Assembly: GCA_946965045.2 (NCBI GenBank)
Contig: OX337241.1
Coordinates: 1,674,001-1,738,000 of the forward strand
Source: Epithemia pelagica
Lineage: Eukaryota; Protista; Bacillariophyta
Length of the DNA stretch: 64,000 nucleotides
Reading direction: 5' to 3'
Shown here: positions 1 through 64,000 of the stretch, one piece after another
Numbering within the stretch: position 1 is the first letter of the stretch
How the letters are laid out: the number at the start of each line of letters is the position of its first letter
The notes under the pieces: model-generated
Told to the model about the DNA's origin: nothing
What the model saw: only the letters and a program-made list of their open reading frames with translations
The model's database searches: none
Made by a program: the position numbers and the translations under genes

Positions 1-1
1 A

Positions 2-322
2 AAGGGAAGGAACAATAATGGCCGTAATAATAAGAAGAATGAAGACAAGGAAAAGGAGGAGTTAACGGACCGCTACTATACGCCAAAGGAATGGTCGAAG
101 TTGAGTGGGCCAGAGCGCCAACGCGTTCGTGATGTGCGTGAAGAACGCGATAAAAGGAGAGGAGTAGCATCCGTTACGAGTCAATCCCGAAAGAAGGCAA
201 AGAAAGATGCACAGAATAATGACACTCCCGATGTCTCCGAAGAGTCCTCTGACGAATCTAGCAGAGGCATTGGCGCAATCATGAGCCAGCGCAAGAAGAA
301 ACGAAACTCTGAAAATTTGTGA
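2..322 (+). pseudogene. Gag C-terminal part of the Copia element, ending in an in-frame TGA
   Basis: Frame 2 reads DRYYTPKEWSKLSGPERQRVR, a motif resembling CoDi gag tails. TGA at 320-322 is in frame with the downstream PR-IN ORF starting at 338. Confidence 0.7.
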
Positions 323-337
323 CTATCGCTCCAGTCG

Positions 338-2086
338 ATGTCAACGACCAAGCCCAACGAAATTATAGTACCAACCTTCATGTGCGAGCTAGACTCACAT
401 GCCGACACATGTTGTCTTGGCCGAGGCTGTCACGTTCTGTATCAGACTGACACTGCCGATGTCAGTGGTTTCACGGAAACACTGGGAAAATTGAATGAGA
501 CCCCAGTCATCACAGGTGTCCTTGCCTATGATGACCCTGAGAGCGGGGCAACCTTCTTGCTCTATTTCCACCAAGCGCTGTACCTCCCTCAGATGGATCG
601 TTGTCTTTTAAATCCCAATCAGATGAGAGAGGCCGGTGTTCAAGTAAATGACGTCCCTTTGATGTTCCTCGCAACAGCGGAACGAAACGATAGGGCTCAT
701 GCGATTGTTGCTAAAGACTCAGAAGAAAATGAACTCGTGATCCCAATGGACTTGCGTGGCATCATCAGTCAGTTCAAAGTGAGAAAGCCGACTGCACATG
801 AGATAGAAAATACGGACTCGTGCTATCGGATCGACATGACCAACGCAACACCCGAATGGCGACCGAATGACTCAGCAACAGAATACGATGCTGATGAAAG
901 AAAGCTTCGGGATGCGATTGTGCATGACACGATAAGGAAGAGACCTTCAAGGGATCTTCAAGTTGATTCTCTGCGTTCAATAAGAAGGATCAATGGCCGC
1001 ACCATCACCATCGCCAAGACCATGCATAGTCGAAAGGGGACCGTACAGCCACAAGATTTAGCCACACGATGGAATATTGGGCTAAAGACTGCGGAGCGCA
1101 CGTTTGAGGAAACGACACAGCTGGGTGTGCGTGACTTCAACGAGCATGGTGGTTTCAAGCGTCTGAAACATACTGCCTACCAACTCAGGCACCGTCGTCT
1201 GCGTGCAGACGTGTATACCAATACCTTATTTGCTGAAACAAAATCCTTGGATCAACATACATGCGGCCAAATCTTCGCGACTGACTTTGGATGGGTGCAT
1301 TTCGTCCCAATGCGCAAGCGAAGTGAGGCACCCTCAACTCTTCCTCCTCTTTTTGACGAATATGGGATATTTAATCATATTGTCCCCGACAACGCTCCGG
1401 AGTTAACCTCCTTGGAGTTCAAACGTGTTGCGTCCAAGTATGGGTGTCGTCTCAAGCCAGTGGAGGCTTGGACCCCCAATCAAAACCTCGCCGAAGCTAA
1501 TATACGCGAGTTGAAGCGAATCTATCGGCGAGAGATGCGTCAAAGCAATGCGCCAGCAGTTTTGTGGGATCACTGCCTTATGCTAGTGGCGGAAAGAAGG
1601 TCACATACATCGCAAGCAAATGGGAATCCGCCTCTAATTCAAATCCTTACTGGAGATACTCCCGATATATCGCACTTAATCGAACACAAGTGGTACGATT
1701 TTGTATGGTACAGCAACCCCGGGTTTGAAGGGCGCAAGCTTGGGAGATGGCTTGGCCCCAGCCATTCTGTCGGTCAGGCCATGTGTGCCAAAATACTGAC
1801 GGAGAAGGGCAAGATCGTCCATCGAACGTCCGTCTGGCCCATTGCCAGGGCAATGCAAAATGACGAAGCCTTTCGAGAACAACGTGAGCAATTTACATCG
1901 AATCTTGGAGAAGCACTCGGTGCGAGAATGGCAGGCATCCCCGCTGAAGACGACGATGAGCCCAAGGAGGCTGATACCCCTCTATATGAGCCATACGAGG
2001 ACGATGAGCAAGCTGATGTCTCCATGCCGGAAGCTGACCATTATGCTCCGGATTCCTATGACAAATTGATAAGCGCATTGAAATGA
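338..2086 (+). pseudogene. Copia protease + integrase, truncated before RT
   Basis: PR motif LDSHADT; IN core VPDNAPE and QNLAEANIRELK. The first catalytic Asp position reads N (YTNTLF, codon AAT at 1220-1222). The ORF ends at YDKLISALK*, where the IN-RT linker would normally continue. Confidence 0.85.
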
Positions 2087-2367
2087 TACGTGGTTTACGC
2101 TATAAACTACGGATGATGGGAATACCACTCGATGGACACACACACGTCCGGTGTGATAACATGTCGGTGGTATCCAATAGCTCGAAGCCCGAATCGACGT
2201 TGAAGAAGAAATCAAACGCTGTTGCATACCATTATGTTCGCGAGAACGTGGCGAATGGTGTATGTCGGATTGCCTATGAGCCATCCACAACCAATCTGGC
2301 TGATCTCCTGACGAAAATCCAAACAGGGCCAGAACGAACAAGACTTGCCGGAATGATCTTGTTTTGA
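2083..2367 (+). pseudogene. Copia RNase H C-terminal fragment
   Basis: MIRGLRYKLRMMGIP..CDNMSVV..STLKKK..AYHYVRE..NLADLLTK, a typical Copia RH tail. Confidence 0.9.
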
Positions 2368-2506
2368 GTACGTTTCCCGCCGCCTAGCAAGGGTCAGGGT
2401 ACGTCCTGCACTCATATGAGTCTCTAAAGCAGGTATATGTTGTATGAAGAAACGAAATGAATGATAGAATGTGCACAATTCACTCGACGAAAAGCAACGA
2501 GAAATT

Positions 2507-2516
2507 GTGAGGGGAC
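2507..2516 (+). other. Candidate polypurine tract of the left Copia element
   Basis: GTGAGGGGAC about 140 nt after the RH stop; the LTR beyond it cannot be verified because the 5' LTR is outside the window. Confidence 0.4.
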
Positions 2517-3075
2517 CAAGAAGCGCGACCGATATTGAGCGAATTTTAAGCGAGTAGCTAACCCCGACGGTCTAGGTCTCACTTGTAGAATTTTCCTCTT
2601 TGAACGATGGCGTAATTTGCATGCACTTCGCGTTCATTGGCTGGGGGTTCGAGTTCGCCTCCAGTTATTTCTTAATTAAGCCCTAGTATCTTTTTTATGT
2701 GCTCCGCCATTCGTATGCTAGCTCGAAGGGACGTCTCACGTCTCGTAGTTCTGCTGGGAGACACGAACCGTGGGTTTTGGTTGGGCATGATCGAGAAGGG
2801 AACCGCGACTTCCACGGCGTTCAACACGACCCAACGTGAGCTACAAAACCATCTCAAACCACTGGGGCAAAGGCTCTACCGGCTATCCCGCCTGGTTTTT
2901 ATCGTCACGAGGTGAAGACCCGATCGATCATCGTCTCTCGAAGTGCCTTTCTCGTGGTACTCGTCCATCTCCCTTGTTTCTTTCCTTTTTGTGTTTCTCT
3001 CTGTCGGTGTGCATGCAGGAGCCAACGCTGTGACTTTTTGACACACACACTCTTTCTCTACTCTAGTAGAGAAGA

Positions 3076-4476
3076 ATGGCGGCAACCGTGACCCGAAAGA
3101 GGGTTGATTCGGTGTTGGCAACATTTGAAGCCAAGAATGAAGAGAATCGTGCCAGCAACGATCGACTGTCGTCCCCTCCGAGAGGAGGAGGTCGACGGCC
3201 CAGCCCCGTGAAAAGTCGTTCGTCGCAGCGAAAATCATCCAACCCCATGTGGAGCAGTGCGTCGTCTCTACAATTCTTGGACGAGGAAGAACGAAAACGC
3301 ATCAAGAGCAGCAGTCGCAAGGGACTGTCGGCGAGCAGTGCCAGTTTGAACATGGACTCGCTTTCGCCCTCGGCTCTTACTGGATCATCTCCGCAATCTA
3401 CACACAGTACTAGTCGAAGGAGAAAATTGGGAAAAGGCAGCAACAAAGTTGTCTCGGCCATTTCGAATCCTCCCTTGGACGCCAATTCCAATTCCGTCTC
3501 GCCAACCTCGAAACGAAGAGATCAGGTTGCTCCAGGAAACACTTCTCCCAAGAGAACCTCCCATCCAAAGTCATTTCGCGGCACGGAAAATTCAGAAGCG
3601 TCGGCTGCCGTAACAGGGTCGAGCTATGCTCCACCGTGGCTCTCTTCTCATGCATCACCTGATGATGAGACTGATTCAGCCATGTCCCCTCCAGCAAGTC
3701 TCACAGATAAGCTCTTCCAGGTTAAGGCCAACAATAATTCTCCTGGTGGTACCATTGAGACACAATCCATCACATCGGCATCCGAAGCTTCGTCGTCGGT
3801 GAGTTCCTTGAAAAAGAAGTTTTCGTCACCACGAAGGGCAAGGTCTACGGAACATGACCTTTCGGGAGGGCGGCCAAGACATCGAGGGAAATCCTTGGAA
3901 CGAAGCAAAAGTAAAAGGTCCGTGAAGGACGATCGCCATAATTCTTTTTCTTCTCGATCTGCTCGAAGCAGCTACCTCATGCCATCGGAGGTCGGAGAAG
4001 GAAAGGTTCTTGCTGCTGAGCAACAGCGACTTTCTTCCAGTATGAGGTCTTTTTCCAGTGAGAAATCGGACGGCGAGAATTCCACTTCCTCCTTGGCCTC
4101 TTCCAACTCGGTGGTCAAATCGCCCTCACGGAGGAAACGACGGTCTTTGAAAATTGGATCCGATCAAATCAAGAAGCTAGTGGGAGACTTTGACGGTGAT
4201 CTCAAACGTGGACATTCCTCTCAATCCGTGGGTGAATCTTCCTCACGGTCCGTCAAGAAAAGTTCCTCGTCGGAACGTTCGGAACGGACCGCCTTGAGCA
4301 GTACTAGTAACACACCCGATGCCGGGACGGACACTGGCACTGCTGCACGAGTATCACGACAAAAATTATCTCGAAAACAACCATCCGATGGACGACTGAC
4401 AGTCAATGAGGGTGGTGGTGCCTCCAAGGACCGCTTGGCGCGGCTTGTGAGGACCATCTCCACTCCATCGGTAGTC

Positions 4477-4522
<46 letters not shown>

Positions 4523-7500
4523 ACCGTCGATCGTCTCTGACCACCACTACAGCATCGTCGTCCTACAACAATGACGATTCTCAACGGTCGACTCGCAGTC
4601 TCAGCAGTCGTCGCCTATCGTACACTGAAAACACGGGCAAGGAAGACGATGTGATTGCGACTGCTACGACTCCCAAACAACGACGACGCTTTTCCGAGAA
4701 ATCAGCTGTGGCATGGTCCGTCTCTGTGGGGGGCTCCCGTCGGTCCTTGGAGGGTCCAGTAGTGGTAGTAGCAGCAGCCTCACAACAAGGCCCGAAACGG
4801 GATGGCATGACACCGGAACTGAGAAGACATCTTTCGTCGAGATCCATCGGAAGCGTACACTCGGAGGGGTCCTCTGTGTCATCCAAATCCCGATCCTCCC
4901 GATCGGTACGAGACGAGCCAAAGTCGCCATCCAAGAGAAAAGGCTCCATTTCTAGTCTTCGGGCGGCTGTGGATGCTTCAGATGACAATAGTAGTGCATC
5001 TTCCAAGGGAGAAACGTCCAACAACAATGTCGAATCAAGCGTTCCCCGTCGTAGGCATATATTACGAAACTCGAGTGCTCATGGATTGGATCCTCTTCAG
5101 GAGACGGGTGAATCTGGAGACGAGAGTGATACAATCGCGACAAGCGAATATCACAAGACCGCGGCAGCAGCCACGGGGAACCCCCACCAGCACGACCATT
5201 CCGATCGTGCTTTGGTCGTGTCTGCGGTAAACCATTCACCTCAACGAAAGCGAAGGTCCATGGATGGCTCCATCACCAAGAGAGATGGCCGCGATTGTGA
5301 TATGGAGGCAGAAATGAAGGCATTCAACAAGTTCCGACAGGGTTCCTTCTCTAGTGGTGAAGAATCGCCAAGCCCACAAAAAGAAAAATCAAAATCAAGT
5401 TCTTCTCGCAAAAAAGACAGTCTGCCAAAAACTGCCGTCGACCCAAAGCCTATGGAAGATAGTATGGTTAACAATCCTTCCCCGTACAGCACAACAACAA
5501 CGAGCTCTCCAAGACGGCGAAAAAAGAGGACAACTGAGATAACACCAGGCAGTGTAAATTCAACAGACAGCGTCGACGGATCGGTGCAACATCAATCCAT
5601 CAAATCCGATGACTCAGCGTCGGTTCGATCTCAGCCATCACTTGTGGAGGTAGGGGTGAAGTCATCGATCGCTTCTCCATCTGATGATTCGTCCTCCGTT
5701 AAGAGTCATCGATCGCTAGCGTACGAGCAAAACCCCGAATCAGCTACCGCCGTTCCTTCGTATGATGCATCGTCGGTCAGGTCTGGTCAATCGATTGTGG
5801 AAGTTCATCAGAAACCCAAATCAACGACCGTGCCTACTGAGGATCCTCCACCCGAGAGCGAAGACGATGAATCTGTAACCACGTTTACAACCTATTCAAC
5901 TGTTTCCACTTATCAATCGGACCTTGGTCCCAGACAAGTTGAGGCTGTTGGTAACATGCGCCTTTCAGGGATGGAGCGTGTTTCTTCGGATTCCTATCAC
6001 ATGTCTGGAGCTTACCAAGTACCCTATGGTTACCAGCCGACAAGGTCAAATTCGACGAGTGACCAAAACTCTGAAAAAGGTCGACCGGGCATCTCGCGTC
6101 AACCTTCTCGCAGTGGACGCTCCTTGAAACCTGCTACAGGTCAAGTCGATGGAGATGAAAGTGTGACGGATGAACGAAGTGTGACTAGGTCTTCATCTTC
6201 ACGAGGAGTCGCTCGCAAGGTGATCAAAACCAAGCTAAGGAAATCATCAAGCGGGGCACTCGTGCCGGTCAGTCCCAAAAAGACACCCAAAATTCGTTCC
6301 ACTCAACAGCTGCTTGCCGGAAAAGTGGCCAGTAGTGATGGCAAGGCAATTTCTCCTGCAGAAAAGTTTGGAATCCAGCTATCTCCGACCAAGTTGACTC
6401 GTTCCAACTCACGCGTGAAGTTGGTGAGAGATAGCTCAGACAGCGCGGCTTTTGATATGGTGAAGAGTCGGATTGAGTCCAACGATTCACTTTGGTCTTC
6501 AACGTCATTTACCACGAAAACAAAAATGAAGAGAAGACTGTCGAATCCGCGACCCGAGGCTCTTGCAAAAACCAAGATGGTTAGTCCTCATGATTTGAAC
6601 GTGAAGAAGACGGAGATTCTCGCGAGAGGTATTCGAAGACGGTTGTCAAACGGAGGCGATCAAGAGATCCCACGAGTACGTCGACCAAGTATGGGGCACA
6701 AGAAATACATTCCAACTCCAAAAGAAGCCGAACCAGAAACGGCGGGGCGAGTCCTCAGTCACGTGCAAAAGTATGAAACCCTATGGAAACGTACAAACGT
6801 CACCATTGATGAAAGCGCATTCACATCTCCCAAACCTCCGACACCGGGACGAAAGGTAATTTATAAACTCGAGACCAGAGGTCCCGGTAAACGGCGTGTA
6901 TGGCGACGAACCAGTTGCTCTGGATCCGCTGCCATTGACGCTCCATCAAGGGGTATCCGTCGAGTTGCTTCCCTGTCCAAATTGGCCGAGACCAAGCTGG
7001 ACCCCAGCTTTGTCAGTAAGCACAAGAGTATTCTCGAGTCGCACAGGAGGATGGCTGCATGTCGCATTCAGGGTCTATTCCGAGGTTGTTTGCAGCGGTT
7101 GCATAACAAACGAGCCAAGGACAAATCATCGGAGCAACTTACCCTCCTGTCAACTTCTAGTCACCACCGCAGGGAACAACAATCGAGGGATAGACGAGCC
7201 ATGCTTCGCCGTACCATGTCCTACCGCCGTAGTACAACCATACGCGCTGACTTTGTTAGACAACACACTCCTCTCAAGCTTATCCACGAGGATAAGGAAG
7301 CCACTCGGATCCAAGCAATGGTTCGAGGGAAAATGCAGCGTCTACGGTACAGGGTCATGTATTTGGAAAACAAGTTGAAAACAATCAACAAAGACAAGAA
7401 AACAGAAGTAGCGAGCATACAACATGATACCGCCAAGGCCATTCGCAAGCTCGAACGAAAGCGAGCAAAGCAACTCAAGAAAGAGGAAAAGGAGAGAGCG

Positions 7501-8772
7501 CTGATTGTGGAGAGAGCAGAGCTTGCCCGGAAATTGTCGGAGCAGTTGATTCGTGATAACAAGAAAATCAAAGAGCAAAACGATCGCCTTCAGTACTTTA
7601 TTGACCACTTGAAGGACGTGAATGCGCAATATGAGAAGCGTATTGCTGCACACCTAAAGAATTGTGTGACCATGTCTATGCATGTCAAGAAGATGCAAGC
7701 CAAACGAGACAATCTGGTTAGCAAGAATGAACGGTTTAAAGCGCACCTGACCAAGCTGAAAGGAAACTTGTTGACGGGTCTTCACCTCACGAATTGGGAA
7801 ACCAGACATGCCACCAATTTCGAACGAGTTTCGAGGGAGATCATTGAAACGATGGAGAAGCGCTCCAGTGACCACAAATTGGTGGAGACTTTGAAGCGAA
7901 TCAAAGCAGGCACATACAACGAAGAAGAGGAACAAGCAGAAGAGGACGCTCTCTATGAAGAGGTCACTGAAGTAGAGGAGGAAGCAATAGAGGAGGAAGC
8001 AATACAGCCTTGCGCCACTGAACCATCGGCAGATGAAGCAGTCGTAGTTGACCCATCTGCTGATGAAAGAGGCGTTGTTGAGCAAGAACATGAACTAGTG
8101 GATGGTGAAAGAACAGAACATGAGGAAGATATAGCCTCAAAGAATGTGCTAGAAGAAGCTGGAGCAGTGATAGATGAAATGGAGGTGGAGGAAGTGGAAG
8201 AGGTTGAAGAGGAAGAGGAAGAGGAGGAGGAAGAAGCAGAGGCAGGCAACACCGAAGAAGAAGGATTCCTGTTAACACTCTGTGCGGATGACGTCTCGGA
8301 GGCATCGGATATATCAGATGTGTCGGCATTGAACGACTCGTTTAATGGAGGGCTCAACATCTCTGACTACATTGATGAGATTGAAGAAGATGAGGAATTG
8401 TTCAAGAAGAGCAAGGCTCTTTTGGAGGAACGCTATCTGGAGGACGAGAAACCGAAACCACGCCCCAGCAGCGACCCAGAACAGCGCAATACTCGAAGCA
8501 TTGAGGGAACCAGACTCCTTGGCCAAAACGGTGATGAAGAGGACAACGAAGACGGAACACTGGTCGAAGTCGTTGATGAAGATGGCAATGTCCTTCATCA
8601 GGAAAAGCAACAGTCAGAGAAAGGAAACACGAATATGGACGATGAAGAATACGATGACTTTGAGTACGAAGAAATCATTGTTGAAGATGATGACGACGAC
8701 GATGATGATGGTGACGACACTGGATACGACGACCAGTCGAGTATCTATGTTGCCCGCTCAATATTGATGTAG
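3076..8772 (+). CDS. Large (1898 aa) Ser-rich disordered protein with two IQ-like calmodulin-binding motifs, a coiled coil and an acidic tail
   Basis: Uninterrupted 5.7-kb ORF. IQ-like motifs RIQGLFRG (~7063) and RIQAMVRG (~7306) are followed by a heptad-rich K/E segment and an E/D-rich C-terminus. Confidence 0.8.
4477..4521 (+). repeat. (AAC)14+AAT coding microsatellite (poly-Asn x15)
   Basis: Read directly from the sequence; in frame within ORF 3076-8772. Confidence 0.95.
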
Positions 8773-9043
8773 AATAGTTCCAACTCAGTATGAACCACAC
8801 CTTTTGTTTTGTTTCACTACATGTCTGCTGATTGCCACTGACATGACCATATCAAAGAGTTGCCTCGAGCTTATTTTGTTCTCCACAGTTCCTCGATTTG
8901 AACCCTTTCCTTTCAAGCGAATGAGAGTACACTATCCGAAAACGTGCTTTGATCTCTGAACATTGGTGATGGAACAAATCTAGGGAGGCAGTTGCCTACG
9001 CTTGTCTCTTTTGTGCTAGAATAGGTCACACTTTTCTCTCTAA

Positions 9044-9751
9044 GGGGGTATGTTATCGGGCGCGCGGAGCATGGGCGGAGAATGGATATGGGGGGAGCAA
9101 TGCATGCTCCCCGATGCATGCTCCGCGCGTCGATATTTTCGGTGGGCGGATGTAGAGATGCGGAGCATGCGCGACGGGCGCGCTCAAAATCCCCGACCGT
9201 CACGGAAACGCGTATGGGTCGCCTTAAGTATGGAATCGAAAAGGAAAGAGAAGAGCAAATTCAGGAAGACGATGGAAAGCAAAGGGATGGTTTCCGGACA
9301 CAATAATCATTCCCTTTATAGACTACTTATCATTTAGAGTATCCATTGTATATTTCACCTGTTGTTCTGTTGGCCCTACGGGCTCATGATGGAAAGACAC
9401 GCCAATTTCCATGCTCTATGGAAACACAACCTCCTGGTGGATGGAAAAGACTCCGAAAGACCAAGGCAGCAACAGTTGACCAACTATATGTACTTGTCTA
9501 CAATACTAGTGCCTAGATAGACTCTGTCGTCTCTTTTGTCCATGATAAATCCATCATCGGAAGACTTCGACTGTTCGACGCATTGAGTGTGTGGTGTGTG
9601 GGCGAGTGATTTTGCTTCCAACCTTGCTCCACCCGCACTCTTCCTCCGCATGTAAATTTTGCGGAGGAAAGCTCTATATCCGGGTTGGATTGGCCTTTCT
9701 CCGCCCATATCATGCTCCGCACATGCTCCGCGCGCCCGATAACATACCCCC
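9044..9751. mobile_element. 708-bp non-autonomous TIR element (MITE), PIF/Harbinger-like
   Basis: Perfect 30-bp TIRs GGGGGTATGTTATCGGGCGCGCGGAGCATG (9044-9073 / 9722-9751), with TAA on both sides (9041-9043, 9752-9754). Subterminal CATGCTCCGC/GCGGAGCATG copies at both ends. No coding capacity. Confidence 0.9.
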
Positions 9752-9845
9752 TAAGGCGCATCAGGGTGGTAAAAAAAATTCGAGGCAAAAATCAAGATTC
9801 GAGTTTCGAGGTTGGTCTAATAGGTTATGAATAGGTTATGTGTAC

Positions 9846-9941
9846 CCTCGAATCTTGACCTCGACTTTTGACCGAGGCGCACTTTTGAAAATTTTTGGGC
9901 CAAAGTGCGCTCCGACCAAAAATCGAGGTCAAGATTCGAGG
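9846..9941. repeat. Subterminal imperfect hairpin of the large TIR element
   Basis: CCTCGAATCTTGACCTCGA (9846-9864) pairs with TCGAGGTCAAGATTCGAGG (9923-9941), and inner GCGCACTTT pairs with AAAGTGCGC. It reuses the TCGAG..AAGATTCGAG motif of the TIR. Confidence 0.8.
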
Positions 9942-10429
9942 TTGCTCCTCGTCCGAGGTTTCCTCAAAACTCCAAACATCATCCCTATCTCTTCTTGTTG
10001 TTGTCTTTGTTAAAATCAACACGAGAATCAAGAATCAACCACAATGAGTCTTCATGGAAAGTCCTCCCATGAAGACAATGTGATTGCTGAAGAAAGAGAT
10101 GAAGAGGAGAACCCAGCAACCACAAAATTTGTCTCGACAGAGTCGGAGCACCAATTTTACACGGAGAAAGTCAACCTTCTCCAGGACAAGAGGCGCTACC
10201 AAACAAGACCAGCAATCACAACCACCCACCAAGCAAAAAGAGTGGACGTCGAGGAGAAAGTGTGGTTCCTCGAAAGCAACCGGTGTTGTTGGCGCTGTGT
10301 ATTGGTTGCGGCGCGCTGCCATAAGTAATCGCAACGGCTGGAAGGTGCACCTTGGAGTGTGAACAACGGACTTGCTGGCAAAATTCTAGGAGTGTCCACC
10401 AGAGAGGGAGGTCAGGCATTGGCAGAGAG

Positions 10430-11145
10430 AGTTAAAGGTGGGTAAAAAGCTAACTCTAGACGATAGGGTTAGATACAGTAGTTTCTCTAGGTCAACCTAT
10501 ATGCACAATAGACGATGGGGCCCTCACCTTCTATCAGCGTAATAGGTCGACTTCTCCGTTACAAAACAAGTTTGGTTATCAAACTGGATGTTTATAAAGA
10601 AGTGAGATTAAACTAAAGATTGTGTTTCTCATCTTGAGATGGTTTGGCTCCTCTCGGATCGTTCGGCCATCATCCCCCAAAATCTAGTCGTACATGAGGA
10701 ACGTATTCCTTACTTCAGTGGACAAGTGCTATGGAGCTACGATTAGGGACTAATAGAACTTGTTCTACTCCATAGAGGAATGTGTTCCATCTTGGGTTGG
10801 ATCTCCTGTTGATGAAGATCAAGTTCTATTCTCAAGGATCACGTTCTTTTCTCGATCCTCGATTTATGTAGCCCTTACTTCCGAGTGTAGCTCGTCCAGC
10901 GTACATCTCTTCCGAATAGTAGAGGGCATAGGTATTCTTATTCACAAATTCCTGTTGCGGGTCCATCTGTCTGTTCAACGGCCTACTTCTATTTAAGTAC
11001 ACGTAATGAATCTTAGATACACGTCAAGGTTTTGTGTCACAGACAGCGGTTTGTAACAGATGTCTCAAACCTGAACGATAAGCTAGGTGTGCTAGCTGGA
11101 CTAGTTGATCGGATACAGACGTTGTAGAATAGCTATGTCTTAACT
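10430..11145 (-). repeat. 3' LTR (termini AGTT...AACT)
   Basis: Direct repeat of 20071-20786; begins AGTTAAAGG and ends GTCTTAACT on the + strand. Confidence 0.95.
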
Positions 11146-11154
11146 CTCCCTCTC
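11146..11154 (-). other. Polypurine tract
   Basis: GAGAGGGAG on the - strand immediately 5' of the 3' LTR. Confidence 0.75.
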
Positions 11155-11218
11155 ATGGAGTGATTTCTCAAATTGCGATATGCCTCGAGATGTCGGAGAG
11201 CAGAAAGAGAGAGAGGAG

Positions 11219-14200
11219 TTACCATCCTTGATTAAGTTTTCGGCAGCGTTCAAATAGGTCACGTGCTTGACACTTTGTAAAGTAATCAGCTCGTTGTTCT
11301 TCTGTGCTCACCATGCTGACCTTAGTTCCTCCTGGGTGATCGCCAACATGTTCCCAAAAGAAATGAAGGTAGGTGTTGAAATGTTTTGTTCTAGGCGTCA
11401 ACCTTTGCTTCGTTGCAAGATAGAAGGCACCAGAATTATCTTCGAATACCTCTGAGTAGATTGTAGGCTTTTCGAATGGAAGGTCCAGATTAGTCAATAG
11501 CTCCTCTACTACACGTCGGGTAGCTATGACGCTACACATGGCTTGTGAGAGGGCATGGTACTCGGCTTGGAGAGTACTTAGGGCTACTGACGACTGAAGT
11601 TGGGAACGCCAAATTAAAGGGCACCCAGAAAGACTCAGAATATATCCTGTGCGGGATTTGGCGCTTATAGGATTATCTTGTGGTTCTCGTCCGTGTAGAC
11701 CGGCGAAATCGGCATCTACATAACAATCCAACTTAAAGTCTTTGGTAGGGGTGACAATCGTTCCCTTGTCTTTAGTACGCACTAGGTAGCGGACTATAGT
11801 TTTGATTGCTGCTGCGTGAGACTTCTTCGGAGCTGTACTAAATCTTGCTACTTGACTAACTGCAAAGGCTATGTCGGGTCGCGTGTTAGTGGCCAGGTAC
11901 AGTAGCATGCCGACAATGGACCTGTATTGCCATTTTTCTTGCATAGGTTCACCATCTGGATCACTTCCGAGTGCCAGTTGTGTGGCTGGTGTCCAGTTGG
12001 GCTTACAGTCTTGTAGTCCTGTAGCTTCGATTATTTTGTTGATCAGGCCCTTTTGGGTCATTGTAACTGACTTGGTCTTTTCGTCATGTGCAAAATTGAT
12101 GCCTAAGTAATCAGTGAAGTTTCCTTCTTTTTGCAAAGATAGTCCTTTCTCTTTCAGCCGTTCAATAAGGTCGTCTACAAGTTTCATTGTAGGGGCACAT
12201 ACACCACAGTCGTCTACCCAGAGAAAGATAATTATGTCTTTCTTGTACAGTAGACATTTATCATGCTTACTCATTTGGAAACCATCTTCCAATAGGGCCT
12301 TTACTAGGTGATGGTACCAAAGTCTAGGTGCGGATGAGAGTCTGTATAGACTCTTAAGAAGCCTGAGGCACATAGTTCCAGGTGATAATGATCTGAAGCC
12401 TCTTGGAAGGTGAATCCAGACAGGTTCATGGAGTGTTGCTTGCACGAATGCATTGTTGAAATCGATGCAAGCAAGCTCCCATCCTAGAACTAGACTAAGG
12501 ACAAGCACTATTCGAATTGTGCTCCAATTGACAACAGGAGAGTAATTTTCTTCTTCGGTTTCCTGTAGGTCTCCTCGTACACAGTACCTAGCTTTGTATT
12601 TTCGTATCTCTCCATCTGGAGAGCGCTTTCTTTTAAAGACCCATGTTCCAGGTAGGATTCTTGTAGTTGCCTCGGATTTCGGCACTTCTGTCCATGTTCC
12701 TTTCCCTTCTAGTTCCCTAATCTCATTTTCGGCCGCTTCTTTCCACCTATCTATGTCGTTATCTCGCATTGCTTCGTCATAGCTCAATGTGTCCGGGTCG
12801 GAAATCGACGCTTTCATCATTGAAAGCAGATCGTTAGGCTGATGGGACGGAGCTAGAGAGGCTAGGTTAGCATCCTGTACATAGCGTTGCGGTGGACGGA
12901 TAGTTCGTCCGGAGCGTCGGCTGGTTCTGAAAGAACTAGGTGGAGTCGGTTCCGGAGGAGGTTGTTCCCTCTTAGGAGTGACGGATTTTAAGGGGGTCAT
13001 AACAGGGGGTGAAGGAGGATCCTGCTCTGCGATTGGCGTTAAGACGGTGTTCTCCCTCTGAGGAAGGGGCGCTGCAACAGGGGTGTGTGGAACTCCCTCT
13101 GAAGGCAGTGTCGGTTCCGCTACGGGAGCAGAGTGAGAAGAAACAGGAGGCAAAGTGGGAGGAGTGGGTATGGGTAAAGGATCGTCGGGAATATGTCGAT
13201 CCATGGATTGATGGATATGATCCAATCGATTTTCATATTTGGATCGATGAACCTCATCAGTTGCCGTAGGCGATTCCATATTTTCTTCTGTTTCGTCTTC
13301 AGTATATTGATATCGAGATTCTCCGAATAATTGGTCCCATTCAGTACTAGTGAAATCTGGAACATCCTCAACGGAAGTGGCTATTGTAGAAAACCAATCA
13401 TCGAATACCACATGGAATTGCGGTGTGATATATCCTGTAGAAGGGTTTAAAACTAAAGGTACAGTTGTTGCGTGTCGATTACTCAAGCCCATTAGTATAC
13501 ACCGTGTGGAACGTGGCTTCCACCTAGGTAGCTTCTTTCCATCTGACATAGATTTGTCCAGTACGTAGACAGGGCAGCCCCACACGTGTAAGTCGTGGAA
13601 CTTTCGCTGCTCCCATCTAGTGCGAGTGAATAAATCATGTGGGCTTATTCCGGTGGCGGTGTTAGGGACATGGTTACATAAGAAGGTAGCATGGGACACA
13701 GCCATGGGCCACAGTGAGGGATCAGCCATTTCTGGCCAATGTATAGCGGCGTGTAGCATCATGGTGCGCGCTATAGACATAATTGTTTGTATGGCCCGCT
13801 CGGCTATACCGGCGTGATGATGAGCCCCTACTCCAGCAAAGCGGTATGTTTGAGCAAAAGTTTGTAGGGACTCTGTATATTTGGCAGAGGTGAATGCCGA
13901 TCCATTATCGGTGAGATACTGAGAGGGCATAACTCCAACGTCTCTACAAAATAACTCGAAGGAATTTTTAACGTGTAGAGTTTCATGAGTATTTAAGTGG
14001 CTCTGAAAGCCAATCCAGGTGTAACCCGAAGCGTGGTCTACGAATATTGCTCCACCCATATACATATCCTTAGACGTGGATGAACCCCGAGTATTAAATC
14101 TTCTTCCCTTAGTAGAGCATACGAAATGATCGACACTGACACATTGTCCAGGATACAAATTTTCTGCTTTTGTTATCCCCTTGCAATCCTTCACAATGGA

Positions 14201-17200
14201 ACTTGTGGTTCCAGGTGATGGTCTTCGCTTTTGTTTGCCATATTGACAGGCTGCACAAAGAGGTAAGTTCGTGAGAGTGGATGCTTTGATGTGGAGTCGA
14301 CGCTTGTGTTCACTGGTTGCAAGCACTCCGGTTCTCATAACGAATTGAACTTTTCGAAACGACAGGTGGCCGAAGCGATTGTGCCAACGTACCAATTCTT
14401 GTTGCGCTTCGCTTAAATTCATGTTGTGCTGTGATGTTTCTGAAATGATGGAGCTGAGAGCGTGTGCGCTTTTCTTTACTTCTTTGTGGTCGTACCCATA
14501 CGACATGGGCAGGTTGTTGGACGGATTGATGAGAATTGTGATTTGCGTTCGTTTCTTGTCACCGGGCATTCCTGTAAGCACCATTGTCTTTCCATCTTGG
14601 ATGATTTTCTCACCGTCGTATGTTTGGAGTAGACTTTGTGTTGACAGGAGTCTTGCGTTGGTCTTTGGCACAAGAAAGGCAGGGAGTTTGAGCCGTCTGA
14701 GCTTCCCTTCAGTGTCGAGCACAGACCACAAGACGAAACCTCGGCCCGTTGCCTTCATCCTGTTGGCGATCCCTTTTACATTGAAGTTTGGCAAGGGCTG
14801 GATTGTTCCGATGAAGTCTTGAGTCTGGTTTGTGATCGAGATGCTGGCTCCGCTATCCCAGATAATTGGATAGGATGCATTGTGTGGCATGGCGCTTCGT
14901 AAAGCGAGAGGATTCTGAAGGCAAGCTTGGAGTCCAGCTTGTGTAATTTGTTCCCATTGGTGGTGTGGTGTGCTCCCCAAGGTCCCGAAGACATCGCAGA
15001 GTGTGGGTCCCTCAAGGCACGCTGCAAGAGCGAACATTTCTCGTTCCCTTGCAGATCGTGTGTTCCTGAAGATGTCGACAGGATTTGTCGACGGGCGGTT
15101 ATTAGAGTTCCTATTCCGATGATGGTTCATCGGGTTCGATGGATGGTTGGCGCGATGGGGGTTCTGATAGCGGTCCATGGGTGTGGTACAGTATACTTCT
15201 TGTGGGTTGCGTCGTTTCTTGGAATGGATTCGTTGTTGACGAAGGCGTTGTTGCAAGGGTTGACGGTTAACCCGTGTCAGTCGAGTCCGCATTCGTGCTC
15301 GCTTGGTGACTGGAGCAGGGTGAATTGGTCGGAAAACGGATTTGCGTTTGGGACCGGCTCGTCGAGGGGACAAAGGTTGGTGTTCTCCCTCTTTCGAGCG
15401 ATTTGCCCTGCCAGAAAGCAACAATTTACCAACAGACACAACAATCAAACGAAGGCAGTCGAAGAGAACACGGCCATTAAGGATGGATCCAACAATGTTG
15501 CACCAGAAGGTGTGGAAGAGAAGCGTGTTCCCAAACAAAGGGGTTTGAGCTTGGCGACGTGGGTGGAGATTGACTCGGAAATGGTTGACAGTGGGTGGGC
15601 GCTGTGGCTGGGGTGAGAAGAAAGAACGGATAGGGGCAGTGTGTGCCACGCTAGGTGATTCCCAGGGTGCAACCATGAAGGCAGCCAACCAACAGCACAA
15701 CCAGGTGAAGAAAGCAGGTTGGCACGATGGGTGAATAAGAACACTCCAAACAAGGGCAGACCCGCCGTAGGTCAAATCTCGGATTCCCAAGTACAGATGG
15801 GTCATTCCCGACCAAATAGACTTAAAACCTGAAATAGTTGCATTGTTTGCATGTTCCAGAGGGTGTGGAACAGGTAGGATCCAAAGGATACTGGATAGGA
15901 CCACAAGAAGGGTCGTGAAGCTAGCCGCAAACATGTGCCAAGGGAAAGCAGGAATTGTGGTGGTCTCACCCTGCGTTTGTCCCGACCCGACAGGCGCAGT
16001 GTGGTTGCTTGCACGTGTAGGACCACGCGTATCTCCGGGCGTGGTGTCCGAGAAAGTACTATAAGGTGCATAGTTCATTTCGAACTGATCGAAATCCGGA
16101 AAGTCTTTGCTAGGGTCACGAGGCGTCTGTGATTGTGATGGATAGACTGTACTGCTAGATCCATCAGAACGGACACGATCAGGGCAGACCGGCGTCAGGA
16201 TGTCAGGAGCAAGGTCGCCGGCCGCTAAGTTCCAAGCAAATTCGTGAATGAGAGTCAAAGGCAGACTCCGATTGGAATAGGGTGATCCTTCAACCTGTTC
16301 ACGTTCATGAGTGTAAGTCCATAGTGCTTTAACAAGCTCGCCTTGGTTGTGTAGCTTGATTTCCAGCTCTCCACGTGTGGCTGGATCAGACTCACGGTTG
16401 AATGCAAGACGTGTTGTCACTAATTCCTCAGTCGCGTTGGTTATGAGGACGTCCATCTTGTCTGGATCTTGGTCAAACTCGTGCTTCGCCAGTACATTAT
16501 GGATCACAGTAATACTGTGGGGGACACACGTGAGGTATTGGATGATACTGTCACAGAGTGAGACGAAAGGGGACTCGTTGTTCTCGTCGATCTCATCTTC
16601 ACTTTCCAAATTTTCGTTTGCATCAGTCATCTCTTTGTCGTCGGAGCTCGAGTTCAAGTCAGCAATCTCAATGAGTGCCATCTTGGCATAGTATTGCGCA
16701 AAGGGATTGATGCGTGGGTAAGTGATATCTGTTTCGTTTGTTGTGTGAGAAGCGTCAGTGGGAACGTATTGTTCTCCAAGATTGCTTGTGTCGACGAACG
16801 ACGTCGAGGAGAAAGATTGTTCTCCATCCGCTGTGTCAGCCATGTCTTCTGCTTGCTGTTCCAAAGTCTCACATGCCTTGCTTCTTGAACTGAGATTTAC
16901 AGAGGGCGGATCTGAGATATTGACTGGTGACGGCGTGGTGTTGCTTTGATTGAGAAGGGCAACAAATTGTGCATGGTATCCTCGTTCAATTGGTCGATGT
17001 TCCATGATGCGAGCCCGACGAAGGCAAGGTGGCGGATCGGATTGAATCTCGAGTCCAGGCCAGACAGGAGCTGGATTTGGGTGGTGTGGGATCCTCGTAC
17101 CATCCAAATACCATCCAAGGTACCATTCTTCGTTCTTTACTCTTTGGTAAGCCTGTGCGATGGTAAGTTCCGGCTCTTGGTGTTGCAGAGCGTAAACGGT

Positions 17201-19861
17201 GTACTGCGCTCTCTCATAACGCATTCCATCTCGTCTTGCTTTTGCTGCTTCTTCCTCTATGGAGATCCGTGGATCTGTTGCAGGAGGACGCAGTCCTGGT
17301 TGAAAGCTTCTTGCCCATTCTTCCAAAGTTCTCACAGAGGGACGAGGTTGGAGATTGAGTCGAGGAGGTGAAGTGTGGTCCATCTGGATAGGTGAGATAT
17401 CTGGTTGCATTGCTGCAGGTTTCCTATCCTCTTGTTCCTCATCACTTGCAATCTCTCCTTTCTGCAAGTTCTTGAGAGGGGTCATTGAGATATTGTCATC
17501 GCTCAAAACCGAGCTGTCCTGTGTTGTATCGAGGATCGAGCTCATTGTTGTGTTGTGGGAACGCATATGTGTGTCGTCACTGCCAAGGTTGAGTTGAGAG
17601 CTGTCAAAGCTCGCTTCGTGTGCAGCTGTGTTTGCTTCAACAGTTTGGATGGCCATGCTTAGATCCGTGTCCATATTTTGGTTCTTGTTTGATGTGTCAT
17701 ACCAGGAGTTGATGTCCTCCCATTCGTCGAAATACAATGTATTTGCTTCTGCTTCTGTCTCACTATCACACCTCTTTTCACAGCAATGACGACGTACAAG
17801 AGGTGGTGGAGAAGAGAAGGACTCATCGGATGCAACAATTGACTCTCCAGACCCAACAATCAACCCCAGAGGAGTTCCTCCCTCTGTTTTCCGTTCTTCG
17901 GTGATGTGGTCCACACAACAATTTGTTTCTTCTTGGTTCTGTGGAGGATCCTTATTTGAATGGGAGGACCATTCCAGAGAGGACGTGTCTGCCGAGTGGT
18001 GATCAAAATTGGGATTGTTGACTGGGTGCTGAATCATGTTGGAAGAATTGGAGGTTCCGTGTACTTCCATGAAGTCGCATTGCATGACAAAGGCGCACAA
18101 GTCGAAGTCCTGTGTATTGGTATATCCTTTGTCGTCTTCTTCAAGAGACATGCAATCTGGAAGATCTTTCCAGTCGTTGGTGTTGCAGTCTTGGTCATTA
18201 CAAAGTACACAACAATCAAACTCCGTTTTCCAAGCGGACACGTCAAATTCGAGCTTGTGGGCTCGGGATTCCTTGGTGCCGTGCTTGTTTTTCTTGTATC
18301 CAACAATATGCTTGGCGGTCCCATGGGTGTCATTCCATCGTTTACAGATGGCGCACCAATAGTACATAACCCCGTCTACGATCATGGATTCAGGTTCATG
18401 AGAGGCCGGAGGCACAAGCCTCCACGGATGCGCCTTTGAACGGTCAACTCGAGTCATATTCTTTTTGTGTTGGGGTTTCTTCTTTCCCCCCTTGTCGCGG
18501 TGACCGGTCGAAGGATTGCGTGGTCCAGTGGATGGAGAAGGGGTGGGATTATGGCCAGGAGGGTGTTTCAGCGAATTGATGAGGGCATTCAAGTTTGCCT
18601 GGGTCATTGCACCCTTATGACCACCACTGCGATTCTGTCGAGGGGACGGAGTAGTTTTCGCGATTGCTTTGTTTGCTCCAAATGAGGTAGGTGGCGCTTT
18701 GGAGTCAGTGGCATGCTGCTTGGGGCGCCACTCGCCATCCTTGACACTAACCAAATATTTTGTGTTTGCTGTTTCAATGATATCGGTATACCACAGCTTT
18801 TCTTTTCGCATTTTCAGATCAGCAGTGGTGCGATCCTGGAAGCGAACTTCAATGATGGTGTCATTTAGACTCTTCGCCAAGTACATGAGCTCAAACTTGG
18901 GAGTGTCTGGCCACTCGGCACGTAGTATATTGGTCATCAAGCTAGCGGTCAGGGTGTGGTCGTACAACCCAGTGGCGATCAACGGTCGCGCCTTCTGCGA
19001 GAAGTCTTTGGTGAGTGCCATTATGTCTTGGCCCGGATATTTTTGAGGGAGTAATCCTCTCATATCTTTCTTCACCTGTTCCCAGTGTTGCGGTGAGTCA
19101 TGTGTCACTATTTTCACAAGCACCATGAAAAGCTCGGGGAACGATTTGACGTCCCGTGCTTGATCCTGCACTTCCCTTTTGAATCCCTTTTCAAGACAGT
19201 CGAACAGGAAATCTCGTGCGCTCACATCATTGTTGCGATCATACTTATCGTAATGAGTCATCTGCACGTCCATCAACTCCTTGACCTTGCTGGGAGTGTA
19301 TTTGGGATGTTCAGTCACAATGAAGAGCATTTCGGTGGGATCAAGGGGATTACGTAAGTACGCGATCGAGTCCATGCCATGCATGACAAGGTGTTGCTCA
19401 ATATCGTCCTTCAATCGACTTAAGTCTCCTTTCTTTTTGTCAAACTTGTCTTCAGGTCCTGTCACTCGGTCCTTGAACCGCTTGTCGTTGAAGGTACGTA
19501 CTTGAAGTGCACGCAAGTATTCTTGTCTTGCGGTTGGGTCTAACCCTTTCCAATCTGCTTTGGGTTTCCCGCCAGTCCAAATGACAAACTCATCTCGTTT
19601 GCTCTGGAAGATGCCGCCGATCTTAGGCTTAGTCGGCTTAAACACAGTGGGTGGAGCGTCCTCCTCCTCGGTCATGCTTGTTTGTCTTGACTCACCAATC
19701 AACCCGTCGGAGTTTTGCAATCTACCGGTTTGTTGGTCGTTGTTGGTGTCCTCCTCGTTGTTTTCAGTCCGCGCCTCTGGAACTCCTGTATCAGTGACAG
19801 TGGTTTCTTGCTGGGGTTGTTCGTCGGAATCAAGAGAGGATAGTAAGTCGAAACTTCCCAC
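11219..19861 (-). CDS. Copia gag-PR-IN-RT-RH polyprotein (2880 aa) with a very long gag-PR spacer
   Basis: Zn knuckle WCAICKRWNDTH; PR IWDSGAS; WHNRFGH..CAACQYGK; IN VSVDHF / TDNG / GIAER; RT KARYCVRGD, IDFNNAF, LWVDD; RH YVDADFAG, FEDN, QRADYFTK. The RT YGL motif reads YRL (12341-12343). The track start is GTG, and an upstream in-frame TAG sits at 19925-19927. Confidence 0.95.
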   Translation of the reverse strand: MGSFDLLSSLDSDEQPQQETTVTDTGVPEARTENNEEDTNNDQQTGRLQNSDGLIGESRQTSMTEEEDAPPTVFKPTKPKIGGIFQSKRDEFVIWTGGKPKADWKGLDPTARQEYLRALQVRTFNDKRFKDRVTGPEDKFDKKKGDLSRLKDDIEQHLVMHGMDSIAYLRNPLDPTEMLFIVTEHPKYTPSKVKELMDVQMTHYDKYDRNNDVSARDFLFDCLEKGFKREVQDQARDVKSFPELFMVLVKIVTHDSPQHWEQVKKDMRGLLPQKYPGQDIMALTKDFSQKARPLIATGLYDHTLTASLMTNILRAEWPDTPKFELMYLAKSLNDTIIEVRFQDRTTADLKMRKEKLWYTDIIETANTKYLVSVKDGEWRPKQHATDSKAPPTSFGANKAIAKTTPSPRQNRSGGHKGAMTQANLNALINSLKHPPGHNPTPSPSTGPRNPSTGHRDKGGKKKPQHKKNMTRVDRSKAHPWRLVPPASHEPESMIVDGVMYYWCAICKRWNDTHGTAKHIVGYKKNKHGTKESRAHKLEFDVSAWKTEFDCCVLCNDQDCNTNDWKDLPDCMSLEEDDKGYTNTQDFDLCAFVMQCDFMEVHGTSNSSNMIQHPVNNPNFDHHSADTSSLEWSSHSNKDPPQNQEETNCCVDHITEERKTEGGTPLGLIVGSGESIVASDESFSSPPPLVRRHCCEKRCDSETEAEANTLYFDEWEDINSWYDTSNKNQNMDTDLSMAIQTVEANTAAHEASFDSSQLNLGSDDTHMRSHNTTMSSILDTTQDSSVLSDDNISMTPLKNLQKGEIASDEEQEDRKPAAMQPDISPIQMDHTSPPRLNLQPRPSVRTLEEWARSFQPGLRPPATDPRISIEEEAAKARRDGMRYERAQYTVYALQHQEPELTIAQAYQRVKNEEWYLGWYLDGTRIPHHPNPAPVWPGLEIQSDPPPCLRRARIMEHRPIERGYHAQFVALLNQSNTTPSPVNISDPPSVNLSSRSKACETLEQQAEDMADTADGEQSFSSTSFVDTSNLGEQYVPTDASHTTNETDITYPRINPFAQYYAKMALIEIADLNSSSDDKEMTDANENLESEDEIDENNESPFVSLCDSIIQYLTCVPHSITVIHNVLAKHEFDQDPDKMDVLITNATEELVTTRLAFNRESDPATRGELEIKLHNQGELVKALWTYTHEREQVEGSPYSNRSLPLTLIHEFAWNLAAGDLAPDILTPVCPDRVRSDGSSSTVYPSQSQTPRDPSKDFPDFDQFEMNYAPYSTFSDTTPGDTRGPTRASNHTAPVGSGQTQGETTTIPAFPWHMFAASFTTLLVVLSSILWILPVPHPLEHANNATISGFKSIWSGMTHLYLGIRDLTYGGSALVWSVLIHPSCQPAFFTWLCCWLAAFMVAPWESPSVAHTAPIRSFFSPQPQRPPTVNHFRVNLHPRRQAQTPLFGNTLLFHTFWCNIVGSILNGRVLFDCLRLIVVSVGKLLLSGRANRSKEGEHQPLSPRRAGPKRKSVFRPIHPAPVTKRARMRTRLTRVNRQPLQQRLRQQRIHSKKRRNPQEVYCTTPMDRYQNPHRANHPSNPMNHHRNRNSNNRPSTNPVDIFRNTRSAREREMFALAACLEGPTLCDVFGTLGSTPHHQWEQITQAGLQACLQNPLALRSAMPHNASYPIIWDSGASISITNQTQDFIGTIQPLPNFNVKGIANRMKATGRGFVLWSVLDTEGKLRRLKLPAFLVPKTNARLLSTQSLLQTYDGEKIIQDGKTMVLTGMPGDKKRTQITILINPSNNLPMSYGYDHKEVKKSAHALSSIISETSQHNMNLSEAQQELVRWHNRFGHLSFRKVQFVMRTGVLATSEHKRRLHIKASTLTNLPLCAACQYGKQKRRPSPGTTSSIVKDCKGITKAENLYPGQCVSVDHFVCSTKGRRFNTRGSSTSKDMYMGGAIFVDHASGYTWIGFQSHLNTHETLHVKNSFELFCRDVGVMPSQYLTDNGSAFTSAKYTESLQTFAQTYRFAGVGAHHHAGIAERAIQTIMSIARTMMLHAAIHWPEMADPSLWPMAVSHATFLCNHVPNTATGISPHDLFTRTRWEQRKFHDLHVWGCPVYVLDKSMSDGKKLPRWKPRSTRCILMGLSNRHATTVPLVLNPSTGYITPQFHVVFDDWFSTIATSVEDVPDFTSTEWDQLFGESRYQYTEDETEENMESPTATDEVHRSKYENRLDHIHQSMDRHIPDDPLPIPTPPTLPPVSSHSAPVAEPTLPSEGVPHTPVAAPLPQRENTVLTPIAEQDPPSPPVMTPLKSVTPKREQPPPEPTPPSSFRTSRRSGRTIRPPQRYVQDANLASLAPSHQPNDLLSMMKASISDPDTLSYDEAMRDNDIDRWKEAAENEIRELEGKGTWTEVPKSEATTRILPGTWVFKRKRSPDGEIRKYKARYCVRGDLQETEEENYSPVVNWSTIRIVLVLSLVLGWELACIDFNNAFVQATLHEPVWIHLPRGFRSLSPGTMCLRLLKSLYRLSSAPRLWYHHLVKALLEDGFQMSKHDKCLLYKKDIIIFLWVDDCGVCAPTMKLVDDLIERLKEKGLSLQKEGNFTDYLGINFAHDEKTKSVTMTQKGLINKIIEATGLQDCKPNWTPATQLALGSDPDGEPMQEKWQYRSIVGMLLYLATNTRPDIAFAVSQVARFSTAPKKSHAAAIKTIVRYLVRTKDKGTIVTPTKDFKLDCYVDADFAGLHGREPQDNPISAKSRTGYILSLSGCPLIWRSQLQSSVALSTLQAEYHALSQAMCSVIATRRVVEELLTNLDLPFEKPTIYSEVFEDNSGAFYLATKQRLTPRTKHFNTYLHFFWEHVGDHPGGTKVSMVSTEEQRADYFTKCQARDLFERCRKLNQGW

Positions 19862-20056
19862 TCCACTGGAGGAGGTTGGGGAGTCTTGGTCGTCAGCCGT
19901 ATTGGAGCTGGAGTCAGGGAGAAGCTAGATAGCTTCAGCGCGCAAAGCGGTCGGGTAGACGCAATAATCCACCTGAGCTAGTAGAAGGGACAAGCTCGAT
20001 GTCTCGTCCTTGGGATCGATCAACAGATAAAAGCGTAGGGTTCGTCAGCCTCTGTT

Positions 20057-20070
20057 TGGGCTCGATAACC
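20057..20070 (-). other. Primer binding site, half-tRNA(iMet)-like
   Basis: GGTTATCGAGCCCA directly after the 5' LTR. It resembles the complement of the tRNA-Met anticodon arm (GGTTATGAGCCCA) with one extra C. Confidence 0.6.
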
Positions 20071-20786
20071 AGTTAAAGGTGGGTAAAAAGCTAACTCTAG
20101 ACGATAGGGTTAGATACAGTAGTTTCTCTAGGTCAACCTATATGCACAATAGACGATGGGGCCCTCACCTTCTATCAGCGTAATAGGTCGACTTCTCCGT
20201 TACAAAACAAGTTTGGTTATCAAACTGGATGTTTATAAAGAAGTGAGATTAAACTAAAGATTGTGTTTCTCATCTTGAGATGGTTTGGCTCCTCTCGGAT
20301 CGTTCGGCCATCATCCCCCAAAATCTAGTCGTACATGATGAACGTATTCCTTACTTCAGTGGACAAGTACTATGGAGCTACGATTAGGGACTAATAGAAC
20401 TTGTTCTACTCCATAGAGGAATGTGTTCCATCTTGGGTTGGATCTCCTGTTGATGAAGATCAAGTTCTATTCTCAAGGATCACGTTCTTTTCTCGATCCT
20501 CGATTTATGTAGCCCTTACTTCCGAGTGTAGCTCGTCCAGCGTACATCTCTTCCGAATAGTAGAGGGCAAAGGTATTCTTATTCACAAATTCCTGTTGCG
20601 GGTCCATCTGTCTGTTCAACGGCCTACTTCTATTTAAGTACACGTAATGAATCTTAGATACACGTCAAGGTTTTGTGTCACAGACAGCGGTTTGTAACAG
20701 ATGTCTCAAACCTGAACGATAAGCTAGGTGTGCTAGCTGGACTAGTTGATCGGATACAGACGTTGTAGAATAGCTATGTCTTAACT
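20071..20786 (-). repeat. 5' LTR (termini AGTT...AACT)
   Basis: Direct repeat of 10430-11145. Confidence 0.95.
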
Positions 20787-21180
20787 GAGAGAGTTGCTGC
20801 GTGACGAGAATCGGTGGTGTTGGCAGGAAGGAGAGAGAACCACAACTCCACGTGTCTTGTTGTTGTTGGTGTTGGTGTTGCTTTCCCAAACAAGCCCTGT
20901 GGACAAGACAAACCTCCACTCTTGGAGTGTGACTTGACGTCGTCTTTCACCAGTGTCACAGGATGTGGTGGAACCGTCGAGAGGAAAGCAGTAGTAACGG
21001 ATATAAGCAACAACCACAACAACAACAACAATACCTATGCACTACTTCGTCTACTGTTATGTTGGAGGCAGTTGTATGAGATGAGTAAAGGGGGTACGCG
21101 GAACCTCGAAACTCGAAATTAATCTTATATCAGCAATATCCTACTAGTAATAAAAAAACTCATCGCGTGTGACCGTGCAG

Positions 21181-21230
21181 ACTGAACCAGGGACTGAACT
21201 TTTTGAACTGGGGACTGAACTTCATGAACC
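21181..21230 (+). repeat. Phased TGAAC array upstream of the tyrosine recombinase
   Basis: TGAAC at 21183, 21195, 21204, 21216 and 21225 (12/9/12/9 spacing, 21-bp period). Two more ACTGAACC copies lie at 24339 and 24348, downstream of the ORF. Confidence 0.7.
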
Positions 21231-21384
21231 GGTTTATGCGACTGTAGTGCTGCACGCCTACTCTATGGTCTAGTCTTAGAAAACAGTCTAGTTGCTCACA
21301 TTTTGATGGCCCCACCATGCCATTATGAACGGAAACCAATGATGAGTGGATGTCGCAAGAATCATGTAAAATAAAAACTCATAG

Positions 21385-23745
21385 ATGCTTTCCACCATGT
21401 CCCCCTTCCCTGTAGCGGGCTGGAAGGTCCATTCTGTCTTTGGAAGTCACTGTCTTGTATTGAAGGAGTCATTTCTGACAGCTTCCATTGAACAATGTCG
21501 AAAATGGGCGTCCGACAACCATCTCGACATCAATGGGACCTTCTTTCATGTGACTAGAACAACCCGTGGAGCTGATGAGTCTACACCTACTCTAAAGAGA
21601 TACCATGAGAAATATGAAGAGCTTTTTAAGTTCTGTTGTGTTATTGGTGATTGGAGGAGTGCCTGTTTGTTTGGTCGTCATGACAATGGTGACCGTCGTG
21701 TTTGTCCATCGAAGCCATGGAGTGCGCGACCAGAAACACTCGTGAAATTCATGCGGTGGAAGAGTTGGACGAAAAACACACCACTCACATTCAATAATTC
21801 ACCAGTTTGCGATGTGTACGGTGTTCCTATGAAGTGTGTTGGTCACTGGCACGATCCGGGCAATATTGACCAGTTATTCGCGGCAGTTGGATCGCTACAT
21901 CGTATATACGATGATTTGTGTACCGACACATACAGTGAAGTGTGTAATGAGTGTGTGACACTTAACAGTAATGTGTCACATGAAGAGCAGGGGCATACCA
22001 TTTGGCGGTCTTGTCGCGCGCATTCCGGCTCTCCCAAACTACGCCCCTACGGGAATCCTATGTATGCGCGCGTGTTAAATGCGGAAAAAATTCAAATGAA
22101 AAAGAAACTGGCATCTGAGCATATTTGCAAAGGCAATATTCGACTATTGCCTGGACACGTGCGCGATCTCCGGAATTACTTATGGTGCAAAGGTGATATC
22201 TATGGGATGATGCTCTACGTCATGAATCTGATTGGGATTTCCCTGTTTTTGCGCGCTTCAGAGCTTCTTGCGATTAAAAGTTCGGATTTTATCCGTGCGG
22301 GCCATATTGTCAAACCTCACGGAGTGTCTTCACTGGTAATCAAGATCCAAGGAAAGAACGACGACCGTCCAGTTTACATGAAGCTATTCCGGAATGATGA
22401 ATGTCCGGACTTGTGCCCTGTGCGTCATCTGCTCTTCTACGTCGAAGCTGCCGGCCTAGATGGAGATGACTCATACCTGTTCCTGCCGAAGAAGGCCATC
22501 ATGGACATTAGCCTGGGCAAGATTCGTCACAATGCACACATTGGGCCTATGTCATATCCTTCATGGCTCGCCGAGATGAAGAACATGATCTCTACAGTGA
22601 TACCTGAAGTGTACCATGATGAAACCAGTACAATTGGTACCCACACCCTAAGTAAAGTTGGGTACCTATTTGCTGTATGGGGTACGCTAAAGACCCTTAG
22701 CACCTTCGAGCGTGAAGCGACACGACAACCAATGGATAAAAATGGTGAGGTGAACCCTCACTATCCTACGGTCTGTTACTCGGATATCACGGCGGCGGCT
22801 CGGCACAAGTCGATTGCGACGGCTGCCTTGTACATCCAGAATAGCACTATGCTATTCTGGACGATACAAGAGCAGGGTGATCTTTGGACAAAGAACAGGG
22901 TGGCAACGTGGAAAATGAACTATATTGGCGTTTCTATGTCTGCGGTACAATCTATTTCAGCGTACTCACATGCTTTTCAGTTTCCTTTGTTTAAGCAAGC
23001 AGAGTTTTTCATTGAGAAGGAATTGGGTTTACCTTTGCTGAAGTCCGAGAACAGGGAACAGCGGTTGGTTGTTAGTTTTGGAGATGTCGATGCAAAGTTG
23101 ACAGATTTGGCAACTGTGAATGGAATTCTCAATGGCCAAGAGAAAACACTCATTAATCTACTGAACGAGAAGGAGCTCCCACCTTCTTTTACTACGAAGG
23201 TGGTGGGCCTCGTTCATGACATGCAGCGGAATGCTCTCGTTGCGGGACGCGAAGGAGCGAAGAGGGTGGCGGAGCAGCACTCTTCATCATCGGACTGTCG
23301 GAAACAACAACGGGTCAGCCAGCTGATGGAAGTCACTTGCACACCCAGAACACAACAACCTACCCAGCATTCACCTACGGTGCTGGTGACTCCTCCTACG
23401 GTGCTGGTGACTCCTCCTGCGGAAACAGGGCTAGGATTGTTTGCTAGATTGGAGATTACTCGAGACTTGGGGCATTGGAGGACGAAGTGGTCAAGGATGA
23501 AAAAATCAAAATCAAAGGCAGATAGAAGACAGATGATGAATTTCCTACGTGCACTTGCCGAGATCCCACGCTGTGAAATGAATGACGCGGCCAGGCAGTG
23601 GAAACTGAGGGTATTGAAGGTGTTGGAGTCGTTTGAGAATTGTGTGATGCATTGTTATGCTGGAGATAGAGGCAAATTCTGCATTGGAAAGCACAAGGGG
23701 GTGAAAGATGGATGCAACAAATGCACATGTGACAAGGGGGATTGA
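21385..23745 (+). CDS. Crypton-like tyrosine recombinase (786 aa); HxxR arginine replaced by Ser
   Basis: YR boxes LFLRASELL (R), QGKND (K), GTHTLSKVGYLFA (H-x-x-R reading H-T-L-S) and AARHKSIATAALY (H...Y). Cys/His clusters at the N- and C-termini; no RT or DDE domain. Confidence 0.8.
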   Translation: MLSTMSPFPVAGWKVHSVFGSHCLVLKESFLTASIEQCRKWASDNHLDINGTFFHVTRTTRGADESTPTLKRYHEKYEELFKFCCVIGDWRSACLFGRHDNGDRRVCPSKPWSARPETLVKFMRWKSWTKNTPLTFNNSPVCDVYGVPMKCVGHWHDPGNIDQLFAAVGSLHRIYDDLCTDTYSEVCNECVTLNSNVSHEEQGHTIWRSCRAHSGSPKLRPYGNPMYARVLNAEKIQMKKKLASEHICKGNIRLLPGHVRDLRNYLWCKGDIYGMMLYVMNLIGISLFLRASELLAIKSSDFIRAGHIVKPHGVSSLVIKIQGKNDDRPVYMKLFRNDECPDLCPVRHLLFYVEAAGLDGDDSYLFLPKKAIMDISLGKIRHNAHIGPMSYPSWLAEMKNMISTVIPEVYHDETSTIGTHTLSKVGYLFAVWGTLKTLSTFEREATRQPMDKNGEVNPHYPTVCYSDITAAARHKSIATAALYIQNSTMLFWTIQEQGDLWTKNRVATWKMNYIGVSMSAVQSISAYSHAFQFPLFKQAEFFIEKELGLPLLKSENREQRLVVSFGDVDAKLTDLATVNGILNGQEKTLINLLNEKELPPSFTTKVVGLVHDMQRNALVAGREGAKRVAEQHSSSSDCRKQQRVSQLMEVTCTPRTQQPTQHSPTVLVTPPTVLVTPPAETGLGLFARLEITRDLGHWRTKWSRMKKSKSKADRRQMMNFLRALAEIPRCEMNDAARQWKLRVLKVLESFENCVMHCYAGDRGKFCIGKHKGVKDGCNKCTCDKGD

Positions 23746-24885
23746 TGGCCCCCTCTCACATTGTCTACAAGGCCTGAAGGTGGTTGTAAAGGTTGTCGCC
23801 TGTTACCCGTGGGACAGTAACAGGTGGGTGGTGGTGGGAACGACCATAAACACACAAAAACTGCATATTCTTGTTTATCTTAGTCTATTTGTTAACTCTA
23901 CATTGTTTTCTGTAGTCAAATGTGCCTTTTTGGTTTGTACATAGGCACAACAGACGACAAAAGACAAGACAAGAAAAGAAAAGGCATGCGACAAAGGGCC
24001 ATCACGAGACGGAAGGAGTTATGAAAACTTGGTCGCACTTATATGGAATACAGTTCTACTCATTAACCTAATGACCATCATGGATGCAACCATCAAATGG
24101 ATGATATGGTCCTACGGCCGAAAGCGCAACAACAAAACACAATCGAAGCTCGAAGCATGAAAAACGAGCAAAGTGCGCAAAAATCTGAGATTGAGTCGTC
24201 GGAAGTTCGGACAAAACCAATGGTCGGAAGGCGAAGGCGTAAAAGACCCCGGAAACAGCGCCCACGTGCTCGGTTATGGAGCAGAGGTGGGGCTCGAGAA
24301 GACACAGTACCACAGTGCAACGAAAAGTATGGGCCAAAACTGAACCGACTGAACCGCTCGTAATAGAATCTTTTACCACCGTGAAAGATCCTAGGTTAAG
24401 AATTCGAGGCCCGTAGAAGACCCCACCTCGAAACTCGAATCTTGATTTTTGCCTCGATTTTTTTTTACCACCCCGATGCGCCTAAGTTAGGAGTATACCT
24501 CACATCTTGCTTCGTGAGATAGCTGGGGGCGAGGCCCAAAAAAGGGGGTCTACTACGAATCATGGGGCACTTCATAATTTCCAGAGTTATCATGAGAATA
24601 TTGAGTAAATAATAGTAATTAATGATGAACCAAACACGATCGAGCGTAACAATTGAAACACGAATCGAAACTGCAAAGCACCAAGCACCCTCGCCCCTCG
24701 CCATCAAACTCACTTTGCGATTTTCGCGGCATTCATCATATTGTGCGTCCATCGCTCTGTGGTTGGTTGTCCCTGTCGTTCAGCTTCGAGAGAGTACAAG
24801 GACGATTGAGCCTGGTTTTGATTGTCTGAACACAGCCGACTTGACATCTGATCTTATTCCTTGATAGATTTGCAGGTATAGAAAG

Positions 24886-26796
24886 ATGATGTCCAATACA
24901 GTGGTGGCACATCATGCTCATCGCGAAATCAATCCAGAAGAAGTGGGACACGAAGTTCCCTCGTCGATCGATGACTCAAACAATGATCAGGGACAAGAAG
25001 ACTACCAGCAACACAACGGCATGATAGATGGGGCCCCAGTAGGATCAGCAACAGTGAGAGGAAACACAGGGGATGAGTCTCCCTCCAGGCCACAGCCCAA
25101 CAAGAACAACAACAGTGTCGCCACATTGAGTTCTCCGTGGCAATACGACGAAATGGCCAAAACCTGCTCTTCCTGTCACTGCGAGTTCAATCCTCTCAAT
25201 CGGCGTCACCATTGTCGTTTGTGTGGCAAAATATTTTGTCACAATTGTAGTTCCCAACGTGCCTTGGTTCCTCCCTCCAGCATTGTCTTGGTACCTCGCG
25301 GAGGAAAAAAGGCCAAAATCTCCAATAACGAAGCTTCCTTTTCACCGGACCATGACCCGGATCGGATGTTAACCTATTTGTCAGGTGGAGATGCCAATGA
25401 ACTGTTGTATGGCAAAGGCTTGGAAGAACGGTTCAAATTGGCTCGTGAACCACTACGAGTTTGCAAACCTTGTTTTCAACAATTGGCTCCCTTACAAGAA
25501 GATTTGAGAGCTTCCAATTCCAATGCGATGCGATTCAATCACATTGACCCCACCGATGCGCGACGACTTTTTAATAGTCCCATTGCTCATACACTGGGAC
25601 ACGAAATTCGAAAGGCGGCCTATACGCTCAACAATTTGCTACCCCAGCCTCGTCGGATGGGAGCCCTGGTACCAACCACTGCCTTCAACTCCACACTCAA
25701 CCAGGGAGACTTGTCAGAGTGCACACAGTGCAAGGAAGAATGTTCTACTATATCTCCTAATTTGGGAGATTGGGATGGCGTTCGTATACCAGCACGATTG
25801 TTGGAGGAAGCCAAGGGCATTGCGGTCATGACAGTGGTTAAAGGTGGCCTCGGTCTTGCTGGCTTTGAATTTGGAACGGGTCTTGTTGTAGCGCGGACGG
25901 GCGAAGGCGGACGCTGGTCGGCTCCGTCGGCAATTGGTACTGGAGGCATTAGCTGGGGTGCCCTCATTGGCGCTCAGGTATCGGATCATGTCTTTTTGTT
26001 GATGAATGATGCATCCGTGCACATGCTCTTTTCCAATAAGGGCAGTGTTCAATTGGGAGCCGATGTGGGAATTGCGGTAGGTCCCTTGGGTCGTGCCGTC
26101 GAAGGGAACTTGGGTGCCTCGGTGGGCAATGCTGTGGCACCCATTTATACCTATAGTTTGTCCAAAGGTTTGTATGCCGGAATTTCGTTGGACGGAAAAG
26201 TAATTTGTACACGAAATCATGTCAATGAGAAATTTTATGGCCGACCCGTGACAGGGCCTGAAATATTGGCCGGTGCCGTGCCTCTCCCCCCAGCGGCACA
26301 ACCCTTGTACGAAGCCTTGGCCCGGTGTCACGTCTATGCCTCCCAGTGGGAAAGCAGCCATCCTCATGCTGCAGGCAACAAGGCCAACATGAATGGCTTG
26401 CAACGAATTCAACAAGAGCATAGTTTGTATCAACAGCAGCATCAGCAACAACGACAACAAGTCCAATACAATCAGTTTCTCGACCCGGAACACGTAGGAT
26501 TGTTATCGTCGGCCTCATCGGCCGTGGTTCCTCCAAACGCTACTGCATTTCCCCAAGAAGAATTGGCAGCGCGACCGGAATATGGACAAGGTCCCTATCA
26601 AGACGACCATGCCGTCGGAATACCACCAGTTCAACAACAAGAACCTCAAGCAACAACTACTGACAGCCGCCAGAATGTGGTGATTGTTTCGACTACACCA
26701 CCAGCGGCGCCCCACCCAGAGGGGACTGATGCCATGTCCTTGTCTGACTCGTTTACGGGGACCATGAGTGAAATTACGGTTGATCCAGGTTATTGA
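24886..26796 (+). CDS. FYVE zinc finger + SYLF (Ysc84/LSB3-type) domain protein
   Basis: FYVE: CSSCHCEF..RRHHCRLCGKIFCHNCS..RVCKPC. SYLF: AKGIAVMTVVKGG..GTGLVVAR..WSAPSAI..WGALIG..YSLSKGLYAGISLDG..R..VNEKFYG. Confidence 0.92.
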   Translation: MMSNTVVAHHAHREINPEEVGHEVPSSIDDSNNDQGQEDYQQHNGMIDGAPVGSATVRGNTGDESPSRPQPNKNNNSVATLSSPWQYDEMAKTCSSCHCEFNPLNRRHHCRLCGKIFCHNCSSQRALVPPSSIVLVPRGGKKAKISNNEASFSPDHDPDRMLTYLSGGDANELLYGKGLEERFKLAREPLRVCKPCFQQLAPLQEDLRASNSNAMRFNHIDPTDARRLFNSPIAHTLGHEIRKAAYTLNNLLPQPRRMGALVPTTAFNSTLNQGDLSECTQCKEECSTISPNLGDWDGVRIPARLLEEAKGIAVMTVVKGGLGLAGFEFGTGLVVARTGEGGRWSAPSAIGTGGISWGALIGAQVSDHVFLLMNDASVHMLFSNKGSVQLGADVGIAVGPLGRAVEGNLGASVGNAVAPIYTYSLSKGLYAGISLDGKVICTRNHVNEKFYGRPVTGPEILAGAVPLPPAAQPLYEALARCHVYASQWESSHPHAAGNKANMNGLQRIQQEHSLYQQQHQQQRQQVQYNQFLDPEHVGLLSSASSAVVPPNATAFPQEELAARPEYGQGPYQDDHAVGIPPVQQQEPQATTTDSRQNVVIVSTTPPAAPHPEGTDAMSLSDSFTGTMSEITVDPGY

Positions 26797-27546
26797 GTTC
26801 TTGCTTCGCTTTGAGCAACGACCAGAACAGGCCTCCCGAATGGCTCCCGTATGGCTATGGAAGAGAGTATTGAACACATTGTGGTCAAATTGAAATGAAG
26901 CCCTCTCTCAGATGTGGATGCAGGAATTGTGTACCTCCTACTATTATACTGTTTTGAGTATGCTTGCACACACGATGTATAACTATCCATAACCTTCCCA
27001 CAATTTCAAGGTTAAACACTCACAGACCTGCAAGACATGGCTGTGTTGTATCAGAATCTTATTGTACAAAATCGTGTGCTATTTTGGACGATCCGTGGAG
27101 TCGAGTGCTTCAAATCAAAATACCATACTTACTTGTCTGGTGACCAAATTTCCGACAAATCAACCGTGTCAGAACTTGTAAGCTTGACGTGTAGAGGTGA
27201 GGCATAAGGTATGAGAGAGAGCTATGTATCATATGGTTAGAATGAAAACTAGCGATCGGAAGGAAGAGACTGCCATCAATTTTCAGCTCCGATCACACGG
27301 CGGCTTCTCCACGCTTTGGATCGGAGTCTGGACTATCGGGCGCCTTCTGTAATGAATGTAAACACCATGTACATTCTAGTCATTCCCTGCAGGGAACTAG
27401 AAGTGACAAGAAGAAGAAAATAATCGATGTTGACAGAATACATCAGGCTTAAAAGTACATTCATTACACGTAGTATACAGGCAAGATGTGTGGTGTTACA
27501 ACATTCTTCCTTTCTAGTGGAAGGGGTGCTCCTGGTGTGCCGCTTT

Positions 27547-28224
27547 TCACGGAGCCGCGGCATGAGCTTGAGCCAAAAAGGCGGCAAACACGCGAGAAGG
27601 TCGACTCACTTCTTTTGATGCAAGGGATATTGCATTTTCCACGCTGGTATTATTGTTGCACATGGCCGTATCTTGCCAGTACTCAACAATTTGTACTAGT
27701 TGGCGACGACGCATGGCACGATCCTGAACAATTTTGCGATGTATCACTCGTTCCAAGCCCAGGCGATCGGCGGTCATCGAGACCCAGTAGAAGAAGGCAG
27801 ATTCATCATATGGATGCAGTTCGCAGCAAGTCATCTGTTTTTCATCTTCTTCCGTGGCCTCACAACATGCATTGTAGATCCGTTGAAAAATTTGTTGATA
27901 GGACATGGGATTTTTTCGGTGTTCCCGTTCGACTTGGATTACATCTTTTATTGTCTCCACATAAGTACTCTTGAAATCTTGAAGTTCAGTTCTACTCCAC
28001 CATAGTGGAGAGATATCTTCTCGGCACATCTTTGTGTTTTGATAAGCCTTGTTAGCCGTTTCGTCAAAGAAAACGCGACGGACATGGCTCTCTTTGCTCC
28101 CTCCTCTTGTTGCCTTTGGTCGATGTGGCTCTGACGCTACAACTTCGAACGTAGACGAAACAGAGTTGTCCTCAGAGGATTCTCTGTTGTAAGCCATGGA
28201 GCTTTGTTTAGTAGAGAGTCTCAT
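27547..28224 (-). CDS. Hypothetical protein (225 aa) of a common diatom-type family
   Basis: ATG-started ORF with the RVFFD..LWW..ELQDFK and LGLE patterns seen in many diatom hypothetical proteins (recognised from memory, not searched). Confidence 0.65.
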   Translation of the reverse strand: MRLSTKQSSMAYNRESSEDNSVSSTFEVVASEPHRPKATRGGSKESHVRRVFFDETANKAYQNTKMCREDISPLWWSRTELQDFKSTYVETIKDVIQVEREHRKNPMSYQQIFQRIYNACCEATEEDEKQMTCCELHPYDESAFFYWVSMTADRLGLERVIHRKIVQDRAMRRRQLVQIVEYWQDTAMCNNNTSVENAISLASKEVSRPSRVFAAFLAQAHAAAP

Positions 28225-30135
28225 CCTTCCAGTTTTTCCAATGCGAGTAGAATTGTGTTCACAATCTCACAACAAAAGAAAAACGAGACTGGATATTGAA
28301 CATTTGCGATTTGCGCTTCGAATTTATGGGGTCCAACCAGTGATCATAATTCATAATGACTTGTGAAAGGATGAACTTTCACAATTACGAGTATTGCTAC
28401 TTGCTGTACTCGTACCCGCACCAATTATCAAGTGTACGAGTACAGTTAATACCAGTATTCTATGGCACCGACTACATGTCCGCTTTTTAGTGGTCTGCCT
28501 GTCAACTCTTGCATGGTCTGTCCCACTCACCAAAAACTCCAACTCCGCCAGAAAAAAACTGACCTTCCGTCTGGAGTGGCTGGCGTGCTTTGGCAGTTGA
28601 AAGTTGGCAGGCGCTCTGCTCAAAATATTCCTGTTCGGTCAGGGGTCATAAAATCGACGCACGCAACAAAATGAGGCAACGACCAAACCAATAACCAACA
28701 CCAAAACGGCCTCATGCTTCGTCACTGAGCATCTCATCTTTGTCAGCATGGTAAGTTCCACAAAGCTTAATCACTGCATTAGAATTGGACAATGGTTTGG
28801 GATAGGTTCTCACTTCTTCGCCACACTGCCATGTGTTTGTGCCGTTTAACATCCATTTTTGGTCCATTCAATGGGCGGCAGCTAAAATCAATTGTAGGAT
28901 TGTAGGATTCTTTTAGTATTCCATAGAGTTTTAAAGCTCAGTGAGATAGGATTAGTGGAGTAAACCATCCATTTCTCATCTGTTGCTCAGTTTGAGTCTT
29001 CAGTTGTTTGTGCTGTCGACTTGCTCCTCTTGGTCTGTTTTTATTGCCCGGAGCATGCCTGGTGTTTCGCAGCAGCATGCATGTGTGACTCTGCATGTTC
29101 CATAACAAAAGCAGGAAGAGAGTCATCCTAAAATAGGGGTGTAGGTTTAGTGTGTAGTTGTAGGTCAATTGCTCGCAAAGAGACAAGCCTAGGAATAGAC
29201 AAGGTGTTGTGGATGAGGGTGTGCTTTTAAACCGAGAACTACACGAGAAAAAACAACACTAGAAAAAGGAGGGATGGGGGCACAGCCAAACTCTATCTAT
29301 GGTCTATTCATGTCAAAAAATGTCAGTGGTATGCACGATGGAGAATGCATGGTCATGGTGCATGTCCATTGTCCATGACAAACAGAGACGAGAAAAGACG
29401 AGAAAAAATTGTGTGAGAATTGGAACTTGGAAGAGGGACGAACCAAGACCAACGGTCAAAGCGCGCACGTCTGCTCACAAGATTTCGAAAGGGTGATCCA
29501 GAAGGCCGGCGTGATCATTTTCATTTTGACTAGAAATTTTCTTCATAAACGAAAAAAAACGAAAATGAAAATGATTGGTGGCGGAGAGCGGCCGGACGGC
29601 TAAGAAGCGGACATCTAGTCGGAGGGTTATTAGATCCATCTCATTAGAATATTGGTTGGGAGCTAATGAGTGATAAGTTGACCTGCTCACGTGTCATGTC
29701 GGGTTGTTTGATGTTTGCGTGTTTGGTGATTGGATTTTGGATAATTCCCTGGATTCCGGAATTCCGAAGCATGTAAGAGGATTCGAGATGTCAACTACGC
29801 CCTACATAATATATTCATAGCCTAATACAAGTACTGGATCAGATCCTCTCGTTCTCGACTCTCGACTCGACTACTCGTACGAGTACTCGTATACTCGTAT
29901 GACTACGAGTATGGAACGGAGTGCGATATGCGATAATGATAATAATATTAGCGAAAAACGAACAGGGGACGAGCAAGTACTGGTTCGACATTCGACATCG
30001 TTCGAGTACCCTACGCCCACGCCTAGCCCAATCAAAACCCCCAATTCTCTTTACCACTTACTTCCAATAACTTGATTACACTTGGATTTTGGATTACAAA
30101 AAATTACGATACTCGTTGAGGAGGACAAAATCATA

Positions 30136-30198
30136 TAAGGGCTGGGGATACCGATCCATGTACATCTAAGTAGGCTCAGTACAAAAGCTACGTAGTAC
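30136..30198 (+). repeat. Left inverted terminal repeat
   Basis: TAAGGGCTGGGGATACCGATCCATGTACATCTAAGTAGGCTCAGTACAAAAGCTACGTAGTAC; near reverse complement of 39414-39479. Confidence 0.9.
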
Positions 30199-30894
30199 GT
30201 AGGCACTCATCGATTCAACGCCTCACTGACACTCCATCATTCTGACTCCGACTTCTCATAGATCACCAAGTTTCAGACAGAGTCACAAACGCCAAAGAGT
30301 TCCAGCACATATGTTTGCTATGTACTGTTAAGTATGTAAGGGGAACTCCATCCTGATGGAGTGTGACCTAGGCGCCTCACGGGGCACCTACCGTAATTTT
30401 CGGTGTTTTGTACCCCTCGCATTCCCGTCCCCCCCACCCCCTCAGATGTACATGTCCCCATAACTTTTTATCTGCAGGCTCTTTCCTGGTGATAGGGTTA
30501 CCCCCACATTCCTCACGTTCCGAGCTTTCCATCACACTGCCTGACATTCCATGGAAGTGAATCAAAGAGGAGAAACAAGAGATACAGCATGATGGGTATT
30601 ATGCTTAGGGTTAAGGCTACGCGTTGAAGCACGGTCTTTCCCCTAGCTGGAATAGTGCGACCAATTCTTCTCTACTACTCCGATGTTGAAGTTGAATATT
30701 ACTATGAAAATAATTGTACCTTGCGTATGGAATCTTAAAAAAAATAGTAAAAATTCTCTTGGTCCTGTACCCCCCTCACTGATCCATGCACATTCCGGGG
30801 GTACAGGAATCCGAAAATTACGGTAGTCACAAGGATCGACGTGTTCAAACTGGCTGTCACAGTAAGAGACACTCTTACCCCCCGCAGCAAATTT

Positions 30895-32100
30895 CTAGTC
30901 CTGAAGTCGGACCTCATGAAGCCACAAATCAAGTTGTCGGATGGTGGATGGTCTTTCACTCTTTGGATACGGGCGAAAAAGTGGGCCGTGAATGACCTTG
31001 CGACTCTCATATAGTTGGAGCAAACGGCACAACCACTTCCGGTTGGGTATTCCCGACGCTGTAGTCTCAACCAATGGCATTTTGTGTTTTTGTCTGGCGA
31101 TCATACCCTTAAACCTGCCCTCGAGTGCCAACAACACGTGTGGTTTTGTCGGATGCATTCCTCTCTTGGTCAAGTGGCAGGTCTCAAACAGACGCACATG
31201 AGCCAATTCTTCTCCCCTCAAGGCGCTAGAAAAACCCAACGTCAAAGCAGCACCCACTGTGGCCAGTTCGAATGTCTCTTTGTCATCCTGCATTTGGATC
31301 GCCTCTTGAAAGCGTCGCTCAATGATACTCTCCAGCGCAATCAACGTCTCCACGGACATAGCTGCGTCTTGAATCTTGACATCGCCCATTCTCTCATGCG
31401 AGCCGTCCATGAAGCGCTTAAACCAAAGCGAATTCGAGACACTGTCGGTCACTCTTGTTGATTTCCTTCCGTCTGTCAACACTGATCCTTTGGTTCCCGA
31501 CGGAGTGGAATGGATATAGTTTGAAAACGCCGACCAAATTCCCCGCATGGTGTCCCATTGGATAGTTCGTGAATTCTTCCCCTTGTCCAAAGATCGTTGA
31601 AGCGAGATCATGGCCGGAATCATGCCAACTGTATCCTCGACAGGGTAAGGCCCACGCAAATGTTTTGGAGCGGGAGATGCAATCCTCAACGAATAAAGAA
31701 TATTCATTGCCTTTGTCATTTCTCAAAGATTTCCTTGTACAGTACTGGTTCTTCTTGCCCAAAAAGCATCTAAATTAGCGCAAATCATGCACTTGAGAGC
31801 CCAACAGTCTCTGTCATCATCAATCATAGGATCCCTCTTGTAAATATTGCGGAAATGACAGAGTTCACATTGGAAAGGGGTCATGAGATGGTCTCCGGCT
31901 CGAGCTGTAGTAAACCAAGCCTTTAGGTCACGCTTTTCCGTATCCGTAGTGTCCCATCCCGCGTCCTCTTCTACTAGGTTCCCGTACTCGTCTTCTTCGA
32001 GGCTCAGAGGTTGGAGATCCTTAGGGAACGGATCCGCTGTTCCTGGAACCACGTAGCATTGAGGATGATACGCCCCCAGGCATGGAGTCCAATGCCCGCG
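30895..32100 (-). pseudogene. DIRS tyrosine recombinase, interrupted by TGA and C-terminally truncated
   Basis: GHWTPCLGAYHPQCY..GDHLMTPFQCELCHFRN..ANLDAFWAR, then TGA at 31720-31722 in frame with ORF 30895-31719 (ALRGEEL box I). It ends at LHEVRLQD*, with no second-Arg box and no catalytic Tyr. Confidence 0.85.
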
Positions 32101-32278
32101 CGCGTGTCCATAATTGGCGCAGATAATCCCTCACGTGTGCGATAGACTTCCGGTGCATCTGACGCAACACATCTCCTTCATACTTGAGAACATCGGAGAA
32201 TTTAACTCGCCAAGGGTTTCTGCTGAGTAACGGAAACGCGAACGCTATGGTGAGTGGTTCATGTTCAGTATCTTTTGG

Positions 32279-35200
32279 CTAAAACTCATTACTGAAAGGT
32301 ACAACACAAAACACATCCACCGCTTTGCTCAACATGCGTCTCCATCGTCCACTGAGGAGTGAAGGTGCTATCAGCACATGTGTATTCCACGGCCGCACAT
32401 GCCATGCTTCGGCCATCATGAAGATGGCCACATCGGCTATGCATGGTGGAGGAATCCAGACAAAAGTGCCATCTTGGGTTTGAGGGATCGTGAACCAATC
32501 ATCGACTTTCAGGACTGTGATATCCTCTGATTCGTCGATTATCTGACGAAGGAAGAGCGACATTACTTTGGGTTGGCGTTCAATGGCTGTCTTGTGTAAT
32601 GGAACGTAACTCAGCATGTTCGTGCCACTCATCACTCCGCTTGTGAGATCGGATCTTGATAAACCGTCTGTGCCTTGGGCGATCATTCGCTTGCCCGAGA
32701 CCCATACAACATGAACAAATTCCTCGCCCACCATTAAGATCTTGTGCAGACGGAACATCAACCGTAGCACTTCTGGCGATTTGGCGGTACCGCGATAAAA
32801 GGCAGACTCGGCATACATGTTATCGGTGAAAATGAAAACCTCCGAAAGCAAATTCAGTCTACCTTCTGTCGCCATTTGTTCTATTTTCATGACGATGTTG
32901 GCGAGTTCTCTAAAGTTGGACGAAGACCCTTTCATCTTACTGGGACTCCAAGCTCCAAAATTGACTTCAACCTTGTCGTCGCCAGGGGTCCAACCTGACA
33001 TTCCAAAACCGGCACCGGATGCATCTCCAAAGAAATACCGAACTTTGGCTCCTTGTTTATCCGGTCTTAGTCTTCTCTGAGGCGGTTCCTTGAATGAAGT
33101 AAGTTCTTCTAGTGCTTCGACGTCGAACTCCATGCGTGGTACCATTCTCACTCTGGTCGGAGCTTGCTCATTTTGTTCCATTCCCTCATTGATTTCCTCG
33201 GAGCCAACCTTCCAGCCTTCTTTGTCTCTATCAGGCCGCCAACTGTTCATACTCGCATACACTCCGTTGAGGTATATTTGTATGACCAGGTAGGCTCTGC
33301 CGACATGATTCAAAAATCCCGCGACCTTTTCCAATGTCTTCCGACGTATGGTTCCCCGCGGCGATGCCTTGTTTCTGCACTCTATTTCATTTCGGAGACG
33401 GGCGATCTCCCTTTTCGTCTTGTCCCACTTCTCCTGCGAGACAGACATGTATGGTCTTCTTGGAGTGGTTCCACAAACGACACCTGCCCATGCACCTGGG
33501 CTTTGCGTTTGCTCACGGCGTTTCCTAGCCGCATCCTGTACCCCGTGATAAGATGCTGTTTTAGCTATCCTCGAGCTTACTTGCCACGCGTCTTCAGCTG
33601 TAGGGCCTGTTCCCCTTAAATCATCCACGTAGTCATGTGCATCCGCGGCTAGTTCCCCGGAAGATCTGTATTTCGCTATCCATGGAATTCCTGGTTGATA
33701 CGTGCGCGTTCCAGGCAGATTGACAATCACTCGGCTCCATCGGAACACGTTTTCTGCGTCAGCCGGGTCTCCCAACATGACGCGCTTCAGTCGCCGCGTT
33801 TGTTGGACTGTGTTGAAAGGTGACGGACTTTGTCCCATGGGACATCTGGTCCACCCTTCTATGAACAATTCTCCGGACTCAGTTGTTCCATAGATGGGGG
33901 TTAAATCCATTCCGCTAAATTCTTGTAGATCCGGATGGATCCAAAAATTTAGGAACATCTCCCCATAGTCATTATCCACACACCAATAGGCGTCGTCCAG
34001 TGTGCGTGTCAACACATCGGCATCAGGCAACGGAAACCAAGGGACATGCAAGCATGCATTGAGTCCACTCTTCGTTCCGTTGTAAACCATCCGGATGTCG
34101 GACTCGCCTTTCGGCACTGCGAAGTAATTCATTGTGGCTTTCCACTTTCCTTCGCCAACATAATTCTTCGCTCTAACATCTTCTATCTTTTCTTTGATCT
34201 TTGCGATCGTTTCGTCATCGCCCAGACCTTGCTGACGTTCTATACCCTGGCGAGGTACTCCTGTCCACAGTGGTGGCACTCCAATGGCAAGGTCACGAAT
34301 GTACTCCTCAGGCCATTGCCAGAAGAACACCCCTAACCCCATCGGCCATGCCCAAAACGTCGCCGCCATTGCTTGGCGACAAGCTTGAACACCTCTCTCG
34401 AAGACAAGTTTCCACCAGCGAGGTTCATTAACTTAAATTATTCTTTCATTCTTTACCCACCAATCAAACCACGAGCGGCGAACGTTTCGTTTCCAACGGA
34501 TCAACATGACGGTACGTAACATTTCGAAAGCGTGACGATGACGGTCGTCGAGCGAGTTGTATCCAAGCAGATATCTCACTCGGTCATCCCACAGTTCCAC
34601 AGGGACAGCAGCCTTGTCGTGCTTGACTGCTTTTTCGGTATTGGTGTCCACTGTTGCGTCCTTGCCTCGTTGATAATCCTTCATCCTTTCGAATGCCGAA
34701 TTGCCCTTCGTTGTTCCGGTTTCTTCTTGGTTGTCCATCATGGTGTGAGGTCTTTTCTTGTTGTTCAATTCGTCCTTGTCGTTCTTTTGCCCATTGTCTG
34801 TCGTCATTGGGGTGTCTCTGGACGGTTCTGGCTCAGTCAACTTTGCACAGGTATGTCTCGTCCACTCGGCGAGGCAGGATCCTAAAGCTGCCGCTGCCTT
34901 GATTGGGGTAGACAGCTCGCGGACCAAAACCTCCTTGGTGGGTTCATTCCATCCTTTTGCAAGTGTTGCTGGCACGTCACAACACGACACCGCTTCAGAT
35001 ATTTCCAACGGCCGACGAGTAAAAGCATTTGGACCATACACCGTCGGCAAGGTCCACAATTTCCTTCTTTTGGTTTTCATCTCTTCCCAACTGATTTGAT
35101 GCCGTTGCATCGCTCGTTCTTCTTCGAATGCAGAGCGACTTCATTTGCCTGACTTGGTCTTGTCTATCAAATCTTGAAACGAGCTGTTGGCTCCTTGGAG

Positions 35201-35803
35201 AAACTCATCTTTCCAGAAATTGATTGGAGTCTCTCCTTCCTGGGGATCTTGCGTCCATACGTGTACACGGGCTTGCCAGTCCGTCACTCCTCCCAAACGT
35301 TCATGGTTCAGAACTTGACTTGAGGCACTCCACCCTTCTGGAGGTTTCCCTCGAGGTGAGCGATATGAGATCACTGCTTGTAGGTCTCGATGCCAAAAGG
35401 CCGTGTCCGACCTTGGAGGTCTGTGTTTTCCTTCAAAGACCATCACGTGACACTTGGGGTACATTGACCAATTGATGACAGTCGGTGAGTCTGATGGAAC
35501 CTTGTCCTCCGATACATCCATCCAGTATACCTCTGTGTCCGGCCTGACTAAGTTCTCCCAATGACTTTGTGACTTCAGGAGTAACAACCAATTCAATTTA
35601 CAGTTAGAGAGATTACTTGACAATGCGATCCATGCTGGCATTCCATCGGATACCACTCCCATGGACCTTTGACCCTCTTGGAGCGACACCAATCTGCGAA
35701 ACCAGGACGAATATGTTTTGGTGATTGGCTTTTCGGGTCGGACAGTTCTTGGCTTCGCCTCATCTGGGCGGTCCCTTGGTTTGTCTTCCTCAGGCTTGCC
35801 CAC
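32279..35803 (-). pseudogene. DIRS pol (unknown N-terminal region + RT + RNase H) broken by in-frame stops
   Basis: ORFs 35141-35803, 34433-35110 and 32279-34369 share one frame. RT: DNDYGEMFLNF, DYVDD. RH: FGDASGAG, NFRELAN, FTDN, QGTDGLSR. The frame continues past the TAG at 32279 as PKDTEHEPLTI. Confidence 0.85.
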
Positions 35804-35821
35804 TCGATCCGACTTTCCTCG

Positions 35822-38671
35822 TCACTCTTCCTTGGTTGTGTTGTTTCCTTTTGCTTTCTTGGACGGCAACCGTGCTTGTATGTTTTTCACTTGACTCTCA
35901 ACGGCATCCACTTTCCTCTTGGCTTGTTGAGCGTCGGATAATGCTTTCTTGACGTCGTCGACGATGGGGTTCACGTCGTCATGAAAGCTTACCACATCCA
36001 GCAAAAAATGGGTTAACATCGGCCCTACCTTGGGATGGTTCTTGAATTGGTGGTCGGCGAATTCCCTCTGAAGTCTGTGCGCTTGTAGAGTGGCCCACAA
36101 CAGATGCGGTGCCCACTCTGGCGTCGTCGCCTGATTGATCGTGATTTCACTACAGGCACAGACTTATCACTTCAAACACGATGCGAGTGATATTCTGCAC
36201 CAAATCCCATCGACGAGTCTCCGACAGGTTGGTGTCGGACCCGTAGTCTTCTACCTGGTCCTTCATGTTTATGAACATGGTATCCAGGAAGCTTTTGGCG
36301 TCCGACAACAAATATCGCGCAATGACCTTGGCGTTGCTAGACATGGTTGATGAATTGATCTCAGACAATAGTGCAGGATACTTGTCTGCCACCATTTTCT
36401 GGATTGCGTTAGCTGTCCCTGAGTCTCGAGACCCCGAGCCACGAAACTTTTCACATGTTTCGACTTTTGCCAACTTTCGGGGACTGGCCCTTGCTTGATC
36501 AGGTGTTCCGGCTAGCGCCGTGGGAGCCACCAGTTGAAAGGAATAGACGGCCTTCTGGTCACTTGCTCGTTCCATGTTCGAACGTTGGCCACGATAATGC
36601 ACGTTCTCACATTTTCAGAGAAGCTTTGCGAACCTGAAGTGCACATTTCCATCAGTGCCATCGCATCCACAAATTTCAAAGCTTCCGCGGTAACTGAATT
36701 GGAGGAGACAAATGCTGCTACTTGGGAAAGGGATGTAAACTTGAATCCCTCAATCTCCACAGCCTGGTTTTCGGTACGAGCTTCAAGATCTTGAATCCGC
36801 ACTCGGTTCTGTTGTGCATTCTCTTCCAACTTACTAACCAGTTTCAGAATTTCATCTACCTCTTCTTGCGTTAGATTGAACAACGAAGTTTGGCCACCCG
36901 TGCTTCCCGCCGCTTGGACGGCAGCAGCTGTGGTGTTGCGTAGATGATGTTCAAAATCGGTTAGCCCTCCTCTGAGAAAAAACTTCTCAGCCACTTTGAG
37001 AGTGGGAGACGCCTTGGATAGTTCTACCCAAATCGCCTTGTTCACTTGCTCGGTGATGAGAGCTGCGACCTCCTTCCGAGATGAATGCATCGATTCATTC
37101 TTCAACGAGTAAACTTTCGATTGCAAAGCATCAATTGATGTATACATTCGTTTGAAACTCTCGCCGTGCAAAGACTGCGTTTCTCGAATGGCTTGCATCA
37201 GTTCGGGTGCTATCTTCTTTTCTTCTTGAGCTTGTTGCAATTGTGAGATGGCTTGCCACACCGTTGTGGCGTCTGAGTCTTCAGGTGGAGCACCCAACAA
37301 TCCACTCAAAACATTCACTTTGTCTACCAGCACATTGATCAGCTGATTCTGTTCCACTTGACGAGTTCTCATCACTGAAATTTCAGCGGCCGTGGCGCGT
37401 TGGACTTGTGCAGTGGCGGCCGTGTTCTGGGTCACCTTCTGTCGAAAGGTGTACTCGTCCATATGATGCGACAGGTCCTCCAATTTGCTTTCATCGATCG
37501 GTGATGGGACTTCGACATCCTCCAGTTCCAACTTCTTGGCCGGAGTAAACGCCGTCTGGGTTGCTTCATGTTGAATTTGGTCCAACGTCTTGTGCTTGAG
37601 GGGAGTACCGGGCGTTGAAGGCAGCATCGTGGTGTCCAGCCCTTGAGTGTCGCCACGACTCATCATGGCGAACATGGACGACCAGAGCCACACGGGTTTA
37701 TGCGCCCCTAGCATCTCTTGGATCTTCGACTCAGGCAATTTCGTCGTGTCGAGGAAGGGATCTTGAAAAGCGAGCATCGACGTGGAGCTGCTGGATCCTG
37801 ACTTGGGCGTGGGCACACGGATAAACAAGCAACGGCGAAAACCTTGGTCGCGTAGTCCACCGATGAACGATGCTGCTTTCTTGTGTGACTTGGTAGCACA
37901 TTTGCCCTTGGGGTGAATGCAGAACTTGCCAGCCACTCTGACTACAGCACCACACACTTCAGTATCACCGAGACCAATAGCCACAAGAGAAACAGAGTTT
38001 TGTAAATCGTTAGTAACACTAGTTTGGTGCTCACCATTAGGATTGGAAGACATCGCGTCTCCCTGGAACATCACGCGACTGCCCGACTGGGATGCTCCGT
38101 AATCCACAAGCTGCGACGTATCGCGTGCCGCGGACGAAGCAAATGCAGCATTTCCAGGAGGTTTACCGCCGCAGGGTTCCGGTTTGAGCCACGCACGGGA
38201 AGACTCGTGGAACTCGGGCTCGGCATCCTTCTGTTTTGCAGAGGTGAACGCGAACTGCGAGCGAGATTCCGCTGTCAACGTGGCAGTCATCAGCTCCGAT
38301 TCAGTAAGTCCGTCAAGAGAAAACGACTCGCGAGCGCTACCCGGGGCAGCAGCAGACGCATCCATCAGCAACTGATCTCCAAACAAACGAGTCGACGGAA
38401 CCGAAACAAACTCCCCCCTCGTATCACCAGCAAGCGCGGCGGTACCGCGAGCAGCAACACCGAGATCCCGCGAGGCCGAAACGCCCACCCCCAAGCCGAA
38501 GTCCGAGAAAGCCGTAGCTAGGTCCGGAGGACCAGCAGCAGGCGGAGCGGGAGGTGGAAAAGACACCGGAGAGTCACGCGAACGGGAAGGAACGCGGGGA
38601 TCGCGGTAAAGCGAGGCACGAGCAGAAAAACCCGACGACGACATGGGGGCGATGGCAGGGCAAAGCAACAA
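35822..38671 (-). pseudogene. DIRS gag-like ORF1 with two frameshifts
   Basis: ORFs 36512-38671, 36150-36602 and 35822-36100 abut in shifted frames. CCHC-like CGAV..FCIHP..C..KSH near the N-terminal third, coiled coil, and WATLQAH..EF..HP near the end. Confidence 0.7.
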
Positions 38672-39413
38672 AGAAAACGAAAACAGATGATAGTGAGACC
38701 AGATACAATACCTGCAGAGTAAAGCACCTCAATCAACAATCAACCTGAAAGACAGTGACCTGAACCATCGAACTCCCAACCACTTGTCCCGATCTTTCCT
38801 GATCCAGACCTTCAAGTTATCTGTGATCACGTTGGGAGTGACGATCGATGATTTCGTCATGAGTCAATCTGCGGCTCGTGTCACTTCGGGTTATCAGCTC
38901 CATCGCCATATTAGCTGGGGCACATGTAGAGTACATAACATCCCATAGTACACGTGACCCCAGAAATGGTTGGAAGTCCAAAAAAATGCAAAAACACTCC
39001 ACGATGACGGCGAGATCCGTTGACGCCGCATGCATTCACCCATGCATCGCATAAACATCTGATCATTGTAAGTTGTTTGACTTTGTTCTTGTTACTGTGT
39101 TCTGCAGTTACAGAAGATTTGTCCCGTTGGATCAAAAGGTATGCTCATTTTTCTGTGGTGCTGTAGTCCAACGACCTTCCTAACTCATTCATTTTTCAAG
39201 GGTGCCTGAATCAAAGTGAAAGCATAGTTGATCTAGTAGTAAAGAGTCTTATTCTAGAAGTGATTCAGGCAGGCTCAATTGTTCAGGAAGTTATTGCCAT
39301 GGGGGTGACGACTTCCATCATTGTCGAGTGATGGCTTCCGGATTGCATTGTTTCTCGTGGCGACAAGTTTTCGAGTGTGACCATCCGCCCCACTTGTTAC
39401 ACAGACGAAAATA

Positions 39414-39479
39414 GTACTACGTAGGTTAATGTACTGAGCCTACTTAGACATGTGCATGGATCGGTATCCCCAGCCCTTA
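39414..39479 (-). repeat. Right inverted terminal repeat
   Basis: On the - strand reads TAAGGGCTGGGGATACCGATCCATGCACATGTCTAAGTAGGCTCAGTACATTAACCTACGTAGTAC. Confidence 0.9.
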
Positions 39480-40703
39480 CTATCTGAACTTTCAATTCTA
39501 TCAATGGTCAATTTGGTCCCACTTTCCAGACTCCGGACAATTTATCTCAACGAGTTCGCGCTTCCAAAACACAATTTCTTGGCATCCCTTTCCGACATGT
39601 TTCCATCTTGAGGATTAGAAATTGGAACCGTCTGCAAATATCCAATACGAGTACAACTAATCATCCGCATCAGCAGCCCTCTTGAGCCTGACTTCACTCT
39701 CTTCTTTTACTTGCTCTCCCTCCTGAGCAACTCACTCTTGACGTGGTTTTGAGCAGTACGCAACAAATTCCGGAAGAAAACAAGTTCTTGCGCCCACTAC
39801 TCTTCCAGCCTTAGCTAGAGTTACTACTTACAACCAGTCAGTTATAACACAGATGGTGGATAGAAGAGTAGCGTCAGAAATCCCCAATCTAAATCATGAA
39901 AAATGAACGATTAACACTTTCTCATTGTATCTTGCTTCCCACTTCCCATGTCTATCATTCATCCATCCGATTCCATTGTATATCTTTTATCGTGGACGCT
40001 TTCCTACGATTATAGCGAGTAATAGCGATTTTTGACTCACAACAAACCTTCTACTCTAGACAGTATTGTTTCTTTTTTCTTTTTTCAAATTCATGAGGCA
40101 TACGCCCTGCACATAGGACAGATGCAAAGTAAACAGTTCCAGTTCATGTTCATGAATATCTCTTGTCTCGGAATTACTTGGCTCCGAGAATACATCTCGA
40201 GGCACTAAGCTTACTGAATTTGTATTGGGATGGTACCTTTTTGACGGGGACTGGCACTTGGATTTGGGGGATTTAAATTTTGGAAATTGGAAGCGTCTTG
40301 GGGGAGTCCGCTGTCGCTGATGGCGCTTTCCTCCGGTTGTCGGGGATGATACTAAAAGGCGTCCTTCGTCCATCGATGGTCCCTAAAGCCCTATGATGGA
40401 ACGTGGAACTCCTCTTCTTCTCTTGTAGGAGTAGCGGAAGGCGCGTGAGTGTGGGCATGAGAAAGGAAAATTTTGGCAATACGGTACGATGTATGGAATG
40501 GTTGACATGGAAACACAACACGACAAAAATCAACATCAATCTGAAAGCAATGGCTTCTTCTAAAGAAAGCTCAAAACAGCGACAGGAACGTTTCCTTGAG
40601 GCTGTGATGAGAAGACTCAAGCCCCATTGATGTCTTCAAGTGCTTTATCATGGTAATAGTCTTTTGTGACGCCGAGATCCCAGTGGCATGGCCTGCAAAC
40701 ACG

Positions 40704-41015
40704 TCATAGAATGACGCAACTGCACCCTTGATTTGTTTCTTCTCCTTCCAACTTGGCCACTGCTTTCCGGATACTCTTCTCCTTTTTCTTGTATTGAACA
40801 GCCGCCGCTTTTGCTGCTTCGGCATTCATATTTGGGGTGGCTTGTGGCGGCAGGTATCGTTTCGGCTTCACCGAACCTTCTGGTTGTTCCATTTCTTCTA
40901 CGGCCGCTTCAGGTGCTTCTGGCTGTTCCAACTGCTGTTGCTGTCGCATCTTCATGACGCTAACGACATGCTCCATGTCAGGTTTGCTTTGTTGAGCTGT
41001 TTCTTCGGAAGCCAT
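40704..41015 (-). CDS. Small (~103 aa) protein ending in a CaaX prenylation motif
   Basis: MASEETAQQ...QGCSCVIL*. CVIL is a CaaL (geranylgeranyl-type) motif with a second Cys nearby and a basic KKKEK patch upstream. Confidence 0.65.
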   Translation of the reverse strand: MASEETAQQSKPDMEHVVSVMKMRQQQQLEQPEAPEAAVEEMEQPEGSVKPKRYLPPQATPNMNAEAAKAAAVQYKKKEKSIRKAVAKLEGEETNQGCSCVIL

Positions 41016-41468
41016 CTTGGTATTGACGATGTCGAGTTGTCGGACGATCAATATGCAATACGTAACATGGCGGTATCCATACTACCGCGAACGCCTTGGG
41101 ATGGGTTCTTCTCGTTCTTGAGTCGTCTTGGTCGTGGTCACGTGACAGGCGACGGGTCATTATGATAAATCAGTCGCCTCTATCTTTTCCTACCGTAGCT
41201 ATCCCTCACAGAAAGAATCGGTCATCTCTAGCTAGGAGCAGACAGGGAACTTGCACCACAAATAATGCGAAGCAGAATATAAAATGGAAGCTCATGGCTC
41301 TGGGTGACCTAAATTCGAGGTTGCTGCACTAAATCGTTGATGTCGGCAGAAGAAAATACATTAGTTTATACACAATCTGAGTATTTTCTTCCCACGTCCC
41401 CCAAAACATCATACAGAAAAGATTCCCCAACTGTTCCAAAACCAGTTTCAATCCCCCTCGGTGTCTCG

Positions 41469-43066
41469 TCAAAATTGAACAAGAGGATTTGCTTCGTATT
41501 CACGAAGAAAGAGAGCAACCTCCATGAACTGTTTGTCGGTTCGGGCTCGTCTCATTGCCAAATCATAGGGTGTTTTCCCAAACCCATCCGTCATTTGTAG
41601 GACATTGCGATTCAGACGTGCCAAGGTTTTGATATTGTCCATAGGCGCGCCTTTTCGACAAGCCAAGTGGAGAGGCGTCGACAAGTAGGAATGGGTGGCG
41701 GCCAACAGTTGTTCTGGAAATCGTTTGGCCAAATACGTGACGGCATTGGTTGAGGCATTGTCATTGTGTACGGCTGCCAAATGCAACAAGGTCCATCCAT
41801 GATGTCTACGTTGCTGATCCATGGCCGGAATGCGATTCAGTAAGGCGGAAATCACACGTGCATTCTGATTCATGGCCGCCAAGGTCAAGGGTGTATGACC
41901 CACTTGATCTTCAGTCGTTAAGAGTTCCGCGGGAGAATTGGCCACCAGAAACTCAGTGACTTTGGAGTATTTTTTGCGTCTGGCTGCCAAATGGAGAGGA
42001 CTCACAATGCCCTTTCCCAGCGCCGAGAGTGCTTCAGGATAAGCATGGACCAGTGGGCGAATGACAGAATTCAATGGAGCACCACTGCTAATGGCAGAAT
42101 GCAAGGGAAACCAATTTTGTTCGGTACAGCATTTCCCTGCGGCTTCAGGGTGGGCTCGCAACAAAAAGTCAACATTGGGAGTTGACGTACATACGTTGGT
42201 GTAGTGGTAACAAGCTAGATCCAGGGGAGATATATTCTCGGTCAAGCGCGCTTGTAAAGCGGCCGGATGTTTGGAAACTAGAAATTGTAGTACAGGTAAT
42301 GGAGCTTCATAGGCAGCTGTCAAAATAAGAATGCAGGAGACCAAGTGAGTACGCGGAATATGCACATAGAAACAAAACAGTCATGTCACGTACCGGCATA
42401 GTGCAATGGCAACGATCCTCGGAATGGTTCTGGAGTTGATGCAGCCAGCGGGTATGCATCGTAGATTGATTCAACAATTTCCACGGGAGGCTTGAGTGTA
42501 CAAATCAAGGACAGTGGATGAATGTATCGATGCTTGCCATCCTTGCCGACAAACAAAAATCTTTCCTGACAAATGGACGGACACTGACGAACAACTTGAG
42601 AGACGGCATCAAGATCGACCGAACGCTGTCTCAAACCAGAAGCGCTACGACCGCCTTGTTTCTTGGTGACTTTGGTACTCGCGGATCGACATGCTCCACC
42701 ACTTGTGGAGGTGTTTGTTGCTGTTGCCTCTGTCGTCGTCGTCACGGATGACTTGGCACGTGACGCTGTTCCCGTCAAGGTAGACGAAGGGACATCTTGG
42801 AAGGAAGCAGGTTCTGTTTCCTCCGCTAAAACAGCATCTTCTTCTGGGGGTCTGGATCCAATCAACTTCTCGAGTAAATGAACGGCTGCAATGTGTTTGA
42901 CAATGTGAAGTGCACCATCGGGAATAGCGTCCCAAAACTGCTCCTCCCCGCCTTCCTTCTGGTTCATGCTACTCTCCGGACTTGGAGGGGAACTTGCCGA
43001 TTCGGCCTGCTCTGGCTGTTCTTGAGGTGGTTGTCTCGGAAATAGCGACAGCAAAGATCTGATCAT
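41469..43066 (-). CDS. Ankyrin-repeat protein, two exons (43066-42394, 42316-41469); true 5' end uncertain
   Basis: A GTACGT...TTGACAG intron (42393-42317, 77 nt) joins LPLHYA|AAYEAPL. Repeated PLH/TPL ankyrin motifs (SPLHLAA, TPLTLAA, TLLHLAA, TPLHLAC). Confidence 0.85.
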
Positions 43067-43628
43067 ACCGATAGTGCAGTTACCTTTGTTGTTGTTGTCG
43101 TCGTTGTTGTTGTTAGGTACGTGGACTCTGACTCAAATGATGTCTTGGAGCATCTCGGCATCCAACAAAAATTCGCATTTGCGTCCGTTCGGAGTGGCAT
43201 TAGCAGTGTTTGAATGTGATGTCTCGATTCGTGCTGCTAGATCTTTCGACAGCTGGTCGCACCCGGGGGGAAGAAAGAGAACAGAGAGAATACAACTCAG
43301 CACGGAGACCTGAATATGAATTTGTAAATGTTTTAATTTAATGTATGGCGGACGATGAGAATGAAGAATCTTGTTGTCGAAGGCGCGCATTCTCTCATTC
43401 ATCTCCGCCGCGCTGGTTGATTGTGTTGTGGATTGTGGAGTTGTGGAGACTGTTCGCATTTCCTTGACGAGTATCTTCTTCATCCCACGAATCTTCGGAA
43501 GCACATACCCGCCTCCCATTCGGGAATAAACATCTCGTGTCATGTGAATCGCTTACGAATGATTTGATGAACAAACAGTGTCATTTTTTTTAAAGCGAGC
43601 TAGCTAGGAGCATGCGGTGAAGCTCGTA

Positions 43629-45584
43629 CTATAACAGAAACCTGGCTTGAGGAAACTTCTTCTTGATCTCTCTCTTCATATTTCTTTGGATTCGTCCGAT
43701 TTGCCTCTTGTGCTTTTTCATCATTTTGCGCCCCTCCGTCATGATCTGATTGACACTATTGTTCAGCTTTCCAGGGTTTTGTCCGCCCTGGTTCTGGGAA
43801 GGTTTCCCATCCGGTGGTGTTGTGGTACCGTTCTGCTCCGTTACAACGGGATCACCTGCCTGGTTCATCTCGATTGGAACTTCTATGTCAGTCACCTCAT
43901 TGTAAGGTTCCACAACAATCTCATCGGCGCCGTCTGCTTCTGGATTAGGATAGATATTGCGTTCCTTAAAATAGTATTCCAGTTGTCCGGGAATGTGATC
44001 CAACGCGGCGGCCGATAGGACAGCCGCATCCAATGTGTGCACAAATCTCACCTTGTCTCGTCCTTGGTTAGCCTTTGCAATAAATTCCTGCATCCCTGCA
44101 AAGTCACCATCCCCAATGCCCACAATCACGCATGACAAGGGCGCCGAATCCGCTTCTTGGAATGCCAACACGTTTTGCGCCATGTCGGCTGGAACTCCAT
44201 TGGTCAGCAACACGAGAATGGAATAGGCGTGTCCATTCTCCAGTTCGTCCAAAGACGCTGCGGTGCATTGTCGGACGACTTGCGAAAAGTCTCGCGGGGA
44301 GCTCATTATAATACCTGACTTGAAGGCTTGGTCATAGGCCTCCAATATCCCCTCGACACCATGAACATATGAATCTTTGTCTTGTTTGTCTCCGGCTTTG
44401 TCGTGTAAGGAAAAGCAGTGGTTGACCTGTCCATCCCGTTTGGCGCCAAACCCATAGACAGGATATCGTTGGTCGGAATCAAAGTTGGACAGGGGTCGAC
44501 AAATGCTCGACAGGGACTTTTTGTAGTCATTGTGGTCACTGTCAAAGCAATGCAAGGAGGTGGATTGACGTGGGTCACCATTGCTGGCAGTGGCATCAAT
44601 GGCCACCATGGCATGCAGTTCACACCCACCACTCACAAAGTTGGCAAAGGTTGGAGCAATGAAATTGATGTCGTCGTCGCCTTCCAAGGTGAGTTCTTCA
44701 CTTTGAGCCGCAACAGCGATTTCCTCTTCTTGGTCGTTCTGGTAGACTTTCAGAGGCTCTTCTGGCGACGTATCCAGTTGGGGAAGAGATTCTGGTTCCG
44801 TCACGTCAGCCACAAGCACCGCAATATATCCTGCATCTTGGCCCTTTTGTTTGAGTGGTAGCGCCTTGTCACGGTCCACCTCTGGACCACCAGACGCTGC
44901 CTGAACCAAAGCATCCAGGTTGACCTGGGTTGCTCCCATGATGACATGGTTTCCATTTTCTTTGTGGTCGTATACGACCAACCGAAACGGTTTGTCTCGG
45001 TGTGCACCACAAAGGGTCGAAAGTTCCAGAAACGAGGATCCCCACTCTGGATTCACAGTATCCTGAATGGGAGGAGACCGAAAGATGGTATCCCACACCC
45101 GCGCTCCACTGACGGCAGAATGTCGCAGACGTTGCACTTCAAAAAAAGGATCGGGTTGACGCATCCGCTGTGTAGGAATCAGATCCAATCCCTGTAATTG
45201 AAATTGCAAACTTCCAAAATCGTGTGCGGATTCCAAACTGGCCACCACAATGCCTCCCTGGTCCTTCAACTCTTTGCCTAGAATGGACCCCTTGGCACCC
45301 AAAATACGACCCACTTCAAAGAGTGCCGACCCCATGGCCTTGTTGTTCTCTCCATTGTAAATTCTCACCACAAAATTCAATTCCGAGCCAAGCTGATAGT
45401 TGTCAATCCAAAAGAGTTTGGTCCAATCGGGGTCCACCGTGTTGGCAATCGTTTCCGTCTTTCCCAGCGCAACCGGTTTGGCACCCGCTTCTTTGCTCAT
45501 TAATGTGACCACTGCATACGGATCTGGTTGACGCAACCCACGTTTCCGAAGGTTTTCGGCCCAGATCGACAATTGCAACTTCAT
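43629..45584 (-). CDS. Copine (two C2 domains + vWA domain)
   Basis: C2: PDPYAVV..KTETI..TVDPDW and PDPFFEV..TVNPEW. vWA: MVAIDATASNGDP..SLH..YPVYGFGA..YSILVLLTNG..LSCVIVGIGDGDF. Likely start is the ATG at 45584. Confidence 0.92.
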   Translation of the reverse strand: MKLQLSIWAENLRKRGLRQPDPYAVVTLMSKEAGAKPVALGKTETIANTVDPDWTKLFWIDNYQLGSELNFVVRIYNGENNKAMGSALFEVGRILGAKGSILGKELKDQGGIVVASLESAHDFGSLQFQLQGLDLIPTQRMRQPDPFFEVQRLRHSAVSGARVWDTIFRSPPIQDTVNPEWGSSFLELSTLCGAHRDKPFRLVVYDHKENGNHVIMGATQVNLDALVQAASGGPEVDRDKALPLKQKGQDAGYIAVLVADVTEPESLPQLDTSPEEPLKVYQNDQEEEIAVAAQSEELTLEGDDDINFIAPTFANFVSGGCELHAMVAIDATASNGDPRQSTSLHCFDSDHNDYKKSLSSICRPLSNFDSDQRYPVYGFGAKRDGQVNHCFSLHDKAGDKQDKDSYVHGVEGILEAYDQAFKSGIIMSSPRDFSQVVRQCTAASLDELENGHAYSILVLLTNGVPADMAQNVLAFQEADSAPLSCVIVGIGDGDFAGMQEFIAKANQGRDKVRFVHTLDAAVLSAAALDHIPGQLEYYFKERNIYPNPEADGADEIVVEPYNEVTDIEVPIEMNQAGDPVVTEQNGTTTPPDGKPSQNQGGQNPGKLNNSVNQIMTEGRKMMKKHKRQIGRIQRNMKREIKKKFPQARFLL

Positions 45585-45890
45585 TGTCCAAGAGTGACTC
45601 GCAAGATATAGATGGAAAAAGACCACTGAAAATTGTGAGCGCGGTTTTTGAATCCTTTTGGGTGTGGGTCGGACGATCTTGAGTCAGTCGCGATTAGCGA
45701 TGGGTCATTCGTCATCGTCCCCCATCCAGTGTCTCTTGAGACGCTTTATAGTCGCTTCTACTTTCGTTGTTCGACGCCTTCCAGTTTCTCACGGAGACAA
45801 TGATCCAGGAGGCTCCCCGTAGCTTTGGCTTGCCATACCCTTAAAAAGAGACTGTCGAAGGCTTTCCTTCGTATTGTGTTCTTAAATACA

Positions 45891-48800
45891 ATGTTTGAAA
45901 AGACCTTGACCGATGTGGTCAAGGGTATTCGCGCGTCCAAACGCGACACGGCGCTCTTTATTAGTCAGTGCATTGCGGAAATCAAGACGGAATTGACCAG
46001 TGCCGATATGCACGTCAAGGCCAATGCCTTGCAAAAGCTGACCTTTCTTCAAATGATGGGATACACCATGAACTGGGCCAGTTTTGCGACCATTGAAGTC
46101 ATGTCCAGCCCACGATTTGCCCACAAACGAATTGGCTACTTGGCCGCCAGTCAAGGATTTACACAAGATACCGAAGTAATTTTGCTCACCACCAATTTGT
46201 TACAAAAAGAGCTGCGTGGGGCCGCTGTCACAAATTTATCCACCAATCAGGACGGTGTGTACGAAGCAGGCTTGGCAATCAACTGCATTTCCAATATCGT
46301 CACAGCCGATCTCGCAGCAGATTTGTTACCCGAAATGACACAATTGACCTCACATCCACAGCCCTATCTGCGCAAAAAGGCCATTTTGTGCCTGTTCAAG
46401 CTGTTTGTGCATTATCCACAAGGTCTACGGCTCACGTTTGGAAAATTACAAGCCTGTTTGCAAGACCCCAATCAAGCGGTGGTCTCTTGCGCAGTCAATG
46501 TGATTACGGAATTATCGGACAAGAATCCAAAGAATTACCTCAGCTTGGCTCCGGCCTTTTTTGATTTGTTGACCGGTAGTTCCAACAATTGGATGTTAAT
46601 AAAAGTGGTGAAATTACTGGGAAGTTTAGTACCAGAAGAACCACGTTTGGCCCGAAAACTGTTGGAGCCTCTGGCCAATATTGTACGAACGACACAAGCC
46701 AAGAGTTTATTGTACGAAGCCGTCCATACAATCACCCTTTGTTTGCCCTATTGTCCCAAACCAGATGGAAGTATGCCGGCCATTGTACCCGAAGTAGTTC
46801 AATTATCGGCGCAGACACTTCGCAGCTTGGTGGAAGAGTCGGATCAGAACCTCAAGTATTTGGGTTTGGTGGGATTTGCCAGTTTGATGCAGTCGCACCC
46901 GCGTGTATTAAGCAGTGCCGGTGTTGGGGATGCTCGACCTTTGATTTTGGCCTGCCTATCGGACCCAGATGTGACGATTCGGAAACGTGCCTTGGACTTA
47001 CTCATGGGATTGGCGACGCGAAAGAACGTGGTGGATTTGGTTTCCCAGTTGATGCAACATGTGCCATTGGCTCGGGGACGAGGGAATTACCGTCATGATT
47101 TGGTGGCGAAAATATTGGAAATTTGCAGCAGTGACAAGTACTCTTTACTTTCTGACGCTTCCAACGCTGCAGAGAATCATTTTGAGTGGTATTTCAATCA
47201 TGTTCTTTTGAAATTGGCTCATTTGCTCATGATTCATGGGGGAGGGTCTTCCTCCGAGCAGACGCATCCACATGCACAACGTTTGCACGATGAAATTGTC
47301 AATGTAGCGTTGCGAGTATTGCCCGTTCGTACCCATGCGGTTCAAAGAGCGTTTGAAATCATTTTATGGCGATCGCACTTCTCGGAGGAGGGCATGTTCT
47401 CGGGAGATGACGGACACGGCAATCACGGTGGCGGCGTCGACGGCAAACAACATATTGTCATGCCAGAAATTCTGCCAGCGTTGGCTTGGATCGTGGGCGA
47501 ATATTCGGACTTGCTCCCTGTAGCTTTGGAAAATGCTCATCTTCCCCCCATGGAAGGTGGCGCATCGACAAACGGCACGAATAGCAAAGGTCCATATCAT
47601 GCCATTGTTCAAGTCTTGTCGTCGCCATGGAATGTGAAAAAGCTTCCTACGACGTGTCAAAAGGTTTATTTGCAAGCTGTGGTCAAAGTCCTCGCGGCAG
47701 GCTCGGCAGCAGCTTCTTCTGTGGAAGAAAGGGAACTTGAAGCCTGTGTTGCAACGCTCGAGTTGAATTTGCCTATTTTTGTCCAAAGTGAAGATGTGGA
47801 AGTTGTAGAACAGGCCTTTACCGCCCTGGAACTCCTTCAGGTACTACAACTCAGCACCTCCGGTGCAGCAATCCCTGGCCTGGCCTTGGAGGACGATGCT
47901 TCTGATGATGAGGAGGAAGAGAAGCAAACGAGCCCTTCCATCTCCGGCGACTTGTTAGGCTTAGATAGTGATGCTTTGGGCAAGATCTCCCTTGGCGGAC
48001 TGAAGAAAAGCTCTTCAGACATTGCTAAAGCAAGCTCGGCGCAGACGGGTCTTGGCAAAAAGGTTCAAGACGCCTCGCCTCTACTGAACTACTTACTGAA
48101 ACCGTCGCCAATGAAACCAGTCAGTAACAAGGCACAACGGAAAAAACAACAGAGTGGACCAGTTGGTCATCCAAACATTGACCTGAATGCTCCTTTGGAT
48201 CTGTCAGTCATCCAAGGTCTCTTAGATGAAGAGTCGAGGTACTTGGCACAGAGTAAGTTATCGTTGGAATCCGTCAGTTTCACTCAGCAACGGCCACTCC
48301 AAGCATCTCCAGCACCTGCATCGGGAAGTACTTTCCCAGAAACTTGTTCTATACTCTCTAGTTCTGGACCGAGTGCTGTTGCAGGTTCGTCGACCAGTTT
48401 TCAAAATCCATCCGTTCCTAGTAGACCGCGACATGGTGATCCTTTTTACCTTGACTCTTCCCCGTCCCCACTGGCTGGTGCAACCGCAGGTTCAAGTCCA
48501 ACCAACCTGGCGGATGATGAGCAGAACCGCTTTGGCACCATGATTCAGCTTCCGGACGACGATGATGACGATCGACCGCAAACATCGAAAAAGCACAAAA
48601 AGGCCAAGAAGAAATCCAAACAATCCAAGAAGGAAACCTCCGCACCGATGCCCTTGGATTATCTAAATTTTGATCCCCATGCGACTTCCAAGCCAACGTC
48701 ACAGGATGGAGCTATCTTGCTCCAAGGGATGGAAGCTGTGGTGTCTCAACCACAAGTACAAGAAGCTCCTGCTACCATTCTTGACTCGGGCGACGAAGAT

Positions 48801-50021
48801 GAGGACGATGACGATGATGGATTCCGAAAACCCAGACGAAAAAGCAGTGAGTTTTCGAATCTTTCCAAGGTAGATTTGACCCGACCACTGGCCGAAGACG
48901 AAGTCATGCCAACTGCAAACCGGACGCATCGCGAATTGGTTACCGAAGTTGCTGCACCAGTCGATGAGCGAAAATCGAAGAAACAACTCAAGAAGGAACG
49001 CAAAGAAGCGAAGCAAAAGAAAAAGAAGGACAAAGCGACAACACCATCAACCAACCAAGCATCCGCCCCTATCGGCGATTTGTTGGACTTGTCTGTTTTT
49101 GGAGATGCGGCACCTGCAACTACCACTTCGACGCAAGCACCGCTAGAACAGATTGCGCCTCAACATTCCATGATAGCTTCATCGCATGTCATGGGTACCA
49201 ATCCAATTAATGCAGCCTTTGACGACCTCTTGGGGTTGGGCGCTCCCCCTTCAACGCCACCAGTTTTGCACACTCAAACCGCCGATCCGGAGGTATCGGG
49301 AGTTTCCAAGAAAAAAGGAAATCGTCCATGGATTCGCGGCTCAATTGAAAGCTTGCAGGCATCAGGCCAGCCACAACTGGATTGGACCAAAGTGCGGCTC
49401 TCGTTTCGCTTGTATCGTTCAGCTCAAGGTGGAAGCTCGGCAGCAATGGTTGTGGTCCGAGTGGAAAATCAGACAGGGGACAATGGACTCACGGGTCTGA
49501 TGCTGGATTTGGAGGGCTTGGCTGGAAGCTTGTCTCTGGGCAATGCATCTCCGGTGGCAGAATCCCAAAAGGTGGGCCCCTTCCTGTATCCAGTCGCGGA
49601 TGCGCCCTTGGAAGTGAAAGGGACGCTGCGTTTCTCAGGTGGCGCCTCAGTGCCAGTCAAGTTGCTACTTCCAGCCACATTGCATCTGACTCCCGAAACT
49701 GGTTTGCAGTTGGAACAGGTGGCGGAGCAACTAGCATCGGAACCTTTTACAAGCAGTTCGACACGCATTGAAATGCTTACAACCGATCTCGAACAGGTCA
49801 AAAAGATCCTGAGTAGTTTCTTGCGTGTAGGTTCCGTCGTGGAAACGGTTCCCAACCCTAAAGCAGCTACCTTTGCGGCCACGTCCTCCACGGGTGCCAA
49901 ACTGTTTGTATTGATCAAGCTTAAAGAGAATGGAATGGTGAAGGTGGACTTTCGATGTACTAACCCCAATCTGGCCAACGCCTTGGCGTCGGACCTGAAA
50001 AATGTCATGTCTTGGGATTAA
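45891..50021 (+). CDS. AP3D1: AP-3 adaptor complex subunit delta
   Basis: MFEKTLTDVVKGIRA..KANALQKLTFLQMMGY..HKRIGYLAA..NNWMLIKVVKL..DQNLKYLGL is the adaptin-delta trunk, followed by a K-rich hinge and ear. Divergent from copine across ~300 bp. Confidence 0.93.
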   Translation: MFEKTLTDVVKGIRASKRDTALFISQCIAEIKTELTSADMHVKANALQKLTFLQMMGYTMNWASFATIEVMSSPRFAHKRIGYLAASQGFTQDTEVILLTTNLLQKELRGAAVTNLSTNQDGVYEAGLAINCISNIVTADLAADLLPEMTQLTSHPQPYLRKKAILCLFKLFVHYPQGLRLTFGKLQACLQDPNQAVVSCAVNVITELSDKNPKNYLSLAPAFFDLLTGSSNNWMLIKVVKLLGSLVPEEPRLARKLLEPLANIVRTTQAKSLLYEAVHTITLCLPYCPKPDGSMPAIVPEVVQLSAQTLRSLVEESDQNLKYLGLVGFASLMQSHPRVLSSAGVGDARPLILACLSDPDVTIRKRALDLLMGLATRKNVVDLVSQLMQHVPLARGRGNYRHDLVAKILEICSSDKYSLLSDASNAAENHFEWYFNHVLLKLAHLLMIHGGGSSSEQTHPHAQRLHDEIVNVALRVLPVRTHAVQRAFEIILWRSHFSEEGMFSGDDGHGNHGGGVDGKQHIVMPEILPALAWIVGEYSDLLPVALENAHLPPMEGGASTNGTNSKGPYHAIVQVLSSPWNVKKLPTTCQKVYLQAVVKVLAAGSAAASSVEERELEACVATLELNLPIFVQSEDVEVVEQAFTALELLQVLQLSTSGAAIPGLALEDDASDDEEEEKQTSPSISGDLLGLDSDALGKISLGGLKKSSSDIAKASSAQTGLGKKVQDASPLLNYLLKPSPMKPVSNKAQRKKQQSGPVGHPNIDLNAPLDLSVIQGLLDEESRYLAQSKLSLESVSFTQQRPLQASPAPASGSTFPETCSILSSSGPSAVAGSSTSFQNPSVPSRPRHGDPFYLDSSPSPLAGATAGSSPTNLADDEQNRFGTMIQLPDDDDDDRPQTSKKHKKAKKKSKQSKKETSAPMPLDYLNFDPHATSKPTSQDGAILLQGMEAVVSQPQVQEAPATILDSGDEDEDDDDDGFRKPRRKSSEFSNLSKVDLTRPLAEDEVMPTANRTHRELVTEVAAPVDERKSKKQLKKERKEAKQKKKKDKATTPSTNQASAPIGDLLDLSVFGDAAPATTTSTQAPLEQIAPQHSMIASSHVMGTNPINAAFDDLLGLGAPPSTPPVLHTQTADPEVSGVSKKKGNRPWIRGSIESLQASGQPQLDWTKVRLSFRLYRSAQGGSSAAMVVVRVENQTGDNGLTGLMLDLEGLAGSLSLGNASPVAESQKVGPFLYPVADAPLEVKGTLRFSGGASVPVKLLLPATLHLTPETGLQLEQVAEQLASEPFTSSSTRIEMLTTDLEQVKKILSSFLRVGSVVETVPNPKAATFAATSSTGAKLFVLIKLKENGMVKVDFRCTNPNLANALASDLKNVMSWD

Positions 50022-50309
50022 TGGCTACGCATCTGACGCTGTTGGCGTCCTCCAAACCTTGCTTCATTTCCATAGAACGAGAAATTGGTGATTACCAGTT
50101 TATCTTTGTTAGATCAACTACGATAGGCATCAATAAACAAACTCCATTGTGGAACAACGGCACTGAAGTGTTATTTTTTTATTTACGTGTGTGCTGAAAG
50201 AAATTGGCAACTGGTTTTGGTTTGGCCTGCATTCTATATGTGTTTGGTTGTTGTTGCAAACGGTTTGCTGTATCATCAAGTTCTTGTTTCTATTCGCGCC
50301 GAACTGTCG

Positions 50310-51117
50310 CTAAAACTTTTCCACCCATGGTCGTACCTCCATTTCATTGGACCAGGCAGTTCTTTGCTGTTGAATGACGGCCATGTACGTCTTGGCAATT
50401 TCATCAGGATGCAGAAAGGCATCGGGTTGTTCCGTCCAAGGCGCTTGTCCAATGCCAATGGAACCATCAATCGATATCCAAGCGACATGAATACCTTGAG
50501 GCTACACAGAGCACAAAAAATGACAATGTGAAAATTGAAGTGAGATATCAGCATGAAAAAGTACAGGGTGAAATGAGCCAAAGAGGAAACCAACAATAAC
50601 CTACATGAAGTTCTCGTGCCATACTTTGGGCCAATCCTCGTTGCGCAAACTTGCCCATGGCAAAACCGGCATGGTCGGCTGGTCCTTTGAGTCCAGCCGA
50701 AGCTCCAGTGAACAAAATGGTTCCCTTCTTGCCCTTATCGTCCGTGGAATTGTTCATCATGGCAGTCGCGGCTTGTTGTCCAAAGAGGAAGGATCCAAAG
50801 GCTGTCACATCCAAGGCCTTTTTGACATCTTGCGCATCCAATTGTTGAAGCGGTCCATCGACACGAAAGGAGGGATTGAAAATGGCCACCTTGGGCGCCC
50901 GAGGCAATCCTTCAAACAATCTGGAAACTTGGGTGGAATTGGTCGCATCGCAAGCCACACAGGTTCCTTCGACACGACGCGCCAATCCGTCGAGTTTGGT
51001 AATGTCACGGGAAGCCAATGTCAGTTGATAGCCTTCCTTGTGGAGCAAACGAGCCAGGGAAGCGGAGAGACCATCGCCTACACCAATAATCACTGCAATA
51101 GGTTTCGACGCCGACAT
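50310..51117 (-). CDS. Short-chain dehydrogenase/reductase, two exons (51117-50605, 50501-50310)
   Basis: VIIGVGDGLSASLA (NAD-binding), FTGASAG, FAMGKF. A GTAGGT...TGTGTAG intron (103 nt) joins ARELH|PQGIHVAWISIDG...EMEVRPWVEKF*. Confidence 0.88.
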
Positions 51118-51257
51118 GGTGGTGGTGGTTGTTGTTGTGGAAGACGACGAGAGTATAGAACTTTCTATTGACTTGCCAGTTTTTTACTTCCATGACACTC
51201 CTTTTCAATCTGCCGATCTTTTTGCGTCAACCATTGGCCAATGCGATCATTCCAATG

Positions 51258-51505
51258 GTGTCTGTACTGGGTGGAGTGACGTGGCCGATGCTAGCCAGAC
51301 TCCGCGACCGACAACAGCGGTGCGACTGCTCCGCCTCCTCGACGCGAGGCGAGCATCCGATTTGATTCCCACAATCGGAAGTTTTAGGATGACCCTGATG
51401 CAGAGTCGTTGGAGCGTGAGAAGAGCTCACTCTTCTTGGGTTCAGCATCTTTGCAACGACTACGAGACGAGTTCGAGATCGCAACGATTCTAGTTAGCTA
51501 ATCTT
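51258..51505 (+). repeat. Repeat A1
   Basis: Matches 58921-59168 with one mismatch seen (GCTAGCC vs GCTGGCC). Confidence 0.95.
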
Positions 51506-51525
51506 CTGAGTTTACCTTGTTCATC

Positions 51526-54405
51526 ATGACTTTTACCGGTTCCAACCCTTTCCTTGAGGATCTCTTTGGTAAGACGCCGACGTCGACGAAAGGATCTGAT
51601 CCCCCTTCTCCTTCTTCGTCTGCTCCCGCGGCGGCGGCGGTTGTCTCCCAACCCGATGATTCGAATGGCGATCGCAAGCCTTCCGCCTCCGACAAGTCTT
51701 CCCTCAAGGATCACCATGCTAAAGCTGATGACTCTTCGGTGGATTCTGACGCTGACCTCCAAGAACAAGCCTTCTTGGATGCTGTTGCCTCCTCCAAGTC
51801 CAAGTTCCTGTCCAAGTCTGACAACAAGAAGCTTAAGGCTCCGCCTCCTCCGGTTCGCAAGTCTTCCACATCCCGCTCCGATGAAGATGCTCCTTCAAGT
51901 GCCCTTGATAAGGATGATTTCATCCTTGTCGACGACAAGGATGGTGACGACGTCGACAACGACAATCCGTCGTCCTCTCTCCGTGCAGGCGCCTACCGCC
52001 ATGAGTTCTACTTTACGCAGGACTTCCATTCGCTTGGAGACAAAGCCTTGGAACATATCTTCTCAAAGTTGACAAAAGTCGACCCGATCGACTGGTGCGA
52101 CTCTTTTCTCCAGCCATTTCACGTCGCTCTTTCTCGGGACCCTACCTTGTGGTCGCAGGTGTGCTCCAGCTTTAACCGTCTATCCTTCTCCGACGATCTC
52201 CATGTTTGGCTGACCTCGAAGATGAAGAGCCACCCACTGGCATTCCTTGGTTTGTCTCGCAATGGACGCCCCTTCCTCTTCCACAACATCTGCTGCCCTG
52301 CAGATTGTGGAACGTTCGTGGATCCTCAAGCGACATTCTATGGTCTTGACCGAATCTCATTCGAGTCTCCGCCCTTTCAGATCGACAGTGACGACATTCC
52401 CCTTTTGTTGTCCGAACATGTTTTCCCTAATGTTCCGACCTTTGCCGAGATCCTTGAGCATTGTGTTGTTGAGATCGACGATTTCTCCGATTCTTCGTCC
52501 GTTCCCCATCTCTCATTTGATCCCTCCAAGTTCAAGACCTTCACCGTAGCTTCCTCCTCCGACACTGGCTCGAAGTCTGACCGTGAATTTCTATGCTCAA
52601 GTTTGTGTCTTCTTCCTCCATGCTTGTCTGGTCTGATGCTCCACAATACTGACCGTTCGAGCCAAGACATTACCGTGTCATTCGAAGATATTGCAAGTGG
52701 ATTGTATAAAGTAGCTTTGTTTCACTGGTGGGAAGCCTCCAGAGATCTGTCCCCAGAGTCCAAGAAGTTAGGTATGCCGATCGATTACCCTCTTCTCCAG
52801 ATTCAGGAACCAATCATTCGTTTTTTGTGGATTGTTCTCCATCGTCGGAAGAATCCCAAGCTACAGTCCGTCTTCCCATCCATCCCTGCAGACCCACAGA
52901 AAGCGAATACTACATTGTTGGATCATCGTTCTCGAATCTTTCCCAAAAATGATTCGCACCCACAAGAACAGTCCTCTGTCCCTCGACGCCCATCCCTTCG
53001 TCGGTCCTCCTCAAGTGTTCGCTTTCGGTCACCATCACCGGTTGATTGTTTGCCTCTTCCAGACTCTTCACAATTGCGTGACCGTTCTTCTCCTCAAGGC
53101 GGCGTTCGCATGTTGGACGATGAAGGCAACGTTCATTTCGTCTCTCCCGAAATGTTCTTGCTCTCAAAATGTATCAAAGAAGTTACTTCCAAGAAGAGTG
53201 GAAATGAGGACGATATCACTGCTCCAGAGTCCAAGAGCATGTTTAGGGACATGCCCTTGAATGCCCAAAAACAATTACGTCTGGGATCGATTACCCCAAA
53301 GGCAACATCTCTCCCGGACGAACTGTCTCCGATCATCAAGATTGTTTGGAAGTCAAAGAATTCAGCGACATTCTTTGAGTCTTTCCTTGCAGAAGTGTTC
53401 GACCCATCCGACAATGCGTGCACAATCCTTTTCGGCCAATGCACTGTGATCCAACGACTTGGATTGCGTTGGAAATAGGAGGCTTGTCCTGGTGGCTTCA
53501 GCCCCTTTTCATTCAACCCGTACGCAATTCCGGGGCTAGATTCAAACAACACCTTGAACAAGAATATTCGCCAGCAAATCCACGACGCTTCCTTATGTCA
53601 TCTCAATGATATGAAGCAGTCAAAGGAGATGCAGCAACTTTACTCGGACCACAACTTGTTCTTCCCAAGAACCGCCGATGAATTCGAAAAACAACTTCGT
53701 TCCTTTTGGGCTTGTGCAAAAGGACTTTGCGGTGCCCCTTCAGCAATTGCGAACCAGATCCTCAAAGTCTTGAACTTTTATCATCAGTTTTGCACCAAGA
53801 TCATGGCCAAACAACAAAGCTCTGGCAACGATTTTTATTTCGGCCAATTTCTGTTTGCCATCGACGAGGCCGTCCAAGAATTCGTCTCTACCCTTTCAAG
53901 TGCATCATCCATTGGAGACGTGGGATTCCGGGACTTTGAAGAGCGAGTGAATTGGATTCTTTTCACCGTCAAGACTGGTTCGACCTTAGTCTCTCTTCCT
54001 CCAGCTCTCCAAGCCAAATTCCAAGCAAACCAACAGAAGAATTCCCAGAAGAAACGATCCGGTGGCTTTGATGACGGTTCCCCGAGCTCCAAGCGACAAC
54101 AAAATTCTTCCTCGACGAATTCTGAGACCACCAAGACCCCCATCACTTTCGATTCTCCTTCCAATTGGCGGAATTCCGAGAATGCAAATTATATGCGTGT
54201 CTTTCCCCCAAGCGTTCTCACAAACATCCCATTCGTCGAAAAGAACAACAAGAAACAACATTTCTGCAATATTCTTTTCACCAAAGGGATTTGCAAGAAA
54301 GGGAAGAAGTGTAAATTCCTCCATGACGATCCCAGCAAGCATGACAAGAAAGCGGCGATGGACGAGTTTTACCGCTCCGCGTACGCCAACGTCAACAACA
54401 ATTGA
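51526..54405 (+). CDS. Ngaro gag-like ORF1 with one internal in-frame TAG (53476-53478) and a C-terminal CCCH zinc finger
   Basis: ORFs 51517-53478 and 53554-54405 are in the same frame, with coding-like text across the stop (WK*EACPGGFSPF). C-x8-C-x5-C-x3-H motif CNILFTKGICKKGKKCKFLH. Confidence 0.8.
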
Positions 54406-54417
54406 CGCCAGGACGGG

Positions 54418-57400
54418 TTGATTGTTGCCTCATCTTCGATTCCTCCTCTTTTGTCGCGAGACGACTCTCAACCCACCATTAATAGTAACACTATAGTTGC
54501 GGAGTCTTCTTCCCACTTGAAGCCTCTTGCTCCACCTCCACCACTCTCATCCAAAATTGTCCCATCCTTCCTTCCCCCATTGGCGACACCGTCGTCAGAC
54601 CACAAACCCAAGATTCCAAGCACTGCGAATCCTTTCTTGATTCATCACATCACCCAGGATTATTCAAGATATCCAGAGACTCGTCAACGAGAACTCTCCG
54701 ATCTGATCTCGTCTGTTCAGAATCAATGTGTCATCACGTCTGATTCTGCTCCCAAGATATCCGCGTCCGTTGACGCACCCACTTCCAGCCCCACGACTGC
54801 CAACAGTCACCCCCGACCAACTACCAAGGATCACCCAACAGATTCCCTTACCGTTGATTCTTCTACAAGACCCCCAAGTCCCCCAAGTTCTCATTCCGAA
54901 AATCTGCCCTCACAAATCGCGGAATCTCTCCCAGGGAGTTCCTCCGCGATCATCGGGTCTGATTTCACAGGCAAGCCCCTAGCAAAGAACGTAAAACGAT
55001 TGGAACAGGCTCGACAAGCGGATTTAAAATTACTAGGTGAGTTTAATATCGCAGATGACACGACGTTCAGTTCCCCAAGTTCTGGCAAATGCTACCTTCC
55101 CAACGAGATTTCCGAAATCTTTCCCACAAGACTGGCCCCTCCCCCACTCCAACCTATTCGCCACCCAAGCCGTCTCTCCGTCATGCTTTTCATCGCCGAT
55201 CACGAGCCACCAACTCCCAAGCCATCACCCTTTCGTCACTCTATCGACGATTCTGTTGTTTTGTCCAATGCAACCTTCAACTCACAGCTGATTGAACGGT
55301 TTGATTTTGACATGCAACGAGTGATCGACAGTCACCCCGACTCCGTCATCACACCCGGCTCGGAATTTCGCACAGCCCAAATTCTCGAACCACTCCTAGC
55401 CGGCCACCCATACTGGTCACGGTTTCACCACAATATCACGCATGGTGTCTCCTATCCTCTCACAGCTGAGGAAGACGAGCCAGCCAGACGCGCTGAAAAC
55501 GAGGCAATCCTCGAATACGGCAATCACGCTTCTGGCAAGAAAAATCCCGAAGCTCTTTCGAAAGTTCTCCGGAAAGACGCTTCTAAAGGATTCTCTCTTC
55601 CAATCACATTCAACTGTGCCAAACGCATCAAGCATAGTCGAATCAGTCCCATGGGTGTCGCCCACCAAATGGGAATTGATGCCAACGGCAACCTTGTTCC
55701 GAAAGACCGTTTGACACACGACCAATCCTTTTCCCTCGGATTTTGCCCCTCGACCAACGATTTGATTGATCAAAGCAAATTGATTGACCTTGTGATGGGT
55801 CACTGTTTAGATAGAGTCCTCCATCAAATCGTTGCATTGCGTCTGGCATTTCCCACCGATCGTATCCTTATCAGCAAGTTTGATTGGTCCTCCGCATACC
55901 GCCGAGTTCACGGCAACGGCGATGTTGCAGCAAGGAATATAACCATCGATCCCTCCAATTCCTTTGCCCACCTAAATCTCCGCTTGACGTTTGGAGCTTC
56001 CGCCAACCCGGCCGAATTTTCCATCGTCTCGGAAATTGGAACTGACTTCTGCAACGACCTGGCCGATTTCGATGAATGGCAGCCAGACCTTTGTCAATCG
56101 CCCCTCCAAGAAGGAATTGGAGGACCCAAATATCTCCCAGAGGACATTCCCATTGCACCCGCCTGTGAATTGGCCGTCAGCGTCCCAACTTGTCCCCATG
56201 GTTTTCACGATTCATATCTGGATGATATGATACAAGTCTTCCTTGCAACCAACCCTCACCTTGGCCGATGTCCGAGCATCGTTCCTCTCGTCGTCCATCT
56301 CATGACACGACCAGTTGCCAAGGACGAACCAATTACACGAAAAGATATGCTGGAAGCCGACAAACTCGAAGCCGAAGGTGCACCCGCTGAAGAACAACGA
56401 GTTCTCGGGTGGATTGTTGACACAAGACGACTCCTCCTTTGTCTCCCAAAAGACAAACTGATTGGTTGGACCCGAGAAGTACAACATCTTCTCAAGACCC
56501 GTTGCACCACCTTCCACAACCTCCGCAGTTTGATTGGAAAATTATTACATGCCACCAAAGGCATACCCCACGCATCCTTTTGGTTGTCTCGCCTTCGCGA
56601 GTACCAAACCTTCATTGAACGGGCGTTCCGACAGAAACAGAAAGCAAAACCACCAGAGACAAATAAGAATCTGAAACGTCCTCGACCCAACAGAGACGTC
56701 CCTCCATCATTCTATCGGTACTCCATTCCAGACTCCATCTCCAAGGATCTTGAAATGTGGCCGTCTCTCCTCCAACATGCCCACAACGGCATCTCGCTCA
56801 ATCGACTGGTTTGTCGCGTTCCCACCCATCTCTTCCATGCCGACTCCTGCCCCGAAGGGATGGGCGGTTACTCGGTGCGATCCGGCAGAGCATGGCGCTT
56901 CCGAATCGACCCAGCAAGACTCCAAGCTCTTGCCCAACTCGACCCATCATCCACCAACACACGCACCAACAATCTTTTTGAATACATCGCAATTGTTGTG
57001 TCAATGTGGGTTGATTGTTTGTTCGATGGCATCGAAGAAAACTCGTCCGTACTGAGTCTCTCCGACAACTCGTCCGCCGTCGGCTGGATGTACAAATCAT
57101 CCTTCGGATCTGACAAGCTGTTGCATGTCCAAGTCTCCAAGAAGCTAACAGAACTTATTCTTCACCACAAGTTCTCCCTTCAAGCCGAGCATATTCCAGG
57201 GAGCAAGAACGATGCGTCAGATATCTTGTCACGACATTGGCATCTTAACGATAACAAACTTACCCTTTTTCTTCACAAAAATTTTTGTTCTCAGATTCCC
57301 GCGAATTTTTGCATCAAACCACTCCCCAACGAGATCACATGCTGGATCTCCTCGATCGTGCCAGCGTGTCCAGAATCTTCTTCGGCAAGACCGAAGGAGC

Positions 57401-57945
57401 ACACCAAAAGCGCGACAAAGTCTGGGAGCGATGGACAGAACACCTCGACAAGATTGGATTCGGTCACGATCCACTCCTCGAGTCCATCAAAGCATCCAAC
57501 CACAGAGCCAGCATCGCATGTTCCTTCTTGCAATCCCTCCGAGACGCCGAATTCACCAAGAATTGCGACCGCTCGAACCCTCTTCGAGCAAGCACTCTTG
57601 GCCAAGCCATTGGAGACTTGGCATCGTGCTTCCGGCATCATGACCGGCCGAGCCCCTGCCACTGTCAAGACAGCCATCACGTCCACCCCCTCGTCGCCTC
57701 CCTCAAACGCGCGTGGTCAAATTTGGACCCCCCCGAAAAACGAGAGAAAGCCATTACCGCCAAACATCTCCGTTTCCTCTGGCTCCACTGTTGTCGAACC
57801 AACAGACTCACCAACCCACCACGCGTCTACGACTTCTCCACCTTCAAAGCCGTCGTCGCCGACCTCGCAGGATGCGGCTTCTTCTTTGGATGCAGAAGCT
57901 GCGAGATTACGACCGTGCCCCACAGAGGAAAAACAAAACTCCTAA
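54418..57945 (+). CDS. Ngaro pol: reverse transcriptase + RNase H
   Basis: RT: SKFDWSSAYRR, LRLTFGA, SYLDD, VLGW. RH: HADSC, NLFEYIA, SLSDNSSAVGW, HIPGSKNDASDILSR. No ATG until ~250 codons in. Confidence 0.92.
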   Translation: MIVASSSIPPLLSRDDSQPTINSNTIVAESSSHLKPLAPPPPLSSKIVPSFLPPLATPSSDHKPKIPSTANPFLIHHITQDYSRYPETRQRELSDLISSVQNQCVITSDSAPKISASVDAPTSSPTTANSHPRPTTKDHPTDSLTVDSSTRPPSPPSSHSENLPSQIAESLPGSSSAIIGSDFTGKPLAKNVKRLEQARQADLKLLGEFNIADDTTFSSPSSGKCYLPNEISEIFPTRLAPPPLQPIRHPSRLSVMLFIADHEPPTPKPSPFRHSIDDSVVLSNATFNSQLIERFDFDMQRVIDSHPDSVITPGSEFRTAQILEPLLAGHPYWSRFHHNITHGVSYPLTAEEDEPARRAENEAILEYGNHASGKKNPEALSKVLRKDASKGFSLPITFNCAKRIKHSRISPMGVAHQMGIDANGNLVPKDRLTHDQSFSLGFCPSTNDLIDQSKLIDLVMGHCLDRVLHQIVALRLAFPTDRILISKFDWSSAYRRVHGNGDVAARNITIDPSNSFAHLNLRLTFGASANPAEFSIVSEIGTDFCNDLADFDEWQPDLCQSPLQEGIGGPKYLPEDIPIAPACELAVSVPTCPHGFHDSYLDDMIQVFLATNPHLGRCPSIVPLVVHLMTRPVAKDEPITRKDMLEADKLEAEGAPAEEQRVLGWIVDTRRLLLCLPKDKLIGWTREVQHLLKTRCTTFHNLRSLIGKLLHATKGIPHASFWLSRLREYQTFIERAFRQKQKAKPPETNKNLKRPRPNRDVPPSFYRYSIPDSISKDLEMWPSLLQHAHNGISLNRLVCRVPTHLFHADSCPEGMGGYSVRSGRAWRFRIDPARLQALAQLDPSSTNTRTNNLFEYIAIVVSMWVDCLFDGIEENSSVLSLSDNSSAVGWMYKSSFGSDKLLHVQVSKKLTELILHHKFSLQAEHIPGSKNDASDILSRHWHLNDNKLTLFLHKNFCSQIPANFCIKPLPNEITCWISSIVPACPESSSARPKEHTKSATKSGSDGQNTSTRLDSVTIHSSSPSKHPTTEPASHVPSCNPSETPNSPRIATARTLFEQALLAKPLETWHRASGIMTGRAPATVKTAITSTPSSPPSNARGQIWTPPKNERKPLPPNISVSSGSTVVEPTDSPTHHASTTSPPSKPSSPTSQDAASSLDAEAARLRPCPTEEKQNS

Positions 57946-58703
57946 CAATCGGTGACATCGTGTTCTTCACCGCCAAGAAACACGAAACGATCGCCGCCAA
58001 CCACCCCAACTTTCACCGCCTCGCGAAGTACGTCTCGATAACGTTCCGAGACCAAAAGAACAACCACAAAGCAGAAACTCGTACCCAGAGCAGAACGAAT
58101 GACCCCATCCTCGACCCAGTCCTTCTCTGGGGCTGCGTCATTCGTCGGATTCTCCACTACCGTCCGAAAGCTCCCCCATCCACGACAGTGAATTGTTGGT
58201 TTGACCCATCCAACCCATCCCTTCCCCCTCGCTTCGTCCGACAAGAAGATACTCGCAACCTGTTACGAGAAACCTGTGTGTTGGGCGGCGGAGTCAACGC
58301 CTTTGGCTACCACCCAATGGATATCGGCACGCACTCTCTCAGATCAGGAGCCGCCATGGCCCTGTTCCTGGCTGATTGTTCCGTCGTCAAGATAATGATT
58401 CTTGGAAGATGGAGTTCGACCGCTTTCATGAAATACATCCGACCACAGGTTCTTGAATGGACCACGGGCATGGCCCAATTAATGCTCAACACTACCGACT
58501 TTCGGCATGTTGACAACTCAACAACAGCTTCCCGCATCGCCTCCTTGGAACACCTGCAGAACCGACTCGACAACCTCGTTGATCCGGCCCTTCAAACGAA
58601 CAGCGAGACTGCTCTCGAATCACCGGATGAAAACCTCTTTAACACCTTCGATGGCCAAGATCCCCAACATCACTTCCCCACCACTCTCCATCTCGACTTC
58701 TAG
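57285..58703 (+). CDS. Ngaro tyrosine recombinase, catalytic residues intact, overlapping pol by ~660 nt
   Basis: FFFGCRSCE (R), FRDQKN (K), GTHSLRSGAA (HxxR) and GRWSSTAFMKYIR (W...Y). Confidence 0.93.
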   Translation: MFSDSREFLHQTTPQRDHMLDLLDRASVSRIFFGKTEGAHQKRDKVWERWTEHLDKIGFGHDPLLESIKASNHRASIACSFLQSLRDAEFTKNCDRSNPLRASTLGQAIGDLASCFRHHDRPSPCHCQDSHHVHPLVASLKRAWSNLDPPEKREKAITAKHLRFLWLHCCRTNRLTNPPRVYDFSTFKAVVADLAGCGFFFGCRSCEITTVPHRGKTKLLTIGDIVFFTAKKHETIAANHPNFHRLAKYVSITFRDQKNNHKAETRTQSRTNDPILDPVLLWGCVIRRILHYRPKAPPSTTVNCWFDPSNPSLPPRFVRQEDTRNLLRETCVLGGGVNAFGYHPMDIGTHSLRSGAAMALFLADCSVVKIMILGRWSSTAFMKYIRPQVLEWTTGMAQLMLNTTDFRHVDNSTTASRIASLEHLQNRLDNLVDPALQTNSETALESPDENLFNTFDGQDPQHHFPTTLHLDF

Positions 58704-58747
58704 CCCAGCTGGACATCGTTGGATTGTAATATCGGGTTTGATGGTAG

Positions 58748-58920
58748 TGGAGCCATTTTTGGTTTCAGAGGCCTTCGGCAAAACTATGTGTCTATCGTTT
58801 AGATTTAGAATCTTGTTTACAAATCTCAACGGACCGAGTTTTCGGTGACAGAACCGACTGCGATCTCTCGGACAGACCGAAACAGCACGTGCCAAGGATG
58901 TTTGTCGTAGTGTCTCTTCG
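58748..58920 (+). repeat. Repeat B1
   Basis: Matches 59190-59362 with two mismatches seen, both CG vs CA. Confidence 0.95.
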
Positions 58921-59168
58921 GTGTCTGTACTGGGTGGAGTGACGTGGCCGATGCTGGCCAGACTCCGCGACCGACAACAGCGGTGCGACTGCTCCGCCTC
59001 CTCGACGCGAGGCGAGCATCCGATTTGATTCCCACAATCGGAAGTTTTAGGATGACCCTGATGCAGAGTCGTTGGAGCGTGAGAAGAGCTCACTCTTCTT
59101 GGGTTCAGCATCTTTGCAACGACTACGAGACGAGTTCGAGATCGCAACGATTCTAGTTAGCTAATCTT
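58921..59168 (+). repeat. Repeat A2
   Basis: Copy of A1, directly abutting B1. Confidence 0.95.
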
Positions 59169-59189
59169 AAAATTTCCCCTTCCCCGCCC

Positions 59190-59363
59190 TGGAGCCATTT
59201 TTGGTTTCAGAGGCCTTCGGCAAAACTATGTGTCTATCGTTTAGATTTAGAATCTTGTTTACAAATCTCAACGGACCAAGTTTTCGGTGACAGAACCGAC
59301 TGCGATCTCTCGGACAGACCGAAACGGCACGTGCCAAGGATGTTTGTCGTAGTGTCTCTTCGG
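59190..59363 (+). repeat. Repeat B2
   Basis: Copy of B1, separated from A2 by the 21-nt spacer AAAATTTCCCCTTCCCCGCCC. Confidence 0.95.
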
Positions 59364-60114
59364 CAGAGAATCCCCCGCAGTCTGTCTTTTCTGTATCTAA
59401 CGACAGTACTCTTCGAATCTAGAGTGGTAAAGGATACTGCGACATACTCCCGAGAGTTACTGAGCTGCGTCATTCAAGAAAACCACGGAATATTGAACAG
59501 AAGTTCCAGGTATGACATCACCCTTATCCGTCGATGACGGTGTCGGAAAGGTCCAAAGTCCAAAAACCCAAAGGCTGTGTTGTCAACAAGAAAGCAAATG
59601 ATGACACATGACACCGAGAAAAGATCCATTCGGATTTCCCATTATTTCGCTCCAAAATCAGGTCGCTTAAAAGTCGCGAAAGAAAACAGCGGAGAGAAGC
59701 GCGGCTATGGGTCCCAACGCGCAGTAGAGCCTACGTAAATTTTTCTAGTACATGACGTCACGTTCGGCATCAAGTTTGTCGCGGTGTATCGTGGCTTCAC
59801 CATGGCCTGCCTTCCGTCAATCTGTTTTGGGTCGTAACTATCTTTGTTTTCTTATCCCTCGCAGATATCCATTCTATTTGTTCCATTTGGTTGATTGCTA
59901 CGAGGGATAAGAAAAACTCCTTGTCCTTCTGTCACAAAGCCTGATCGTAAAAGGTCCCTCGTCATTGCTCTTACCGTGAGAAGAGGTCCACCATGCCCGT
60001 CCTACCCAGCCTGGATTTTCGTCGTCCGCTTCGTTAAAGTCAGCGGTAAATCGACTACATACAATCAACTCAAAATGGTGGTGGCATGAGCTCGCTCTGG
60101 TCAATGAAATTGGC

Positions 60115-60975
60115 TTGGAAGACCACAACAACTGGACAGGACGAGATCAGCTGGTAGCAGTACTACGTCATGCATCCACAAGATATCCATCCTTCTATTA
60201 TCAACAGCAAGCCTATGGTGCTGTTCAAACATTCGAATCAAATGGAGGTGAAATTGAAAGTCGGCCACGTTACTTCCTTATTGGGGACAAGTCAACTACA
60301 GATGGACGGAAGATGACAATGGCATCATCTCAAAACAAACTCGTGTGTGCCATTCAAGGTGGAAAAGGTGCTCGCTTAAAGGACGCTTCAACAATACAGC
60401 GACGGCAAGAAGGTTGGAAAGACTGGACAGAAAAAAAATCAACTTCAGCCTCCCTTGCTTTCCAAGAACATGAGTTTCCTGCCATTCAACTGGCATTCGG
60501 ACAGTGGTTTGATGATCCACTGGATTCTGATTCCGTGGCTGATGAAATTTGTGGTTTACTGTATCAATCCAACCTGATACCACGCGCAGTGAATGAAAAG
60601 CATTCACAATTGAATGACAATAGCAAGAGCCACAACCAAGAAAGTGAACGAGAGCATGAACGATCAGAAAAGAGAAAGCGTCAACGGCTTGGACGACCAC
60701 CCAAATCACTATCAGCAATGGAAAATGACTATTTTGATCCTTGGCGACTGCAACGACTCTCCTCTTGTTCTGTCTTGTTGCTCCTGGCTCAACCTCTAGT
60801 GAATCAGCAACGGAGAGAGAGGATGATGACGAGCAAAAGTATGGAGATTGTCCACCGCAGGTACCACCTGCCACAAAATATCGATAATCATTGGATTTCA
60901 ACGTTCGCAAGGCCGAGGAAGCTGCTAACTTGGGCTCCACCAAGCCGACTGGAACAGCAACATGGGTGGACCTAA
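60115..60975 (+). CDS. Possible hypothetical protein or degenerate/chimeric ORF
   Basis: 286-codon ORF with a TTG start per the track and no recognised domain; it overlaps a similarly long antisense ORF. Confidence 0.3.
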   Translation: MEDHNNWTGRDQLVAVLRHASTRYPSFYYQQQAYGAVQTFESNGGEIESRPRYFLIGDKSTTDGRKMTMASSQNKLVCAIQGGKGARLKDASTIQRRQEGWKDWTEKKSTSASLAFQEHEFPAIQLAFGQWFDDPLDSDSVADEICGLLYQSNLIPRAVNEKHSQLNDNSKSHNQESEREHERSEKRKRQRLGRPPKSLSAMENDYFDPWRLQRLSSCSVLLLLAQPLVNQQRRERMMTSKSMEIVHRRYHLPQNIDNHWISTFARPRKLLTWAPPSRLEQQHGWT

Positions 60976-61120
60976 ATCCTTCGAAGATTTGTGCATGTCC
61001 ATGGAGAAACTGATTCAGCACCAAGGCAAGATTCGTGGCTGGGGATTGTGCAACGATAATGCCTAGGGGCTCACGGCTTGCATACGGACTGCCAAGGCAT
61101 TGGGAGCTGTCGGACGATAA
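60962..61120 (+). pseudogene. Aldo-keto reductase fragment with a premature stop
   Basis: A frame not in the track reads MGGPKSFEDLCMSMEKLIQHQGKIRGWGLCNDNA*GLTACIRTAKALG, matching the AKR GKIRxxGxxN box. TAG at 61064-61066. Confidence 0.6.
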
Positions 61121-62575
61121 TCCACTATTCATATTGAATCAAACTGAGAGAGAAGGCGAGAAAAGGACAAGAGAGGGCCGATTGGAAAAAAATGAGCTAC
61201 TCACTTTGTTGGTCAAAAACCTCGGTTGTATTTATACAACCAACTGGATGTCATGCCGCTCCCTCGAATGAGATCTGAGTCAAGATCCAATAGTTTGCGT
61301 TCCATTCGAAGCATTTCTTTCTCGCAGTCCGTTCCCTTCGGTCAAATGTCGGTCGCATGACAAGGACAAGACAGGGGAGGACGAATGGTCATGATGGTCC
61401 TGTCAATACGCATCTCGCTGATCCTTCACTTTCTTGTCCAAATTCTTGATTTTGTGGTTTCACCCCCATTCGAGAAGAGCATCGTTGTCTTTCTGCAAGT
61501 GGAGGTGGAGTGGACGAAATCTTCATTTTTTGGGAGACACAATAGCAGTGTGAACCAAAAGCGCAAGTCAAGTTCCAGTGAAAACGCAACGAGTTGCATC
61601 CAATCCAATTCAACCATAGTAGAGCGTTGTATTGGATCCATCGTCTAGAGCAATTCGAAGCCAACCAAACGAAACCAACGCATCACGACAGCCGGCATCA
61701 AACCACGCACAAATACCACCACCACTGCGGTGAAACCAGCATGCATCCCTTGGACAGTGCAAAGTGTTCTCGGCTAGTGCCTTTGGAGGAGATAGTGGCG
61801 AGTTCCAGAGATGGAGTGACTCGGATGGTGTTTGCTGAGTTTGCCAAGTTTGTGTTTGGGTGCCGATGCGTCGTCCGTCATGGAGGTGAAGGTACGTCTC
61901 CTTCCACGGCATGATCGCGGAGTCTGTAGTTTAATAGTCAAGCCCATCTTGACCATGAAGGAGAAGACTGTTGGACCCAGTTTGTGGATGCCATGAAAGA
62001 CAAAAGAGTCGCCCTATTGCATATTTGGATTTGTACAAAGAGGGCGAAAAGAGCGCAACAAAAGCGCAACGAGAGCGCAAGGAGCGCGCAACAACCAAAA
62101 CAACACCATCGCGCGAACCGAGTCCCTAGCACTAGTGACTAACCTAGATCTACCGATCTAATAGAAATTGAGAGATGAAAATCGTCCAGAAAAGTCCGCC
62201 ATGGTCGAATTAGTTGAAGGGTAGTGTTCTTTCGCTCTTTTGTAGCGGTTGAAATTTCACGTATAAAGCACGGCGTTGTGACCCATAGCGGCGTCTCAAA
62301 GAGAGACCTCTGACTCTCATTGAGCGCCAAAGATACGACTATCCTCCTTCACCTCAAAGCATTTCCCCTGTGACGAGTTTGTGCGTCTCATGAGAAGATT
62401 TCTTTCGTCTCGATTGTTAAGCAGTCGAAGAAATCAGTCATCGAATCGAAACAACAGCAACGACGACAACAACAACGTCTCTTCTGCTGCTTCTTCGGAA
62501 AGACGAGGCGGTTCGAGCGCGACTCGTGTCACGAACGAACGAAAACGACAGAAACAGCAACAACAACACGACGAA

Positions 62576-64000
62576 ATGAGCAACTCTCAGGAAGATCAAC
62601 ATGATATTGTGTCGGATTTGGAACGCGTCGAACAACAACTCCATCGCAGCTCGCCCGCAGGCTCTGTATCTTCCAGGATGACGACCAGCGAGGCGGCGGC
62701 GGCGACTCAAGAGACTCCAAGGACTGGGCCGGAGGGTTCCTCCTCGGTCATTCGTCATGATCCCAGTTCACCCTCCTCTTCGTCCAACAGCAACAATGGT
62801 GGTCGTGCAGTATTCGAATCCATTTCTTCTGCGTTGACTTCCATTCGAAGGCGTTTGACCCATTCCAACAATACTAGCAACAACAACGATTCCTCCACGT
62901 CGGCCCCCGCTGCCGCTACTTCGCCTGGAACAACGGTTGGAGTGTCCACCACAGAATTGATGGAACGTTTGGAATCAGCCGAACGTGCGCACAACCATCA
63001 TATTCCATTGGGATTTTTGCACCAAGAAATGGAACGACGTTCGCAATCCACCATTGCGTTGCCCAATGAAACTCTCTCCAGTAGTAACACTAGTCGAAAG
63101 ACGGCTGGAAGTGTCCGCAGCCAGGAAGAATCACAGCAAGGATCGGTAGGACTCGCCAAACGGGACAATTCGGAAGATGGAAATAGTTCCGATTCCGTAC
63201 ATTCCAATCCGGATCGACCACGCCGAACATCTACCTTGATGGCCAGTCGAATGCGAGATGATGCCTTGCAACGACCTGCGGTCGATCGACAGTTGCATAG
63301 TTTGGGGGGTGTCGAAGTTGTCCTTCTATCCACGCTTCCCGAAGACGAAGAAGCAGAGGAAGTGGAGGGTGGAATTCAAATTCAAAACGATCGAGTTCTG
63401 GTGCGCGACGAGGGGGGAGTCACACTGGAAGACGACGCGCGGCGCGCTCCCAGCAGGAAGGTGGAATCTGCCACTAGTGCCGAGGAACCGCTGAACCATA
63501 CCAACAACAATGACATGACACTTCTAATGACGGACAAGAGTCGAGCTCGTTTGGATGAATCTAGCAACAGCGCCATTCAGCTTTTGGGGAGTCACCACCA
63601 GGTGTCGTCTTCCCTCGTCTCGGCTGAATCACCAGAACGAACAGAACCTGTCACACCCGATGATGCGGGACCAAAATTTCCTTCCTCCAAAACTTGCGTC
63701 TATTCTTGGGGATCTGAGGGAAGTCATTCATTGCATGATAATGACACGGTTCGAACACCTGCCGATTCCAAAGTGGTGGATGGTCGAGTGGCACGACATA
63801 CCTTACTTCAAGTCGGTATGGGCCCTCGTCATGGTGCCGCCGTGACGGCTACCGGTCAAGTGTTAATTTGTGGAGAGAATAGTTACGGACAGGTCGATCC
63901 TTCGGATCCATCGAGTTCGGTCATTTCCAAACCACGCTTGTTTGAGTTCCCCTCCTCCATGACACGAATCACCCAGATTTCCTGTGGACGCAGTCACACG
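62576..64000 (+). CDS. 5' part of an RCC1-repeat protein running off the window end (absent from the ORF track)
   Basis: ATG at 62576 opens a stop-free frame of 475 codons. A long disordered N-terminus is followed by VYSWGSEG..QVGMGPRHGAAVTATGQVLICGENSYGQ..ITQISCGRSHT, typical RCC1/BLIP-II repeats. Confidence 0.85.
   Translation, partial: MSNSQEDQHDIVSDLERVEQQLHRSSPAGSVSSRMTTSEAAAATQETPRTGPEGSSSVIRHDPSSPSSSSNSNNGGRAVFESISSALTSIRRRLTHSNNTSNNNDSSTSAPAAATSPGTTVGVSTTELMERLESAERAHNHHIPLGFLHQEMERRSQSTIALPNETLSSSNTSRKTAGSVRSQEESQQGSVGLAKRDNSEDGNSSDSVHSNPDRPRRTSTLMASRMRDDALQRPAVDRQLHSLGGVEVVLLSTLPEDEEAEEVEGGIQIQNDRVLVRDEGGVTLEDDARRAPSRKVESATSAEEPLNHTNNNDMTLLMTDKSRARLDESSNSAIQLLGSHHQVSSSLVSAESPERTEPVTPDDAGPKFPSSKTCVYSWGSEGSHSLHDNDTVRTPADSKVVDGRVARHTLLQVGMGPRHGAAVTATGQVLICGENSYGQVDPSDPSSSVISKPRLFEFPSSMTRITQISCGRSHT

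Follow-up and report, generated by a model that had tools for sequence, protein, structure and literature searches.

The 14.7-kb element at positions 9755-24482 of the window (the 64-kb stretch of Epithemia pelagica DNA analysed here) is very probably composed of three nested transposable elements of known kinds: a non-autonomous PIF/Harbinger shell, a Crypton-like unit carrying a tyrosine recombinase (YR) gene, and a Copia retrotransposon. We regard the arrangement as a single case of nesting rather than as a novel hybrid class of transposon. The original prediction, which was based on the letters of the window, described the visible anatomy accurately. Its terminal inverted repeats (TIRs) of 58 bp with TAA on both sides are present (58-61 nt in our analysis), as are its subterminal TCGAG-motif repeats, and the roughly 4.4 kb that it expected after removal of the Copia element amounts to 4,360 bp. 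Its title is misleading in one respect, since it presented the YR as the only large gene of the TIR element's own, whereas this gene is a property of the nested insert (Table 1).

Table 1. Features of the nested locus, in window coordinates.
Feature	Position	Strand	Remarks
Left TAA target-site duplication	9752-9754		Common to the adjoining MITE at 9043-9751
Left TIR	9755-9815	+	Starts GGCGCATCAGGG...; end shared with about 10 other copies in the genome
Left part of non-autonomous shell	9755-10429	+	Contains subterminal palindrome and ORF1 remnant
Subterminal 40-nt palindrome in left part of shell	9846-9941
Remnant of family ORF1	10044-10241		First 71 aa
Copia 5-bp duplication, GAGAG	10425-10429 and 20787-20791
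Ty1/Copia LTR retrotransposon	10430-20786	-	Domain order integrase before RVT_2
Copia LTRs	10430-11145 and 20071-20786		716 bp, 99.6% identical
Copia single ORF	11219-19861		2880 aa
Middle part of shell	20792-21126	+	Continuous with 9755-10429 in 1,118-bp sister copies
Left AATCTT of 6-bp direct repeat at insertion point	21121-21126	+
Insert, probably Crypton-like	21127-24372	+	3,246 bp including second AATCTT; without TIRs
Subterminal direct ACTGAACC-type motifs of insert	21181-21232 and 24339-24356
Tyrosine recombinase gene (predicted fold)	21385-23745	+	786 aa, single exon
Right AATCTT of 6-bp direct repeat	24367-24372
Right end of shell	24373-24482	+	Includes right TIR, 24422-24482
Right TAA target-site duplication	24483-24485

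Anatomy of the shell and the nested Copia element

When the TAA and one flanking base are counted in, the TIR arms (9751-9815 and 24422-24486) are 65 nt long and 94% complementary, and the element ends proper match over 58 nt at 96.6%. The hexamer TTCGAG is enriched at the left end, with four occurrences within 9755-10000 compared with 26 across the window, and the right end shows the mirror-image hexamers CTCGAA and CCTCGA. With both inserts removed, the shell aligns without gaps, at 99.6-99.7% identity over 1007-1013 bp, to the two copies of 1,118 bp that lie on C4 and C5. A tblastn search with the family's own DDE transposase found no remnant anywhere in the window, in agreement with the earlier remark that no DDE gene was visible. 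A DDE remnant inside the element is thereby ruled out, and the window copy is hence non-autonomous; just the first 71 aa of the family ORF1 survive in it. The empty allele CTCTC-TAA-GTTAGG, which the original prediction had proposed, was searched for in this assembly and was not found elsewhere. A FYVE/Ysc84 gene neighbours the element, and a second copy of this gene (P0053) is encoded among the other assemblies.

The nested LTR element, about 10.4 kb in size and inserted in the left half of the shell, was assigned to Ty1/Copia because its integrase precedes RVT_2. Its subtraction leaves a remainder in which the YR gene is the sole ORF longer than 103 aa, as had been predicted. Judging from the identity of the shell to its sister copies and from that of the two LTRs, all three insertions (shell, Crypton-like unit and Copia) are recent.

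The TIR family across the genome

About 11 members of the TIR family were counted in the 60.5-Mb genome, with 3-bp TAA, TTA or TGA duplications. Nine copies other than that of the window were read at both ends, and seven of these have a matching duplication pair (TGA in four, TAA in two and TTA in one), while L058 and L062 have none. The four TGA duplications deviate from strict TWA. Two members, the C2 and C11 copies, are autonomous and each carries DDE_Tnp_4. The C2 copy is 3,749 bp long, and its DDE_Tnp_4 ORF (456 aa, E 6e-26) and ORF1 (559 aa) are both open; the C11 copy has the same pair of ORFs, with a DDE_Tnp_4 of 489 aa (E 1e-25). In both, the second ORF (559/560 aa) remained without a Pfam match, and so without one to Myb/SANT, when hits up to E 1 were allowed. 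The non-autonomous members include the 1,118-bp copies and a divergent, 92%-identical subfamily of 714 bp. Given the shared TIRs, the 3-bp duplications and the autonomous copies with DDE_Tnp_4 elsewhere, this is a genuine PIF/Harbinger family, as had been suspected from the TIRs and TWA duplications alone.

Harbinger copies are frequent landing pads in this genome, and the autonomous C11 copy, too, contains a nested LTR element.

A discrete insert carries the recombinase gene

The YR gene lies in a discrete 3.2-kb insert about 110 bp from the right end of the shell. In this insert 258 bp precede the gene and 621 bp follow it, and the 6-bp repeat AATCTT is present at both junctions. Ten other copies of the TIR family were examined at this junction, including both autonomous copies and the 714-bp subfamily, and in all of them AATCTT is followed without interruption by TTACCACC, leaving the pre-insertion sequence ...AATCTTTTACCACC... 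unbroken. The insertion is thus the derived state, and the short copies are not deletion products. A model in which they descend by deletion from a YR-bearing parent was rejected because the junction is intact in both autonomous copies as well as in the 714-bp subfamily. Moreover, since the window shell shares 99.6% identity with the 1,118-bp subfamily and the junction is uninterrupted in the others, the YR-bearing copy falls within lineages devoid of the insert. The YR is not ancestral internal sequence, the insert being absent from both autonomous copies and from all non-autonomous subfamilies. These observations support the first of two readings originally offered, namely that a Crypton landed in a non-autonomous Harbinger.

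The insert contains one ORF and no reverse transcriptase (RT), LTRs or TIRs, and it is too small to accommodate an RT. A search for inverted or long direct repeats bracketing 21127-24372 found none, and a Helitron or TIR nature is excluded by the lack of matching termini or inverted repeats. Three of the window's four ACTGAACC octamers are located near the two ends of the insert, in the same orientation. The combination of short terminal direct repeats and a YR with no TIRs, LTRs or RT makes it highly likely that the insert is a Crypton-like element, present as a single copy in this assembly.

A tyrosine recombinase lacking its second catalytic arginine

A Pfam scan of the 786-aa protein returned nothing at E up to 10, and searches of PDB sequences, whether by the protein or by a profile of 16 sequences, gave nothing meaningful, so that its identity was settled by comparison of folds. 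The AlphaFold model, with a pLDDT of 80-90 over residues 70-550, predicts a two-domain tyrosine recombinase. In the VIA comparison this structure matched Cre/Tre with a Z of 16.1 over residues 53-495, covering both domains, and its catalytic domain matched lambda Int, XerA and XerH with Z values of 12-13 and rmsd of 3.2-3.8 A. Ndc10 was also among the structural matches listed, and the top Foldseek matches were all YRs. As judged from the model, the protein is a tyrosine recombinase with a Cre-like fold.

The catalytic set of the window protein is R290, K324, H420, S423, H474 and Y483. All but S423 are invariant in the family and fall at the expected YR catalytic positions. Position 423 is Ser (codon AGT) here, compared with Arg in 15 of 15 aligned homologues, and Arg423 is kept also in two 99%-identical variants from other assemblies (P0001 and P0017). 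The full R-K-H-R-H/W-Y set is therefore present in the family but not in the window copy. This copy is likely to be catalytically dead through R423S and, having lost its second catalytic Arg, is probably unable to move itself.

Five of the 16 family members match Pfam NDC10_II, and among named Atlas clusters NDC10_II+GCR1_C comes closest, DUF3504 being listed as well. In the window YR itself, a GCR1_C domain was not detected. In Epithemia clementina, a 45%-identical relative occurs in roughly 10 copies, and at least seven copies on different contigs are near full length and at least 90% identical. The window also holds a Ngaro-like element with a YR-like ORF. Its ORFs have no Pfam match, and the YR-like ORF matches the YR family at motif level only (E 0.14), which makes them unfit as the outgroup of a tree.

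Proposed history and alternative readings

We propose that a 1.1-kb non-autonomous PIF/Harbinger member inserted at a TAA, its family presumably depending for its movement on the autonomous C2 and C11 copies, whose DDE_Tnp_4 transposase would act in trans. A 3.2-kb Crypton-like element would have integrated near the right end of this shell, most likely when its YR recombined a circular form with the target, the two sharing an AATCTT core; such an event would leave the hexamer at both junctions. The 10.4-kb Copia element would have inserted into the left half of the shell with a 5-bp duplication. In all probability, the YR gene is a passenger and not the transposase of the shell.

Alternatively, the shell and the Crypton-like unit might be a composite in the making, mobilised in trans as one unit. 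A precedent has been published in MarCry-1_FO, which has four copies with TIRs and TA duplications (PMC3212892). In such a case, a dead YR element would have exchanged its own mechanism for piggy-back DDE transposition, as the first step toward a MarCry-like family. Both TIRs and the subterminal regions of the window copy are intact and 96-100% like those of other copies, and the autonomous C2 copy with its two open ORFs could act as a source of transposase. However, the genome has only one composite copy, its 14.7 kb are about 13 times the usual non-autonomous length of the family, and nothing shows movement after the insertion. We therefore consider both the composite and the exchange of mechanism that it entails to be unlikely.

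The 6-bp repeat could instead be microhomology left by a repair event. Short microhomology is usual at the junctions of captured genes, and a YR fragment might have been acquired by transduplication, through template switching in gap repair with AATCTT as the microhomology and with no Crypton integration. The single-copy state of the unit would be in keeping with capture, but it also means that there is no donor copy anywhere in the genome. Moreover, the gene is complete, with flanking sequence on either side and matching subterminal motifs at both ends, and its relatives are multi-copy in E. clementina. Gene capture is accordingly quite improbable, more so than the composite.

The second reading originally offered was a hybrid family or new class. 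In the form assessed here, the TIR shell and the YR gene would be parts of one element, and the TIRs would be the substrate of its YR. The YR is indeed the sole long ORF between the TIRs of the window copy once Copia is removed, but this reading now has almost no credibility, because 10 of the 11 TIR copies lack the YR (two of them with a canonical DDE_Tnp_4 gene), leaving one copy rather than two or more in which these TIRs enclose it; because the YR gene belongs to a separate insertion that has a 6-bp repeat of its own; because, in the DNA read (short of the C10 cluster of paralogues and the outer ends of the multi-copy YR family), no YR relative was found within TIRs or beside a DDE gene, neither at the 22 paralogue loci (0 with the TIR within 1.5 kb, apart from the window's own) nor among metagenomic relatives (no inverted repeats bracketing the gene in 15 loci with flanks on both sides, and a DDE gene at 0 of 32 loci); and because TWA duplications of 3 bp are the hallmark of a DDE transposase rather than of a YR.

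Relation to known systems

Like PIF/Harbinger and Tourist-like elements, the shell family has TIRs that start with GG, 3-bp TWA duplications, DDE_Tnp_4 and a second ORF in its autonomous copies, and short copies in which internal deletion has spared only the ends. It differs in that four copies have TGA instead of TAA or TTA, and in that Pfam shows no Myb/SANT match for the 559-aa second ORF. Tec1 and Tec2 of Euplotes likewise have a YR gene between their TIRs, and these elements encode it jointly with a DDE transposase in an architecture that is fixed for the family. In E. pelagica, by contrast, DDE and YR can be separated, the YR having come in by a secondary insertion.

Cryptons lack TIRs and carry terminal direct repeats of 4-6 bp that are taken to be recombination substrates (Kojima and Jurka 2011, PMC3212892). 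The insert resembles CryptonS and CryptonF (Goodwin 2003; PMC3212892) in having a single YR gene within about 3 kb, no reverse transcriptase, TIRs or LTRs, and a 6-bp direct repeat at both termini. Cryptons are known from stramenopiles, usually at low copy number, and CryptonS occurs in a diatom (PMC3212892). Moreover, relatives of the window YR match NDC10_II, and Cbf2/Ndc10 has been traced back to Cryptons (PMC3212892). The insert differs in its terminal repeat, which is AATCTT in place of the TATGG common in CryptonS, and in its YR, with no detected GCR1_C and Ser at the second catalytic Arg.

The joining of a Crypton with a TIR transposon is itself already published, as MarCry-1_FO of Fusarium oxysporum has a Crypton YR inside a Mariner-type element, with at least four copies more than 97% identical and TA duplications (PMC3212892). 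In both cases, the YR gene of a Crypton lies between TIRs that belong to a DDE transposon. MarCry, however, has its own DDE transposase and moves as a unit in its at least four copies, whereas the E. pelagica shell lacks a transposase and there is one composite copy. If this copy nevertheless proved to be mobile, a MarCry-like composite family would have been caught at copy number one, and the gene for a dead recombinase would have been given a second way to move.

Because other copies of the host element keep the exact pre-integration sequence and the 6-bp repeat is present at both junctions, a Crypton-type integration has been mapped here to the base pair. Crypton ends are usually hard to define, and these junctions fit the circle-integration model proposed for Cryptons. 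A hybrid of TIRs and YR would have been a new class of element, and the evidence removes that reading. Nevertheless, the locus offers a natural allele pair, with R423 in other assemblies and S423 here, that may be used to test recombinase activity. It also carries a caution for annotators: since Harbinger copies often serve as landing pads, the only gene between a pair of TIRs may not be the element's own.

The element and its family

The element lies exactly where the original prediction had placed it, ends and flanking TAA included, and the terminal inverted repeats (TIRs), subterminal TCGAG repeats and nested Copia retrotransposon described there were all borne out (see table). With the TAA and a single flanking base included, its inverted arms measure 65 nt at 94%; BLAST matched the ends over 58 nt at 96.6%. 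TCGAG-type hexamers cluster in the subterminal 250 bp. Once Copia and one GAGAG are removed, 4,360 bp remain, in which the tyrosine recombinase (YR) gene is indeed the sole long ORF. The Copia ORF has the domain order gag_pre-integrs, rve, RVT_2; its integrase and RT are confined to the last ~1,100 aa, its start is gag-like with a zinc-knuckle-like motif, and its middle (about 1,300 aa) matched no Pfam family.

Coordinates of features in the window
Feature	Position	Strand	Size	Details
TIR element	9755-24482			left end GGCGCATCAGGG..., right end ...CCCGATGCGCC
TAA on both sides of TIR element	9752-9754 and 24483-24485
Nested Ty1/Copia	10430-20786			716-bp LTRs, 99.6% identity; GAGAG duplication
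Copia ORF	11219-19861	minus	2880 aa	single, uninterrupted
YR-bearing insertion	21127-24372		3,246 bp	6-bp direct repeat AATCTT at bounds
YR gene	21385-23745	plus	786 aa
MITE	9043-9751			45-nt TIRs (GGGGGTATGTTATCGG...)
Ngaro-like ORFs	53554-58703			no Pfam match
ORF with HxLR...RW...Y motif	57285-58703		472 aa	weak alignment (E 0.14) to box II of YR family

Searching the 60.5-Mb assembly (23 contigs, with the window at C17:1674001-1738000) with the left 220 bp of the element, we found 10 more copies whose right ends match as well; they measure ~0.71 (three), 1.00, 1.03, 1.12 (two), 1.28, 3.75 and 9.74 kb. Both ends were read in nine of the other copies, and in seven of these the 3-bp duplications match (four TGA, two TAA and one TTA). 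On contig C2, the 3,749-bp copy carries a 559-aa ORF and, on the opposite strand, one of 456 aa that contains a full DDE_Tnp_4 domain (E 6e-26), and the same ORF pair (DDE_Tnp_4 E 1e-25), separated by a nested LTR element, is present in the 9.7-kb copy on contig C11. The TIR family is therefore PIF/Harbinger, and this genome includes autonomous members of it. In line with the original prediction, the transposase has left no trace in the window copy, and of ORF1 the first 71 aa alone remain. The 559-aa ORF on C2 (locus L054, 789-2465) has no Myb/SANT or other Pfam domain at E up to 1. The LTR element on C11 (locus L053, 2119-7864) is a second case of nesting: its LTRs are 100% identical over at least 300 nt, its 1417-aa ORF has no Pfam match, and it sits between the transposase gene and ORF1, both of which are still open.

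A MITE present in dozens of copies or fragments across the genome adjoins the Harbinger family twice, in the window and at locus L004 1721-2432 (G000 C11:1923964-1924675). Each MITE/Harbinger pair has one common 3-bp duplication, TAA in the window and TTA at the autonomous C11 copy, and the two MITE copies, 99% identical, lie in opposite orientations. Given about 11 Harbinger and about 40 MITE copies in 60 Mb, the likelihood of two chance adjacencies is negligible, and the arrangement suggests that TWA sites next to a PIF-type terminus are preferred as targets.

The YR gene lies in a discrete insertion

Aligned with two 1,118-bp copies (on C4 and C5), the Harbinger shell yields two blocks, one covering positions 1-1007/1013 at 99.6-99.7% and running straight over the Copia site, the other the final 123 bp at 97.6%. 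The 3.2 kb between them has no match in the rest of the family. At the corresponding junction every other copy examined, the autonomous pair and the 92%-identical 714-bp subfamily included, is uninterrupted, with ...CTCGAAA(C/T)(T/C)AATCTT directly followed by TTACCACCGTGA.... In the window, ...TAATCTT is followed by ATATCAGC... at the left junction, and ...TAATAGAATCTT by TTACCACC... at the right. Because the junction is uninterrupted elsewhere and AATCTT is doubled here, the YR gene lies in a discrete insertion, about 110 bp from the Harbinger right end. No inverted termini were found in this insert. Three of the window's four ACTGAACC octamers, together with related CTGAAC copies, lie about 100 bp or less from one or other of its ends, all in one orientation; to judge from the sequence, these motifs are candidate protein-binding sites. 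Derivation of the short copies by deletion from a YR-bearing parent is not in keeping with these alignments, since divergent subfamilies and autonomous elements have the uninterrupted junction and the YR shell is almost identical to one young subfamily.

A probably Crypton-kind recombinase with a substituted arginine

Pfam and PDB sequence searches with the 786-aa protein were blank. A word search returned 16 relatives: one from another assembly (99% identical), a 793-aa protein of the diatom Epithemia clementina (45%), and otherwise unnamed environmental proteins (24-31%). Of the 16 family members, five match Pfam NDC10_II (best E 3e-7). R290, K324, H420, H474 and Y483 are invariant in the family alignment and R423 nearly so; these six are the predicted catalytic residues of a tyrosine recombinase, in the usual order. 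The AlphaFold model made from this alignment (mean pLDDT 72.5; 80-90 over residues 70-550) resembles Cre/Tre from about residue 50 to about residue 500 (Z 15-16), and its catalytic domain matches lambda Int, XerA, XerH and Tn1549 Int at Z 12-13 (rmsd 3.1-3.8 A), with Ndc10, Flp and type IB topoisomerases further down the list. In the language-model Atlas the nearest clusters are NDC10_II/GCR1_C, with DUF3504 and DUF3435 lower. The call of a tyrosine recombinase, probably of the Crypton kind, is thus sound.

A new detail is that residue 423 of the window copy is Ser (AGT), where 15 of 15 homologues have Arg; Arg423 is kept in the 99%-identical proteins P0001 and P0017 of other assemblies. Because this position corresponds to the second catalytic arginine, the window copy is probably inactive, by analogy with Cre, Flp and lambda Int. 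Public ENA assemblies hold three 786-aa versions (P0001, P0017, P0018), one identical to that of the window and two that differ at 6-10 residues and retain Arg423; P0017 has Trp in place of the invariant Arg473. The neighbouring FYVE/Ysc84 gene occurs on a 1,357,660-bp contig for which no YR version is recorded, a hint that in another assembly the site is empty or the location differs.

Shell and recombinase do not form one family

The 3.2-kb YR unit is single-copy in the genome, besides a 215-bp fragment (83% identity) on C4. The protein has paralogues of two sorts: fragments grouped on C10, with identity of about 50%, and a family on C2, C3, C5 and C7 that is about 32% identical (loci L036-L042 and L046-L050; G000 C2:838k, C2:4835k, C7:200k, C3:1535k, C5:1165k, C5:2726k). 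Copies of the latter, about 3 kb each, share 99% of their DNA sequence and have neither TIRs nor duplications at readable boundaries; this family is probably Crypton-like and currently active. Except at the window's own locus, no Harbinger TIR lies within 1.5 kb at any of the 22 paralogue loci. Among metagenomic loci, whose short contigs limit both comparisons, none of 32 encoding YR relatives has a DDE_Tnp_4 or ORF1 relative, and in none of the 15 with two-sided flanks is the gene enclosed by inverted repeats. In E. clementina, at least 7 nearly complete copies of the relative (at least 90% identical) are spread over different contigs, as expected of a mobile element.

Two readings had been proposed, a Crypton that landed in a non-autonomous Harbinger element and a hybrid family in which TIRs and YR belong together. 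With 10 other TIR copies lacking the YR, and paralogues lacking the TIR, the hybrid is refuted by the criterion that the original prediction itself had set: no TIR+YR family exists here. The first reading is supported by the autonomous family members and the discrete insert with its 6-bp repeat.

Probable origin of the nested locus

Cryptons are YR-only DNA transposons without TIRs, whose termini carry 4-6-bp direct repeats regarded as recombination substrates of a circular intermediate; CryptonS elements are known from oomycetes and one diatom (Kojima and Jurka, PMC3212892). The 3,246-bp insert agrees with this description feature for feature, in its YR, its lack of TIRs and its 6-bp terminal repeat. 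A composite of Crypton and TIR element moving as a unit is not unprecedented, because in MarCry-1_FO a Crypton inside a Mariner-type element is moved by the latter's DDE transposase (PMC3212892). The window composite exists once and gives no sign of movement. Capture of the YR gene from elsewhere is argued against by the absence of a donor copy, which accords with conservative excision and integration.

The best reading is that a Harbinger deletion derivative transposed to the TAA of the window, and that a Crypton circle would then have recombined into this shell at AATCTT; Copia would also have inserted into the shell, before or after the Crypton. The locus is a nest of insertions by elements of known kinds.
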